Assembly: GCF_006345805.1 (NCBI RefSeq)
Contig: NC_043002.1
Span: 44,640,001 to 44,704,000, forward strand
Reading direction: 5' to 3'
DNA length: 64,000 nt
Origin: Octopus sinensis
Taxonomy: Eukaryota
Part shown: piece by piece, positions 1 through 64,000 of the stretch
Layout: every line of letters begins with the position of its first letter
How positions within the stretch are numbered: position 1 is the first letter of the stretch
Program-made: the position numbers and the translations under genes
Notes under the pieces: model-generated
Seen by the model: only the letters and a program-made list of their open reading frames with translations
Database searches by the model: none
Told to the model about the DNA's origin: nothing

Positions 1-1560
1 CCGACGTTCCCAACTGTCTGACAGATACCGACTGAATCTCAAATGTGCTAATATGGACTCGGAGCCACCATGATGAGTATTTCAGATCGTACTTATTTTG
101 AGTGTTTGATAGGTTAACTGACAAATATATATTAAGATATCCAGAATTCAAAATTGGTCGGCTACACAGATCATAAATTTGTGATATTCATAGTCGCCTT
201 AGATAGGATTCATAGACAGGGTTTCAGCTACTGGAAGTTAGACGCGTATTTTCTGATGCGGAAAGGCGACAGAGCGCGGAGCAAGAAAACAAGGATGTAG
301 GAAAGCCGTTGGATGGGGAAGGATGGGGGATGCACAACGTAGCAATACAACTACAGTTCAGTCTTTGAAATATCAAAATGAGCGCATACTGCGCGGTTCC
401 AATCAAAGGTGCATAACCTTCCAGCAGCATATTGCTCAACTCTTCCGAGAAAGCGATAGGCTACAGGGAATTATGAACTTTAGTGCCTACCTCGACGGTC
501 AGCCGAAACTCTCGGAAGAAAAGGCTTGGTACTATGAAAGCAAAGAACAGCAACTCAGATACGAGAAACATTGAGTGTTTGTGCGAGGAACAAATCGCCT
601 AATTTGGATGGTCTACCTATGTTATATGCCGGAGCTGTTAAGTAACTACTTGGCAAACGTCTATCACATCTGGCAGTACAATGAGATAATTTCCAGCTCT
701 ATGAGCCGAAGGATTTTCACTTTACTGAGAAAGGATGCCAATGTAAAGAATATCATTGAAAATCTCCGCTCCATAAACCAACTAAATGCAGAGTTTAAAA
801 TTTTGGCCAAGGTGTTGACAAAGAGGTTGGCGCTTGTTTGAAAAGCTCAAACATGATCACTGATCTTTTCTATACATACCGGTGCTAGGGCGTTTGGTGA
901 GGAGGTTTGAGAGGCATCCTCTTCGAAATGAGATGCGTCAGTGCTCTGTCAGCAGATGCAGATGACATCATACTCATGGCGTCAGAAACTGCAGACGTTC
1001 AGGTAATCGATTTATTTTAATGGAATACAAGGCGATGGCAAGTGCTAAGATAATTCTAAACAAGCCTGTAGACCTGAAGTTCGGCAACTAGAGAAGCAAA
1101 ACTATGCCATCGAACAGTATAGTTGATTGATGGACAACCGGACCAGTGAAATAGCTCAGATTACCAGATGAACAAGAACAGGGATGAGGTTACAGTGAGG
1201 ATGGCCATTCTCATTCATAAACGGGCTGTGTGGAAATTAAGGTGGGTAAGAGCGATGAAGTTCTCGGGACTTTCGGGCCTGGTACTACCAAGGAAAATTT
1301 CCAGAAATTCCTAGTCTGGCAGTGCTACCGTGGAACACTAGAAGTTGGAAGCGCTGTCAGGTGAGAATGTCCGAGATGCGCGTAGAGTGACAAAACCGCT
1401 TTGCATGCACTGGTGCAGTGTCCGAGTGCTGCTGACTCGTGGAGTTATGTCGAACAGCTGCTATCGCGTGTAAAACGCATCCCACTTTTGGCCGAATCCA
1501 GTGTGAGTATCTCTCATCTACATTTAAGAAAGTATGGCAGGCGGTGTTCCACCGGAGTAA
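1..1560 (+). mobile_element. Decayed Tx1/L1-clade LINE ORF2 remnant (APE endonuclease end, RT start, C-terminal Cys/His motif) with internal deletions
   Basis: By-eye translation gives GYTDHKFV...SYWKLD near 160-245, like the end of an APE domain. ORF 575-841 contains LRSINQLNAEFKILAKVLTKRL, resembling the L1/Tx1 RT motif RPISLLNxDYKILAKxLxxRL. ORF 1401 begins HALVQCP...WSYVEQLL, like the L1-type C-terminal motif. Many stops and frameshifts. Confidence 0.75.
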
Positions 1561-1564
1561 GAGG

Positions 1565-2542
1565 TCAAGCTCTCACTGAAAATTTTAAGTTCCATTTGGA
1601 AAGGAAAGTGAGAATGGGGAGAAAAAGTGAATTTATGAACAGATGGGTGACTGTAGCAAAATGGGTTTGACTGAGTGGCCATAATCTAAGTGTATGGTCA
1701 AACTGAATCATAAAATCCCATAGGATCTTTGCATTATCGTTTTCGATTATACCTTCAATTTTATGTTCGTACCACTTTTTTTGCTCTGTCAAGTCCATAC
1801 TTGTTGCAAAGTGTCGAATAGACAATCCTTGCTATGTTGTCATGACGTATTTTATATTATTTTGGGGCTAGTACCGTACATTAACTAGTAATGTGCTATA
1901 GAGTTTCACCATTTTCCCACAAATTCTGTACTTATCACTTTCTGATGTGTTGTCTATTCCGTAATTGGTTCTTAATGCTTGCTCTTGGGCAGCACAGATA
2001 AGAGTGTCCGTTTCGGATTTTACATCACTTTTAGTTACCTTAAGCATCTTTTTCTCTGTCTGCCTTATTTTCAACTTCCCTATGAAATTGTCCATGCATT
2101 CTTTTCCTTATCCACCTATTTTCTGTTTCATTCATTCTCAAGTCCATGTACAGTGCTTCATCTTTGCGATCATCCATTCTACACAAGCCTGACCTTTTTA
2201 CGTCGAATAATAGTGGTTCTGTGGCATTTTTTACATATCATGCTATGCAGTTTTCTTCTACTGTAATGCTGTGTTCGCATCCAATAATTACTCTTCCCCT
2301 CTTTTTCTTGGTACATAATCTGTCTGTGTCACTATTTGGGTGGAATATCCCATATCTACTCAGTAACTTTCTTGCCTTCCTGCTTAAGCTGTTTAGTTCT
2401 TCTGCTGTTCATGCTATTACCCCTGCTCAATAACTAAGGAGTAAAACTCCATAATTAAGGATTAAAATCACTCCTTAGTTATGGAGCAATCCAATAATAA
2501 GATAGCTTCAATCTTATTCTGTCCGTTTAATTTCGACTTAAG
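1565..2542 (-). mobile_element. R4/Dong-type RLE LINE, 3' part (post-RT region, CCHC motif, start of restriction-like endonuclease)
   Basis: ORFs 1868-2095 (KSETDTLICAAQEQALRTNY...YRICG) and 1565-1825 (KKWYEHKIEGIIENDNAKILWDFMIQFDH). Reverse strand at 2542-2500 reads LKSKLNGQNKIEAI. Confidence 0.85.
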
Positions 2543-2813
2543 AAAGTAAAGATGGTAAGATACAACCAAAGAATGAAGAGATACCAGTAGAATAGGTTAT
2601 TCAGAGTAGATCAGAAGATATTCTACAAAGAGATAAATGGAGATACCAGATAATATTGAAAGTTAAAGGTTTGGGAGTGACATCTGGAACAAAGACAAGG
2701 TATCTCGTCATTCTTTGGTTGTATCTTACCATCTTTGCTTTCTTAAGCCGAAATTAAACGAACAGAATAATATTGAAGCTATCATATTATTGGATCGCCC
2801 CATAACTAAGGAG
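2471..2813. repeat. 115-bp inverted repeat (2471-2585 vs 2699-2813) duplicating a LINE inversion junction
   Basis: The reverse complement of 2699-2813 aligns end to end with 2471-2585, with scattered substitutions. Confidence 0.9.
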
Positions 2814-3905
2814 CAATAACTAATAATATGCGGAATGGTTGCAAGAACCTAAACAAACAGTAATCTGTTCACAATAGGCAGAACTAGTCGTCTCAGTTAG
2901 GGTAGTGAAGGAAACTAGCAAACGAATGGGCAACTGGAAGGCCCCGGGACCAGATGGAGTTCAAGGCTACTGGATCAAAAGATTTGGTGAATGTCATGCA
3001 CGAATAGCTGCACAAATCAATAGCTTGTTAAATGGCGACCAAGTAACACCAGAGTGACTGATAATGGGTAGCATAGTGCTGTGCTTGAAAAACATTGCAA
3101 AAGGCAAAACGGTAGAAAATTACAGGCCGATATCCTGCTTATGTGGAAATTATTGACTTCGTATAGTCGAAGAGTCAATGTACATACATCTGGAAAAAGC
3201 AGAAGGGCTGCAATCGTAAGTGCAGAGGTACCAAGGATCAACTTCTGGTAGACAAAGCTGTACTTAGAGACTGCAAGAGGTGGAAAACTAACTTGGCCAT
3301 GTCATGGAACGATTATCGCAAGGCATACCATATGATTCCACATTCTTGAATTATGGTATTTATTCCATCGAATGTTGAGCGATTGCTTGGAAGAAGTGTG
3401 GCGAAGTGGAGGACGGAACTGACAGCATATAGAAGAAGTTTAGGGACATTAAAAATCAGGAGAGGCATCTTTCAAGAGGACTGTCTCTCCCCACTTATCT
3501 TTGTACTGTGCATGATACCACTAACATTGATTGGAACGCAAAGGCTGGGTATGTATTCAAGAGACGCCTACAAAAATGTCAACTACTTGTTATTGATAGA
3601 TGACCTCAAGGTTTATGGTAAAGATGAAGTCCAAGCCAGTTCCCTTGTCGATACGGTGTATACTTTCAGTACCGATATCGGAATGGAGTTCGGACAGAAA
3701 AAGTGTGGCGTGTTAGCCTTAAAGATAAGCAAAGTTAAATGTATGGACGAGCTAGCGATATAATCGGGGGAAGTTATGAAGCAAATAGAAAAGACGGACT
3801 ATAAGTACTTCGGGATAAATTGATGGAGAAAGAAATTACAGAAAAATTTAAGGTGGAGTGCATGCGCAGACTGGCACTGATAATTAAGTCGAAATTAAAC
3901 GGACA
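2543..3905 (+). mobile_element. R4/Dong-type LINE RT region, inverted relative to the adjacent 3' part
   Basis: RYNQRMKRYQ*NRLFRVDQKIFYKEING at about 2557-2642 and NWKAPGPDGVQGYW at about 2930. ORF 3353-3763 has RRGIFQEDCLSPLIFVLCMIPL and LLLIDDLKVYGK (YxDD box). Ends at IKSKLNG (3905). Confidence 0.88.
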
Positions 3906-4237
3906 CATTATTATAATTATTATTATTGTTATAATTATTATTATTTTTCTATGTTTGACTTTTGCTTTATATTTGTACAAGTTGGCTCCAAGTCTCACCC
4001 AGAGACCTCAAGAGACAACAGGTTGGAAGTTCATGTTGTTGTTGTGCCTTGTGTGCCATATATTTGGTTTTGTATTTAGTGTTGTACTAGTGTTGTACGA
4101 AAATTATGTTTGTTTTAAAACTTGAGATTACATAGTAAGTATTTTGCGTAGGATATGAGCAGTTCCCATGAGCACTATCTTTTGAATTTCTGCCATTTTG
4201 GGGTTTCCTGGTATCTGAGTTAGGTAGCGATCAGCCC
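3906..4237 (-). mobile_element. 5'-truncated R4/Dong LINE 3' end (family B) with 3' UTR and (AAT)n tail
   Basis: Reverse translation IPGNPKMAEIQKIVLMGTAHILRKILTM*. The 3' UTR matches 7660-7790 and 39620-39735. Tail appears as (ATT)n at 3907-3945. Confidence 0.85.
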
Positions 4238-4238
4238 C

Positions 4239-4294
<56 letters not shown>

Positions 4295-4767
4295 TTATTG
4301 TCTTTGCACAGCTTCTAACGCTGAAGATGTACTACGGTGTCAGCAGTTCACCACCAGTAAACTAAGGTAACACTCCTTACTTTCGAGCACCATTCGGAGT
4401 ATTCGAGCGATTGCAAACAGTGCAGCTTTCTGCAAATGCTCCACCCTTATTGCAGCCCTAATTTGTTTCATGTACTTCGCATGATGTTTAGTCACATTTC
4501 CCAGGGCTCCGACAGTTATTGGTACTACTACCACCTATTTCACTGACCTCAACTGATTAATCTTTAAAGCTAACCTGTCATATCTATCAACATTTCTTTC
4601 TTCCTTATCGCATACCTTGTTGTCAGCTGGGCATGCTATATCTATGATCCAGCATTGTTTGCTTTCTTTCACAGTTAATACTATGTCTGGTTTCCTATTC
4701 TCTATCTCATGGTCGCACTGAATCTTAACATCTCATAGGATCTTTGCATAATTATTTTCGATGATGC
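4238..4767 (-). mobile_element. 5'-truncated R4/Dong LINE 3' end (family A, RLE domain) with (AAT)n tail
   Basis: ORF 4340-4534 (VVPITVGALGNVTK...LQKAALFAIARILRMVLE). Upstream NRKPDIV...IIDIACPAD is a PD-(D/E)xK-like motif. Tail at 4239-4297. Confidence 0.85.
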
Positions 4768-4780
4768 CTTATTATTATTA

Positions 4781-4816
<36 letters not shown>

Positions 4817-5243
4817 GAATGAGTGAAAGAGCAGTGAATGCCATCAAAGTGACACTGAGGTAAAATATACGAAGCCCAGTATACCCATCATGACTACCCG
4901 TGCGCAACATTGTGATCTCATATCAAGATAAACAGCACATGACATTGCAGGTGGGGCCCAGATTGAATTTTCTTCTCTCACTTAAAAGGTCCCTGAATAA
5001 GGGTTGTTTAAGGATGTTGAACGAAAGACCCATGTTTGCAGAGGTGAATTATTCAACCCCAAAGAATCACTCTCAGCATATGGCTATGATGCTCCCCAAC
5101 TACTTCTGCTTGTGATCAGAGATGCACATATCGCCAGCCTCTAAGGGACATGCTCAACTGGTTAAGGTCAAACAACAGACAAGCAAATCTGTGGTATTGA
5201 GCAGAGTATTTGCTGTAGCCCATCATTTATACCAAGACAAAAC
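4768..5243 (-). mobile_element. Non-coding interspersed element with (AAT)n tail (LINE 3' UTR or non-autonomous element)
   Basis: About 430 bp of unique sequence bounded by (ATT)n at 4770-4815 and (ATC)n/(ATT)n at 5245-5308, stacked in the same polarity as its neighbours. Family recognised from memory only. Confidence 0.5.
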
Positions 5244-5307
<64 letters not shown>

Positions 5308-5309
<2 letters not shown>

Positions 5310-5495
5310 GGCGACGAACTGGCAGGATCGTTAGCATGCTGGACGAAATGCTTAGCGGTACTTCGCTTGTAACTAATTTCTTCGTTCAAATTCCGCCGAG
5401 GTCGACTCTTTGCCTTTCATCCTTTCAGGGTTGATAAATTAAGTACCTGTGAAACACTGGGGTCGATGTAATCGACAGTTCCCCTCCCACCAAAT
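5308..5495 (+). mobile_element. tRNA-headed SINE, family A
   Basis: Head GGCGACGAACTGGCAGGATCGTTAG, B-box-like GTTCAAATTCC, body GCCTTTCATCCTTTC...GATAAATTAAGTACC...CTGGGGTCGATGTAATCGAC. Many other copies in the window. Confidence 0.85.
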
Positions 5496-5531
5496 CATCA
5501 TCCTCATCATCCTCATTGTTGTTGTTGTTAT

Positions 5532-5574
<43 letters not shown>

Positions 5575-6415
5575 GTTGCCCTTATCAGCCAGTAACAATA
5601 CGTTCCATGGTTAATCATGATAATAGCAACAGCACCAGTAGCAATATTAATGATAAAGAAATACTTTTATAATGGCCTTTGAATCCCCTTAGTTAATCCA
5701 TTATTTGATTGATTGTGTTTTCCATCATCAGGCTGTCCAAATAGAAAGGAGTCCCTTCGCTTTGTCTTCTGGATCTTGCCCTCATATCTCTAATCACAAC
5801 ATCATTTCTCTTCTCCTATGAGAGCCACGAGGATACTCCTGTCATGAGTAATGGTAGGAATACCATGCGACGGTGAAAATATTTCCATCACATGTGATTG
5901 TTGTAGCGGAGAAGAGCCGGTTATACCCTGCTTTGAGTTGTAGGCCAAAAATGTGAGATCAAAGGAGAAAATTATATATATATATATATATATAATATAT
6001 ATATATATATACATATATATATGTGTGTGTGTATATTTAACCTCTCATATTCTCATATGTATATATATATATACATATACATATGAGAATATGGGCGGTC
6101 AAATAAAAGTGAAAGAAGAAAGAAAAATCTTCATACGACAAGGAAAATGGGAAAACAAAAGTAAATTTTTTGACAAACAAATCATTAGTGTAACCTAGCT
6201 AGTTCAGATATTGTTTTCTTCCTAGATCTCACGAGGCGAGAGACAGAGAACAAATGAGTTTTCACAAAGAAATACAGACAAAAATAATTTATGGAACAAA
6301 AATAGAAGTGAAACAAGAGAGAAGAGAAAGCCTGTTAATGTAGACGGTCAAAAAGAAATAATAATTATTATTATCATCATTATTATTATTATCCTTATTA
6401 CTATTATTATCATCA

Positions 6416-6447
<32 letters not shown>

Positions 6448-6699
6448 GTTGTTGTTTCTGTTGTAGTTGTTGCTGTTGGTATTGCTGTGCATTTAAAAAG
6501 TGTACGTTTTTTCAAAGCGCGTGAGATATTGTTGAATTTCTTCGTTTTGAATATGCTATTTGTATTTTTGTTGTATAATGTTGTTAATAAGCCAACTAGG
6601 ATTCCCTGAGGTCAGTTGGCTTTGTTAAATTATCGGTGTAGAATCAGAATTTATTTCTGTATTTAGTTTAGTAGAAATCTATTCATTTTTTAAAAATGG

Positions 6700-7632
6700 C
6701 TTCCGATTTTTCGGACAATTGCCAAGGGGTGAAACCAGAGAGTGGAACATTTGTTTTACTACTGACATACCACCTGCCCAACAAAACATCACGTTTCCCA
6801 CCATCACTACTAATGTCGACCGAAACAAGAGCAAAAACAGCAGCAGCAACGTTACCAGGCAATTGAAAAACAAACTACAGCCACAAGGAAATTGAAAACA
6901 ACAATAACAACTAAAACAACAACAAATTGAGACCGTAGACAACAAAAAAAAACGAAAATCAAACTTCCCATTCAATACACCTGCACGTTCCATCTTCAAC
7001 GCCGCCCACACCATAAAATTTGTTTTTAAATCGTAAAAATTAAAGCAATTCGTATAACTAGTATTAATGGTATAATTGTTCCAAATTTGGAAGTATTAAA
7101 AAACGCAAAACGTATTCATGTGGGATGTAAGCGAGATGTTGCACTCAAAACTCCAGGATGAACCTAGCAACAAACCGGATACCATCCTCAAAATTGTTAT
7201 AAACAAACCGAATTGTTGTAAATATATCTTTAGCCACAAAATGTAGAAGGATGGGACAAACCACACAGTGGCAGATTGAAAGGAAAGCATCAGATCCCTC
7301 TGGAATTCCAAATAATACGCAGCCAGAGGAGAAAGGTATGGCACAATAAGTGTAAGATGAGACCAGGAAGCACACCATGTTAGTTAAAATAAAGGTAGTT
7401 AGTGTGCAACAGAAATAAACATATGTTGATCGGCTGGTGGGAGCTGACTATTTTGATATGGTGGATAAAACCAATATTATAGAATTTCGGAGGTAACAGA
7501 AACAATATGGTCAGGCCAAGAGATGGCACTTGTGTGGTGACACAAACCAATGCCTTATGCCTAGTACAAAGTAAAAGAAGAAAAACTATTACTTCTGCGG
7601 ACCTGTAACCACAACAACGATGCAAGCACATT
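6700..7632 (+). mobile_element. Heavily decayed R4/Dong-like LINE segment upstream of and at the start of RT
   Basis: Fragmentary similarity by eye (KRWHLCGD and PVTTTTM resembling KWKSPGxD and RPITCLTTMYK). It abuts (AAT)n and a family-B 3' UTR. Confidence 0.4.
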
Positions 7633-7659
7633 ATTTACATTAATAATAATAATAATAAT

Positions 7660-7787
7660 AAGTACAAAATCAAATATATGGCACCCTAAGCATAACACTA
7701 ACATGAACTTCCAACTTGTTGTCTCTTGAGGTCTCTAGGTGAGACTTGGAGCCAACTTGTACAAATGTAAAGCAAAAGTCAAACATA

Positions 7788-7855
<68 letters not shown>

Positions 7856-7865
7856 TAATAATAAC
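7660..7865 (+). mobile_element. R4/Dong family-B 3' UTR with (AAT)n tail
   Basis: GGCACCCTAAGCATAACAC...GAGACTTGGAGCCAACTTGTACAAAT matches 39641-39727 and the reverse of 3960-4060. Confidence 0.85.
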
Positions 7866-7969
7866 AATGATGATGATGATGATGATGATGATAACAACAA
7901 CAAGAATAATAATAATAACCACATCTAAAAATATTTTAGGAGAGAGAACCCAGGTTCGAAATTTCCCAA

Positions 7970-8014
7970 GACACCTAATGAAGGCCAGAGGGTATATAAG
8001 CCAAAACGTTGTGC
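7970..8014 (+). ncRNA. Degenerate minimal type I hammerhead-like motif in a short element (about 7921-8112)
   Basis: GACAC-CTAATGA-AGGC..GCC-AAAACGTT-GTG. The layout matches CUGAUGA / stem II / GAAA / ACGT palindrome / stem I, with two core G>A changes. Confidence 0.5.
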
Positions 8015-8462
8015 TAGCCAGAAACAAGATGAGGACAAATATCAGTCAAACGTAAATAATGAAAATAATGTAAATAATGTACATAATTCCTCATCTCTTA
8101 ACTATAGAACTGAATTAACAATGCAAGCAGTAAAAAAAGTAGTGGCAGCCTCAACAGCGACAGGCGAACACAACAATGTCACTGACAGCAAGGTTAAAAC
8201 TAACAATCACGAAAACTACCATGTCAGCAGTAGCAGCAACAATAGAATCGACAGCAAATGAAACAACCGAAGCACCTGCAACAACAACAGTAACTGGAAA
8301 CTCCAAACAACGGCAACACACAACCTCAAATTAGCATCAAATATTTCCGCAATAGAACACATCAAACCTTCATGCGACATGCCCCACCTCCTAGACTCGC
8401 ACTACACGCACGTCATGTAGTGAAGATAACGGGGAGGAGGTAACCAAACAGGAAACAGTTTT

Positions 8463-8700
8463 ATATTCTTTTACTCTTTAACTCTTTTACTTGTTTCAGT
8501 CATTTGTCTGTGGCCATACTGGAGCACCGCCTTTAGTCGAGCAAATCGACCCCAGGACTTATGCTTTGTAAGCCTAGTACTTATATTATCGGTTCCTTTT
8601 GCCGAACCGCTAAGTTACGGGGACGTAAACACACCAGCATCGGTTGTCAAGCGATGTTTGGGGGGACGAACACATACACACAAACACACACATAGATACA

Positions 8701-8763
<63 letters not shown>

Positions 8764-8945
8764 ATATATATACATATATACGACGGGCTTCTTTCAGTTT
8801 CCGTCTCCCAAATTCACTCACAAGGCTTTGGTCAGCCCGAGACTATAGTAGAAGACACTTGCCCAAGGTGCCACGCAGTGGGACTGAACCCGGAATCATG
8901 TGGCTGGTAATCAAGCTACTATTACACAGCCACTCTTACGCCTAT
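8463..8945 (-). mobile_element. tRNA-headed SINE, family B, with internal (TA)/(TG) microsatellite
   Basis: Reverse strand has A/B-box-like TGGCTGTGTAAT...GGGTTCAGTCCC followed by CACCTTGGGCAAGTGTC. Near-identical copies at 19071 and 33276. Confidence 0.85.
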
Positions 8946-9524
8946 AAGTACATAAAATGAAAAAGAAATAAAGAATGCGCCAAACAAACGAACAAATGGA
9001 GGTAGTACTTTCAGGCAACGATCGACCAACAGCAGCTGCACCAGCAGTATTAGGATTATGATCACCATCATTTCAACCAACTCTATCTGATATAGCACCA
9101 TCAAAAGCAAAATGACACCAAGAGTGAGCAAATTCCCAACAAGAGCAATAAGAAATTATAACCTACGCAGCTACAAACATATAATAAAAAAACTAATATG
9201 CCGCATTTACCAAAATGAAGCATCATACACGATAACTACATCGCATTAACCAATAACATTCCACCATATATAAGTGTCATTCAAATTTCATAACACGCAG
9301 AATTTTAAACAATAAAGAAATGGGAGACATTCAGTTTTATATAAACCAAAGTATATATAAAGAACTGCTCATGAAAATACTCACAGCTAGCCTGAAGGAC
9401 AAAACACTGCCCCCCCCCCCCAAAAAGGATAAGATCTATTTCCTCATTCCCTCTTATCAAATATGGCTGTGCTCAAAATAGGCTAGATTGCTCTTGCAGC
9501 GATATCTGCGCGAGATGCGTACGA

Positions 9525-10160
9525 TAATGTGTTTAATTCTATAGGCTGGACAACGTTTTGAAGTGGTTAAACAAAGTTCATTTGAGTTACATATAATATA
9601 TAAAAACGGAAATTTCAGTGACATCCACACAAATTAATGGATTTTGAATTTATAAAACAGCATAGCAAGATTAATTATCCGCAGAGTCTATTTTTAAAAA
9701 CTATGATAATGTTTTAGTTACAACTAGCAGTATCGCCCGGCGTTGCTCAGGTTTGTAAGGGAAATAACTATAAAGCATTTTTAGAGAGTTATAGCCAAAA
9801 AAATAGCAAAAAAATGGAAAAAAATTATGGTAAATTTTCTTTTTAGTTAAAAAAGGTGGAGTTGCGTCCCCTAGACAGTTTGCGGTTTGTGTTTCTGATT
9901 CTCGACCCCATGTCGAATTTATCGATTTTTTTCAGAACTGGGGGAACTTTTCAAAATTTTCGCTGCGTTAGTTTTGAATTATGACATTGGGCTATGTGTG
10001 TGTCAAGTCTCATCAGAATCGGTTGAAAGCCGTGTTCAGGGTGAGGGTACAAGCAAACAGACACACAGAAACACGCACAGACAAACTGCCGTTTATATAG
10101 AGAGAGATTTTAGAATATGATTCTTTTGTCACTACATCAGTAAGCAAAGTGTTCGCCAAT
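9525..10160 (+). repeat. Dispersed duplicated block (paralogue at 12541-12797), here interrupted by a Helitron
   Basis: AATGTG..AATTCTATAGGCTGGACAA...ACATCCACACAAATTAATGG...GTCACTACATCAGTAAGCAAAGTGTTCG occurs at both places. Confidence 0.9.
9724..10107 (-). mobile_element. Non-autonomous Helitron (384 bp)
   Basis: On the minus strand it starts TC and ends CTAG, with a GC-rich subterminal palindrome (CGCCGGGCG). Inserted between A and T with no TSD, as shown by the empty site near 12741. Confidence 0.85.
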
Positions 10161-11305
10161 ACTATCTGATTAGAGTTTGTGTGAGTAACCACTTATGAGA
10201 ACCAGTCAGTGTCACGCGCTCAATACGTCGGGTTGTTTCATTTTCTCCCTTGAGTATATACTGACTCCTTGACCACCATTGCAAAAACTAGAAACTTTGA
10301 GGAATATCCTGCGCGAACTAGAATGCAGATAATTTGTATCGGCAAACGTGATAGACAACATCAAAGTAGGAACACTAAGCATGTCAGAGTAAACACGAGG
10401 CGGTGACAGGGTTTAAAATTGACCAAAGGGGCCGGTAGGCCCGCAGTTAGACACACTCCAACTCCCCTTGGAAAGGGTGGTCCATGTAACAGCACAGGAT
10501 CGACACACGGTTAAAATGTTCGATGTTCACTTGGGTAAGAACAGATACAAGGAGAGGAATGTCACCGAGTATTGAACCTAGAGAAAACTATTTCTGAAAT
10601 ATAGGGCAGAAACGCTAAAGTCTAAGTCACCTTCGACATCTATTACCGTCTATCCGTCGTGACTTGCCCTACTTCACGTCTGATCAGGATTAAGCGTCTA
10701 CTCACCCGCTTTTTACGAAACAGACGCGTTCCACTGGTACACAATACTTTGGTTGATTCATAGCAGAAACTTCTACGCTAGATTTTTAACGTCTCATATC
10801 GTTTAAATTGATTCTCAATGCAAAATGCGATATTTCTGTTTCACAACAGAATACTGTTAAGGAAATAAAACAAAACTGCAGAGTTTAATAGAGGCCATTA
10901 CAAACTAATCAAGAGAATTATTTAACAGTAGTAACATAATGTAAATATTTTCCTGTTATAATAATATGCAGAGTTAGAAAAGAACACAGGCGTAAGAATA
11001 TCGAGATGGGAGAAGAAAGAGCAAAAGAAGGACATTTGTTGAAGGAGAAAAGTCAATAGCAATAATGAAGAAAATAATGCAAACAGAACAACTTAATGGA
11101 TATCAAAAATGAGAAACGCTTGTGATACACGAATAAGAATCAGATAAAGAAATTTGTTGAAAATAAAAAAAGTTGAGCAAACCGAAATATATTAATACAG
11201 AAGTGGAAAAACATGAACATAAAATGAGAGAGAAAAAATGTTTTATACTACTGTAAATCAAGAAACGTCATTTAGAGAGACTTAGTAATTTTAATATTTC
11301 TATTA

Positions 11306-11630
11306 TTGAAAACAAGTGGATGTATTCCACTGTAACTAGGTATATAAAATCTTCGAACAGACGGTCAGTATCGACACCTGCTGGTTCTGACTACGCTGCA
11401 TTGATAAAGAGTAACAACCCTGAAACATGTCTGCAGATGTCTGACTAGCAAGGTGAAGCGGCTGATCTCCCCTGATCGAAGGTTGTAATGGACGCAGGTT
11501 CGTGTCATATAGCTAGCTAGAGGCGATGGTCTCTTGGAGCTAATCAGCGACAGTTTTAGTCTTATATTTATAGACTGCCATATTAGTATGGCGATAACTA
11601 TTAATATCCAGTAACGCTGCCGTAATCTCC
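11306..11630 (+). mobile_element. 325-bp hammerhead-bearing insertion (PLE pLTR-like) between 35-bp direct repeats
   Basis: Direct repeats at 11271-11305 and 11631-11665 (1 mismatch). Hammerhead-like motif at 11396-11436. Confidence 0.7.
11396..11436 (+). ncRNA. Minimal type I hammerhead-like motif (degenerate core)
   Basis: CTGCA-TTGATAA-AGAGT aaca ACCCT-GAAACATGTC-TGCAG. Stem I is CTGCA/TGCAG, stem III is the palindrome ACATGT, and the cleavage triplet is GUC. Confidence 0.65.
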
Positions 11631-13487
11631 TTTAGAGAGACTTAGTAATTTTAATATTTTTATTAAATTCTAAAAACATTTTCTCACATTTTATTTACTA
11701 TTATGAACATGTTTTGTTATTCGTTTTTTATTTTATTCATTGTCATTTTATTTTTGAAATGTACTTTTAGAATGGCAAACTTGAAGTTGAGATCTGAACA
11801 ATCACGTCGTATTATGTGGTTTTGATTGAAGCCATTTCAATATGAACAAGTCGCCAGAAGGCGGTAGATTAGTGAATATGTTATAGAGACAGATAAAATG
11901 TCTCCTAATATTAAATTTACGTCTCTTAGCATTCTAAGATAATGTACCTGTAAGGGTCGATTATACCTCATTCATTGCAAATTAATAAAATATGTACCAG
12001 TGAAGGACTGGTATTGATATAATTTTCTAAACATCTCACCTAAAAGCCTGGCAGTGTATCTTTGTTAGAAATTAATATATTCTTGTTGTCAGAACCTTCA
12101 AATTATTACAATAAACTATTCTCTCCTCACTGAAAACATAAACTTTGTATTTACAAATTCGACCTTACCCGAAGAGGGATATTACTTCCTTTCTCTCATT
12201 AGGTTAAAATAACGTCTACTATGGTGTCACAGTTGCGGAAGCACCAATCTGAATGTCTAATATGTTCCGAATTATTTCCAGCAGACTTTATTATTATCTA
12301 AAGGTTGATAAAGTGTCAAATATATTATTACAGCGGCTGAATGGGTTATAGAGACTCCATCCTACTCTATATTTCCTATTATGAAATCGTTGAGTGAGTA
12401 TTATTCTAATTGCAAAATCAGAAGCTAAACAAGTTGAATGGATGTCTAAGCACCATTTATATGACCGACAAAGCCGACGCTTTCAGCAACGCCTACAACA
12501 GTATACATCCTGTTACATTTACAAATATTGTGTCAGCGTAAAATAATGTGTTCAATTCTATAGGCTGGACAATGTTTTGGAGTGGTTAAGCAAAGTTCAT
12601 TTGAGTTATATATAATGTATAGAAGCGGAAATTTCAGTGACATCCACACAAATTAATGGATTTTGAATTTATAATACAACATTGCAAGAGTAATTATCTG
12701 CAGCGTCTATTTTTAAAAACTATGATAAAGTTTGACTTACAATTTTACAATATGATTCTCTTGTCACTACATCAGTAAGCAAAGTGTTCGCTAATACTAA
12801 TTAGACCGAAACATGTCTGGAACATTGGGCGTAATTATTGAGGTACTGAATTTTCTTTATCCCGTATTGATTTCTTATACACGAATAACGTGCAGATGTT
12901 AGATTATCGAGGATAACAACTCTAACTTGACAGCATAACACTAACTTGACAACATAGCATTTGTAAATTTTAAAATGACGTTCGTTTGCTATTATTAAAA
13001 TCTAAAGTCCATTATTTTACTTCGAAACAAATATATCTAAAGTAAAACAGATTTGCAATTATTTTTTTTCGCTGTGTCGTGAGATTTTCTCGCATAGGTT
13101 ACTCGTTAACGATTCTCGAAAGTAGACCCCATTTTATTTTACACCAGAGTTTTTAATGATTTGTAACTTAAACGAGTGCAGTCAAGTTCACTTTAATGCA
13201 ATTTATTTTGTCAGAACTGAAATAATGCTGAGTAAATTTGTCTTCGGCGACTTTCACCTTCATAATATAAGACGTTATAAGTAAATATTAATAAGACCTT
13301 TAATGCAGAAACACACTTGTATGTTGCTTTATTACTTTCCTATTATATGTGTTTCCCTCATTAGAGTGATAGAGATGCAGCACCATATATTCTCCCTCTT
13401 CTATTATGACATTTCAACATGCCAGTGTTAATATAGTGCTTTACTTGATATATTGACATAACAATCAGCAATGTTTATACTTCGTAA

Positions 13488-14360
13488 GGCGGCGAGTTGG
13501 CAGACACGTTAGCAAGCGGGGCAAAATGCTTTACGTTCTGAGTTCAAATTCCGCCGAGGTCGACTTTGCTTTACAGCCATTCGGGGTCGATAAATTAAGT
13601 ACCAGTTGCGTACTGGGGTTGATCTAATCGACTGGACCCCCTCCCCCAAAATTTAAGGCCTTGTGCCTAGAGTAGAAAGGAATACTTATATTTCGTTTAA
13701 AGCGATAAGTTGGCAGAATCGTTAACACGCCGAGCAGAGTGCTTAGCGACATTTCGTCCGACTTTAAGCTCTGAGTTCAAATTACGTCAGAGTCGACTTT
13801 ACCTTTATCCTTGCAGGTCCGATAAAATAAGTACCAGTTGAGCAATAAGGTCCATGTAATCAACTTACTCCCTACTCCGATTTTACGATAGTGGCTAGCG
13901 TGACTTCACCATGATCGTAAGATTGTGGTTTCGATTCCTGGACCGGGCGATGTGTTGTGTTCTTCAGCAAAACACTTCATTTCACGTTGCTCTAATCCAC
14001 TCAGCTGGGAAAAATGAGTAACGCTGCGATGGACTGGCGTCCCGTCCAGCTAGGGAACACATATGTCATAGAAACTGGAAAACCGGGACCATGAGCCTGG
14101 CTAGGCTTTAAAAGGTCGCATCTATTTATTATTTATTTCTACTTTGTTCAAGGTTGTGAAGCTGGCAAAATCGTTACGGCGTTTGGAGAAAATGCTTAGC
14201 GGCATTTATTCCGACTTTATGCATTGAGTTCAACTTTACCTTTCATCTTTTCGAGATCGAGAAAAAAATAAATAAGGTACAGCAAATTGCTAAGGTTTAT
14301 TTAATTGATTTACCTTTCCCATCAAAACACTTGACCTTGGGCGAAAATTAGGAACAATAT
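13488..14360 (+). mobile_element. SINE cluster: family A at 13488-13683, 13701-13885 and 14152-14360; family C at 13890-14128
   Basis: Repeated family-A heads and bodies. Family C has GGTTTCGATTCC and GTGTTCTTCAGCAAAACACTT. Confidence 0.8.
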
Positions 14361-14499
14361 TTATACCTGATTCTCAGTAAATATTTTCAGTGAGGATATA
14401 GTTCTTTTCTATCTTTTACTAGTTTCAGTCATTAGACTGCAGCCATGCTAAAGCACCGCCTTGTAGAATTTTAATCGAACGAATTGACCTATTTTATTA

Positions 14500-14675
<176 letters not shown>

Positions 14676-14689
14676 CCTATTATGTCAAA

Positions 14690-15940
14690 ATCTGCAAGCA
14701 CTGTATGATATGCGTTAAAAGCCTTTGAAAGCGATCTTCGTTCTCTTGTGTAATAGGTATGTTGAAGAAGCGAATCGGGGCATGAAGCACATCGCATATT
14801 ATTCTTATTAAGAAAGAGCATTATTTTACTCGAAAACGAAATAGGTTTTAATGTTATCAATACATTACATACATTAACTATCACTTCAATACTGAACTAT
14901 TTGGTAATCAACTTGTAAGTTTTTCCAAACAAATGATTAAGTTTACTAGTAAGATATCTTGAAGATGCTCCGAAAGAGACTTGAGAAGAGTAGAAAAAAG
15001 TATTCCTGGCGTGGTGGACGAAAAGGTATGCAGATAGTTAGTTTAGAATTTAGAAACTATAATAATAGCTGTCGAAGGGAAAACTGGTTCCGTATGATAA
15101 TCATTGAACTGTGTTGATATGTGAGTCATGGCTAATAAACCGGATTGCTCCTTCTGCAACTTGTAAAAGAGTTTCCTTAACGATATCACTATTCCACATA
15201 TATGAATAGGTGATCAGTACTCTAACTCAGGTGACTTTTAAAATATCAGCATTTGCACATATACGAGAGTAATATTGAGTATATTAAAGTTACGCAGATG
15301 AGAATTTGGGAATAAATATATTGAGAGGGTAAAAAAAATAATGGTTTAAAAATAAATGGCATCAATGACATGCAAATCATATAGACTTGTGGCATGGGAT
15401 ACGAATACAACAAACCAAAATACCATATGTCGACTCGTTATGAATCTCTCAAAACGCAGCACAGAGAGTTCCAACAGGACTGACATCCAGTGATTGTATA
15501 TCTACAGAATAGAAGTGCGGTATCAATAGAGTGTCAGAGAAAAACTTCAAGAATATCTATATCAATGCTTCTTAATACCTTCCCAACTCAAATCTTGCTA
15601 TATGCTTTTTGAAATTGATTGCAAAAATTAATAAATCGACTAATTATTTGCAGAAATCGGGTAAGATTTTCAGCAGTTGAAATCTAAAAAGAAATTTAAT
15701 GGACACATAGATATAGAAACAGTAGATCTCATTACTAAAATGAACAACAAAAATGCTTTCAGTTGTACGACCAATATTTTTGTAAGCAGAGTACATATAT
15801 AAAAAAAATAACAGACTACGGTATGGATGTAGGTATGCCGTCCTAATATGGTAACAAAAGCAATAAATCCCCCAACCAAATGAATTGGGATTAACCTTTA
15901 TAATTTCAATGATATACATGTAAATTGATTATTATGTGTT
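14690..15940 (-). pseudogene. Possible decayed intronless class A GPCR
   Basis: Hydrophobic segments occur in GPCR order: MSVLLELSVLRFERFIT (TM3-like, ERF at 15442-15450), NIFIP..LICVTLIYSILL (TM5-like), LTICIPF (TM6-like) and CNVLITLKPISF (TM7-like). Many stops and frameshifts. Confidence 0.35.
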
Positions 15941-15963
15941 ATGTTGTCAAAAACGATATATCA

Positions 15964-16252
15964 TCTATATATATAAAACTGAGAATGTGTCTGTCAGTCT
16001 GTATGTATGTGTGCATCATTAAATCTTGAGAACTACCCAACCATGTAGAGTCATGAGCCAAAAGTAATTTCAACTTCTTGCCTAATGCGAGGCCGGAGCA
16101 ATCTCTTATTCCGGTATTAGGTATCAAAAGTGAAACAATAACATCTCCATTGTAACGTGAGATATGCATATATATATGCATATATACGTAAATATATGGA
16201 TATATATGTATATGTTTGTATGTGTATATGTGTGTAAGGTAAAAATAGGGCG
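15964..16252 (+). mobile_element. Helitron-like 5' fragment
   Basis: A|TCTATATATATAAAACTGAGAATGTGTCTGTCAGTCTG has the same terminal layout as the TC end of the 9724-10107 element. Confidence 0.5.
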
Positions 16253-18660
16253 ATATTGTGGGGGGATTTGTTGTCTGTAAACTGTACATCTCTTTCGCAT
16301 CGAATTTCCTGTTGAGTCAATGAAATTTCGATTGCAGCCCGAGCATCTGATTACGAAAATGAGGTTTTGGGAGGAGTAAATGAAGTTAGATTTGATCCTG
16401 AATATTTTTCCTTGTCTGAAATGGAATCCCGATCCTTCCAACAGACTGGGACATGTTTTGCAATTAGGGCGACCACACTTCACGACTCCTGCATCCGTTG
16501 TTCTAGAGAATAGTTTGGGATTGATGAGAATTTTCTTCAATGTCTTAGGCTGTTTGTCGCTATTAATAATTTTATGGTTACGTAGAATCTCCTTAAGTTT
16601 GGGGTCCCTATAGAGTATTGGAAGATTTTGGACGATGATATTGAATGCTTCTTTATTTCTGTGGCTGTATGTGGAGATATAAGGTAGTGCTTTGAGGGTA
16701 GATGTGTTGCTGAGCTCGGTGTTTCTTACTGTTTTAATATTAATCGATTTTACACGTTTAATTCCATTTTCTATGAGTTGAATTGGGTACTGCCTGTCCT
16801 GGAGTACATTTTTAAGCTATTTCAATCTTAGTTCTCTGGTATTTTGTTTTATATTATGGTGCAAACCCTCCTCGCAAGGCTGAAGTGTATATTTGTTTTG
16901 ATATGCCTCGGGTGGCATGAGCTACGTAATAGATAATGTCTAGCGTCTGTGGTCTTGCAAAAAATGTATGTTTCATTTTATTTTTGCTTATTTTTAAAAT
17001 CAGGGTGTCTAGGAATGGCAGTTCCTCGTGATTGTGTTACATTGTCAATTGTATGGTGGTGTTAAAGTTATTGAGAAGTCTTTTAAACTCCAAGAGCTTA
17101 TCTATGTTTTCATTCCAAAGGATGGAGCAGCGTCCAAAAGTTTTTTCCAATTTTCTTTTATGTATTGGAAGAGAGTGCTACCAAATTTTCAAAATGACTC
17201 CTGATATATTGTTATTTCTAAATAACCCATTGTTAGACTGGCAATGGTTGGGGCTACCCTGGTTTCCATTGCAATTTCAGATTTTTGGCGATAAACAGTG
17301 GTGTCAAACATGAAATGGTTGTTTTGGAGGATGAATTTAATTGATTCGATTATGAAGTCTCTGTTGATCCGTTCTGGTATTTCTTCTGGATATTTGTCCA
17401 ACCAGAAACTGATTGCTTCTATTCCATAACTACGGTGTATGTTAGGGTATAAATTAATCACAGAAGAGAGTGCTGCCAAATTTTCAAAATGACTCCTGAT
17501 ATATTGTTATTTCTAAATAACCCATTGTTAGACTGGCAATGGTTGGGGCTACCCTGGTTTCCATTGCAATTTCAGATTTTTGGCGATAAACAGTGGTGTC
17601 AAACATGAAATGGTTGTTTTGGAGGGTGAATTTAATTGATTCGATTATGAAGTCTCTGTTGATCCGTTCTGGTATTTCTTCTGGATATTTGTCCAACCAG
17701 AAACTGATTGCTTCTATTCCATAACTACGGTGTATGTTAGGGTATAAATTAATCACATCGAATGATACCATGATTGTTTCCTCCTCGATCCTTTCTGGAA
17801 GGTGATTTAACATATCTAAGTCACATCTAATATGATTATTGATATATTTTAGAAATAGTTTCAGGAGAATATCCATGAAGGAATTTAATCTATGTGTTTC
17901 AAAGGAAGGTCCAGCAACAATGGGCAGTAATTTTAGGCTTGCTGGTGTTGGTGTATGCATGTATGCATTTGGAGATTTTTTTTTATGGTTTCGTTTATAG
18001 TTTGTTTTTTTTTTGTAAATTTTAGGTAGACCGTAGAAAAAGCTGGGTTTACATTTAAAGTTTGTCAAATAGTCTATTTCTTCTTTAGTTAGGTTTTTTC
18101 CGTGGATTTATATTATTGAAAATATGTTTTTCATTATTTCTTAGGGGTGCAATTGTTGACCTCTTCGTAGTGTTCGTCATTATTAAGTATGGATACTACT
18201 AGATTTTTGTAGTAAAATGTATACATTGCTACTACTGGACTTCCTTTATCCGCTTCTTTGATTATTCTTTATTATTTCTTCATTGTTCAGTTAGTTATTT
18301 CCATTGAGTGGTGCTGAGATTTGAAGTAATTTGAAGTAATTTTTGTTTTTGCAGGGCGTGGGAGGGGAAATTTTCGATGTGCTAACAAAATTCATCGAGA
18401 TTTTTTCTGTCTTTGTGGGGAAATGTATTCACTTCTGTTTTTGACTAGTGAATCCTCTTCGCTTTTATAATCAGCCAGTGCTTTTGTAAGCCATAATTTC
18501 CTACAAAATTCTGGAACACTGTCCTTGATCTCATTTGGGGTGAATTTTGACCCTTTAGATAGGATATCGATCTTTGTGGATGAGAGGGGTTTACATGACA
18601 GGTTAATTACCTTCGGTTTCTCCTGTGTATCAATTTCCAACCTGTGACCCGTTTTCCCTG
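16253..18660 (-). mobile_element. Penelope-like element: RT plus GIY-YIG endonuclease, decayed
   Basis: ORF 17484-18068 has FYGLPKIYK, LLPIVAGP, VSFDVINLYPNI and AMETRVAPTIASLTMGYLE. A degenerate LDDCSILW box lies near 17125-17150. ORF 16124-16540 has KCGRPNCKTC...NLIFVIRCSGCNRNFIDST. Confidence 0.9.
17168..17757. repeat. 295-bp tandem duplication inside the PLE RT
   Basis: 17168-17462 and 17463-17757 are almost identical. Twin ORF ends ...LEITIYQESF appear in the ORF track. Confidence 0.95.
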
Positions 18661-18956
18661 GCGTGTGGCTTCAACACATGTAACACTGAATAAAGAAGCT
18701 TCATTTATCCAAAAATATAAAGCAGAATTAAATATGAAACCATATTAAAAATAAAGGACTTACCCGATCTAATGGAAGATGTAAGCCAGAATAAAGCACA
18801 AAAAATGTAGCAATACTGTCAGAGCATTCATACAAAGTGCTCGTGGAATGTATTTTGCAAAATAACTTCCAAGGGGCACATAATTGTTTGGGGATTGTAA
18901 ATATTATAACTGTGATAACATAATAATAGTGTGATATATATATATATAATATATAT

Positions 18957-19028
<72 letters not shown>

Positions 19029-19070
19029 TGTATGTATGTATGTATGTATGTATGTATGTATATATATATA

Positions 19071-19331
19071 TCTTTTACTTGTTTCAATCATTTGACTGCG
19101 GCCATGCTGGAGCACCGCCTTGAATATTTTTAGTCGAAGATATCGAACCCAGGACTTATGTTTCCTTTAAGCCTAGTACTTATTCTATGGGTCTATTTTT
19201 CTGCTAAGTTACGGAGTCGTAAGCACACTGCACTGGTCGCCACGCAGACAAACACAGATACAAAGGCATTCACAAGTAAATACATAAGTAATACATACAT
19301 ACATACATACATACATACATACATACATACA

Positions 19332-19364
<33 letters not shown>

Positions 19365-19465
19365 TTATACGACGGACTTCTTTCAGTTTCCGTCTACCAA
19401 GTCCACTCACAAGAAGTAGAAGACAATTGCTCAAGGTGCCACGCAGTGGAACTGAACTAGGAACC
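19071..19465 (-). mobile_element. SINE family B (internally deleted), with (ATAC)n
   Basis: Matches 8463-8945 and 33276-33722. Confidence 0.85.
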
Positions 19466-19552
19466 ATATATATATATATATTCATTCGCCATGTTGGACC
19501 ACTAAACTGAACACGTTTTTCTTTCATTCTCTCTATTTATTTCCTCTTATTC

Positions 19553-19589
19553 CTTTCTGTCGAAGAGCCTACACTTGAAATGTAAAAGT
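19553..19589 (+). ncRNA. Strongly degenerate hammerhead-like motif in a pLTR-like fragment
   Basis: CTTT-CTGTCGA-AGAGC..-GAAATGTA-AAAG. Same layout as 61913-61952. Confidence 0.35.
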
Positions 19590-20560
19590 GTTTTCCATTT
19601 TTCCCGAGAGCCAAACTAAAACACTTGCTTATTGTTCCTACACCTGTCTTCGTCTGTGATGTTTCATTCTGTGCATCGGTATAACAGAGTTGGAGATTTC
19701 TAGAAACTATTAACTAATTTTATGATAGCATAACTTATTACATACACACACACACATACATTGTCTCTCATGACAAAGTGGCTGTAATATGGAACATGCC
19801 GTGTCACATAAACAATAATATTACTTGGCAATGTACAATATATCATAGTTAAAGACCACTAGTAAAACTTTTGTAAGAAGTAGAGAATATACTCCAATAA
19901 AAATTCTAGAAATATAGATAATCTAAAAGTGAAGATAAGAGAAGGAAACTTTATAGGTTACAAAGCATACAGTAAATAGACTTAACCGTACACTATGCAT
20001 GTATTACGTATGACATTCTCAATAAATAATTTTAATACAAAAACATAATACAAAAGCATGAAGGTACGATAGTCTATATCTTATAATCTCATATGAGGAA
20101 CGAAGTTAAGCAGCACCACCATATATTAATATCACAAATAATCCATATTTTGTTGCTGTTTATTTTTCATTGCTCTATATAGGGGCTCATTGATATCTTA
20201 CACAAATATGTCGTTATAATTCAACATGCTATATATCGCCACCTTAAAAACATGAGGGAATATTTAATGCCTATAATCTGTGTGTTTGTGTGTGTTTGTT
20301 CTTTTATTTATTCTTTTAATGATTTCTTGGTTTTCTTTTGTGTATTCTTATGACTGCAGTATGATCAGTTTGTAGGAGCTGATCTTACTTGAGTTTAACC
20401 TAGCGATTTCACCGTTGTCCTAATTATTAGTATTACCATCATCACTGCATATTTGCATGATTCCTCTCTCCACCTCAACCCTGTATTTTTTCTGCATTTA
20501 TAGACCTAACATATTTACTAGTCACCTCTAAGCAGCTGAACAACTGGCCATTGGCCATGG

Positions 20561-20868
20561 GGGGGACCCCCTTCGGTCACGACACTGACCATGGGATTGC
20601 ACCTAGAAAGTTACCCTCCTAGTTACAAGTCTGGGCAAGGTGGTTTATGGAAGACCAGCAGTCGCCCATGCATACCGGCCTCCCCTCTCCACGCCACCAG
20701 TGTTTTCCAAGGGAAAGGCAACGGCCGATACAGCTTGGCACCAGTGACGTCGCAACTCATTTCTACAGCTGAGTGAACTGGAGCAACATGAAATAAAGTG
20801 TCTTGCTCAAGAACACAACACGCAGCTCGGTCCGGGATTCGAGCTCACAACCTCACGATCGTAAGCCA
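20561..20868 (-). mobile_element. SINE family C variant
   Basis: Reverse strand has tRNA-like GAGCTCGAATCCCGGACC and GTGTTCTTGAGCAAGACACTTTATTTCATGTTGCTCCAG, similar to 13890-14128. Confidence 0.7.
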
Positions 20869-20880
20869 TTGGCCATACAG

Positions 20881-20921
<41 letters not shown>

Positions 20922-20963
20922 TCATATAGATAGATAGTTAGATATAAAACATCAGGTGTGTTA

Positions 20964-20996
<33 letters not shown>

Positions 20997-21177
20997 TAAA
21001 TTAGAGATAAAACTACTATTAGGCAAATCAAACAGTGAAAAACATAAACCAAAACATAGAAACAAAATTATTTAATATAATATACAAAATATATAAAATA
21101 TAAAATTCAAAATTTAAATTATTTGAATTTAAAGTTAAAATTTACAAAATTTTTAAATTATTAATTTATACTTATAA

Positions 21178-21213
<36 letters not shown>

Positions 21214-21235
21214 TATTATTATTTTTATTCAACAT

Positions 21236-21318
<83 letters not shown>

Positions 21319-21333
21319 TAAAACATCAGGTGA

Positions 21334-21402
<69 letters not shown>

Positions 21403-22687
21403 GAAAACCTTGTTTCATGGTCGGATCATCGACCAGTCCATCCTGGTTAATGACTTACTAGGAACCCAGAGACTACAAAATCAAAAACATATCAAACACG
21501 AATGAGTCTAACATAGCATCGATGACTACTTAGCAATAGTGTATCTGGCATTCAAATACTTGATGTCGTCAACGAGCGTGCTGTAGACCCACTTAGGGAG
21601 TGACGGCAGTATGCGTCATTACCCTTCTTCTACTAGGGTTTTGGAATCTGTCGTTTATACCTCAGTAAGAGCTGTGGTACTAATATTTGGATAGCAAATA
21701 ATAAATTTGATGGTGTGTGCATTAATTGGCTACACACTGAACAACGATGATTTGTGCGTACAAGTACATGTTGAATATAACTGTAAACACAGCATCATAA
21801 CATCTTGGTGTGTTTTGATGCACATTGAGCATTTTAAAGGATTTCATTCTCGAAACAATTTCCGCATTGAAGGTCGTTCTGAGTGTCTTTTTTGTGTTGT
21901 ATATTGCTGAAGTCTTTATTAGCTTCTGTTATGAGTTGTATAAAGCGTCGGCAGCATACCAGATGTTGTAAGTATATTTATCCTTCATACCGTAATAAGC
22001 AATGCTGTTACGATGAACAAATAGGCACCAGTTAATACAGCTGGTATGAGCCGTTTAATTAACATATATTTATATAGAAAATGTATAGAGTTAAATACCC
22101 GACAAACAGAATCTTCAATACGGTTTAAATTTCTGTTGAATGCTATTTCCTTTTATATTTATAGTGAATTCTTTTCAGTAAATCATGAACATGCCATTTA
22201 TCTTATCACTGCTTTAGAAAATATCAGAACAGATAATTGCTATATTGAAAAGCGATTTCATGAATAGTAGTTTTGTGAAATGCGCTCGCTACGACTATAT
22301 CCCCATGTAAGATTTTGAATTTAATATCATTTAAGCAAATATTTATTATATTGAAACACCGGAGCAAACAATATTTGTTCTTTATTCAGTACTACTTAGG
22401 CAGTTTGTAATGATTCTCAGTGTGTCAATATTGACAATTCTGAAAATCTATAACACACATTTGTTGAAGTTGTCTTTAAATAAATGTTAGTATCATACGT
22501 CTGTTTTCTCACTTTCGCTATCTATCTAAATATATTGTTGACACCAATATATATATTGGTAAGGTGAACAGAATTATTGATACTGTTGTTACCTTGGCAA
22601 AAATATTAATTCAACACAATTAATTTTACGTTTATCAATTTGATTTGCAAGATCACTGATATGAAATCATGTGTTGAAACAGATATT

Positions 22688-22895
22688 GTTGTATTTCGGG
22701 CTAGTCATATTTTTTCCCAAATAAACACACGCACTATATATTTTTTCTTCGCTCGTTTATTACTGTTCTTATTTATTATATTTTAACTCATGTCCATTAA
22801 AATAATAATATAAGAACAGTAATAAACGAGTGAAGAAAAAATATATAGTGCGTGTGTTTATTTTACAGAAAAAAATGACCGTCCTGAAATACAAC
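22688..22895. mobile_element. MITE-like foldback with about 90-bp inverted arms
   Basis: 22688-22779 is the near reverse complement of 22801-22895 (core TAAACACACGCACTATATATTTTTTCTTC / GAAGAAAAAATATATAGTGCGTGTGTTTA). Confidence 0.85.
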
Positions 22896-23339
22896 ACTAC
22901 TAGGATTAATTAATACATTTAAGTTGAGAAAACAAAAACTGAAATTATAAATAGATACAACATAAAAAACAGTATCGTGCTCATAAATATGTATCAAAGT
23001 AGGGCGGAAGATACATAGAGTAATTAGAACGTCAGTAAATGCTTTGCTGTATTACTGACTTCAAATCTCGCGATTTGCATTTAATCCCGCCAGAATCGAT
23101 TAATCATAGTACAAATCAAGTAATAGAATCAATCAAGTTCACTAACCTCCTCAAGACTGCTGACCTTATGCCTAATGATAATAAATTGTTATGTAGTAAA
23201 GTCACTACATTTCTCGTGACAACAGCAATATATATAAGAGCATATTACAAAACAGCGCCCCAAAGGCTTAGATTGTTGAGAAGTTGTTGCGTTCTGAGAA
23301 TAAAACCCGTCGTTTTCTTTAACATAAATATCTGATACC

Positions 23340-24060
23340 TTGAGACTTGAGTGTTTTACTGCAGTCCATTTCGCTGCAAGCATTCGGGTTAGGTCACCGA
23401 TAAGAGAGTAACATCCTCCTTTCGTCCTTTCCATAAGTCTCGGAGACATTGGATAGATGCATAGGCAGTACCTTCCTAACATGATCAACCTCCCTAATGG
23501 TACACAACTACTCGTATCAGTCGTGGGCAGAAAGCAGATGCGCTTTGTAGCAAGACAAATCACTCCAAAGCTATCCGTCCCATGCAAATAAAAGGAAACT
23601 CCTCTCCCCGCTGCTGCAGACATCTCTAATACAACAACAGCTTCAACAGAGGAGCAGAAGGAGAGATTCATTCAACATCTGAAGCAAGCGCCGGTACCAC
23701 ACCGAAAAAAAAACACAATAACATCACCTGCACCATCGTAATCCAAAAAAACTCACCCACACGAGTCAACCAGACCACCACCTTAGAAATACGCGAACCT
23801 GTCATAAAAAGTCGTCTGGCGAGAAAAAGTTTGGGTAATACCAACAGAATGGATCCAGGTCAAACAGAAAAAGAAAGAAAATACAAAATGAAAAGCCCGG
23901 TATGAGACTAAAACAATGAGAGTAGAGGCGGAGACACAGAAACCACAAATTTATCAGGCACCTAAACACTCGACACCAACAAAATTACAAACACCACCGA
24001 CATTACAAGCACCTCAACAATCGAAAACAAATAGCAATCCAATAATATAAACAGCATTCT
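23340..24060 (+). mobile_element. Decayed LINE ORF1 remnant related to the array ORF1
   Basis: YLPNMINLPNGTQLLVSVVGRKQ resembles NIPEELVYPDETRLRVVVEGRPPIC of ORF 56055-57398, followed by a low-complexity T/K-rich tail. Confidence 0.5.
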
Positions 24061-24477
24061 GAAGACATCATCTGTTACACGGTGATAGACGCAAGAACTT
24101 AATAAAACATATTAAAATATACATAGAGATTACTCTAAATGAATAAATGAAATAAATGAATACACCTAATTGAATAAATGAATACATGAATACACCTAAA
24201 TAAATGGGTACATCTGAATGAATACATCACATCCCTGCATAAAACCCCTATTCATGTCAAAATTATTTAAAAAAACGAGGCGTACTTACAACAAACAGAA
24301 AGCAAAATATCACAAAGCAATGGGAAATTTCAGTAAGACCATAAACAAATGAGACTGCAAAGAAATGCTTGTGGAGATGCGCACATAGCCAGAAAGACAA
24401 CACCTGTCTCTCCACAGAAGTAGAGTAAGTCATTTTTCCACTCTCTTTCTCTCTGACAAACATGGCCTTGTTCAGAA

Positions 24478-25022
24478 TAGGCAATATAAATGCACGCAGC
24501 CTAGTGTAGTCTTCGAAACCGGATCACCTACTCAATGACTTCAGGTCACTAGCATTGTTGTCGTGGCTATCAGTGAGATAAGACTTCCAATCCTAAGAGA
24601 CGCTGAGGAAAATCGTCGCAACCGACGTACTCGCGGCGAGACTGGCTCTGGACCAATTCTTCAAGGCTAAGTACGAAGAATGCATTCAGAGAGTTAAGGC
24701 GCGTGCTATGAGAAACAAGGAAACGGAAGCATCTCAATGGAGTCGAGTAGTAGAGAAGCAACGTGGAAACAAGCCACAATTCGGTATTTAGCCGCATGGG
24801 AATCGACCCCAGCAGATATGTGTAGCATTTCAGAAGCGCTTCGCTCAACTGTATGGATAGAATCGCAGTCCGGAATATAGGATGGACTTCAGTTCCTACC
24901 TCGACGGCATGCGACAACTTTCGGCAAAGAAAGTGGAACATTGCGAAATGCCCATAACAGCCACTGAAATAGGATTTTATGATGGGCTGCACGAGGGTAA
25001 ACCGCTTGGTTTGGATGGTCTG
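24478..25022 (+). mobile_element. Tx1/L1-clade ORF2 remnant (APE N-terminus fused by deletion to the linker and RT start)
   Basis: NINARSL...HLLNDFRSL...VAISEIRL (APE start), then DFSSYLDGMRQLSAKK...MPITATEI...GKPLGLDGL. Similar to NFSAYLDGQPKLSEEK at about 476-520. Confidence 0.75.
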
Positions 25023-25030
25023 CTCTAAGT

Positions 25031-25442
25031 AAAACACTGGGGTCGATATAATCAACTCATTCCCTCTCCCAAAATTATTGCCCTTCTGACAAAATTTGAA
25101 AACATTATTATTATTGTTATTGTTATTGTTATTATTATTACTATTATTATTATTATTATTATTATTATCATCATTATTATTAAAGTGGCGAGCTGGCAGA
25201 ATCGCTGGCGCGCCGGACGAAATGCTTACCGGTATTTCGCCCGTCGCTACGTTCTGTGTTCAAATGTCCCCGAAGTCGACTTTCATCCTTCCGGAGTCGA
25301 TTAAATAAGTAACAGTTACACACCGGGGTCGAAGTAATCGACTTACCTCCAGCCCGAAAATTTCAGGCCTTGTGCCTATAATAGAAAGGATTATTATCAT
25401 CATTATTATTATTAAGGTGGCGAGCTGGTATTATTATTATTA

Positions 25443-25489
<47 letters not shown>

Positions 25490-25818
25490 CCATGAAAGAC
25501 TCTCGCGAAGTTCTTAATTACCGGTTATTCTTTACTTGAAAGCCGACAACAACAAAACACCAAAGGTTTCAAGTAGTGCCTTCTCCTGTTACTCAAAGAG
25601 ACAATACTCTCTTTAGAATGCGAGCTGTACCCACCAATGCTGTCTTCTGGATCGCCTGGAGCCCGAAAGCAGTTCCAATATTCTTAATATGTTTTTCAAA
25701 GCCCTTGGAAATTGCTCTTAATGCTCCAATTACCACCGGCATCACCATTATATTCCTCATGCTCCATAACTTACCTATCTCGTCTCTTAGTGGCTAGTAA
25801 TCATCATCATCATTATTA

Positions 25819-25858
<40 letters not shown>

Positions 25859-26420
25859 TATTATTATTAGTATTGTTTTTGTTGTTGTTGTTGTTGTTGT
25901 TGTTATTAAGGCGTTTGACTGTATCTTTAGCCCGCTGGGCAAAATGCTTAGCGTCATTTCTTATCTTCACGTTCTGATTTCAAATTCTACCTAGGTCGAC
26001 TTTACCTGTCATCCTTTCGTGGTCTATGAAATAAATACCAGTCAAGTACTGCAGTCGATATTATCGATTCATCCCCTTCGCCAAAATTCAGCCTTTGTGT
26101 ATATAGTAGAAATGATTATTAATAGTAATAGTAAGGCTGTGAGCCGAGCCCTTGCGGCGTTGGACAAAATACTCAGTGGCATTTCTTCCGGTAGTTTACG
26201 GTCGGAAATCAAATACCACCGATATCTACTTTATCTCTTATCCTTTCCTGGTGGATAATATAAATACCATTCAAGTTCTGAGGTGTCAATGTAAGTTACT
26301 AGCCTGTTCTCTTAAATCTGTTGACCGCTTTGTCAAAATTAGAAAGAATTGTAAGTTGAATAATCGACTTACCCCTTCCATTAATATTGGTGGCCTTCTG
26401 CTAAAATTAGAAAGATCTAT
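25031..26420 (+). mobile_element. SINE family A cluster (25031-25095 fragment, 25184-25392, 25414-25428 stub, 25908-26115, 26135-26420) in (ATT)n
   Basis: Repeated family-A motifs separated by trinucleotide repeats. Confidence 0.8.
25430..25798 (-). mobile_element. 5'-truncated R4/Dong LINE 3' end inserted in (AAT)n
   Basis: Reverse translation PLRDEIGKLWSMRNIMVMPVVIGALRAISK...IQKTALVGTARILKRVLSL*. Tail at 25430-25486. Confidence 0.85.
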
Positions 26421-27779
26421 CATTATTATTATATATAAACTTTTTGTTCATTTCCAGGCCCGGCTTGAGGGAGTGTTCCAGCTATGACTATCCTTCTTTT
26501 TTTCATGTGTCGTCCTAAAATAGCTGAGCATAAGTTGAAGATTTGGCTACTAATTTCTGCAAACTTGGCTGTGTAGTGAAGTAGATCGCTTCGGAACTAT
26601 GTGGTTTCAAGAGCGATCCCATTAAGTGATGTTTTGAGTTTGTGTTACCTATCATAATCTCAAGTGAACCAAAATCTCATATGTAAACTTAAATAGGTGT
26701 GAACTCTGTGAAATCTCTGCAAAGTGACCGTTTCTGTTCATGAGTGATAGACCTAGTCAATCGCTTAGTTTACTAATACCACCTGGCATTTTGGTACCTT
26801 TATATGAGACCATTTTGTTGCAAGCATTCGGTTTCGATCTTCACTTTGATGCTAAATCACTCATTTTTACTCACACTTGTTTGGGAGGCCCTTAGGCATG
26901 TTATAAGTGCTGTTTTTCCTCCTTTGACTAAATCAGATAAAAACAAATTAACCTAGAGATTTCCGCAGTAGCTCGTCTCGTACGTTTTTGGTGACTGGGC
27001 TGAGAGAAATAATAGAAAAAACGATTAAGTGTTCTGCAATATCTAGTCTGTCGCACTATCCGTCTCTCCCCTTCTCTTTCTTCCCATCTCTCTTTCTCTC
27101 CGTCTCTCTCTCTCTAAAGTAAATGCGACGTTACCTGATTTGTCTTCGTCTTTTATCTTTCTGATTTCCATAAAATACGTACTAATAATAGCTTGGAGCA
27201 TATTCTAGAGAGACACTGTACTTCAATAAATATTCATCTTTCTGACGATTTATTGAATTACTATTGCTTATTAAAATATAGTGAGTTTGCATTTTTAGCG
27301 ATAGGACATAATGGAAATTGTGTTTGCTTTTATGGTTTTAAGCAATTGCGAAACACCTCTCTGATAGTACGGCAGCCAATTTCTTTACGCAACGTACTAT
27401 TTACATTCGTCCGTGAGAACCAGTGAATTAGTTACTGTGCGTGAGTGCGCGCGCGCGTGTGTGTGTGTGTAGCGTAATATAAAAATAAACATCGAAATAG
27501 TTTTTTAGTCTGAATATCTTTAAATTTGCATTCAGTTCACTTCATCTCCTCAAAATTAGACATTTTCAGTCTTGATTTGATTTATCATACAACATTAAAA
27601 AGAAACAAGCAGAGAAGCATATGTTCGCATACAGACATGCTTCAATATTCACGCTACCATATACACAGATGAACACACACACACAAACACATCAATCTTT
27701 TATCATCGCTTTCTGGCCATTTGCCAAACGTAATTCAGTTAACTTTGGAAGAAATCAGACAAAATGCGTTTTTACTCAC

Positions 27780-27833
27780 CAACAGCAACAAAAACAACTG
27801 TTCATTTTCCTTGCTTTCATCAGAGTATCGCTT
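27780..27833 (-). other. Candidate 54-nt host exon (or the 3' end of a first exon)
   Basis: TTGTAACTGACAG acceptor-like site and GTGAGT donor on the minus strand. Coincides with the end of ORF 27776-27979 (...MNSCFCCCW). Lies in sequence with no repeat I could recognise. Confidence 0.25.
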
Positions 27834-28773
27834 CTGTCAGTTACAAATGTTTGATGTCCCACTGAAAGGATTAATTCTTCCAGACTTATTATAATGTAAA
27901 CTCTTTCCAGACAAAATGTTTCAGAAATGATGAGATTCAACTTGTCTTTAAATTTATTTTGAAATTCTGGCTGTCTCATGGTTGACTAACTTTTGAGTAA
28001 ACCATGAGAAAATTCCAATTATTATCAGCTGAGATAATGCATTATACTGTCATTAACTCTCAGATAAATTGATTATAATCAATATAATTATGCTAATTCT
28101 GGCCTATTTTCGCACTATTCCAGTTTAACGATCAGTAATATTATAATGAGTTTACGGCACATTTATTGTTATTTCATAAAAGGCTAGCAATAAAAGAGAG
28201 ATATTCTCTCGTTAGCAGCAGTTAATACGGATTTTTGCCACTATTGATGAGCTTAAGTTCTTGTTATTTAACTCCTAATCGAATGGACTGGTGATTAAAC
28301 GTTTTCCAGCAGTGACCATCTAGTCGTTCGTTCGGATGTACTGTATCCATTAACTTATCATTTAATATGTCCATTTTGAAGATAAGCGGGTAAGATCTGA
28401 GGGATACTTTGCTGCTATTTCTAGCACTTGGAGTAATCACATAGGGGATATCTCGTTGGCTCGAAGCAAAATGATTAATGTATTATAGTACAATACGTCA
28501 GTTGTTTCATTTCGTATAATTCTCTAATCTTATACTCTAATTTTAAAGTTCTTCTTTAAGGTCATATTAACGATAAATATCTCATTGTTCATTCAATGAT
28601 AAACATAAGTCGATGTTCTCCTCATTGATGTTGCTATATTTTTTAGGCAGGTGATCTTAGAAATAAATGCATTTTATTTTCTTGAAAATTACCTGCCTGT
28701 ATCTGGAGATAATTTATTTCCTTCTTGTTTAACTTAATGAACCTAAAGCATTCTTCATTGATTAAATTATCAT

Positions 28774-30127
28774 AAGGCGGCGAGCTGGCAGAATTATTAG
28801 CACGCCGGAAAAAATGCTTAGCAGCATTTCTTCCAGTTTTCTGTTCTGAGTTCAAATTCCACAAAGAGCGACTTTGCCTTTCGTCATTTCGTACGATAAA
28901 ATAAGTACCAGGTGAGCACTGAGGTCGATGTAAGTGATTAGCTTCATCTCCAAATTTCCAGCCTTTGTGCATATAGTAGAAAGACTTATTAAATTACCAT
29001 TATTATTTGGAGGATGAAAGGTGGTTCGCTGGCAGAATCGTTAAGGCATTAGACAAGATACTTAGGGATGGCATTTCTTTCAGCACTTTACGTTCTGAAT
29101 TCAAATCCCACTGAAGTTAACTTTAACTTTCATAATTTCGGTGTCGATGAAATAAAGTACCACTCAAGTACTGATCATTGATATTGCGCACTCAACCTCT
29201 TCTCAGAATTTCTGACCCCATGCTTAATTCAGAGACCATCATCGTTATTATTCGGAAGAGGAAGAGCGGCATTCTAGCAGAATTGCTTGAGCATCGGAAA
29301 GACAATTTTTCGTTCCGCTTGAGTTGATAAGATAAATTCTCAGTAAAGTACTGAGGTCCGTGGTATCGACTAACCAACTACCCCTCAAAATATTTGTCCT
29401 TGTGCCTAAATCAGAAAACCTTATTACTTGGAGGGAAGTAAACTGAGAGAGAATCTTAGCGCTTCGAACAAAAACGCTGTAGTATTTTGTTACGGCCGTA
29501 TCCATCTGTGAGTTTAAGTCTAGGCAAGATCAAATACACTTATTACCATTTGAGATAAAAAATTTCCCGTGTGTGCTTAGATGGATTTAATAACTATGTA
29601 CCTGTCATCGCATTGAAACCTTCTGCTAATATTCGAATTCTCTATTATTTGAAATGGGAAAGCGGCGAATTGAAACAAACTTTAGAGCGTCTGATTAAAT
29701 GTTGTACAGCTTTACGTTTTGCAAACTCTTCTAGAATCCACTTTGTCTTTCATCATCTCTGAGTCTATAAAATAAGTACCAATAAAGTACAGGGTGGATT
29801 ATCCTGTCTACACCCGTCCCCTCAATTTTAGGTCTTGACCCTACTTAAAATCAATGCTGTTTTAATTGTTGTGGTGTATTGTTAGAACATCAAACAACAT
29901 TTTGAGATAATCTTTTCTACTACAGGCACAAGGCCTGAATTTTGGGGAGAGGGGACTAGTCGATTACATCGACCCCAGTGCTTCACTGGTATTCAATTTA
30001 TCGACCTTGAAAGGATGAAAGGCAAAGGCGACCCCGGCCTCATTTGAACTCGAAACGTAAAGTCGCGCGAAATACTGCTAAGAATTTTTCCCGGCGTGCT
30101 AACAATTCTGCCGGCTCACCGCCTTAA
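28774..30127. mobile_element. SINE family A cluster: four + copies (28774, 29018, 29262, 29678) and one - copy (29905-30127)
   Basis: Repeated heads GGCGGCGAGCTGGCAGAAT and bodies ATAAAATAAGTACC. Confidence 0.85.
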
Positions 30128-31639
30128 AACGTTTTGAGATTATGACGGAGATCTTCACGGTCATTACCGTTTTGTGTAAAACTCCTACCGGATATGGCTT
30201 CTATTCACGTTTCCAGAATCGACTGAAATAAAATATCGATTAAGTAATGGGGGTGATTGTATGATATATGCTACTGACCAAATGTGAGTTCTTAAAATAT
30301 GAGGAATAAATGATATTTGATGTCTTAGAGAAAATCCCATGTCTGGTTTATACAAATGTTATGTGTTTGTTCTAAATTCTTAAATATTTCCATACCGAAA
30401 GTTTCGTTACAAGAATTGTATAATAGCAGTTCTACATTTAGCCTAAGCTGAATGTTGCGACTGTTGTTTAGTTCCTTGATCCCCTGATCAGCTCCAGTTT
30501 AGCATACTTGTAGCCAAAGCGCTGAATCTGAAGCAGCCCTTCATATTTTATCAGACAGTGCACCTCCAGAATCACATTATCTTGCATGCTTACCCTCTGT
30601 TAATATGACAAATAGTGACGTGAGAGTTATTTGGCTGCTATTTCTAGCAGTGGCCGCACAGACGCGCTTGTTCTTGGTTAGTTTGAACTAAGATAATATT
30701 GAAGGTTTGTAAATGATTGTAAAGAAGACGAACAAACTAACGATATAAATGCGCTTTAGAAATATTTGCTGTCTAGATGACAGCCTAAGAGTTAATCAGC
30801 AAAACGCAAATGTGACCGTTGTATTAATCCTACAAACGATGATAACGTGGAAAAGAGGTCATATACGGAATTACATTAGCTGCATTGCATACCACACGTG
30901 ACAACATCCTTACAGGAAATTTTATTGATATTACTCTAAGCATTAACCATGTTTAAGAAATATTTTCATATGAAAAATAGCATTGTTTGAATGGTAATTA
31001 AGAAATGATGAATAATGGCATTTAGAAAATATTTTAGAAAATATTTGATTGTCTCGCTAACAGCTCCTAATTTTCTTAATGGGTTTGCAGATTAGTAGTA
31101 AAAGGACTACTGAAGATTTCTTTGCCTCTTTATCAGAGCTGATTTCGAACTAGAACGAGGTCAAACGGCTCCGATAGTAATACGTTATTTCTCAAACTCA
31201 ATGAGATCAAATACAAATCTGATCTCGGTAGGTCTTGAAATCAGAGCGCGGAAATAAATAATGCTTTCTATCAAGCCCTTTAACGATCTCACCAATTCAC
31301 TTGTACAACTTTTTATTTTAGGAAGGCGGTATTTCTTCGCGTGTATATTTTATTTTCTTGCAACTGTAGCTTCCATAGATTGACTAATCGATAAGATACA
31401 ACCCTGTGCAAGTAAAGGCAATGCAATAATTTGCCCCATGCAGTCAAGGATAATACAACTAAAATATTGAGGTTCCTACAAACAGACTTTACACTGATCT
31501 CTCGTGACGATGAAGCTTTCACAACTTTAACAGTACCGCTCCATACAGGCCCGGCTCTCTCTCGAAATCTACCTAAACACTGGATATTTTCCTATTTTTA
31601 AGCCCCTTAGATTGCTGTTATCTATCATCACATATATAT

Positions 31640-31835
31640 AGTGAAGTCGCGTGGTCTAGGCTGTTGCACTCACGATCGCTAGATCGTGGGTTCGATTCCC
31701 TAACTAGGCGGAGATTTGTGCTAGTCAGCAAAACACTTAATTTCATGTTGTTGCAATCCCCCCTCTGATCAAGGGGTAATGTTGACTTGCTCGCCTAGCC
31801 AGCGGGGTGGCATCATTTGAAGGCTACAGTGTGGT
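31640..31835 (+). mobile_element. SINE family C
   Basis: GGGTTCGATTCCC B-box followed by CAGCAAAACACTTAATTTCATGTTG. Confidence 0.65.
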
Positions 31836-32499
31836 CGGTCGCGTGATCACGTGATTATATATATATATATATATAATATATATATATATATTATATATAT
31901 ATATATATACATACACACAAAAAAATTATAGCCCAACGTGGTAATACATTTGTGTCGTTTCTACAGCTACTACAAGATCACTTCTTCATTTGAATTACAA
32001 GGTTTTCATTAGCTACGCTAAAAGCCAGTTGACCCTTACCCTTACCCTAATCCTAACCCTACATCGTCTTCTACATATAATTTGTCGAATATGTTGTCTC
32101 TATAAACTGCGACCATTGAATGCATTCCTTGTCTGTGTTTCCTTAGAAAAATCAATCACTAGAATTGCAAGTTAGACATGAACTTCAAAACAGCGCTAGT
32201 TTTGGAGAGTATATATAAAGATTATACACAGTGCATCGTTCTTAGACAAAATTTAAAAACTAAGAATAAACATCTATCATTCTCTTCATCTTGTTCGCTC
32301 TAATGAGCAGAGCTATTCTCGATCAACAGGTTACGGCTGTTACCCTGTCCTGGCTGCATCTGTTGATATATTTCTTACTGATCAATTCTGTTTAGCATGA
32401 AGCAGATGAAATACAAAGGTACAGTTCACTGTCGGAAGCAGAGAGAGGCATGCAGAGAGTAGAGTAGAGAGAGAGTGTGTGTGTGTCGAGCGAGCGAGT

Positions 32500-32553
32500 G
32501 AGAAAAAGAAAGGAAGAAAGAAAGAAATGAAGAAAGAAAAGAAAGAAAGGAAG

Positions 32554-32584
<31 letters not shown>

Positions 32585-32588
32585 GGAA

Positions 32589-32622
<34 letters not shown>

Positions 32623-32673
32623 AGGAAGGAAAGAAAGAAAGAAAGAAAGAAAGAAAAAAAGAAGGAAGGAAGG

Positions 32674-32739
<66 letters not shown>

Positions 32740-32745
32740 GGAAAG
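32500..32745. repeat. (AAAG)n/(AAGG)n polypurine microsatellite
   Basis: Directly visible. Confidence 0.95.
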
Positions 32746-33275
32746 ATCACTAAATATCTCAGAAGTGTCATATCACATTAGAATACTACGATCAAAGATT
32801 TATAGAATGAATGATTTTATAATGGGTGGGGATAATTTCTGCCAGAATGTTTTATAGCAAATGCTCCACTCCAGATGAATACTGTGTATTTACATTATAT
32901 GAGGTTCATCTTAATAAATTAGTCAAAGATGGAAGGAATTTTCCATGGTTATTGTAGGTCACCACGCATTGGCGAGATTGATATTGTTACCTTTCAGTTT
33001 GTATGTTTGTAGGTCGATACATGTTGGAAGAATGTAAGGAACGATAATTTCATAGAATGACTGTTGCACAGAAGTTATTCAGGTGTATAATAGACTAGAT
33101 TGCCACATGGAACTGACAAGCAGTTGAGAGCTAGATCAGGGACACAAACATTTATTACAGATGATATTTTGCCCCCAGATCATCCCTGACAAATGATTTA
33201 CATGTGCGATAAATGATTTACTCTTATGGTCTTTAAGGGCAAGATACACAGATCTGGTACGTGGTGTTTGGGGTT

Positions 33276-33722
33276 TCTTTTACTCTATATTCTTTTACTT
33301 GTTTCAGTCATTTGACTGCGGCCATGCTGGAGCACCGCCTTTAGTCGAGCAAATCGCCCCTAGGACTTATTCTTTGTAAGCCTAGTACTTATTCTATCGG
33401 ACACTTTTGCCGAACCGCTAGATAACGGGGACGTAAACACACCCGCATCAGTTGTCAAGCGATGTTGGGATGACAGGCACAGATACACAAACACATGCAC
33501 ACACACACATGCACACACACACACACTCACACACACAAATACACACACACACACACATATATATATATACGACGGGCTTCTTCAGTTTCCGTCTACCAAG
33601 TCCACTCACAAGGCTTTGGTCGGCCCGAAGCTATAGTAGAAGACACTTGCCCAGGGTGCCACGCAGTGAACCCGGAACCATGTGGTTGGTAAGCAAGCTA
33701 CTTACCACACAGCCACTCATGC
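33276..33722 (-). mobile_element. SINE family B, near full length
   Basis: Matches 8463-8945. Confidence 0.9.
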
Positions 33723-34795
33723 ATATGATTGACAAATTAAAATTAAGCCATGTAATGTTAAGTGAAGGGTGTTAAAAATGTTATGGTCGTTGTATTAAAA
33801 ATGACAATACATAGGCTTTAAATTTAATGAAGAAATTGTGGAAATTATAACGAAAAGTTTGCTTTCACCAGAATTGAAAGAATCAGGGAGAAGAATTAGC
33901 CTAATATACAAACGCTCCATTTCAGCAATCTAACAGGAACTTTCGATGTTAGGGCAACTTATAACCTACCCAGTCTAAACTTTTACTGATAATAAATGTG
34001 ATATCATTGCTTCTGATTAACTTTTCGAGAGCGAATGACCAGAAATGAATGTCAAAGGGGGCAACAACTTGACCAACATTTAAAGCTGGACTACTTTACT
34101 TTTGATGTGTGTTGATGGAAAGAAACTTCGAGCGGATGAATGAGAAGATTTTATTAACAAGTGTTACGTGAGCTTTTGAAAGAAAATGGGAAATGATGTG
34201 AGTCCGATTGTAGAAAGCTTTAGAGAAGACATATTTGCAAGGGTAAAACACACTGCGACGTTATCAGATTGAAACTAAGTCACCGACATAGACACCTGAG
34301 AGCATACACCACTCATCATAAGACATTAATGAAAAGAACTGTTATTGCTAACGGCGCTCATTCTTAAAGATTTTACAAGCATTTTATGATATATGCGTCA
34401 TAGGAATTGCAATACTTTTTTAAGTTGATTGTCTCGATTTACATTCGTCTGAAACTGCAAATATAGATGGAAATGCGAGTTTTTGAAAATATGACTGATT
34501 ATTAAAATACTGAAGATAAATTTTCTGACTTCTTTCATAACGTAATGTATCAACTGGTTAAGTGTCTGTTTTATATGATAAATTGGAAATATTTTTTTCT
34601 AAGGCATAAAAGGTAAGATGAAAGCCATATAAAAAATAAATATCTTAAAGAAATTGCTTGAAAATTATACAAATGAGGGATATTTGAACTAAACAGGCTG
34701 TAAAACAAATAAAATCATGCACTTTAAAGAAGTAAAATCAAACGTATTGATCTGTACAGCTGTAACATACATACATACATACATACATACATACA

Positions 34796-34826
<31 letters not shown>

Positions 34827-34894
34827 GTACATACGTACGTACATACATACACACATACATACATGCATAAATAAATAAATACATGAGCATACAT

Positions 34895-36200
34895 GCATAA
34901 ATGAGCCAAGTTATCTTCGACGCCGCTGCCCCCTACTACAAAGAGATACTGACATCGAGTGTGTTTAAGGACCGCATGTTCTACATGCCTGGCCCTAGCA
35001 CCCGGAAAACGAAGCTCCGCAAAAATGTTTTTTGGCTTGCTCCACCCTTCTCGCTCAATGTCAAGACTGTGGGAAGTATTTTCCTTGGATTTCACACACA
35101 CACACACGTAGATACAGGCATTTATTTAACAGATGTAACCTAAAAGTCTCCTTCATTTGTGCACCTAACATAAAACACATTTTAACAAGTACCCACAATA
35201 CAAGAGAGGAGGCAGGTTGCTCTTGCAGGGTATTTAATAACTGCGAGGCTGAAAGGGTCATCTATGATGCTACGGTGATACCTAGACCTGCTATCCACAA
35301 TAACAGTAATGTATCAACCAACAGCAATATTAGGAGATTAATCAGATCTCACGCCAATACAATTGCCACGCCCGGAGAAAATAACCAGACCAGGGCCAGC
35401 GTTACAGAGATCGTCACCGAAGACCCCGGTAACACCGCCACAGATAATGAAGAAACCATAGACACAGATACAGTGATCAGGCCCGCAATGTTTGTTACCA
35501 CCAGTACAATCGCTGCACCACAGAATGATGACCTGCAACTCGGAGAAGGTATCCGCCGTTCCCACTACCAGCATCACAGATGATAACGAAATAATTATCT
35601 TCGACACCGATGGGATGACTGACTCTGCACCATATGTTACCAGGGGTGCGAATGGGGCCTCATCCCATGTTTGTAAATATATTGGATTTGCGAGTAATTC
35701 TTTCAAGCGACGTTTTCTTAACCAGTCATCCTTCATAGTCCCAGAAAGATGCTCTGTCATGTCCCTGGCTCGCCATGTGTGGGACCTCAATGGTCAAGGG
35801 ATCCCGTGTGATTTTAGGTGGAAATTAATTGATCATCTGGTCCCATATGCTGATGGAAGTGGCTGTCGCCAGATCTGCTTCGAGGAGAGAGCCAAAATTC
35901 TTAAGACCTATACGAAACCTGTCGCGTTAAATAGTCGTTAAGAAGTGTTTTCTAAATGTGTCTACTTCATGCGCTACTTAGTGAAAACTCGGATCTCCCC
36001 GTTTGCTGGTTAGGCCTCTTCTGGTGCATAAGGGTTGTCTTTTTCCTCTGCTTTTTTGCTAAGACATATTACTTGATTTCTGAGTGTTTCTTTACGTCCG
36101 CGACGTACAGACTTTAAGTTTTTGTCTTTATATAGAGTCTGACGAATTTTCCACAAGGTTTTGGCTTTGTTGATGCAAAACCTTGCGTAGCTCTATGTCC
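34895..36200 (+). mobile_element. 5'-truncated Penelope-like element (linker, GIY-YIG and 3' pLTR)
   Basis: FDAAAPYYKEIL...WLAPPFSLNVKT; CSCRVFNNC...VIYDATV; KYIGFASNSFKRR...SLARHVWDL...WKLI...CRQICFEERAKI...LNSR*EVFSKC. Confidence 0.85.
36132..36196 (+). ncRNA. Defective type I hammerhead with long stem III
   Basis: ATAGAGT/GCTCTAT stem I, CTGACGA, a 10-bp hairpin CAAGGTTTTG/CAAAACCTTG and a GUA triplet. The stem II 3' arm and GAAA are missing. Confidence 0.5.
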
Positions 36201-36214
36201 AAGATAAATTGTAA

Positions 36215-36217
<3 letters not shown>

Positions 36218-36248
<31 letters not shown>

Positions 36249-36382
36249 CGTATGGCTATATATATGTATATATATATATATATGTATATTTATATGTATA
36301 TACAAATATATGCATATATATATATGTATACATATATGTATATATATATCTATTTCTATATATGTATATATATATATGCATG

Positions 36383-36440
<58 letters not shown>

Positions 36441-36442
36441 AT

Positions 36443-36475
<33 letters not shown>

Positions 36476-36632
36476 GTATGTGTATATATGTTTGTGTGTA
36501 TATGTATGTATATGTATATATACTATATGTATATATACATATATATATATGTATATACATACATGCATATATATTATACATATATACATATATACATATA
36601 TATATATACATATATATATATACATACATTCA

Positions 36633-36681
<49 letters not shown>

Positions 36682-36705
36682 TGTGTGTGTGTGTGTGTTC
36701 GTGTG
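36218..36705. repeat. Compound (TA)n/(TATG)n/(TG)n microsatellite
   Basis: Directly visible. Confidence 0.95.
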
Positions 36706-37659
36706 TAAGAGCATAATTCGTTGGTTTGTATTTGACGTAGTCTGAAGGTAATTATTTTCAATTTAGTTGCTCCACAGTACTAGCCAGTATCTTACTTCGA
36801 TTTATTAAGGAACACCACACATTTAGACGACTTTTACTGCTACAATATTTGTTTCAATAATAAATTACACTGCGTATTCTCAATGTACCATGAATAATTA
36901 CCCCCATAAATAAATTATATTTTTAATTGTCATAAAAATTAAAATCTATTAAGTCGTACAGATATTTTCAGTGCACATGATTAATTTGAGCGATAATTTG
37001 AGGGAAAATGTCTTATAATAATAAATAATAGAGCAATTATAAAACTTCAAACATCATTGATGTGAAATTTTCACATGGCTGCAGATGGAAATTGTTTCCA
37101 TGATTGAATATAAAGGTATTGGGAGGTGCGTACTCAGTGTGTATACGTATGTTTATATAAACACATGTAGCTAGATAGATTGATAGGTATGTATGCGCGT
37201 GCTTGTGTGCGTATTAGAGTATGTGTATGCGTGCATTTATGTTCATGTAAAACAGGGATTATTACTCTCGAACACGGTTTCCTTTGATCGGGACTTCTGT
37301 CCATTACATACAATATTGGGTTGGATACAAATATATAAAATAACTGTTTGAAACAAATTGACTTATACGACCATCGGAAGTAGAGATCAAACGGAACGTA
37401 AGTATATATCAAACTGTACACACTTCTAACAAGTAGTTGTACTGAGCACTTTTAAGTTTTTGTACCTGAAACAGTCGCGCAGAATGTTGCAGCACAGGGA
37501 TAGCCAAGAGTGACTACCAAGACGCAGTCCGGTTCCCTTAGAGTGTGAGAAATTATGGCCCAAACCTCTTGCGCGTGGGTGTTTTCTTTCGAAGGTTTTC
37601 TACCGTTTAACACCACCTTCATTTTCTTACTGCTAATAATTTCTTACACTAATAATTTC

Positions 37660-37864
37660 AAAGTTTGTCACAAAGCTAGCAAGTTCGGAGGAAAGGGTAA
37701 GTCGCTTCCATCGAACCCAGAATTTTAATGGTATTTATTTTATCGAAACCCAAAGGATGAAAGGCAAAGTCAACCTCGGCTGAAGTTGTTGAATTTGTAC
37801 TCAGAACGAAATGCTGCTAAGCATTTTGCATGACGCGGTAACATTTCTGCCAACTCACCGCCTT
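37660..37864 (-). mobile_element. SINE family A
   Basis: Reverse of AAGGCGGTGAGTTGGCAGAAATG...GCCTTTCATCCTTTG. Confidence 0.8.
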
Positions 37865-37964
37865 AATGATAATAATAATGATAATAAAAATAATAATGAT
37901 AATAATAATAATAGTAATAAAAATAATAATGATAATAATAATAATAGTAATAACAATAATAATG

Positions 37965-38049
<85 letters not shown>

Positions 38050-38295
38050 TAATAATAATAATAATAATGATAATAATAATAAGAAGAAGAAGCAGAAGAA
38101 AAAGAAGAAGCAGAAGAAGAAGAAAAACAACAACAACAACAAAACTGAAACAATTTAAAAATTCAGAAACACTTCCTTAAAAACGGAAACAATTCCATAA
38201 AAACAGAAACAATTCCTTCAAAATAGAAATAATTCCTTAAAATCAGAAACAATTGTTTCCAAACAGAAATAATTCTTTCAAAACAAAAACAACTC
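37865..38295. repeat. (AAT)n/(AAG)n/(AAC)n run followed by a 20-21-bp minisatellite (AAACAGAAACAATTCCTTCA-like, about 7 copies)
   Basis: Directly visible. Confidence 0.9.
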
Positions 38296-38297
38296 CT

Positions 38298-38430
38298 ATA
38301 ATAGTAGGAGCATTGGACATGATAAAAAAACATTAAGACAAATACACAACCAAAGCACCAGGAGTTACAAGTGTATATAGCATAGAGAAAATAACACTAC
38401 TAGGCATCGCACACATCCTACGTAATAATA
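38298..38430 (+). mobile_element. Short R4/Dong 3'-end fragment (third family)
   Basis: IIVGALDMIKK...KITLLGIAHILR followed by a short AAT run. Confidence 0.6.
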
Positions 38431-38431
38431 A

Positions 38432-39740
38432 TACGAAAATTGTTGACAATGCATAGAATGCACCACCTTAAGGCAGATATAGAACGACTTTACCTGCCAA
38501 GAAAAGAGGGTGGCCATGGACTTTTACAACTGAAATTAACAATGAAGATGGCCAACATTGGCCTAGATACCTTCCTGAAAAACTATGATGACAGGATTTT
38601 AAAACTTGTCTCAAAGCATGAAAACAAGAAAGCATCATACTCAATAACAAAACAGGCAAAGGAATATCTAAGTGAATTCCAAATACAAAAAATCTCAGAA
38701 TTAGACATAGAGGAAACAAGCACAGAAAAAGCTACGCGTATGAAAACCCATGCTAAAACTGCTGCCTTAGATATTCTTACTAATAAATGGCAAGAAAAAC
38801 CTATCAATGGCAAATATCCAAAGAGAGCTAATAGTACCGATGTTGACAAAGTCCTTACCCATTAATAATGGTTAGTGTCTACTGGCTTAAAATCAGAAAC
38901 AGAAGGGTTTATCATAGCAGCCCAAGATGAATGCCTACCTACAAGAAATTACCAGGCGAACATATTAAAGAACGTCAGTAGCCCAACATGTCGTGTATGC
39001 CAACAACAAAATGAATTCCTTGATCATGTTATCTCCATGTGCAGTTTTCTTGCGCCTACAGAGTATCACAACATGCATGATAGAGCAGTACAATATATTC
39101 ACTGGGTAACGTGCAAAAACCTGGACCTGCCCTATGATAAAAACTGGTGGGAACACACACCACCTCCAGTGCTTGAAAATGATTACATCTCACTCCTCTA
39201 GAACTCCACCATTCAAACTCACAGAAAAACAGATGCGAATAAGCCAGACATTATATTGAAACACTTCAGACAAAAGTCATGCCTCCTCATTGAAATGACT
39301 GTCCCAATCAACATAAATGTATCTGCCAAGCCCTACCAAAAACTGAACAAGTATAAAGATCTTAAAATAGAAATTGGCAAAATGTGGAACCTCAAGAATA
39401 AAACAATACCGGTTGTCATAGCTGCCCTAGAAATGATAGCAAAAGTGGCTGATTCCTACCGACCTCGGATACCTGGAAACCCCAAAAGTAGCAGAAATTC
39501 AAAAGATAGTGCTCATAGGAACTACTCATATCCTACGTAAAATACTGTCTATGTAATCTCAAATTTTAAAACAAACACATAATTTTCTTATGGTTTCTTA
39601 AACATTCTCTAGAACAATTCTATGTACAAAACCAAATATATGGCACCCTAGGCATAACACCAAAATGAACTTTTAACTTGTTGTCTCTTCAGGTCTCTGG
39701 ATGTGACTTGGAGCCAACTTGTACAAATAATAATGATAAA

Positions 39741-39818
<78 letters not shown>

Positions 39819-39820
39819 CA
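38432..39820 (+). mobile_element. 5'-truncated R4/Dong LINE (family B): post-RT region, CCHC, RLE, 3' UTR and (AAT)n tail
   Basis: ORFs 38440-38865 (ERLYLPRKEGGHGL), 38875-39201 (CRVCQQQNEFLDHVISMC) and 39256-39540 (LIEMTVP...KLNKYKDLKIEIGKMW), with NKPDII just upstream. Confidence 0.92.
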
Positions 39821-39834
39821 TTAATAAGATGATG

Positions 39835-40410
39835 TTGGAAGATTGTCACAAACGACACAAAGACTTGTCGAAACCTGGATAGACTACAAAAACGCTTTTT
39901 ATAGTCTACCACACAGACGGATTAAGAAATGTCTGGATATGTATGAAATCGCATATACTCTGCGAAACTTCTTGTCTGTAAGAATTAGATCATGGAGTAC
40001 GACAATGACTTTGAAGAGTAACAATGAATCTCTCAATTCTGGAGATGTAAGAATTTCATGTAGTATTTTGCAAGGTAACGCTCTATCACCTTTCCTCTTT
40101 TGCCTGGCCTTAATACCTCTCTCGAAATTGCTCGATAATATACAATACGGCTATAAAATGCTTAATAAAAATATAAATCATCTCATTTACACGGATGATT
40201 TAATGCTCTTTGCAAAAACTGACCAACAAAAACAGGGCTTACTAGCGATTGTTAAACAATTCAGTGATGACATCAATATGCAATTTGGCCTTCATAAATG
40301 TAAAAAAGCTACCTTTATCAAAGGGAAAATAATAGAAACATACAACGTTAATCTTGGCCAACAGAATGTCATAAAGGAGTCAGAACCAGCGGAGAGCAAC
40401 AAAATCTGAA
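39835..40410 (+). mobile_element. R4/Dong RT core fragment
   Basis: ORF 39843-40409: WIDYKNAFYSLPH, ILQGNALSPFLFCLALIPL, HLIYTDDLMLFAK. Ends at a (GAA)n run at 40420-40550. Confidence 0.9.
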
Positions 40411-40861
40411 CAAGTATAAAGAGGAGGAGGAAGAAGAAGAAGAAGAAGAAGAAGAAGAAGAAGAAGAAGAAGAAGAAGAAGAAGAAGAAGAAGAAGAAGA
40501 AGAAGAAGAAGAAGAAGAAGAAGAAGAAGAAGAAGAAGAAGAAGAAGAAGACGAATAGTAATGGATGAGAATTGAAGACGGTTTCTTTTACACGATGATC
40601 ATTTCCTTGTGAATGGGTGTAATTAATATTTATACACATACTACATGAAAACACGATTATGTAATGACGCATGATAATAAAATAAAATATCGATATCATT
40701 CCATCAGGCATGGTTTTAAATCACCCTGTTACTACCACTTGCGAGTAATATATCACAACACAAGCCTGGATTGAGAAAAGCCCCACTAGCGATGTGTGCG
40801 TGTGTGTGTGTGTGTGCATGTGTGTGTGCGTGTGTGTGTATCTGTGTATGTATGTATGTAT

Positions 40862-40899
<38 letters not shown>

Positions 40900-40900
<1 letters not shown>

Positions 40901-41410
40901 TAGCAGTATCGCCCGGCGTTGCTCGGGTTTGTAAGGGAAATAACTATATAAGCATTTTTAGAGAGTTACTTCCCTTATAGATGCCAATTCGGGCTTTCTT
41001 AGCCATTTCTGTTTTGGTGTCTTCAAGCCATGAAGTCGTTGTTCTAAAAGAACGCTGGTCTCCTTGACAACGCTTTACGACGTTGATTTCCTTACACTCC
41101 CTTCCCCACAGCTTCACAAGGGAGGGAAGAAGGGGGAGAAGCAAACAGGTGCAGGTGTGACCATGGACGCCAACTCCGCCGCCATCGACACACGAAAAAT
41201 TATGCATTAAAATGGAATAAAAAATGATGTTAAATTATTTTTAAAATCGTAGACTCATCGTAGACGCGCGCTAATACTCAGACGGGCTTGATATGAATCA
41301 CGACTATAAGATACCCGAATTTGGTTAAACTGCACCGCAAAATGTGGGAGTAGTTAGGAATCTAAATCAAAGGAGACAGACACTCACACAACTACAGTTT
41401 TTTTATATAT
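40900..41410 (-). mobile_element. Non-autonomous Helitron related to 9724-10107
   Basis: Shares the terminal CTAGCAGTATCGCCCGGCGTTGCTC...GAGAGTTA (about 65 bp) but has a different interior. The other end fades into (TA)n. Confidence 0.75.
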
Positions 41411-43300
41411 ATATATACATATATATATATGTATGCATGTACGTACGTATGTATGTGTGTGTGTGTGAGTGTGTGTGGTTAAGTCAATTCTTCATGGATT
41501 TCGACGATGAGTATTTAGTACTTTGATCAAAGGAATCACCTACTATTTGACGTGTAAAATGTGAAGAGGTTGAGTGTTCTCTATAGCTGAGTGGTAAGTG
41601 TTTCCTTAGCATCAGTCACATGTAGAGCTAGCGTGTTAGAGCGTGTTACAACACTACACCTTTTAATTAGAGGTGAGACCCCTCTGAAGGCCTTCTAGAC
41701 AGCTCTGTCGATGCAGTTTCACTCGGAGGCCAAGCATCGATCGAAGCTAAAGTAAAAGACACTTTCGTAAGATGCTTCACATTGAGATTGAATTCGGGAC
41801 CTCACGATTACGAAGCCAACCTCCCAACCAATTATTGCAGTAGTGAGGAAGAATATGCTAAATAAAGGTGAACTGTATTATTTTCTGTAAATTTCGATTA
41901 TTAAGACACTACAGAGATTTACCTGTTGTTGAAGGATTTTAACTTAGCATTTTCAGATAGAGAAATACTCGATAACAGTACAGTAAAAACGCGAAGTACA
42001 GACGTAATGCAAATTATCATTAAAAATAAATCCTAAGCTATATAATCATGAGCCAAATGTAGATTATGAAATACAAAATCAGAATAGGAAGTAACTATCT
42101 AAATGAGCCCGTATGCTTGAGAAGTTGTTTTTGTATATTTACGGATGTATACATTTCAAAAAAATATCACAATATTGTAAAAACTTGGAATTTTTCAATT
42201 GAAATTTGAATTTTTTAACTAGGAATTCTGTGACTGCTCTCATCTTTGTTAATTTCATGATCATCACTGATCAGGAAGACCAGACCTATGATCAATAGAT
42301 TTCAAACTGTAATCAACACGTTTCTGATTCAGACTGTGTATTTAGAAAAAAATTATCCAATGTGTCGCTTCCTTATTTAACACTATATGATGTTATCAGA
42401 GAGATATTTTATTCAAGCAGTTCAAGCCAATTCATAAAGTCTCCCTCACAAATGAATTTGGATAGCAGAAATAAATTCCTGGTGTCTTTCACACGTCATG
42501 CATTCCGGTTGTCACTAATATGCTTTAAAAATATGGACGTTATCAAATTTTGTTTCTCTGCTTAAGCATAAAAAAATCAATAACGACTTCTTTGGCAGAA
42601 TTTTTATTCGTTTTGCAAATCAATATGTTTTGTTTGGTACAGTATATGACCAAATATTTATAAAGATATACAAATAGTGTACTCACATTCCTGCCAAGAA
42701 TACTAGTGAACTTATTGAAACTAAGACCACAATTAAGTTTATAAAAGTTCATAATAGAACCGAGTGTTTACAATGTTTCAAAATATATATATTTAATAGA
42801 TAATAATCAGTCGCAATGGTGATATCAACAAGAAAATGAATAATTTTTTCGTGACCTATATATTACTGGTACTTATTGACCTTTGTTAGATGCAAAAGCG
42901 AAATCAACTGCAGCTGATCTGAAAGCAGATTTGTGGTATTGTAATAAAATGCTTAAGGTTACTCTGTGTAGCAATCATTTTTATCAATGTATAACGAATG
43001 TAAGTACCTTGTTTTAGGAATAGAACACAGAAATAAGGCATTGACTGGCTTCTTGGAAACTTCATAACCAACGACAGTATTGTATGTGGTGAGGTGCGCG
43101 CGTGATGGGGGGTCATGTACGAAGTATATATGCACCTTAGTAACGTCTAAACTTGTACCTTTTGGTTGTAAATTGTGAAAAAGCCAGCTTAATAATTCAT
43201 CATTTTCACTTTTAGCATTTATGGTATCAGCCTCTAATTCCTACGCTATTTTCTATAAACTGACATGGCCAGTTAGCTTCAACCCTGGGCAACCGGGTGA

Positions 43301-43381
43301 GAGTGACTGATGAGGATTCATTAAATCCGAAATCGGTGATGATATGGTTCTGTCTCGATTGCAATAGGGAGCCGGTCTCCC
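43301..43381 (+). ncRNA. Hammerhead-like motif with intact core
   Basis: CTGATGA (43307-13), stem II GGATT/AATCC and GAAA (43329-32). Possible stem III ATCGGT/GCCGGT with GUC at 43375-77. Stem I is weak. Confidence 0.55.
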
Positions 43382-43567
43382 ATGTTAGTCATTAGCGATG
43401 TGCTTCTCGTGGCTAAGTGTTATTCTGACTCTCATTTCTAGTAATACTGGTATTGACTAGTACTCGTAGTCACGTTAGTGACGTCTATACGTGTGCAAAA
43501 AAGCCACCTTAACAATTGAAATGTATATATATATAACAAAAGAGGGGGTGTATTTCCACGCAGGAAA

Positions 43568-43806
43568 ATATATAGGAAAATTTGTTGTTGAAAATGCACC
43601 TGAATTTGAAAAAACTTTTAATTGTTTTTAAATAGATCTAATTACATTCATACCAATACCTCAATGGATATGTATGTATCCTCAATGGATATGTATGTAT
43701 GTAAATAAAACTATATGGTATGTATGCAAATGAATTTATTTAAAAACAATTACCAGTTTTTTTTTTTAATTCAGGTGCATTTTCAACAACAAATTTTCCT
43801 ATATAT
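43568..43806. mobile_element. MITE-like foldback with 39-bp perfect inverted ends, TA-flanked
   Basis: ATATATAGGAAAATTTGTTGTTGAAAATGCACCTGAATT (43568-606) and its reverse complement (43768-806). Internal 21-bp tandem duplication. Confidence 0.9.
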
Positions 43807-43829
43807 GTATCTATCTATCTATCTATCTA

Positions 43830-43883
<54 letters not shown>

Positions 43884-44830
43884 TGTATGTATATGTATGT
43901 ATATATGTATATATATAAATATGTATGTATGTATATATGTATATATGTATATATGTATATTTGTATGTATGTAAGTATGCTTATGCACAAATGTATATCT
44001 AAACATATGTGTGTCTGTTTGTGTGAGTGTGTGTGAGAGTGGTGACTGTATGTGGGTGTGCAATGTGTTTGAGTGTGTATGTGCGTTAGATATTGTTTCC
44101 AAACATCATAACATTTACTTTCCACTTCTTTCAGTCATTGGATTACAACCATTGATTCTAAATGAAAAACAAAATAGATTTCACCACACATTTATGAAAA
44201 CAGATTTCAATTGTGCAAACATTTCAAAGCGCAACCTAAATTTCAATTGTGCGAACATTTCAAAGTGAGCGAAAATACAGGCAACATATCTTTGAAAAAA
44301 CTGTAAAGCGTTATCTGTATTCAAGTTCTTTGAGATAAATTTTAGATTCGTTACTTAATAATTTTCGATTTTAGCTTCCTAGTATTTAGAGAGTCCGATT
44401 TTAATCGGTTTTTTTTCTTGTGGAATACGTCCAAAAAAAAAAAGAAACGAAGATCAAGTATAATAGAAGATATTTCATTCTCTTATATTTTTCTTCGTCC
44501 GTTACTATTATTCCATACAATTCAATGAAATGTTTCCTTTTAAAATAATTATCACTAAAACTTTAGACGAAACATAAGTTTACATACTTGTAAAAGAAGC
44601 TTGAAGAAAGCAGAATAATTACACACACACACAGACATATATGAATACGTGGATGGATGCATGAATATATATTTACATATGTGTGTACGTGTGTGCGTGT
44701 ATGTCTGCGTGTGTTTGCATTTATATGTAAGTATCCATGTATATATATTTATCAATATCTTAAAATGCCTACAATATAACCTCCAGCTGCAAAATCTCTA
44801 CACATTTAACTACATATATATATAGACACG

Positions 44831-44935
<105 letters not shown>

Positions 44936-45068
44936 GCTAGTGGCGCAATGGGACAGTGGTTACGACATATGAATATGTTATATACGATTTACAACAATGT
45001 TGGCCTCCAGGTGCAAAATCTCTACACATTCACACACATTTAACTACATATATATATATATATATATA

Positions 45069-45127
<59 letters not shown>

Positions 45128-45133
45128 ATATAT

Positions 45134-45179
<46 letters not shown>

Positions 45180-45201
45180 CATACATACATATATATATAT
45201 A

Positions 45202-45545
45202 TGGTAGTGGTGCAATGGGACAGTGGTTACGACAGCGGAGTTGCGGTCGTGGGATTGCGGTTTCGATTCCCAGACCGGTTGTTGTGTTTATTGAGCGAAA
45301 ACATCTAAAGGTCCACGAGGCAGGTGGTGGTGGCGAACCCTGCTGTACTCTTTCAACACGACTTTCTTTCACTCTTCCTTTCTGTTTCAAAGGGACAGCC
45401 TTGTCACTAAATCAATCTCACTGAATCCCACTGAGAATTACATTAAGGGTACACGTACCTGCGGAGTTCTCAGCCAGGAGCAGGCTGTTCCGTTGATCAG
45501 ATCAACTGGAAACCTAGTCGTCGCAACCCACGGAGTGCCATGACA
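45202..45545 (+). mobile_element. tRNA-headed SINE (family C-like)
   Basis: GGTGCAATGGGACAGTGGTTA...GGTTTCGATTCCCAGACC...TTGAGCGAAAACATCT. Confidence 0.65.
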
Positions 45546-45870
45546 CATATGTGTGTGTGTGTCTCCGTGTAGTTTTATATATGCGTACATATACACATAC
45601 ATGTATGTATACATACACCCACTCACACACAGACATATATATATATATATGTGTGTGTGTGGTGTGTGTGTGTGTGAGAGTGTGTGTCGGTTGCCCAAAA
45701 GTTGCCCGGCAATAAATCAAAATTCCATAAATGTTCAATTTTATTTATTCATTCCAATTATGAATGTTTAATAATTTAACGTTAAATTAACGGGTTTTTT
45801 TTCACTTTCACAACATTTGTCTATTTATTAACGAAGTTTCATATAAAATGATGTTTTTGTTATAATTTGG

Positions 45871-45916
45871 GAATTAGATGGTTGTGATTTACTATGAGAT
45901 GAATTTTCGCAAACGC

Positions 45917-45947
<31 letters not shown>

Positions 45948-46034
45948 GTGTGTGTTATATATACATATATATATGTATATATATATATATGTATATATAT
46001 AGTATATATATATATATATATTATATATATATAT

Positions 46035-46067
<33 letters not shown>

Positions 46068-46083
46068 GTATATATATGTATAT

Positions 46084-46132
<49 letters not shown>

Positions 46133-46474
46133 GTATATATATGTATATATATATATCCGTAATAATGAAGGGTGAATTAATTAATTTGGAATAATTATCA
46201 ATTACACCAAGTAGTCTTCGGCATGTAAAAGCCTCATTCGAGGAGAATTTAAGTAATACTAAGCAATAAAAGGTTTAGCAACGAATTGCCTTACCACATA
46301 CCCAATTTAGAAATAGCAGTCAAAGAGTTATAGCTATTTCTTCTACTAAAAAGGGAGATCTCAGTAAAAACAGCAATTGGAAGGCAGACACAAACAGGTA
46401 AGAGAGAATGAATTGACGGCAATCTATCATACAATTTTAAGTTATCTACGGACGTACGTTTCGAAATCACGTTT

Positions 46475-46528
<54 letters not shown>

Positions 46529-46531
46529 ATA

Positions 46532-46571
<40 letters not shown>

Positions 46572-46615
46572 TATATTATATATAATATATATATATATGT
46601 ATATATATGTATATA

Positions 46616-46650
<35 letters not shown>

Positions 46651-46745
46651 GCTATATCTATATATAACACACACGCGCGCATGCATATATATATATAGAT
46701 ATAGCGTTTTCCAAAATTCATCGCAGTAAATCAAAACCATTTAAT

Positions 46746-46748
<3 letters not shown>
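45871..46748. repeat. About 95-bp inverted repeats (45871-45965 / 46655-46748) enclosing (TA)n blocks and a 310-bp core
   Basis: GATGGTTGTGATTTACT..GATGAATTTTCGCAAACGCTATAT vs ATATAGCGTTTTCCAAAATTCATCGCAGTAAATCAAAACCAT. Confidence 0.8.
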
Positions 46749-46815
<67 letters not shown>

Positions 46816-47008
46816 CACCTACCTATATAACTTCATACATCGAACGAACGTGTCTGATAACATAGCGCTATAAAATATATCGACTGTATTTAAAAGGTCA
46901 ATTATTAACATATCTCACTAGCTGAAACGTTAAAAGAATAAATGTAGAGGTGAATGTAATTATGGAACATCAGTAAAAATCTTGGCAGTTTTCTTATCAT
47001 CGCGCGCC

Positions 47009-47354
47009 GAGCGACGAGCTGACAGAATCATTACCGCGTTGGAGAATCTGCATCGCGGCATTTCTTCGACATCTTTACTTTCTAGTTCATATTCCGCCAG
47101 TATTGATTTTGTCTTTTATTATTTCGTGTGTTACTACAATAACCATCAGTTGAGCACTGGCTCCATGTAGTCGACGAGTTCCCGCCCCCAAAATTTCAGG
47201 TCTTGTGCCTGGAATAAAGAAGATTATTATTACAAGATTATTACAAGAGAACAAACAGAATTGTTAGCACGCTGGACACAAAAGAAAAAGCTTAGTGGCA
47301 CTCCGACCGTGTTTAGGGTCGGTGTTAAAATTTCACCGAAGTCAATTTTGTCAT
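47009..47354 (+). mobile_element. Two SINE family A copies; the second is 3'-truncated against the LINE array
   Basis: Heads at 47009 and about 47255. The second copy fuses to array unit 7 at about 47355. Confidence 0.75.
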
Positions 47355-47982
47355 CAGCCATGCTCTTTTCAGCTCTGGGGGCACTTTGCCAACTCGCACT
47401 CTGGCCGCGCGTTTTCCAAAGTACGATGGCAAAAGCACCCATTCTCCCGATCTTATTGCCTACGTTGAGTGCTTAATTGCTTCCTCTTCTTATACAAAGC
47501 GCACCTCCACAGTAGCTAATTACTCCCTCTTGTTATAAATGTATTTAGTCTTTTTATATTCTTCAAACATTCTTTAATAGCCTCTATTGTCTCTATTTCT
47601 ATTTTCCTTGTTGCTATCTTCATTGACTTATGTATCACCGTCCTTTTCATTATATTGGTTGTTAGTTCTACAGGCGGCGTTAATTTCAGTGTATTTCCAT
47701 CTCTTTCCAGCAACTTTTCGCATTCCTTCATTTTCGTGGTTTAACCTTTATTTCACGTACCTCTATTGTTTCCACGTCTATCCCTTTTCCAGTTGCAGCC
47801 GCATTATTCAGGCCACCTTCTGGCGCTTTCTCCATTTTTCCCACAATGGGAAAAAAGAACAATTCAAAATAACAACAGCAACAATTTGAATAGTAACAAG
47901 CAATCAGACAAATATTTAACACTATGACTTACGTCTAACGCGACAAAAATAACATCGTTATGAACAATTCAAACCGCGTGTG
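47355..47982 (-). mobile_element. Array unit 7: family C ORF1-only element, 5' part only, decayed
   Basis: ORFs MGKMEKAPEGG...AAATGKGID and LKLTPPVELTTNIMKRTVI match unit 5. Confidence 0.85.
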
Positions 47983-47992
47983 CATGTGATGC

Positions 47993-48982
47993 TCTTCGTT
48001 TCTTTATTTCGGCACTATGGCCACAACAGGGGGGATACTACAAAGACAGGCACAATGACACAGAGGGGACAAAAAAAATAAAACGAATGAAAATGAGATG
48101 TTATATAAAAATCAAAAAAGAAACTGGCTGCATGGACCCCACTCCCATGTAGTACCATTTGAACGTTTATATCAATTATTTACAAAAGTTCTATTTTATT
48201 GTTTCTTCTTAATCATCGTTTTTCTTCTCTTATTTTTTAAATGGAACAATTTTACGTTTTTTTTCTCCTTTTTAATATCTCATGAAAGGTTCTAAATCTT
48301 TTTGTTCCACTACTGGTGACAATTCTTTGAACTCCACCATCAGTCCTGGCGGGTCAATCCCTCTTCCACACATGTCTTTTACTTTGTTGTAAGTGTCCTT
48401 GTCTACCACGATGGCCTTCACATTCTCGGAATACACATCCGTGGGCAAATTTACTCTTATAATATCTTTAAACTTTGATACTTTCTTTTCAGTTTTTTTG
48501 TTTTTTTTTTTTTTGCTTTTCGCGTACGTCACAAAATTCCATCGACATTTTTCTTTTCTTTTTTGTTTTTACTTTCCCTGCTCCACTCTTGGTACCTTCT
48601 CCTTTTCTCCTTCTATTCTGATCAGTCTCTGCAGTTGCCTCCTTATGCAATTCCTCCTCGAACGCTCCTTCAAATTCCTTTTCGCTTTCTTTATCCATCA
48701 CCATTTTGTCTTCCTTCCTTGTGGCCTCCTTCACAACCTCCTTTTCTAACTCTTCTTTCTTCTTTTCCTGCTGCTCTGACGGAGAGCTCACTCTCCTACT
48801 TCTATCCCTCCTCCGTTACTTTCTCCCTTATATCCACCTGTACCACCTGGTCCATGCTCTCCTGCATCTCTATCTGCTCTATTTGTTGTTCCCTCTGGGA
48901 GAACCTCGACTTCATTTGGGCTTTTTTTTTCCCACATGTTTAACATATAGGCGGCCTGCCTTCCACAACCACTCTCACAGTG
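47993..48982 (-). mobile_element. Array unit 6: 5'-truncated family C-like element
   Basis: Starts mid-ORF at VRVVVEGRPPIC. C-terminus ...AIVVDKDTYNKVKDMCG...DLEPFMRY*, then 3' UTR and AATAAA. Confidence 0.85.
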
Positions 48983-48993
48983 CAATATGACAC

Positions 48994-50806
48994 TCGTATT
49001 TCTTTATTTGGCACTACGGCCACAGCACAGAGAGGATACTACAAGAACAGACACAATACCACAGTGGGGACACAAAACATAAAACAAATGAAAATGAGAT
49101 GTTATATAAAAATGAAAAATGAAATGGCTGCATGGGCCCCACTCCTCATACAGTAGTATTTGAACGTTATATAAGATATTTACAATCGTTCTACTTTTCT
49201 TGTTTTTTTTCTTAATCATCGGTTTTCCTCCTTTTTTAAAAATGGAACAATTTTACTTTTTTTTAACTTTTTTTTTAACAAAGCAATTTTACTTTTTTTC
49301 CTTTTTAATATTTCATGAATGGTTCTAAATCTTTTAGTTCTTCTAATGGTGGCAATTCTTTGAACTCAGCCATCACTCCTGGCGGGTGAATCCCGCTTCC
49401 ACACATGACTTTTACTTTGTTGTAAGTGTCCTTGTCCACAACGATGGCATTCACATTCTCGGAATACACATCCGTGGTTAACTTTACTCCTATGATATGT
49501 TTGAATTCTAAAACTTTCCTTTCAGTGTCTTTGCTTTTCGCGTACGTCAAAAATCCCATCGAAATTTTCCTTATTTGTTTTTTCCTGTTCCACTCCTGGT
49601 ACCTTCTTTTCTTCCTCCACTCTGAACAGTCCCTCGTACAGTTGCAATCCTGAATCTCTTTCCTCCGCTGGAACAACCGGTGTCTTCACGACTGTCTCCT
49701 CCTTATGCAACTCTTCCTCGAACACCTTTTCAATTTCCTTTTCACTTTCTTTATCCACCACTATTTTGTCTTCCTTCCTTCTGGTCACAACCTCCATTTC
49801 CGCCTCTTCTTTCTTCTTTTTCTGCTGCTTTCATGGAGAGCTCACTCTTCCACTTTTTTTTCTTTTTACACCGTGAAATCCTCCTCCGTTGCTTTCTCTT
49901 TATCTCGACCTGTACCACCTGGTCCGTACTCTCCTGCCTTTCCGTCTGCTCTATTTGTTGTTCTCTCTGGGGGCACCTAACCTTCATGTGGCCTTTCTCC
50001 CTACAGGCAAAACACAGAGACGGTCTGCTCCCTACCACCTCTCTCAATCTTAAATCATCGGGCAGCACTATCTTTTCAACAATTCAGTTTAGGTCCTCCG
50101 CTGTTGCTTGGACGGTCACCTATATTCCGTATCCCCAGTAGTTTATCCTTTCTGTCCTTGTAGACTTCAGTATCTTGGCCTCCTCTTTCATATTGAACAT
50201 TATGGCTGTCATCAGCCATGTTTCTTTGAGTTCCGAGGGCACTTTGCCAACTCGCACTCTGGTCAAACGTTTGCCACAATTCAATTGCAGAGGCACCCAT
50301 TCCTCCGATCTTATTGCCTCCGTGGAGTGCTTAATTGCTTCCTCTTCTGATGTAAAGCGCACGTCCACAGTAGTGTACTTTCTCTTTCTTGTTATAAATA
50401 TGGTTAATTTCTTAATACTTTTTAAACACTCTTCAATCGCCTCAAGTTTCGCTATTTCTATCTTCCTTGTTGCTATCTTCATCGTCTTAAATATCACCGT
50501 CCTTTTCGTTACATTTGTTGTTAATTCCACAGGCGGCGTTAATTTCAATGTATCTCCTTCATTTTTCGTGGTTCAACTCTTATTTCACGCACTTCCAGCG
50601 TTTCTCGTCTATCCCTTTTCCAGTTGCAGCTGCATATCTGTGGCCACCTGCTGGCGTTTTCTCTGTTTTTCCCATAATGGGGAAAAAACAATTCAAAATA
50701 ACAATAGCAACAATTTGAACAGCAACGTTCAATCAAACAAATATATAACACTATGACTTGCGTCTAATACGGCAACAACTCTTATGAACAACTCAAACCG
50801 CCTGTG
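48994..50806 (-). mobile_element. Array unit 5: full-length family C element, frameshifted ORF1
   Basis: ORF pieces 50120-50548, 49751-50068 (CFACREKGHMKVRC knuckle) and 49305-49676 (...DLEPFMKY*). Confidence 0.88.
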
Positions 50807-50817
50807 CAATATGACGC

Positions 50818-52419
50818 TCTTCTTTTTCTTTATTACCCACGAGGAGCCACACAGAGGGGGGACACTACAAACATTGGGGACATAAAACATCACGATTACA
50901 AAGAATGAAAGATGAATTTTGAAAATGATATTATGAAAGTGATGCTAACCGGCCCCATCCGCTTGCATCACTTACCTGTCCTTTAGTTGTTAATCCCACA
51001 CAAATGCTCCTTGTTCAGTTCCGATACAAAATCCTTCCATCTCCATCCTTTTTTCAAACGTCTCTTCCAAATCCCTCATGATTTTTTCAACCATTCTCAC
51101 TTCATTTACTTCCCAATCCTCCCTTTCACACATTACCATAAACTCGTCCATTCGTTCTTTTCCAATTACTGCATACCTGATCGTTCCTCTCTCACACCAT
51201 TGATACTCTTCCATTTTCTTTTTAATCTTTTCTTTTCCCGTCATACATACAATGTTTGGCATGGGTTCATTTTTTGTGCCTTGGTTGTGTGTGTCTTTTC
51301 TTTTCTGTTTTCTTGTTGGAGGGGAGCGGGTGGGTTCACTGTCTGCAGGGAGAGGGTGGGACTCAGAGGGTGTGATTGGTGCTGGGGGTGGATTGGGGTT
51401 CCGTGTTGTTTTCTTTTCCTCTTTTTCCTGGCTTCTTCCCATTCTTGTGAATTTTCTTCTTCTGTTGTCTCCTTCTCCTCTGGTTTCTGCTCCTTTTCCG
51501 CCTCTCTTTGTGGCTCCGCACCCATTTCTTTCTCTGGGGAGGACAGTTAGCTCTTATGTGGCCCCTCAGGACACACTTGTAAAAACGTGGAGTCTGCCCT
51601 CCACCCACATTCTCATGATTACGCCTCCCAATCTGATGCTTTCTGTTAAGGTCTCCAGTACATCATCTTCTGCTTGTACATTCAGATCCAGTGCTGCGCC
51701 CCTCCAGCCCTCGGTCTTTACCGTGGTATGGAGGATGTCCACTTCATCCTCATGACCGCTAATTATAGCCGCCACAATCCACTCGGCTTCGACGTTTGGG
51801 GGTATTCCCTCGACCCATATTCTGGTAATTTTCCTATTTAAGTATGAGGGCAAAAGGAATACCCTCTCGGATTTCACTGCTTTCGCCGCCATCCTCCTTG
51901 CTATATTCTCACTCTTGAACTGTACTACCACAGTACCATAGCTTGTACCTCTCGTCAGAAATATTATTTCCTCTTCTGTTCTTCTCAGAGCCTTTTCTAT
52001 CCACTCCATATTCACCACTTCGATCTTTCTCTTTCCGTTTGCGTAGACCCTGTATGTAATGGTTCTTTTCCCATACCATTCTCTGCGCTTTGGTGGCGGT
52101 GCTAATTCCACCTCACCGCCGTCCTTCTTAATAAACTTTTGGTAACTTGGCAGCTTGGCTAAGTCCAACTCTCTTCCGATTTTTTAACCTAATTTCTGGT
52201 CCATTCTCCTCACCGCTTCCTCCAATTCCTCCTCAGACGTAGACAAGTCCGATAGGGTTTCGAATCCTCTAGCCGTCTCTCCCATCAGGGAGGGGCCGTC
52301 CTTGTCTGTCTCAACACAGACAGACTAAACCTCGCGCGACCGTACAACAAAAACCGTTTAACAAAATTTACGTGTAACGCAGTAACAAGGAAAAAAATTA
52401 ACTCACGATGAATAAGTCG
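50818..52419 (-). mobile_element. Array unit 4: full-length family A' element, frameshifted ORF1
   Basis: ORF pieces 51566-52168 and 50990-51442. ATG at 52285. Confidence 0.88.
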
Positions 52420-52430
52420 CAATATGACAC

Positions 52431-54079
52431 GCTTCTTGATTCTTTATTACCCACGAGGGGCCACACAGAGGGGACACTACAAACATTGAGGACATAAAAC
52501 ATCATAATTACAAGAATGAAAGATGGATTTTGAAAATGATATTATGAAAGTGATGCTAACGGCCCCATCCGCTGGCATCACTTACCTGTCCTTTAGTTGT
52601 TAATCCCACACAAATGTTCCTTGTTCCGTTCCTATACAAAATCCTTCCATCTCCATCCTTTTTTCAAACGTCTCTTCCAAATCCCTCATGCATTTTTCAA
52701 CCATTCTCACTTCACTTACTTCCCAATTCTCCCTTTCACACATTTCCATAAACTCGTCCATTCGTCCTTTTCCAATTACTGCATACCTGATCTTTCCTCT
52801 GTCACACCATTGATACTCTTCCATTTTCTTTTTAATCTTTTCTTTCCCCGTCATACATAGAATGTTTGGCCTGGGTTCATTTTTTGTGTCTTGGTTTTGT
52901 GTGTCTTTTCTTTTCTGTTTTCTTGTTGGAGGGGAGCGGGTGGGTTCACTGTCTGCAGGGATAGGGTGGGACTCAGAGGGTGTGGGTGGTGTTGGGGTGG
53001 ATTGGGGTTCCATGTTGTTTTCTTTTCCTCTTATTCTCCTCTTCCTCTTTTTCCTGGCTTCTTCCCATTCTTGTGAATTTTCTTCCTCCTCCACTGACTC
53101 CTTCTCTGGTTTCTGTTCCTTTTCCGTCTGTCTTTGTGGCTCGCAATCCATTCTTTCTCAGGGGGAGGGCATTTAGCTCTTATGTGGATCCTCAGGCCAC
53201 ATTTGTAACAACGAGGAGCTCTGCCCTCCACCCACACTCTCATGATTACGTCTCCCAATCTGATGTTTTCTGCTAGGTCCACCAGTACATCATCCTCTGC
53301 CTGCACATTCATTTCCAGTGTCACGCCACTCCATCCATCGGTCTTTACCGAGACATGGAGGATGTCCACTTCATCCTCGTGGCCGCTGATTATAGCCGCC
53401 ACAATCCACTCGGCTTCGACGTTTGGGGTATTCCCTCGACCCGTATTCTGGTAATTTTTCTATTTAAATATGTGGGCAAAAGGAATACCCTCTCGGATTT
53501 CACCGCCCTCGCCGCCATCTTCCTTGCTGTATTCTCACTTTTGAACTGTACTACTACAGTACCATATTTTGAACCTCTAGTCAGAAAATTAATGTCCTCT
53601 TCGGTTCTTCTTAGCGGAAAATTAATGTCTTCTTCGGTTCTTCTATCCACTCCATATTCACCACTTCTATCTTTCTCTTTCCGCTTGTATGTGATGGTCC
53701 TTTTCTCGTACCATTCTTTTCTCTTTGGCGGCGGTGCCAGTTCCACCTCACCGCTGTCCTTCTTAATATACTTCTGGAAACTTGGCAGCCTGGCCAAGTC
53801 CACCCCTCTCTCCTCCGACTTCTTAGTCACTCCGGCATAGGTATAACCCAGTTTCTGGTCCATTTTCCTCACTGCTTCTTCCAGTTCCTCCTCAGACGTA
53901 GACAAGTCTGATAGAGACTCAAAAACTCTTGCCGTCTCTCCCATCAGGGAGGGGCCGTCCTTGTCTGTCTCAACACAGACAGACTAAACCTCGCGCGACC
54001 GTACAACAAAAAGCGTTTAACAAAATTTACATGTAACGCAGTAACATGGAAAAAAAATTAACTCACGATGAATAAGTCG
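52431..54079 (-). mobile_element. Array unit 3: full-length A/A' chimeric element, frameshifted ORF1
   Basis: The 5' half nearly matches unit 2 and the 3' end matches unit 4. ORF pieces 53390-53944 and 52600-53151. Confidence 0.88.
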
Positions 54080-54090
54080 CAATATGACAC

Positions 54091-55720
54091 TGTTCTGACT
54101 TTTTATTGCCCACAAGGGGCGATGCAGAAGGGACATTACAAAACATTGGGGACATAGAACATTATAATTAAATTTATGAAGAATGAATTATTAAATGAAA
54201 AAATGATAATATGAAAGCGATGCTAACGGCCCCATCCGTCAGCATCACTTACCTGTCCTTTGGTTTTCACTGTCACTTAAATGTTCATTCCCAATACGAA
54301 GACCATCCATATCCATTCTTACTCCGAAATACCCCTCCGTATTTTCCACGAATTCATCGCTCATTCTTGTGTCTTTCAACTCCCAATTCTCCCTTTCACA
54401 CCTCAACATAAACTCATCTATTCTCTTCTTTTCAATCACTGCATACCTGGTCTCACCTATTTCATACCATTTATACTCCTCCGTTACCCTTTTAATTTCT
54501 TTCTCGTCTGTCATAGTATAAATGTTCGGTATGGATTCGTTTTCTATGTATTGTTTTTGCGTGTTCTTTTTTTGTTTTCTTGTTGGAGGGGAGCGGGTGG
54601 GCTCACTGTCTGCAGGGATAGGGTGGGACTCAGAGGGTGTGGGTGGAGTTGGGGTGGATTGTTGTTCCGTGTTGTTTCCTTTTCCTCTCATTCTCCTCTT
54701 CCTCGTTTTCCCAGCTTCTTTCCATTCTTGTGAATTTTCTTCGTCTTCTACTGTCTCCTTCTCCTCTGGTTTCTGTTCTTTTTCCTCCTCTCTTTGTGGC
54801 TCGGAATCCATTTCTTTCACTGGAGGAGGGCAGTAGGCTCTTATGTGACCCCTCAGGCCACACTTGTAACAACGTGGAGCTCTGCCTTCCACCCACACTC
54901 TCATGATTACGTCTCCCAACCTGATGTTTTCTGCTAGGTCCACCAGTACATCATCCTCTGCCTGCACATTCATTTCCAGTGTCACGCCACTCCATCCATC
55001 GGTCTTTACCGAGACATGGAGGATGTCCACTTCATCCTCGTGGCCGCTGATTATAGCCGCCACAATCCACTCGGCTTCGACGTTTGGGGGTATTCCCTCG
55101 ACCCTTATTCTGGTAAATTTTCTATTTAAATATGTGGGCAAAAGGAATACCCTCTCGGATTTCACCGCCCTCGCCGCCATCTTCCTTGCTGTATTCACAC
55201 TTTTGAACTGTACTACTACAGTACCATATTTTGAACCTCTAGTCAGAAAATTAATTTCCCCTTCGGTTCTTCTTAGCGCCTCCTCTATCCACTCCATATT
55301 CACCACTTCTATCTTTCTCTTTCCGCTTGTATGTGATGGTCCTTTTCTCGTACCATTCTTTTCTCTTTGGCGGCGGTGCCAGTTCCACCTCACCGCTGTC
55401 CTTCTTAATATACTTCTGGAAACTTGGCAGCTTGGCCAAGTCCACCCCTCTCTCCTCCGCCTTCTTAGTCACTCCGGCATAGGTATAACCCAGTTTCTGG
55501 TCCATTTTCCTCACTGCTTCTTCCAGTTCCTCCTCAGACGTAGACAAGTCTGATAGATACTCAAAAACTCTTGTCGTCTCCCCCATCAGGGAGGGGCCGT
55601 CCTTGTCTGTCTCAACACAGACAGACTAAACCTCGCGCGACCGTACAACAAAAACCGTTTAACAAAATTTACGTGTAACGTAGTAACAAGGAAAAAAATT
55701 AACTCACGATGAATAAGTCG
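54091..55720 (-). mobile_element. Array unit 2: full-length family A element, ORF1 with one early frameshift
   Basis: ATG at 55586 (ORF 55251-55586), shifting near 55325 into ORF 54245-55393, which contains CYKCGLRGHIRAYC. Confidence 0.9.
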
Positions 55721-55731
55721 CAATATGACAC

Positions 55732-57515
55732 TGTTCTATTTCTTTATTACCCACAAAGGGGCCACGAAGAGGGGGACATTACAAGACGGGACATGGGGTA
55801 CATAAAATAAAAATAAAATATGAAGTAAAAGATGAATTATAAGTAATGAGATGGAACGGCTTACGAACCCCCAACTCGCAGTTCCGTTTAAAATACAAAT
55901 GTACATTTCATATATTCCAATACAATTTTACAGTTACATATATTCCAGTTAAAAGTACAATAATTTTACAATTTTACATGTTAACATTACATATATTCCT
56001 GTTCAAAATACAACTTTACATCATATAATTTTACAATTAACAATTCTAATTCTTTTACATTAGACGTTCGTCCGTCATATAATCTAATAGGTCCATTTGG
56101 TCTATTACATCTGGTAATTTATCATACCGTACATAATGCGTTATATGAATAGCATTAAATATCTTTTTTAATTTTGTGTATGTCTCTTTGTCTATAATGA
56201 CGCCTTTTATATCGTCACCATACAGTTTTGGGTTCACCTTCACCCTGACCAACCCTTTCTTACCTACAAGTCTCTTTTCCACTTCTGTATTCTTGATATA
56301 CATCACAACTGCCTTCAGGTTTTTTCCTGTAGGCCTTCTTCCATATTTACACGATTCCAATTGTTCGTTCACTCTTGTCTCCCATTCTTGTTCAAACTCT
56401 GTCCTTGGCCGCTCTCTCGCCTTCTCTTTTACTTCCTGTTCTTTGTATGTTCTCTCTTCTCTCTCTTCTGCTATCTTGCTTTTGATTTTTTTCTTTTTTA
56501 GATCCTTCGGTGGTGATTCCACCCTTGATCTCTTCCTATCTTCTGTTTTTTCCTCTTCTGCACTTGCTCGTTCTTCCTCATTTAACTGCTCCTCCATTCG
56601 TGTTTCCTCCGCTTTCGCTTCCTCCACACACGCATCTTTACACTCCTCTATCACAACCTCTGGTGCTTTTGTTTTTTCCCGCGGGCACACATCCTTCATG
56701 TGGCCCCTCGATTTACAATTATAGCAGATAGGGGGTCTTCCCTCTACCACAACTCGGAGCCGTGTCTCGTCAGGGTAGACCAACTCCTCCGGGATGTTGT
56801 ACAGGTCTCGCACGGTTATGTGTGCTAGAACCTGCACCGTATATCCCCACCACTTCACCTCTGCTGACTTCTCCACCTTCAGTACCTCCACATCATCCTT
56901 GCAGTTAAACAGCACTGCCGCCAGCAACCTTTCCATATTAAATTCGGGTGAGATTCTATTGATTCTCATCCTCACTGCTCTCCTTCCGCAGTAACTTGGT
57001 AGCAAAGTCCACTTATCCGATTTCAAAATTCTTGTTGCATTCTTTTTTGCCTCATTTTCTGTTTCAAAATATACCACCACCGTGGCATACTTCCTTCCTC
57101 TTTTGAAAAATGTGGGTTCACCCTCAATTTCCTTCAGACACCTTTCTACTTCTTCCATTTCCGCTACTTCAATTTTTTTCGACTCCACACACCACGTCCT
57201 GTACGTTATAGTACGCTTCTCTGCACTGCTTTCCTCCTCCTCGGACGGTGTGACTATCACGCAGTCACCCTCCCTCTTTAAACTGTCGAAATACTTTTGC
57301 AAAGTCTTCTGTTCGACCACCACCTCCTCCATCTCCAGCTCACCAGCAACCAGGCCTCTGCCTGCCGCTCGCGCGTAAGTCTGCTCTTGCATTTTCAAGA
57401 AAAAAACTATTCCACGTCCTCCAACGAACTCGAACTCACAACCCCCTCACTCGAAACAAACACACCAGAATAACTCCAAATAACCTATTTTCAAAAGACT
57501 GGAAGCCTAAGCCTT
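55732..57515 (-). mobile_element. Array unit 1: full-length family B element with intact ORF1
   Basis: About 120-bp 5' UTR, an uninterrupted ORF, about 320-bp 3' UTR and AATAAA. No ORF2. Confidence 0.92.
56055..57398 (-). CDS. LINE ORF1/gag-like nucleic-acid-binding protein (RRM-like region, CX2CX4HX4C knuckle, charged region, unassigned C-terminal domain); first ATG at 57392
   Basis: 447-codon open frame with RGRKYATVVVYFETENEAKK (RNP-like) and CYNCKSRGHMKDVC. Confidence 0.85.
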   Translation of the reverse strand: MKMQEQTYARAAGRGLVAGELEMEEVVVEQKTLQKYFDSLKREGDCVIVTPSEEEESSAEKRTITYRTWCVESKKIEVAEMEEVERCLKEIEGEPTFFKRGRKYATVVVYFETENEAKKNATRILKSDKWTLLPSYCGRRAVRMRINRISPEFNMERLLAAVLFNCKDDVEVLKVEKSAEVKWWGYTVQVLAHITVRDLYNIPEELVYPDETRLRVVVEGRPPICYNCKSRGHMKDVCPREKTKAPEVVIEECKDACVEEAKAEETRMEEQLNEEERASAEEEKTEDRKRSRVESPPKDLKKKKIKSKIAEEREERTYKEQEVKEKARERPRTEFEQEWETRVNEQLESCKYGRRPTGKNLKAVVMYIKNTEVEKRLVGKKGLVRVKVNPKLYGDDIKGVIIDKETYTKLKKIFNAIHITHYVRYDKLPDVIDQMDLLDYMTDERLM

Positions 57516-57879
57516 CAATATGACACTGTTCTATTTCTTTATTACCCACAAAGGGGCCACGAAGAGGGGGACATTACAAGACGGGACATGGGGTACATAA
57601 AGTAAAAATAAAATATGAAGTAAAAGATGAATTATAAGTAATGAGATGGAACGGCTTACGAACCCCCAACTCGCAGTTCCGTTTAAAATACAAATGTACA
57701 TTTCATATATTCCAATACAATTTTACAGTTACATATATTCCAGTTCAAAGTACAATAATTTTACAATTTTACATGTTAACATTACATATATTCCTGTTCA
57801 AAATACAACTTTACATCATACAATTTTACAATTAACAATTCTAATTCTTTTACATTAGACGCTCGTCCGTCATATAATC
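57516..57879 (-). mobile_element. Array unit 0: 3'-terminal 364 bp of a family B element, fused to the Gypsy integrase
   Basis: Matches 55721-56084 with 4 substitutions by my count. Confidence 0.92.
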
Positions 57880-60395
57880 CCATATTTGAACATTTTAAAA
57901 AATACTGCGTTACTTATATTGAAATAGTTTGTATTATTAAAATTATTCTTCTGCATTTGTTGTTTCCTTCTTGGTAACAATTTATCAAATACTGATTGTA
58001 CCTTTCTGGCGAACATTAATTCAGTGGGTGACATACCTACATTTGTGTTGGGGTTTGGCGTTATTCTATAAACGTGTAAACCTTTTGTCAGTGTATTATC
58101 TACCAATGATTCGTTTCTGGTTTTCCTCAACGCTCTTTTAAACGTATCTACGAACCTCTCCGCAAGTCCAGTTGACCTCGGATGATATGACGGTGTAGTG
58201 TTATGTTCCATTTGATGCGTCTTATAAAAATCTTTGAACTCTTTTGCTGTAAATTGTGTGCCATTATCTGACACTATAGTATCCGGCACACCAAAATGTG
58301 CAAGTGTTTCATCCAAACATTCAATAGCTACTTTCGTAGGTGGTTTTCTGCACCTACAAATTTCAGTCCATTTTGTGTAGCTATCTACCACTACCAGATG
58401 ATATACCCCGTTTAGTGGTGCTGCGAAATCTATGTGTAGCCTAGACCACGGTATATCTATCTTTGGCTATGGTTGAATATTTACTGGAGGGTCCTAAGCT
58501 GCCACGGCGCATCTCCTGCATGCTTTCCCTAGTTTCTCGATATCTTTATCTTTACTAGGCCAGTAAATATAACTCCTTATAATGAGCTTCATCCTTACAA
58601 TTCCAGGATATCCTACATGAAATTCTGCTAGCATTCTATTTTGTAGTACAACGGGTATCACAACCTTCTGAGCGTACATCAACACATTGTCACACATCGA
58701 ATAGTATTTCGAACATGTGTTACGCTCAGTGACAATTTTTTTGTAATTGTCTCATTCATTATTATTTTTTTCATTTTCTTAATAAACGCATCTTTTTCTG
58801 CTTTACTTTTTATCTCTTCCAATGGAATTGGTAAATTCCAGCCCAACATTTCAGAGAATATTTTTTAATTCAATTTCTGATTTTAACACTGTTATTACTG
58901 TATCTTCTAGCGGTTCGTTATACTTCGGGATTAATCGCGACAGCCCGTCGGCATGTCCCAATTTCTCCGAAAGAAAAAAATTCCAATTTGAAATCATAAT
59001 TTAATATGGTAGTCCCCCAGAGCTGTAATCGATTGGCTGTGTGTGTGGGAACACCTTTTCTGATACATAATTTGTTAGCAGTGAACGGTGATCTGTCTGT
59101 AATGTAAACTTTCTGCAGTGCTAGAAGTTATGAAATTTCTTCACTGCAAAAATAATGGCTTGTGCCTCTTTCTCTATCTGGTTGTAATTTTTTTTCCAAC
59201 GATAGTAATGTACGTGACGCATGTGCGATCGGTTTTACGTTACCATTTTCCAACTTATGTAAAATTACTGCTCCGATCCCAGACTCTTTAGCAGCTGATG
59301 CTACAGTTATTTTTAGTTTCAGATCAAAATTTGCTAGAGATAGCTCTGACGTTAACATTTTAAAAAATGTCTTCGAATGCTTTTTAGCATTCGTCAACCC
59401 AACACCATTTCACATCTTTTATCAGTAGTTTGTTTAACTCATGCATTCTTGGAAGATACATTTGATAGTAATTCGCAAGACCTAGAAAAGCATGTAAGGC
59501 TATTTTAGTCGGAGGAGGCATATCTTTAATTGCATCTGCCCTCGACGGGTCCGGTCATCGTCTATTCCTGTCGATAATTTGTCCTAAATACTAAAGTTCA
59601 GATAAGAAAAATTCCTCACTCAGTGTGAAACCCTAATCTCTCATTTTCTCAAAAACACACTTTACGTGCTCAACAGGCTAATCACTATGTACACTTTTAA
59701 ATAATATATCATCCAGGTATGGAATTACGAATTCACTATGAGCCAACACTGGATTCATAACCTATTGAAAATTGCAGGTGCGACTTTTATGCCGAAAGGA
59801 AATCCGTTAAACTTATAACCGTTGTGCGTGTTTATCGTTATCAGCTTGGAACATTCTTCGTCTACCTGCAGCAATAAATAAGCTTCCGATAAATCCAACT
59901 TAGAAAAGAGTTTGCCTCCATTAAGTTTGGCAAAATCTTCTATGGACTTGGTAACAGATAGTTATAAGTTTTCAGACATTCATCAAATCCCGCCGAAAAA
60001 TCAGCGCAGACCCTTAATTTGTTCTTTTTCTTACACACAGTTGGTGCTGCCCATTGCGAATAGTCTAATTTTTGTATTACACAAATGTTCTCAAGTCTTT
60101 TCAGTTCTTTTTCTATTTGATTTATTGCCGCAAAAGACACAGCTCTCTTTGGTTTAAAAACCGGAACGGTATTTTCTTTTAGTAAGATTTTCACTTTTAT
60201 TTTCGTACATGAGCCAAGTTCCTCTGAAAAATCATCAGGATACATTTTTTTTTAAAGTTCTTAGACGCCTTGTTCGAACTGGCGCGCGACGCATTCACAT
60301 TATTACAGAAAATACTTATGGGCAAATCCCACAAATTAAATGTCTCCATCCAATCTGTATTAAAGAGGTTCATAGTATTTTCTGATACCAGATGA
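57880..60395 (-). mobile_element. Decayed Ty3/Gypsy LTR retrotransposon pol (protease end, RT, RNase H, integrase), 3'-truncated
   Basis: YSQWAAPTV, LRVCADFS and PYLDDIL (RT); ASAAKESGIGAVILH...IAHASRTL (RNase H); HVGYPGIVRMK...YWP...CRRC and VVVDSYTKW...SDNGTQF...YHPRSTGLAERFV (integrase). No LTRs identified. Confidence 0.92.
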
Positions 60396-60402
60396 AATGG
60401 AC

Positions 60403-60454
<52 letters not shown>

Positions 60455-60865
60455 AAAATGAAGTGGGGTGTTGTCACGTATACATTCATAAATAAATAAG
60501 CACAAAGCTTAGAATTAGAATTACAGACGTTATCTAGGGACCAAATCTTTACATTTCCATCAGTATTGTGAGTCTAAAACAAATTGTTTGGAGCCGATTC
60601 TTATCATCAATTTCAGATTTGTGGTAGGATTTCTACAGATCATTGCATCTTAACAAAGCAATCACTATCCCACAAATATTCTGCTAATTACAGCAGTAAC
60701 ATGAACTTAAACCATCAGTACAATTATTTGCGTATCCTTCCGAGATACTTAAGAGCCGTAAACAGCAAAACATTGTGAACGTAAATTCATCAGTTTGGAA
60801 GAGTACATACATTTTACAGCTAAATTCGTGATTTCATGTAAACTGAACTTCGGAGATTCACATGA

Positions 60866-60912
<47 letters not shown>

Positions 60913-61778
60913 TGCACACATGCACACACACACGCGCACACACATACACACACACACACACACACCACACACACACACACACACATACAAACGAGCCCGA
61001 ACTTTCTTTAGGAGAGTGTATCTTTTCTTCCTGTCGAGGAAATAAGTTAGACTACGGCAATGCTGGTGTACTGCCTTGAATTTTTAGTGTAATGGATTAA
61101 CACAAGTACTTATACATTTTTAAAGCCAATACACCACGCAGTGGGTCCAGAAGCATATAGTTGAGAAGCAAGCTTCATGCAACACGGTCACGCCTCCGCT
61201 CATATATACACATACACACACAAATACACACACACAAACACACTCACACATACATATATGCGTATTATCCAAAATCTGCAGTATTATATATTCATTACGG
61301 CCGATCTTACCAATCACTTTCGTGCTAGTTATTCAAAGCTCTGTTAGATAACAATCCGATTATGTAACCCTGCTCTCATCAGAGATAGCGTCAAACCGAT
61401 CGGTAAGATCAGCTGTAATGAATATATAATTTGGTACATTTCGGATAATATACCACTCTATTGACAGATATACGAGTGCACTTTTTCCTGACTTATGACT
61501 CTTGGACGACTTATATACACACACACACACACATACAGGGAGAGAGAGGGGGAAAGAGAATAACAAAATATCCTTGAAATGTTTTTCCGCACGTGATAAA
61601 AGAAAGAAAAGACAGCATACTGAATCATTTACAAACAAACCCTCATACAAGCAACATTGACTAAAATTACTTAAATAAACACGAAATTGCAATATTTTCA
61701 CCAATTTCAATGTTATGATTAGCGAAACACGAAACCGGTCGACTAACATAATATTCTATTATTTCGTGTGCAGTTTCC

Positions 61779-61812
<34 letters not shown>

Positions 61813-61912
61813 TGTGTGTGTGTGTGTGTGTGTGTGTGGATATATATATATATATATTTACCGTTGGCGATTTTTTCCTCCGTCTTGCCTTCCTTGGATC
61901 TTTTTTTTTCCT

Positions 61913-61952
61913 AGGTTCCTGACGAAGAGCTCCGCTCGAAACGTTAAATCCT
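61913..61952 (+). ncRNA. Minimal hammerhead-like motif in a PLE pLTR-like fragment (about 61860-62055)
   Basis: CTGACGA (61919-25), stem II GAGC/GCTC, GAAACGTT and an imperfect stem I AGGTT/AAATCC. Confidence 0.6.
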
Positions 61953-62340
61953 CCCTCTTTCTTTCCTTTCCTGAACGTCCAATAACACTATACTTGTTCC
62001 ACGTCCTTGCGTTGTTGTGTTTTCTCTTTGTGTTTTCATGTTTGGATTAACTTTATATATATATATATATATCAAGTAAGTTAGGGGTTGTGGATCCAAC
62101 TAAGGGATAACACTTATCCAATATACTGTTGGTATAATACCCAAATAATTAATACGCAAGTGTTTTTAATTGCAATGCAATAAACTTATTGTATTAAATG
62201 AGTGAAGGTAAAGAAATATTTTACCATTAATTTATATTACAAATAAGAAAATGGAGAAACACACTAGCTGGTTTATCAGCTTTAGGATATTAGAATGTTG
62301 ACTTATTTATTTATCAAAACGACAACCATAATAACATACA

Positions 62341-63322
62341 TATATTTCTGACCAAGCTCCATCAGAACATATAAAAGCTAATCAGCATATCCACATTTAT
62401 ATAGACGAGTGAATTCGTATTTCCCTCCAACTTTACCATGTGCGTCACAAGGTAGTACTGCTGAAAAAGATTCGCAGTTTTGTTATCGGGGAGTGATTTA
62501 TAATTCCTGAAATATTATGTTGATAACGGAAATGAATTTTTATAATTCTGATCCTGAAACGCGTCCATAATGAATCGAAGACTGTTTGATTTCATTATTT
62601 TTCTTCTTTTTGCCTGTGTGAGTTACAAATATTGTTATCTGTGGAGACATTTTTGTAGAAAAAAGAAATATCAGTCTTTTGGCTGCTATTTCTAAAACTT
62701 TCGGTATGTGGTCAAGCAACTTGTGGTCAAACCCTTAATTATTGTTATAATTATATATAAAAAAAACTCTTTGTATAACTTTTTACCGAATATGGTTCTT
62801 TTCCATACCGAAAACTACTAGGTGAAATTTGTTAATTTTATTAGATTAATAATTTTTTACCCCATATCTGTAATGATTATTTCACTCCCCGATAACAAAA
62901 CTGCGAATCGTTTTCTGCAGTACTATCTTGTGACGCACATGGTAAAGTTGGAGGGAAATACGAATTCACTCGTCTATATAAATGTGGATATGCTGATTAG
63001 CTTTTATATGTTCTGATGGCGCTTGGTCAGAAATATAAGGGATAAGTTTTCCTAGCATTTCCAGATTTATAATTCTCGAAATATTATGTTGATAACAGAA
63101 AGGAATTTTTATAATTCTGATCCTGAAACGCGTCCATAATGAATCGAAGACTGTTTGATTTCATTATTTTTCTTCTTTTTGCCTGTGTGAGTTACAAATA
63201 TTGTTATCTGTGGGGACATATTTTTGTAGAAAAAAGAAATATCAGTCTTTTGGCTGCTATTTCTAGAACTTTAGGTATGTGGTCAAACAACTTGTTGCTA
63301 AACCCTTAATTATTGTTATAAT
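62341..63322. repeat. Rearranged duplication A-B-x-A(inverted)-B
   Basis: 62341-62497 is the near reverse complement of 62882-63038. 62497-62752 is directly repeated at about 63066-63322. Confidence 0.9.
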
Positions 63323-63354
<32 letters not shown>

Positions 63355-63447
63355 CTAGATACATATCACTTATACACCCATGTCCATGAGTACACATAAT
63401 ATTTAATTATTACCAATATTATTATTATTATTAGTAGTAGTAGTAGC

Positions 63448-63484
<37 letters not shown>

Positions 63485-64000
63485 ATAATAATAGATTCTG
63501 TGTAATCTTCATTTCACAATACATAGTATAGGAGATTCAAATATATAGTATACTATAATATAATGTAAACAGATTTTTATGAAAGATGTAATCTTATTAA
63601 TTTTAAAATCACAGTCAATATATTCATATATCATAACATCATAACAGTTAGACTAGGGTTATTACATTATAATTCTTCATGCACATAAGTACATGCGTAT
63701 GTGCAACAAGTAGATGCATATTCATATATATACCTACGTACAAATATACATCAATATCTATGAGATTTTTTTCTTTTTCATCATAACGAAAGTATACATA
63801 CATGTTAGAACACCAAATTTATAATATAATTTCACTCCCTACAACCTAAATACAATTGACATGTAAGGGCACAATAAATTACTTTTTCCAAAGGCTGATT
63901 TTAATGATTTTAATAATTTATATTAAGTTTTTTTTTAATAACTACTTGTATTCTTATCTTAAATGTATTGAATTTTATAATGTATGTATTTATGTTATTA

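What the first reader, a model, noticed from the sequence alone, without database searches (positions are those of the whole stretch)
47355..57879. Head-to-tail array of eight ORF1-only ('half-LINE') retroelements from at least three diverged families
Seen: eight consecutive minus-strand units (complete ones 1.6-1.8 kb). Each complete unit has a short 5' UTR, one ORF1/gag-like gene (RRM-like region plus CCHC knuckle), a 3' UTR and AATAAA. There is no endonuclease or RT anywhere and no spacer between units. Families A, B and C are only distantly similar at protein level, and one unit is 5'-truncated, so simple tandem duplication of one unit cannot explain the array. Known: HAL1 (half-L1) elements encode only ORF1, Drosophila HeT-A is gag-only and forms head-to-tail arrays, and Tx1-clade LINEs are often target-specific. 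Inference: non-autonomous Tx1-derived elements repeatedly insert at one site or at each other's 3' ends, using an RT supplied in trans. I know of no such system described in cephalopods.
Basis: partly seen in the sequence, partly recalled or inferred. Interest (0 to 1): 0.92.

Follow-up and report, generated by a model that had tools for sequence, protein, structure and literature searches.

The report
Array of ORF1-only LINE retrotransposons
A 10.5-kb stretch of this octopus-type genome holds eight head-to-tail copies of a jumping gene that kept its RNA-binding gene but lost its copying enzyme, and it apparently borrows that enzyme from full-length relatives that form the same kind of arrays.

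Summary
Window 47349-57879 (minus strand) holds eight abutting units of three families: C', C, B1-B3 and A1-A3. ORF1 identity between families is 31-39%. There is no spacer, no poly(A) and no endonuclease or RT remnant. The ORF1 product is a tandem-RRM domain plus a CCHC knuckle.

Homologues are abundant and, where a source was looked up (20 top hits), come only from octopods. In O. vulgaris, O. sinensis and Argonauta the same ORF1 type sits upstream of an ORF2 with APE endonuclease, RT and zf-RVT. That ORF2 matches human L1 ORF2p at E=2e-71. ORF2-less and full-length elements share a conserved ~45-nt 3'-terminal block.

Solitary ORF2-less copies of 1.6-1.7 kb with 11-12-nt target-site duplications exist in two species. 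ORF2-less elements form two deep clades, and their ORF1 shows dN/dS of 0.11-0.24. Mixed head-to-tail arrays also occur elsewhere: L008 has one ORF1-only unit, three full-length elements and the start of a fifth unit.

How the arrays form is inferred. Repeated insertion at a resident copy's boundary is favoured over RT template jumping, and later recombination is evident. Tx1-clade membership was not testable. This is a new variant of a known kind (HAL1- or HeT-A-like).

The parts
57516..57879 (-). Unit C': a 5'-truncated C-type copy holding the last ~9 codons and the 3' UTR. It is joined upstream to a degenerate Gypsy-type integrase sequence.
   Evidence: 98.9% identical over 364 nt to 55721-56084. 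Junction read.
55721..57515 (-). Unit C: full-length ORF1-only element. It has a 5' UTR, an intact ORF1 at 56055-57392 (445 aa from the ATG) and a 334-nt 3' UTR ending AATAAAGAAATAGAACAGTGTCATATTG.
   Evidence: AF2 model of residues 30-262 has pLDDT 91.5 and matches tandem-RRM proteins. CCHC knuckle at aa 224-239.
54080..55720 (-). Unit B1: ORF1-only element of 1,641 bp. ORF1 is broken near the N-terminus by an 11-nt deletion shared with B2. The remaining 382-aa frame lies at 54245-55393.
52420..54079 (-). Unit B2: ORF1-only element of 1,660 bp with several frameshifts. It is a mosaic: the 5' ~900 nt is 97-100% identical to B1 and the 3' ~500 nt is ~95% identical to B3.
50807..52419 (-). Unit B3: ORF1-only element of 1,613 bp with a frameshift at the CCHC knuckle.
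48983..50806 (-). Unit A1: ORF1-only element of 1,824 bp. ORF1 is interrupted by stops.
48003..48982 (-). Unit A2: an A-type copy lacking the 5' UTR and the N-terminal half of ORF1. It starts just before the knuckle and abuts the intact 3' end of A1.
47349..48002 (-). Unit A3: an A-type copy with a 5' UTR and the N-terminal ORF1 only. It is cut off at ...GGCTGATGACA. That point is 4 nt from the breakpoint of a permuted A-type copy in O. bimaculoides (L003).
50807..50870 (-). Example of the conserved 3'-terminal block plus junction (TTGTAGTGTCCCC..GTGGGTAATAAAGA..GTCATATTG). The same block lies at 57516-57579, 55721-55784, 54080-54143, 52420-52484, 48983-49045 and 48003-48065.
   Evidence: (D12). 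The block is shared with full-length elements in L001 and L008.
57880..60250 (-). Upstream flank: a degenerate Gypsy-type pol (RT, RNase H, integrase) with frameshifts, ending in the integrase C-terminal region where C' begins.
46830..47348 (-). Downstream flank: unrelated sequence leading into a (TA)n/(TG)n microsatellite at 44.6-46.8 kb. It may continue the integrase, but this is not significant.

Best explanation
The region is a head-to-tail array of ORF2-less (ORF1-only) non-LTR retrotransposons of the L1/Tx1 superfamily.

Each unit is 5' UTR, then ORF1 (tandem RRM, CCHC knuckle, basic linker and a small C-terminal domain), then a 3' UTR ending in a conserved ~45-nt block with AATAAA and no poly(A).

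The units encode no endonuclease or RT, so they must be copied by target-primed reverse transcription using the ORF2 protein of related autonomous elements. I infer that this protein recognises the shared 3'-terminal block, as in a 'stringent' LINE/SINE partnership. Their own ORF1 has been kept under purifying selection, as in mammalian HAL1.

Arrays arise because new copies, whether ORF1-only or full-length, are added end-to-end to resident copies. The favoured route is repeated insertion at the boundary or target-site duplication of a resident element. The arrays are then remodelled by recombination or gene conversion and decay into pseudogenes.

Shown: the anatomy, the LINE ancestry, the existence of autonomous relatives with the same 3' block, discrete mobilisation with TSDs, selection on ORF1, and the recurrence of mixed arrays.

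Inferred: trans-mobilisation through the 3' block, and the array-building step.
For: Anatomy and junctions.

No ORF2 remnant in the array.

ORF1 fold: the AF2 model has pLDDT 91.5 and its top PDB matches are tandem-RRM proteins. The CCHC knuckle is seen.

Family size and taxonomy: 1,114 representatives at E<=1e-3 and 323 at E<=1e-10. The top hits are all from Octopus spp. or Argonauta.

Full-length relatives:
- L001 ORF2 carries Exo_endo_phos, RVT_1 and zf-RVT.
- It matches human L1 ORF2p at 2e-71 over residues 3-868.
- L008 and L009 are also full-length.

Shared 3' block in ORF1-only and full-length elements.

Solitary ORF1-only insertions with TSDs:
- L005: 1,605 bp, 12-nt TSD.
- L007: 1,736 bp, 11-nt TSD, intact 379-aa ORF.

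Selection and phylogeny:
- ORF2-less elements form two deep clades, each with bootstrap 100.
- dN/dS is 0.11-0.24 between ORF2-less copies.

Arrays elsewhere:
- L001 has three full-length copies at a 5.28-kb period.
- L008 has a B-type ORF1-only unit, three full-length elements of different subfamilies and the start of a fifth unit.
- L003 has an A|A junction.

Separate insertion at a resident 5' boundary: a 16-nt direct repeat flanks the L008 B-type unit, and the upstream DNA is not element-derived.

Junction fillers are shared within an array but differ between arrays, even for the same family.
Against: - No autonomous partner carrying the 3' block lies in this window. The ORF2 fragments at 42-1661 and 24597-25022 lack it. 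The partner is known only from other octopod genomes, and the window's species is unidentified.
- Trans-mobilisation has not been demonstrated.
- The 3' block shows no convincing conserved RNA structure.
- Solitary copies show no common target sequence, so why arrays are so frequent is unexplained.
- The expected copy of the junction filler upstream of C' is only loosely similar.
- Only about ten loci were sampled, and three of them (L003, L004, L006) are gap-ridden.
- B1 and B2 share a frameshifting deletion, so part of the array is DNA-level duplication or conversion rather than insertion.
Confidence: 0.75

Rival explanations
1. The array, or blocks of it such as C'-C, was made in one or a few TPRT events. 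On reaching the 5' end of one template, or an internal point, the reverse transcriptase jumped to the 3' end of another co-packaged RNA of the same or a different family. This would produce a head-to-tail concatemer.
For: - Junctions are precise: an intact 3' end is followed by a full or 5'-truncated next unit.
- C' and C are 98.9% identical, as expected for two RNAs from one source copied at once.
- Mixed families sit within one array.
- Template jumping and concatemers are documented for R2 (paper PMC11371274, listed).
- From general knowledge, chimeric U6-L1 retrocopies show that L1-type RT switches templates in vivo.
Against: - Each array has its own 9-16-nt filler repeated at all its junctions: window GTGTCATATTG at 7 junctions, L008 GAATACTCGTCAT at 3. 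Untemplated additions at jumps should differ from junction to junction.
- In L008 the B-type unit is individually flanked by a 16-nt duplication, so it was a separate insertion.
- B units within the window differ by 9-16%, and B2 is a mosaic.
Confidence: 0.15
2. The ORF2-less units are not a propagating non-autonomous lineage. They are dead-on-arrival internal-deletion products of full-length LINEs, later amplified locally by unequal crossing-over.
For: - Most units are pseudogenes.
- B1 and B2 share a disabling deletion and B2 is a mosaic, which shows DNA-level exchange.
- Only about ten loci were sampled.
Against: - ORF2-less units of 1.6-1.8 kb recur in four ORF1 families and at least three species, always as complete ORF1 plus 3' UTR.
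- Two are solitary with clean TSDs.
- They form two deep clades in which no sampled member has an ORF2.
- dN/dS is 0.11-0.24 within those clades.
- Three families 31-39% identical cannot arise from one unit by crossing-over.
Confidence: 0.07
3. The units are a host tandem gene family, namely domesticated RRM-CCHC genes evolving by birth and death. They would not be transposable elements.
For: - The arrangement is tandem with diverged paralogues.
- One ORF is intact at 447 aa.
- ORF1 is under purifying selection.
- Databases annotate homologues as 'uncharacterized protein'.
Against: - Seven of the eight units are truncated or frameshifted.
- Intact 3' ends sit beside variable 5' ends.
- Dispersed copies carry TSDs, one of them inside a SINE-like sequence.
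- The same ORF1 sits directly upstream of EN-RT ORF2s.
- The units have no introns.
- Hundreds of diverged representatives exist.
Confidence: 0.02
4. The array is an assembly artefact, produced by collapsed or mis-joined repeats.
For: - Repeats of 1.6 kb are hard to assemble.
- L001 ends in an N gap, and the O. bimaculoides loci are full of gaps.
Against: - Units in the window differ by 9-60% from each other and there are no N runs, so they are individually distinguishable.
- Comparable arrays occur in independent gap-free assemblies of other species (L008).
Confidence: 0.01

Closest known systems
HAL1 ('half-L1') elements of mammals
   Same: They are non-autonomous derivatives of an L1-type LINE that keep a conserved ORF1, lack ORF2, and are mobilised in trans by the L1 machinery. 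Here ORF1 is likewise under purifying selection (dN/dS 0.11-0.24), and copies carry TSDs.
   Different: - The ORF1 type differs: tandem RRM plus CCHC rather than coiled-coil, RRM and CTD.
- These elements have no poly(A) tail.
- A conserved 3' block is shared with the partner, suggesting stringent 3'-end recognition.
- There are at least two deep ORF2-less clades.
- Copies are frequently arranged in head-to-tail arrays.
- The host is an invertebrate (octopod).
Drosophila HeT-A / TART / TAHRE telomeric arrays
   Same: A gag/ORF1-only element (HeT-A) depends on RT from relatives. Head-to-tail mixed arrays contain both non-autonomous and autonomous elements, and 5' truncations are common.
   Different: - The octopod arrays examined are chromosome-internal: L001 at 31.9 of 40.2 Mb and L008 at 71.0 of 109.7 Mb.
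- Junctions carry no oligo(A).
- The elements belong to the L1/Tx1 superfamily rather than Jockey.
- The elements also insert elsewhere with ordinary TSDs.
- Nothing suggests a telomere function.
Tandem R1 / 'double-insertion' TE dimers (McGurk & Barbash, bioRxiv 10.1101/158386; listed)
   Same: Tandem head-to-tail TE copies are generated when a second insertion re-uses the target or TSD of a resident copy. Such dimers can then expand by unequal exchange.
   Different: - Here up to eight units from several families and both autonomy classes are involved.
- No fixed genomic target such as the 28S rDNA is apparent.
- TSD re-use is inferred from array-specific junction fillers and one clean case, not proven.
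LINE/SINE pairs with shared 3' tails; R2 SIDEs (PMC3414825; listed)
   Same: Non-autonomous elements retain the 3' end of the autonomous partner, which the RT needs to start TPRT. They are derived by internal deletion of full-length elements.
   Different: - These elements retain a full protein-coding ORF1 under selection.
- They are 1.6-1.8 kb long.
- They have diversified into deep families.
Tx1-clade target-specific LINEs (Tx1L, Keno, Kibi, Koshi, Mutsu; from general knowledge)
   Same: They belong to the L1/Tx1 superfamily, with an APE+RT+zinc-finger ORF2 and an RRM+CCHC ORF1 (type I ORF1p), and they tend to insert into repeated targets.
   Different: - Clade membership was not tested here.
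- Solitary insertions show unrelated TSDs (GTTAGCACGCCG and TGCTGGGTTCG), so strict sequence specificity is not supported.

Membership tests
Non-LTR retrotransposon (LINE), L1/Tx1 superfamily | ORF2 with an N-terminal APE-type endonuclease, an RT and a C-terminal zinc-binding domain | tested here: met
   Met for full-length relatives, not for the window units themselves. L001 ORF2 has Exo_endo_phos, RVT_1 and zf-RVT and matches human L1 ORF2p at E=2e-71 against R2 at ~1e-24. L008 and L009 are the same. The window units have no ORF2.
Non-LTR retrotransposon (LINE), L1/Tx1 superfamily | ORF1 of type I (RRM(s) plus CCHC knuckle) | tested here: met
   AF2 model with pLDDT 91.5. Foldseek top hits are tandem-RRM proteins at E~1e-4, prob 1.0. 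The CCHC knuckle matches Pfam zf-CCHC weakly in the window ORFs (18.7 bits, below the 20.8-bit cut-off) and above the cut-off in homologues.
Non-LTR retrotransposon (LINE), L1/Tx1 superfamily | TPRT hallmarks: target-site duplications, fixed 3' ends and variable 5' truncation | tested here: met
   TSDs of 12 nt (L005), 11 nt (L007) and 16 nt (L008 B-type unit). 5'-truncated C' and A2 abut intact 3' ends.
Non-LTR retrotransposon (LINE), L1/Tx1 superfamily | 3' poly(A) or simple-repeat tail (typical of L1) | tested here: not met
   All copies end 6-22 nt after AATAAAG without poly(A).
Tx1 clade specifically | RT-domain phylogeny grouping with Tx1 reference elements | not testable with these tools
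   No Tx1 reference sequences were available. O. vulgaris repeat annotation lists 'L1-Tx1' families averaging ~5.4 kb (PMC13282606), which fits the 5.28-kb L001 element. That is an inference only.
Tx1 clade specifically | Sequence-specific target site | tested here: inconclusive
   Solitary TSDs are unrelated to each other. Array junction fillers share a loose YG(T)[CG]ATA-like core, but the sample is tiny.
HAL1-like ORF1-only non-autonomous LINE (functional class) | Complete ORF1, no ORF2, propagated as such | tested here: met
   Units of 1.6-1.8 kb in four ORF1 families and at least three species. Two deep all-ORF2-less clades. No ORF2 remnant.
HAL1-like ORF1-only non-autonomous LINE (functional class) | ORF1 under purifying selection | tested here: met
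   NG86 dN/dS of 0.11-0.24 for B-type and A-type pairs. Caveat: copies from unsampled full-length masters cannot be fully excluded.
HAL1-like ORF1-only non-autonomous LINE (functional class) | Mobilised in trans by the partner's ORF2p | not testable with these tools
   Only indirect evidence: the 3' block shared with autonomous elements and co-residence in one array (L008).
HeT-A-type telomeric retrotransposon array | Arrays located at chromosome ends, with oligo(A) at junctions | tested here: not met
   The L001 and L008 arrays are chromosome-internal. No A-tracts at junctions. The window's chromosomal position is unknown.
Penelope-like / retrozyme tandem elements | Hammerhead or other self-cleaving ribozyme in the repeat, and a GIY-YIG/RT ORF | tested here: not met
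   The Rfam E-value scan of 44-64 kb and the gathering scan of the whole window found no ribozyme. The associated ORF2 is an APE-RT.
LTR retrotransposon tandem (LTR-internal-LTR-internal) | Repeated segment acting as an LTR, with PBS/PPT and a gag of retroviral type | tested here: not met
   The 364-nt repeat flanking C is simply the C-type 3' UTR plus the last codons. No tRNA or PBS features were found. The relatives are LINEs.

The most novel reading that the evidence does not exclude
Octopods harbour ancient, diversified lineages of LINE elements that gave up ORF2 but kept a selected tandem-RRM/CCHC ORF1. Together with their autonomous partners they build chromosome-internal, mixed-family head-to-tail 'colonies' by re-using the target-site duplication at a resident copy's boundary. 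This would be a self-nesting strategy that confines insertions to existing TE DNA. The recurrent breakpoint X (window A3 and a circularly permuted copy in O. bimaculoides) would then point to an additional, undescribed step such as internal priming, RNA cleavage followed by template jumping, or a circular intermediate.
Probability: 0.3. Interest if true: 0.75.

Novelty: new variant of a known kind. Interest (0 to 1): 0.6.

Why it matters
ORF1-only LINE derivatives are known mainly from mammals (HAL1) and from Drosophila telomeres (HeT-A). This is an independent invertebrate case with three notable properties:
- deep diversification;
- measurable selection on ORF1;
- a partner identified by a shared 3' block.

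It therefore gives a second system for asking what ORF1 contributes in cis when RT is supplied in trans.

The frequent, non-telomeric, mixed-family head-to-tail arrays, which include autonomous members, bear on how LINEs seed tandem repeats and satellites, and on whether some LINEs preferentially land next to their relatives.

There is also a practical point for cephalopod genome annotation. These units are currently annotated as 'uncharacterized protein' genes or fused into chimeric gene models, and they inflate gene counts.

Tried and rejected
1. Word-indexed homology searches with the 447-aa ORF and with the domain alignment returned nothing, probably because too few 5-mers are shared. The exhaustive profile search solved this.
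2. Single-sequence AF2 of the whole C protein was useless, with pLDDT 37. The alignment-based model worked.
3. The ribozyme or structured-RNA idea (hammerhead or HDV-like at junctions, as in PLEs, retrozymes or R2) was rejected. There are no Rfam hits in the array, and RNAalifold finds only 2 pairs at -0.28 kcal/mol in the 3' block.
4. The LTR-like reading of the 364-nt repeat flanking C was rejected (see the membership test).
5. Empty-site test, asking whether the array interrupts one Gypsy integrase:
   - Pfam sees nothing across the joined flanks.
   - MAFFT puts the downstream flank in register with integrase homologues.
   - The HMM score gain is not significant, with 17 of 200 shuffles at least as good.
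   - No LTR pair brackets the array.
   - The test is inconclusive.
6. The possibility that the 16-nt repeat in L008 is the tail of a decayed upstream unit was rejected. The upstream 120 nt is no more similar to 3' UTRs than shuffles are.
7. Homology of the ORF1 C-terminal domain between ORF2-less and full-length elements is only pattern-level in MAFFT. BLAST is not significant, so it is not claimed.
8. The exact-sequence look-up of the window's C protein is not on record, so the source species was not identified.
9. O. bimaculoides loci L004 and L006 could not be used to judge ORF2 absence because of N gaps.

Full report
OBSERVATION

Self-BLAST of the region, the repeat finder and direct reading of the minus strand at each boundary resolve eight abutting units covering 47349-57879 exactly (10,531 bp).

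| Unit | Coordinates | Size | Note |
|---|---|---|---|
| C' | 57516-57879 | 364 bp | 5'-truncated |
| C | 55721-57515 | 1,795 bp | only intact ORF |
| B1 | 54080-55720 | 1,641 bp | frameshifted |
| B2 | 52420-54079 | 1,660 bp | frameshifted, mosaic |
| B3 | 50807-52419 | 1,613 bp | frameshifted |
| A1 | 48983-50806 | 1,824 bp | stops in ORF1 |
| A2 | 48003-48982 | 980 bp | starts mid-ORF, just before the CCHC knuckle |
| A3 | 47349-48002 | 654 bp | 5' part only |

All family-related sequence in the 64-kb window lies inside this interval. The three families share 31-39% protein identity over the N-terminal ~200 residues.

Each unit that has a 3' end finishes with a conserved block...TTGTAnTGTCCCC..GGCCCCTTGTGGGTAATAAAGA.., followed by about 20 nt ending GTCATATTG. 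The next unit's 5' end then follows immediately, with no poly(A) and no spacer. The block occurs 5 times against 0.16 expected by chance.

A tblastn search with a related ORF2 finds no endonuclease or RT remnant in the array. Only the C ORF (445 aa from its ATG) is intact. B1, B2, B3 and A1 carry frameshifts or stops.

WHAT THE PROTEIN IS

Pfam sees only a weak CCHC knuckle, and the PDB sequence search sees nothing. An exhaustive profile search with the conserved N-terminal domain found 1,114 cluster representatives at E<=1e-3 and 323 at E<=1e-10. Every named top hit is an uncharacterised protein of Octopus vulgaris, O. bimaculoides, O. sinensis or Argonauta hians. Some are chimeric gene models fused to WD40 or LDL-receptor domains.

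With a 42-sequence alignment, AlphaFold2 gives a confident model (pLDDT 91.5, pTM 0.76). Its best PDB matches are tandem-RRM proteins such as IMP3 RRM12, Prp24, hnRNP A1 UP1 and Sxl (E~1e-4, probability 1.0). The ORF therefore encodes two RRM-like domains, a CCHC knuckle, a basic low-complexity linker and a small C-terminal domain. This is the 'type I' ORF1p architecture known for L1/Tx1-type LINEs (general knowledge).

IT IS A LINE ORF1, AND AUTONOMOUS RELATIVES EXIST

Genomic context was retrieved for nine homologues.
- **L001 (O. vulgaris).** The homologous ORF1 is followed, with a short overlap, by a 1,132-aa ORF2 carrying Exo_endo_phos, RVT_1 and zf-RVT. This ORF2 aligns to human L1 ORF2p over residues 3-868 at E=2e-71, against about 1e-24 for R2 proteins.
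- **L008 (O. sinensis) and L009 (Argonauta hians).** The same ORF1+ORF2 organisation is present.
- **L002 (O. sinensis).** The same organisation is present in decayed form.

The family therefore belongs to the L1/Tx1 superfamily. Whether it is Tx1 proper could not be tested. A recent O. vulgaris repeat annotation lists 13 recently active 'L1-Tx1' families averaging about 5.4 kb per insertion (PMC13282606). That fits the 5.28-kb L001 unit, but the link is an inference.

ORF2-LESS ELEMENTS ARE A PROPAGATING CLASS, NOT RANDOM DELETIONS

- **L005 (O. sinensis, gap-free).** It holds a solitary 1,605-bp B-type unit (5' UTR, ORF1, 3' UTR). The unit is flanked by a 12-nt duplication, GTTAGCACGCCG, inside a SINE-like sequence.
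- **L007 (O. vulgaris).** It holds a solitary 1,736-bp unit of a fourth family with an intact 379-aa ORF1, the 3' block and an 11-nt duplication, TGCTGGGTTCG.
- **Tree.** In an ORF1 tree, ORF2-less elements form two deep clades, {L007, C, A} and {B family}. Each has bootstrap 100, and no sampled member has an ORF2. The B clade is weakly (62) sister to the autonomous clade.
- **Selection.** Between ORF2-less copies, dN/dS is 0.11-0.24. ORF1 was therefore under purifying selection while these lineages diversified.
- **Shared 3' end.** ORF2-less and full-length elements share the ~45-nt 3'-terminal block and little else in their UTRs. This is the pattern expected if the partner's RT recognises that end. 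No convincing RNA structure was found in the block, so only sequence conservation is claimed.

ARRAYS ARE A GENERAL HABIT OF THIS CLADE

- L001 holds three near-identical full-length copies at a 5.28-kb period and ends in an assembly gap.
- L008 (gap-free) holds a B-type ORF1-only unit, then three full-length elements of different subfamilies (ORF2 68-96% identical to L001), then the start of a fifth unit, all head-to-tail.
- L003 holds an A|A junction.
- L004 holds three units separated by N gaps.

About half of the loci sampled through ORF1 hits are arrays. The arrays with known coordinates are chromosome-internal.

HOW ARRAYS FORM (INFERENCE)

Three observations bear on the mechanism.

1. 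In L008 the B-type unit is flanked by a 16-nt direct repeat, GGATGTGATATAATGA. The DNA upstream of the first copy is no more similar to element 3' UTRs than shuffles are. The unit therefore entered by its own TPRT event, with its duplication ending exactly at the 5' terminus of the resident full-length element.

2. The 9-16 nt between AATAAAG(A) and the next unit's 5' end is the same at all junctions of one array, whatever families flank it:
   - The window has GTGTCATATTG at seven junctions, including the one before the 5'-truncated A2.
   - L008 has GAATACTCGTCAT at three junctions.
   - L001 has CACTGATAAG or CCCGATAG, with a similar CCCGACAG in the upstream flank.

   This filler differs between arrays even for the same family. 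That fits repeated use of one target whose duplication is regenerated at each insertion. Double insertions and tandem R1 elements form this way (paper 10.1101/158386, listed). It fits poorly with untemplated additions at RT template jumps. A short 3' transduction or a conserved 5'-terminal sequence is not excluded. The expected filler copy upstream of C' is only loosely recognisable.

3. DNA-level exchange has also acted. B2 is 97-100% identical to B1 over its first ~900 nt, including a shared frameshifting 11-nt deletion, and ~95% identical to B3 over its last ~500 nt.

I therefore favour sequential end-to-end insertion followed by recombination. Template-jump concatemers are a live alternative for blocks such as C'-C, which are 98.9% identical.

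FLANKS

Upstream, C' abuts the C-terminal region of a decayed Gypsy-type integrase. RT, RNase H and integrase frames lie at 60250-57880.

Downstream, A3 is cut off at ...GGCTGATGACA and is followed by unrelated DNA and a (TA)n/(TG)n tract. MAFFT places the downstream flank in register with integrase homologues. The score gain is not significant, with 17 of 200 shuffles at least as good, and no LTR pair brackets the array. Whether the whole array sits in one target site is therefore unresolved.

UNEXPLAINED

In O. bimaculoides (L003) an A-type unit occurs in circularly permuted order, [X->3' end][5' end->X], flanked by unrelated DNA. X lies 4 nt from the point where the window's A3 is cut off. 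Two loci in different assemblies sharing a breakpoint suggests a hotspot or a propagating permuted form. Candidate explanations are internal priming, RNA cleavage plus a template jump, or a circular intermediate. I could not discriminate between them.

COMPARISON AND VERDICT

Functionally the units work like HAL1: ORF1-only, ORF1 conserved, RT supplied in trans.
The arrays resemble HeT-A/TART arrays and tandem R1 dimers.

The system differs from those models in:
- ORF1 type;
- the absence of a poly(A) tail;
- the shared 3' block;
- the depth of diversification;
- the chromosome-internal, mixed-autonomy arrays.

The paper library searched contains no description of ORF1-only LINEs or LINE arrays in cephalopods.

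I rate this a new variant of a known kind and of moderate-to-good interest. Tx1 membership is untested, and the array-building mechanism is still inferred.

Noticed in passing
L003:8474-10386 (O. bimaculoides CM046615.1) and window 47349: An A-type unit is present in circularly permuted order, [X->3' end][5' end->X], with a 3-nt overlap (CAA) and unrelated flanks. Its breakpoint X lies 4 nt from where window unit A3 is truncated. This suggests a recurrent breakpoint or a propagating permuted form.
   Followed up: partly
window 57880-60250 (minus strand): A decayed Gypsy-type LTR-retrotransposon pol with RT, RNase H, integrase zinc finger and core, carrying multiple frameshifts. The closest proteins are 'K02A2.6-like' from Octopus sinensis at 53-60% identity. 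No LTRs were identified in the window.
   Followed up: partly
window 42-1661 (+), 2905-3210 (+), 10254-10739 (+), 24597-25022 (+): Fragments of LINE ORF2 (EN, RT and C-terminal regions), 28-41% identical to the L001 ORF2. The copy at 42-1661 lacks the conserved 3' block downstream, so it probably belongs to other LINE lineages.
   Followed up: partly
window 44600-46830: A large (TA)n/(TG)n microsatellite region with a repeated substructure: similar blocks at about 45020-45210, 45950-46190 and 46470-46660. It produces spurious sub-threshold miRNA matches in Rfam (mir-297, mir-3149 and others).
   Followed up: no
window 62543-62734 and 63112-63270 (minus strand); inverted partial copy at 46265-46351: A short dispersed repeat occurs twice in direct orientation about 570 bp apart. 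Both copies give the same translated string, ...SPQITIFVTHTGKKKKNNEIKQSSIHYGRVSGSEL. An inverted ~90-nt match lies near the microsatellite. It is probably a SINE- or MITE-like element.
   Followed up: no
L005:9400-9457 and 11063-11130 (O. sinensis): The solitary B-type element is inserted in a SINE-like sequence (...GGCGGCGTTGAGCTGGCAGAAACGTTAGCACGCCGGGCGAAATGCTTAGCAG...). A related motif appears downstream of the window array near 47180-47230.
   Followed up: no
Database proteins P0032 (1,041 aa) and P0092 (547 aa), O. bimaculoides: Gene models fuse the LINE ORF1 domain to WD40 or LDL-receptor class A domains. These are most likely annotation chimeras caused by intronic TE copies. Many ORF1 copies are annotated as ordinary 'uncharacterized protein' genes.
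   Followed up: no
L008:9540-9720 (O. sinensis): The N-terminal coding region of one full-length element's ORF1 contains a tandem array of a 27-nt unit (GGCGGTGTCGCCAAAGAAAAAAGAGGC, at least 5 copies). This is an internal expansion within ORF1.
   Followed up: no

What the first reader, a model, noticed from the sequence alone, without database searches (positions are those of the whole stretch)
47983..57526. The same 11-bp motif (CAATATGACAC on +, GTGTCATATTG on the element strand) at every unit junction, including a 5'-truncated one
Seen: the motif is at 57516-26, 55721-31, 54080-90, 52420-30 and 48983-93, with one change at 50807-17 (CAATATGACGC) and a degenerate form at about 47983-92. It lies about 10-15 nt after each unit's AATAAA, with no poly(A). 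At 48983 the downstream unit starts mid-ORF (VRVVVEGRPPIC), yet the motif is intact, so it is not part of an element's 5' end. Inference: it is either a target-site duplication regenerated at each insertion into a specific sequence, or a conserved 3' terminus that later elements use as their target (self-targeting). Both imply a sequence-specific endonuclease. The original target flanks are lost at both array ends.
Basis: partly seen in the sequence, partly recalled or inferred. Interest (0 to 1): 0.86.

Follow-up and report, generated by a model that had tools for sequence, protein, structure and literature searches.

The report
Target-site spacer between stacked octopus LINE parasites
The repeated 11-base motif is most likely a short duplicated piece of one insertion site, left between eight gag-only retrotransposon copies that landed one after another at the same spot in an octopus genome; this is a known kind of event, seen here in a new host and element type.

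Summary
GTGTCATATTG (minus strand) is exact at five unit junctions, has one change at a sixth and is degenerate at a seventh.

The units form a head-to-tail array on the minus strand (57879-47349). They belong to three families (A, B, C) of 1.6-1.8 kb elements. Each encodes only an ORF1-type protein (tandem RRM-like fold, one CCHC knuckle) and no reverse transcriptase. The families share only a roughly 110-nt 3' tail.

The closest homologues are octopus proteins. In Octopus vulgaris, O. sinensis and Argonauta hians the same ORF1 and tail belong to complete LINEs. Their ORF2 (APE endonuclease, RT, zf-RVT) is closest to Xenopus Tx1 and human L1.

Solitary relatives end a few bases after AATAAAGAAA, have no poly(A), and carry 11-20 bp target-site duplications of unrelated sequence. 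An O. vulgaris array carries its own 14-18 nt spacer between units and also left of its first unit.

So the motif is best read as a target-site duplication kept between successive insertions at one site, as reported for Tx1-mobilised SINEU-3 and for Drosophila R1. An RNA-borne 3' terminus is less likely but not excluded. Both array ends are lost. I rate it a new member of a known kind, of moderate interest.

The parts
57870..58391 (-). Left flank: truncated integrase ORF of a degraded Gypsy/Ty3-like element. RT-like ORFs continue up to about 60245.
   Evidence: Pfam rve E=6.4e-13. The ORF stops mid-domain where the array begins.
57516..57879 (-). U0t: 5'-truncated family-A copy (the last 364 nt of A), ending in the motif at 57526-57516.
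   Evidence: 98.9% identical to U1A nt 1432-1795. The junction with the integrase is at 57880/57879.
55721..57515 (-). U1A: full-length family-A unit. It has an intact 445-aa ORF1 (57392-56055), a tail hairpin (55763-55749), AATAAA (55748-55743) and the motif (55731-55721).
   Evidence: zf-CCHC; tandem RRM-like fold, pLDDT above 88 for residues 20-240.
54080..55720 (-). U2B: family-B unit with a frameshifted ORF1, ending in the motif at 54090-54080.
52420..54079 (-). U3B: mosaic family-B unit. The 5' ~1100 nt are 96-100% like U2B and the 3' ~550 nt are 95% like U4B. The motif is at 52430-52420.
   Evidence: (sliding identity).
50807..52419 (-). U4B: family-B unit with a decayed ORF1, ending GCGTCATATTG (50817-50807).
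48983..50806 (-). U5C: full-length family-C unit, with several stops and frameshifts. The motif is at 48993-48983.
   Evidence: It is 72-81% identical to O. bimaculoides copies.
47983..48982 (-). U6C: 5'-truncated family-C unit (from about nt 760), ending in the degenerate motif GCATCACATG (about 47993-47983).
47349..47982 (-). U7C: family-C unit cut off at about nt 603-634 by unrelated sequence. This is the right end of the array, and the original flank is lost.
48983..57526 (-). Six well-preserved copies of the spacer (G[T/C]GTCATATTG), one at the 3' end of each of U0t to U5C. Best read as the retained target-site duplication.

Best explanation
The region is an interstitial head-to-tail stack of non-autonomous, ORF1-only derivatives of Tx1/L1-like LINEs in an octopod genome.

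Each unit has a 5' UTR, an ORF1 (two RRM-like domains, one CCHC knuckle, a coiled coil and a C-terminal domain) and a 3' UTR. The last ~110 nt of the 3' UTR (a small hairpin, then AAUAAAGAAA, then a short family-specific end) is shared with autonomous LINEs. That tail is presumably what the partner's ORF2 protein recognises in trans.

Insertion is by target-primed reverse transcription without a poly(A) tail, and it creates an 11-20 bp target-site duplication. Members of three families inserted repeatedly at the same site. Every insertion regenerated the duplication, so one copy of it, (GT)GTCATATTG, remains between each pair of neighbours, whether the downstream unit is family A, B, C or a 5'-truncated C.

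The few bases just upstream of the invariant core vary because that is the priming junction and the family-specific RNA end.

Shown: the element identity, the lack of ORF2, the shared tail, TSDs of this length in relatives, and a TSD sandwich in an O. vulgaris array.

Inferred: that the window's motif is target-derived, that the insertions were successive, and that the site (or site plus resident tail) is a preferred endonuclease target. Later unequal exchange or gene conversion probably added to the array (the U0t/U1A pair, the mosaic U3B).
For: - Identity. An exhaustive profile search with the ORF1 core gave 847 hits. The best named ones are octopus proteins. In L005, L006 and L007 the homologous ORF1 is followed by an ORF2 with Exo_endo_phos, RVT_1 and zf-RVT. 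That ORF2 is closest to Xenopus Tx1 (31% identity, E=9e-92) and to human L1 ORF2p (E=1.4e-61).
- No ORF2. The window units have none. The same ORF1-only build occurs in O. sinensis L008, O. vulgaris L018 and O. bimaculoides L010.
- Shared tail. It is found by nhmmer across species. It holds a 4-bp hairpin with GC/CG covariation.
- Solitary relatives have clean TSDs of unrelated sequence. L007 has 16 bp, L018 has 11 bp, L008 has 12-19 bp and L006 lies in (ATT)n.
- O. vulgaris array L005. It has at least 3 units of 5273 bp at 99% identity. A 14-18 nt spacer lies between units and also left of unit 1, and only its 5' part varies.
- Window spacer. The core is identical after three unrelated families, and all 7 differences lie in the 5' 8 of 17 nt.
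- Family-specific ends are conserved in other species but followed there by other sequence: ATCAGAA in family B and ACG..GAGCG in family C.
- Precedent. Tx1-clade target preference and tandem SINEU-3 copies 'sandwiching a TSD' are described in PMC4494074. R1 tandems separated by a 33-nt duplication, and jockey and P-element dimers formed by double insertion, are described in PMC5932611.
Against: - Both ends of the window array are lost, so the defining test (the same sequence outside the first and last unit) cannot be made. The left flank, a Gypsy-like integrase, has only a weak resemblance to the motif. Its edit distance is 3 of 11, matched by about 1-3% of random positions before correcting for the offsets tried.
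- No other copy of families A, B or C from the same genome could be obtained, so it is unknown whether solitary copies there also end in the motif.
- The O. bimaculoides family-C tandem junction (L004) has no comparable spacer.
- No common target sequence is visible among relatives, so why one site was hit at least 4-7 times is unexplained.
Confidence: 0.65

Rival explanations
1. The motif is carried by the RNA. Either it is the true 3' terminus of these families in this species, or it is a few bases of downstream flank picked up by read-through past the AAUAAA. New copies then home to existing copies because the motif on the RNA anneals to the nicked motif in DNA. This would be self-targeting, as R1, SART and TRAS use read-through target sequence.
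For: The motif follows every tail and is better conserved than the bases before it. AAUAAA lies only 9-12 nt upstream, so cleavage and polyadenylation would fall in or beyond the motif. The first unit has no motif copy on its left. PMC4494074 notes that co-transcription with the target strengthens specificity.
Against: Three families with no detectable nucleotide similarity outside the shared 3' tail, each with relatives in other octopods that lack the motif, would each have had to acquire the same 9-11 nt. Solitary relatives start reverse transcription at the family-specific end, with no transduced flank.
Confidence: 0.18
2. The array was made mainly at the DNA level. One or two insertions were amplified by unequal sister-chromatid exchange, rolling-circle replication or re-integration of a circle, so the motif is simply copied along with the unit.
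For: U0t and U1A are 98.9% identical. U3B is a U2B/U4B mosaic. L005 units are 99% identical. L004 is a circularly permuted single unit, as expected from a re-integrated circle. Expansion by unequal exchange is described in PMC5932611.
Against: It cannot produce precise A-to-B, B-to-C and C-to-truncated-C junctions between families with no nucleotide similarity outside the tail. The hypervariable 5' part of the spacer, in both the window and L005, indicates separate priming events.
Confidence: 0.07
3. A single insertion event produced a concatemer. The reverse transcriptase jumped from the 5' end of one RNA to the 3' end of the next, as R2 and L1 reverse transcriptases can do in vitro.
For: All units are head to tail, with full-length 5' ends abutting the preceding 3' end.
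Against: A jump would join the RNA 5' end directly to the RNA 3' end, with no constant 9-11 nt spacer, unless the spacer is RNA-borne (which is rival 1). The units also show a strong decay gradient: A is intact, B is frameshifted and C is heavily decayed. That argues for different ages.
Confidence: 0.04

Closest known systems
Tx1-clade (L1 superfamily) LINEs and the SINEs they mobilise: Tx1L, Keno, Kibi, Koshi, Tx1-Mar and SINEU-3 (Kojima 2015, PMC4494074)
   Same: The partner-type ORF2 has an APE endonuclease, an RT and zf-RVT, and its best named hits are Xenopus and Alligator Tx1. ORF1 has RRM-like domains plus CCHC. Non-autonomous partners share the LINE 3' tail. TSDs are long. Tandem insertions that 'sandwich a TSD' are reported for SINEU-3.
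   Different: No defined repeated target was found. Relatives' TSDs are unrelated. The passengers here are 1.6-1.8 kb ORF1-coding elements, not SINEs. Arrays mix three families. Clade placement rests on best hits, not on an RT phylogeny.
Tandem TE arrays formed by double insertion: the Drosophila R1 array with a 33-nt rDNA duplication between units, and jockey and P-element dimers (McGurk and Barbash 2018, PMC5932611)
   Same: Units are head to tail and separated by a spacer of TSD length. Neighbours have distinct 5' truncations. Later expansion or homogenisation by unequal exchange is plausible.
   Different: There are eight units from three families at one site, rather than dimers of one family. 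The target is not a known multicopy gene. The outer TSD copies are not preserved.
HAL1 (half-L1), the ORF1-only L1 derivatives of mammals (from memory: Bao and Jurka 2010; the term is held in PMC5753468, listed)
   Same: A LINE derivative that keeps a coding ORF1 and the LINE 3' end but has lost ORF2, and so depends on ORF2 supplied in trans.
   Different: The LINE lineage differs (Tx1-like, with CCHC ORF1, no poly(A) and a specific 3' tail). There are at least three old families shared among octopod genera. The elements are arranged in arrays.
Drosophila telomeric HeT-A/TART/TAHRE arrays
   Same: Mixed-family, head-to-tail arrays of non-LTR elements with variable 5' truncation. HeT-A is also gag-only.
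   Different: HeT-A attaches to chromosome ends, with oligo(A) junctions and no TSD. This array is internal to a 64-kb window, has a constant non-A spacer, and shows no telomeric repeats.

Membership tests
L1 superfamily / Tx1-like LINE (autonomous relatives of the units) | ORF2 with an N-terminal APE-type endonuclease followed by a reverse transcriptase | tested here: met
   L005 ORF2 has Exo_endo_phos and RVT_1. L006 and L007 have the same order by tblastn.
L1 superfamily / Tx1-like LINE (autonomous relatives of the units) | C-terminal Cys/His motif (zf-RVT) | tested here: met
   PF13966 E=1.7e-08; the motif reads CPRCGRDRETVPHAIVHC.
L1 superfamily / Tx1-like LINE (autonomous relatives of the units) | RT groups with Tx1 in a phylogeny | not tested
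   Only best named hits are available: Xenopus TX1 (31% identity, E=9e-92) and human L1 ORF2p (E=1.4e-61) against R2 (E about 1e-24). No tree was built.
L1 superfamily / Tx1-like LINE (autonomous relatives of the units) | Sequence-specific target, as in many Tx1-clade families | tested here: inconclusive
   One site in the window was used repeatedly. But four solitary relatives have unrelated TSDs.
Autonomous LINE (the window units themselves) | Encodes its own reverse transcriptase and endonuclease | tested here: not met
   tblastn with the L005 EN and ORF2 finds nothing inside 47349-57879. The units are 1.6-1.8 kb, with ORF1 followed directly by the tail.
ORF1-only non-autonomous LINE derivative (HAL1-like) | Coding ORF1 homologous to a LINE ORF1, the LINE 3' tail retained, and ORF2 absent | tested here: met
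   The same build is seen in L008, L010 and L018.
TSD-sandwiched tandem insertion (double or multiple insertion) | A spacer of TSD length between every pair of units | tested here: met
   A 9-11 nt invariant core lies at 6-7 junctions. TSDs of relatives are 11-20 bp.
TSD-sandwiched tandem insertion (double or multiple insertion) | The same sequence flanks the array on the outside | tested here: inconclusive
   Window: the left flank has no convincing copy and the right end is truncated. It is met on the left side of the O. vulgaris array L005.
TSD-sandwiched tandem insertion (double or multiple insertion) | Units are independent insertions | tested here: met
   There are three families with no similarity outside the tail, and two different 5' truncations.
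Penelope-like element with pLTR | GIY-YIG endonuclease with a PLE-type RT, and a hammerhead ribozyme in the repeat | tested here: not met
   There is no Rfam hit in 46000-64000 at E up to 1 apart from microsatellite-like miRNA noise. The units have no RT or GIY-YIG.
Tandem LTR retrotransposons sharing LTRs | The repeat between internal regions is an LTR, and the internal region carries gag-pol | tested here: not met
   With the unit taken as tail plus body, 2 of 7 pairs mismatch in family. With the unit taken as body plus tail, none do. The ORF1 stop codon lies inside the shared tail. Solitary relatives have LINE termini with TSDs and no LTRs.
Rolling-circle (CRESS or geminivirus-like) integrated concatemers | Rep gene, and an origin nonanucleotide in the loop of a conserved stem | tested here: not met
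   CAATATGAC only resembles TAATATTAC. No Rep was found, and the downstream arm differs with each neighbouring unit.
Telomeric HeT-A/TART-type array | Located at a chromosome end, with oligo(A) junctions and no TSD | tested here: not met
   The array has non-repeat flanks on both sides within the window, and the spacer is constant and not A-rich.

The most novel reading that the evidence does not exclude
These ORF1-only elements and their LINE partners may home to the junction beside a resident relative, whatever the local sequence. The machinery would recognise the conserved 3' tail (as DNA, or through nascent RNA) and nick just beyond it, so mixed-family interstitial arrays would grow by self-recognition rather than by a fixed target sequence. 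This fits four observations: tandem junctions in 4 of 9 sampled loci from four genomes, a different spacer in each array, mixed families within arrays, and the lack of any common target among solitary copies.
Probability: 0.15. Interest if true: 0.7.

Novelty: new member of a known kind. Interest (0 to 1): 0.35.

Why it matters
The result explains an odd-looking constant motif as an ordinary by-product of target-primed reverse transcription. It also identifies the repeat as a family of LINE parasites for which my searches of the held papers found no description: ORF1-only, Tx1/L1-like elements with at least three old families shared among octopod genera.

These elements often sit in mixed head-to-tail arrays. 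Such arrays are raw material for satellite DNA. They are also a likely source of assembly gaps: the two O. bimaculoides tandem loci are broken by several runs of N, and the O. vulgaris array ends in one.

If the site preference proves strong, the partner endonuclease would be a further example of target-selective integration in the Tx1 clade. The finding does not open a new mechanism as it stands.

Tried and rejected
- The first protein search, with the whole 447-aa ORF, found nothing. Its candidate list hit the 8000 cap, probably filled by words from the Lys/Glu-rich stretches. The core-only profile worked.
- An exact look-up of the window ORF1 in public assemblies found no record, so the source species could not be named.
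- A scan of metagenome contigs for tail plus motif gave three contigs. These are chance matches with no other similarity and 49% GC.
- An Rfam search found no hammerhead or other relevant family.
- Folding the last 145 nt of each unit gave no stability beyond shuffles, with z from 0.1 to 1.4. Only a 4-bp hairpin just 5' of AAUAAA has comparative support.
- An LTR reading, a Penelope-like reading and a rolling-circle origin reading were each tested and not met (see the membership table).
- The test for a degenerate motif copy in the left flank was weak and not significant after allowing for the offsets tried.
- Logan contigs carrying ORF1 homologues (L011-L017) did not include informative 3' ends.
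- The nearby Gypsy-like element was considered as the specific target. A related Gypsy fragment lies near family-C units in O. bimaculoides, but in a different position and orientation, so there is no support.


Full report
**1. Observation**

The 11-mer CAATATGACAC (+ strand) is exact at 48983, 52420, 54080, 55721 and 57516. It has one change at 50807. In total there are eight hits with at most one mismatch against 1.85 expected, and no shuffle reached eight. A degenerate copy (GCATCACATG on the minus strand) lies at about 47983-93.

The spacings equal the unit lengths: 1795, 1641, 1660, 1613, 1824 and 1000 nt. On the minus strand the motif begins 9-12 nt after an AATAAA, and there is no poly(A).

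**2. Anatomy**

Read on the minus strand, the region is a head-to-tail array:

- U0t (57879-57516): the last 364 nt of family A.
- U1A (57515-55721): full length, with an intact 445-aa ORF.
- U2B, U3B and U4B (55720-50807): family B.
- U5C (50806-48983): family C.
- U6C (48982-47983): family C, starting at about nt 760.
- U7C (47982-47349): family C, cut off at about nt 603-634.

Families A, B and C have no detectable nucleotide similarity except for the last ~110 nt. That shared stretch includes AATAAAGAA and the motif.

Pairing each body with the tail that follows it gives six matched pairs and no mismatch. Pairing each tail with the body after it gives two mismatches. So the tail is the 3' end of a unit, not a promoter or an LTR.

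On the left, the array abuts a truncated integrase ORF of a degraded Gypsy-like element (rve, E=6.4e-13). On the right, it ends inside U7C.

**3. What the units are**

Pfam sees only a weak CCHC knuckle in the ORF. An exhaustive profile search with the conserved core gave 847 hits. The best named hits are proteins of Octopus vulgaris, O. bimaculoides, O. sinensis and Argonauta hians. The window is therefore very probably from an octopod. Its own ORF is not on record.

I fetched the loci that encode these homologues.

- In O. vulgaris (L005), the homologous ORF1 is followed by an ORF2 with Exo_endo_phos, RVT_1 and zf-RVT.
- The same layout is seen in O. sinensis (L006) and A. hians (L007).
- That ORF2's best named relatives are 'transposon TX1' proteins of Xenopus and Alligator, at 31% identity and E=9e-92.
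- Its best solved relative is human LINE-1 ORF2p (E=1.4e-61), against about 1e-24 for R2.

The window units contain no ORF2. They are ORF1-only, non-autonomous derivatives of Tx1/L1-like LINEs. The same ORF1-only build occurs in O. sinensis (L008, B-like), O. vulgaris (L018) and O. bimaculoides (L010, A-like and C-like). The families therefore predate the split of these genera.

An AlphaFold model of the family-A protein is confident for residues 20-240 (pLDDT above 88). Its nearest folds are tandem-RRM proteins. After that region come the CCHC knuckle, long helices and a small C-terminal domain.

The shared tail is detectable by nhmmer in all these loci. It contains a 4-bp hairpin immediately 5' of AAUAAA, with GC/CG covariation. 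In that test 81.7% of cells were paired, no shuffle reached the observed covariation score (0 of 500), and the slid controls scored much lower. This is modest evidence for a recognition stem.

L1-Tx1 LINEs are listed as recently active in O. vulgaris (13 families; PMC13282606). That paper has no occurrence of 'ORF1' and mentions 'tandem' only for the TRF program.

**4. What the motif is**

Solitary relatives define the element termini.

| Locus | Element end | TSD |
|---|---|---|
| A. hians LINE (L007) | ...AATAAAGAAATG | 16 bp, TCTTCAACTTATGTTT |
| O. vulgaris ORF1-only (L018) | ...AATAAAGAGAAA | 11 bp, TGCTGGGTTCG |
| O. sinensis B-like (L008) | ...AATAAAGAAATCAGAAAT | 12-19 bp, (CAGAAAY)GTTAGCACGCCG, inside a SINE-like head |
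| O. sinensis LINE (L006) | n/a | lies within (ATT)n |

None of these has a poly(A), and none has GTGTCATATTG.

The O. vulgaris locus L005 is itself an array of at least three 5273-bp units at 99% identity, ending in an assembly gap. A 14-18 nt spacer, CCGAYAGGACGTTA(CTTT), lies between its units. The same spacer also lies immediately left of the first unit, where unrelated flank begins. That is a TSD sandwich. Only the 5' few bases of that spacer vary between junctions.

The window shows the same pattern. In the 17 nt before each unit end, the seven differences among six junctions all lie in the first eight positions, and GTCATATTG never varies.

The variable bases are partly family-specific. 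They are conserved in other species, where they are followed by other sequences:

- B-type ATCAGAA: in the window and in O. sinensis.
- C-type ACG..GAGCG: in the window and in O. bimaculoides.

The simplest reading is that the element RNA ends just before the core, and the core is target DNA duplicated at each insertion. Its length of 9-11 nt is within the 11-20 nt range seen in relatives.

**5. How the array arose**

Precise junctions between unrelated families, and two different 5' truncations, require several independent insertions at one site. This is the mechanism described in two places:

- Tx1-mobilised SINEU-3: 'tandem insertions ... sandwiching a TSD' (PMC4494074).
- R1, jockey and P-element tandems formed by double insertion (PMC5932611).

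Each insertion regenerates the duplicated target, so a favoured site stays available. The enzyme must come in trans from a LINE with the same tail.

Decay runs from left to right. A is intact and its two copies are 98.9% alike. B is frameshifted. C is heavily decayed, with a degenerate spacer. This suggests that newer units were added on the 5' side, but it is an inference.

DNA-level processes also acted. U3B is a mosaic of U2B-like and U4B-like parts.

Tandem junctions occur in 4 of the 9 loci examined: the window, L004, L005 and L010. This is far more than random insertion would give. Each array has a different spacer, or none.

**6. What remains open**

The outside copies of the putative TSD are missing in the window. 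The left flank resembles the motif only weakly. No second locus from the same genome could be obtained.

So an RNA-borne motif, as a true terminus or as read-through flank, with homing by annealing remains possible (about 0.18). It would require three old families to have gained the same bases.

Why one site was used so often is not explained. Solitary relatives show no shared target. Either this site is an unusually good endonuclease target, or a resident tail attracts new insertions (the novel reading, about 0.15).

**7. Verdict**

The 'sequence-specific endonuclease' is supported only as a site preference of an APE-type LINE endonuclease acting in trans.

This is a new member of a known kind: a TSD-sandwiched tandem insertion of Tx1-like LINE derivatives. 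Its descriptive novelty is the ORF1-only octopod families and their mixed arrays. Interest is moderate.

Noticed in passing
L004:8470-10390 and window 47349-47360: The O. bimaculoides locus L004 holds a circularly permuted single family-C unit: nt 604 to the end, then a junction lacking TCATATT, then nt 1 to 603. Its two outer ends abut exactly in unit coordinates, as if a one-unit circle had re-integrated. The window's U7C breaks within about 3 nt of the same family-C position. The antisense strand there reads GCTGTCATC, with TCATATTG 15 nt away. This coincidence is unexplained.
   Followed up: partly
window 52420-54079: U3B is a clean mosaic. Its 5' ~1100 nt are 96-100% like U2B and its 3' ~550 nt are 95% like U4B. 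This points to gene conversion, unequal exchange or template switching between subfamilies.
   Followed up: yes
window 48979-48982: The 5'-truncated U6C starts with CAC, the same three bases that begin full-length family-C units, before jumping to about nt 760. It may be an internal deletion or a microhomology join rather than a plain truncation.
   Followed up: no
L007:6504-6545 and 9097-9140; L008:6109-6165 and 18200-18229; window 47199-47222 (+): Short sequences carry the same hairpin plus AATAGAGAAAT or AATAAAGAAG tail without an adjacent ORF. They are probably SINEs or truncated copies mobilised by the same LINE group. The window example was seen by eye only.
   Followed up: no
window 47255-47340 (+) and L008:11062-11095: A tRNA-like SINE head (GTTAGCACGC...GCTTAGTGG) abuts the broken end of U7C. 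In O. sinensis, the same kind of head is the target of the B-like insertion (TSD GTTAGCACGCCG).
   Followed up: no
window 57870-60500 (-) and L004:5921-7126: A degraded Gypsy/Ty3-like pol (RT to integrase) flanks the array. A 68%-identical fragment lies 1.3 kb from the family-C units in O. bimaculoides, but in the opposite orientation. This is probably just an abundant element.
   Followed up: partly
window 42-1661 (+), 24597-25022 (+), 10254-10739 (+): Degraded ORF2 fragments are 29-38% identical to the O. vulgaris Tx1-like ORF2. None has the array's tail nearby.
   Followed up: partly
window 16124-18068 (-): Two ORFs look by eye like a Penelope-type RT and a Cys-rich GIY-YIG-like domain. Pfam gave no significant hit.
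   Followed up: partly
L012-L017 (Logan runs SRR11869384-94): An identical 294-aa ORF1 homologue (P0004) sits on near-identical ~1.7 kb contigs in six sequencing runs, with no LINE tail detected on them. It may be an expressed or domesticated copy.
   Followed up: no
L010:9960-14590: An O. bimaculoides array holds two A-like units and a C-like unit with an intact 233-aa ORF, broken by four assembly gaps. The one readable junction has the spacer-like sequence TTACCTGTTATTATATTG, which ends in ATATTG like the window motif.
   Followed up: partly
window 45000-46850, 60830-61260, 63400-63500: Long (TA)n, (CA)n and (TAG/TAA)n microsatellites flank the array. They gave spurious miRNA-family matches in Rfam.
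   Followed up: no
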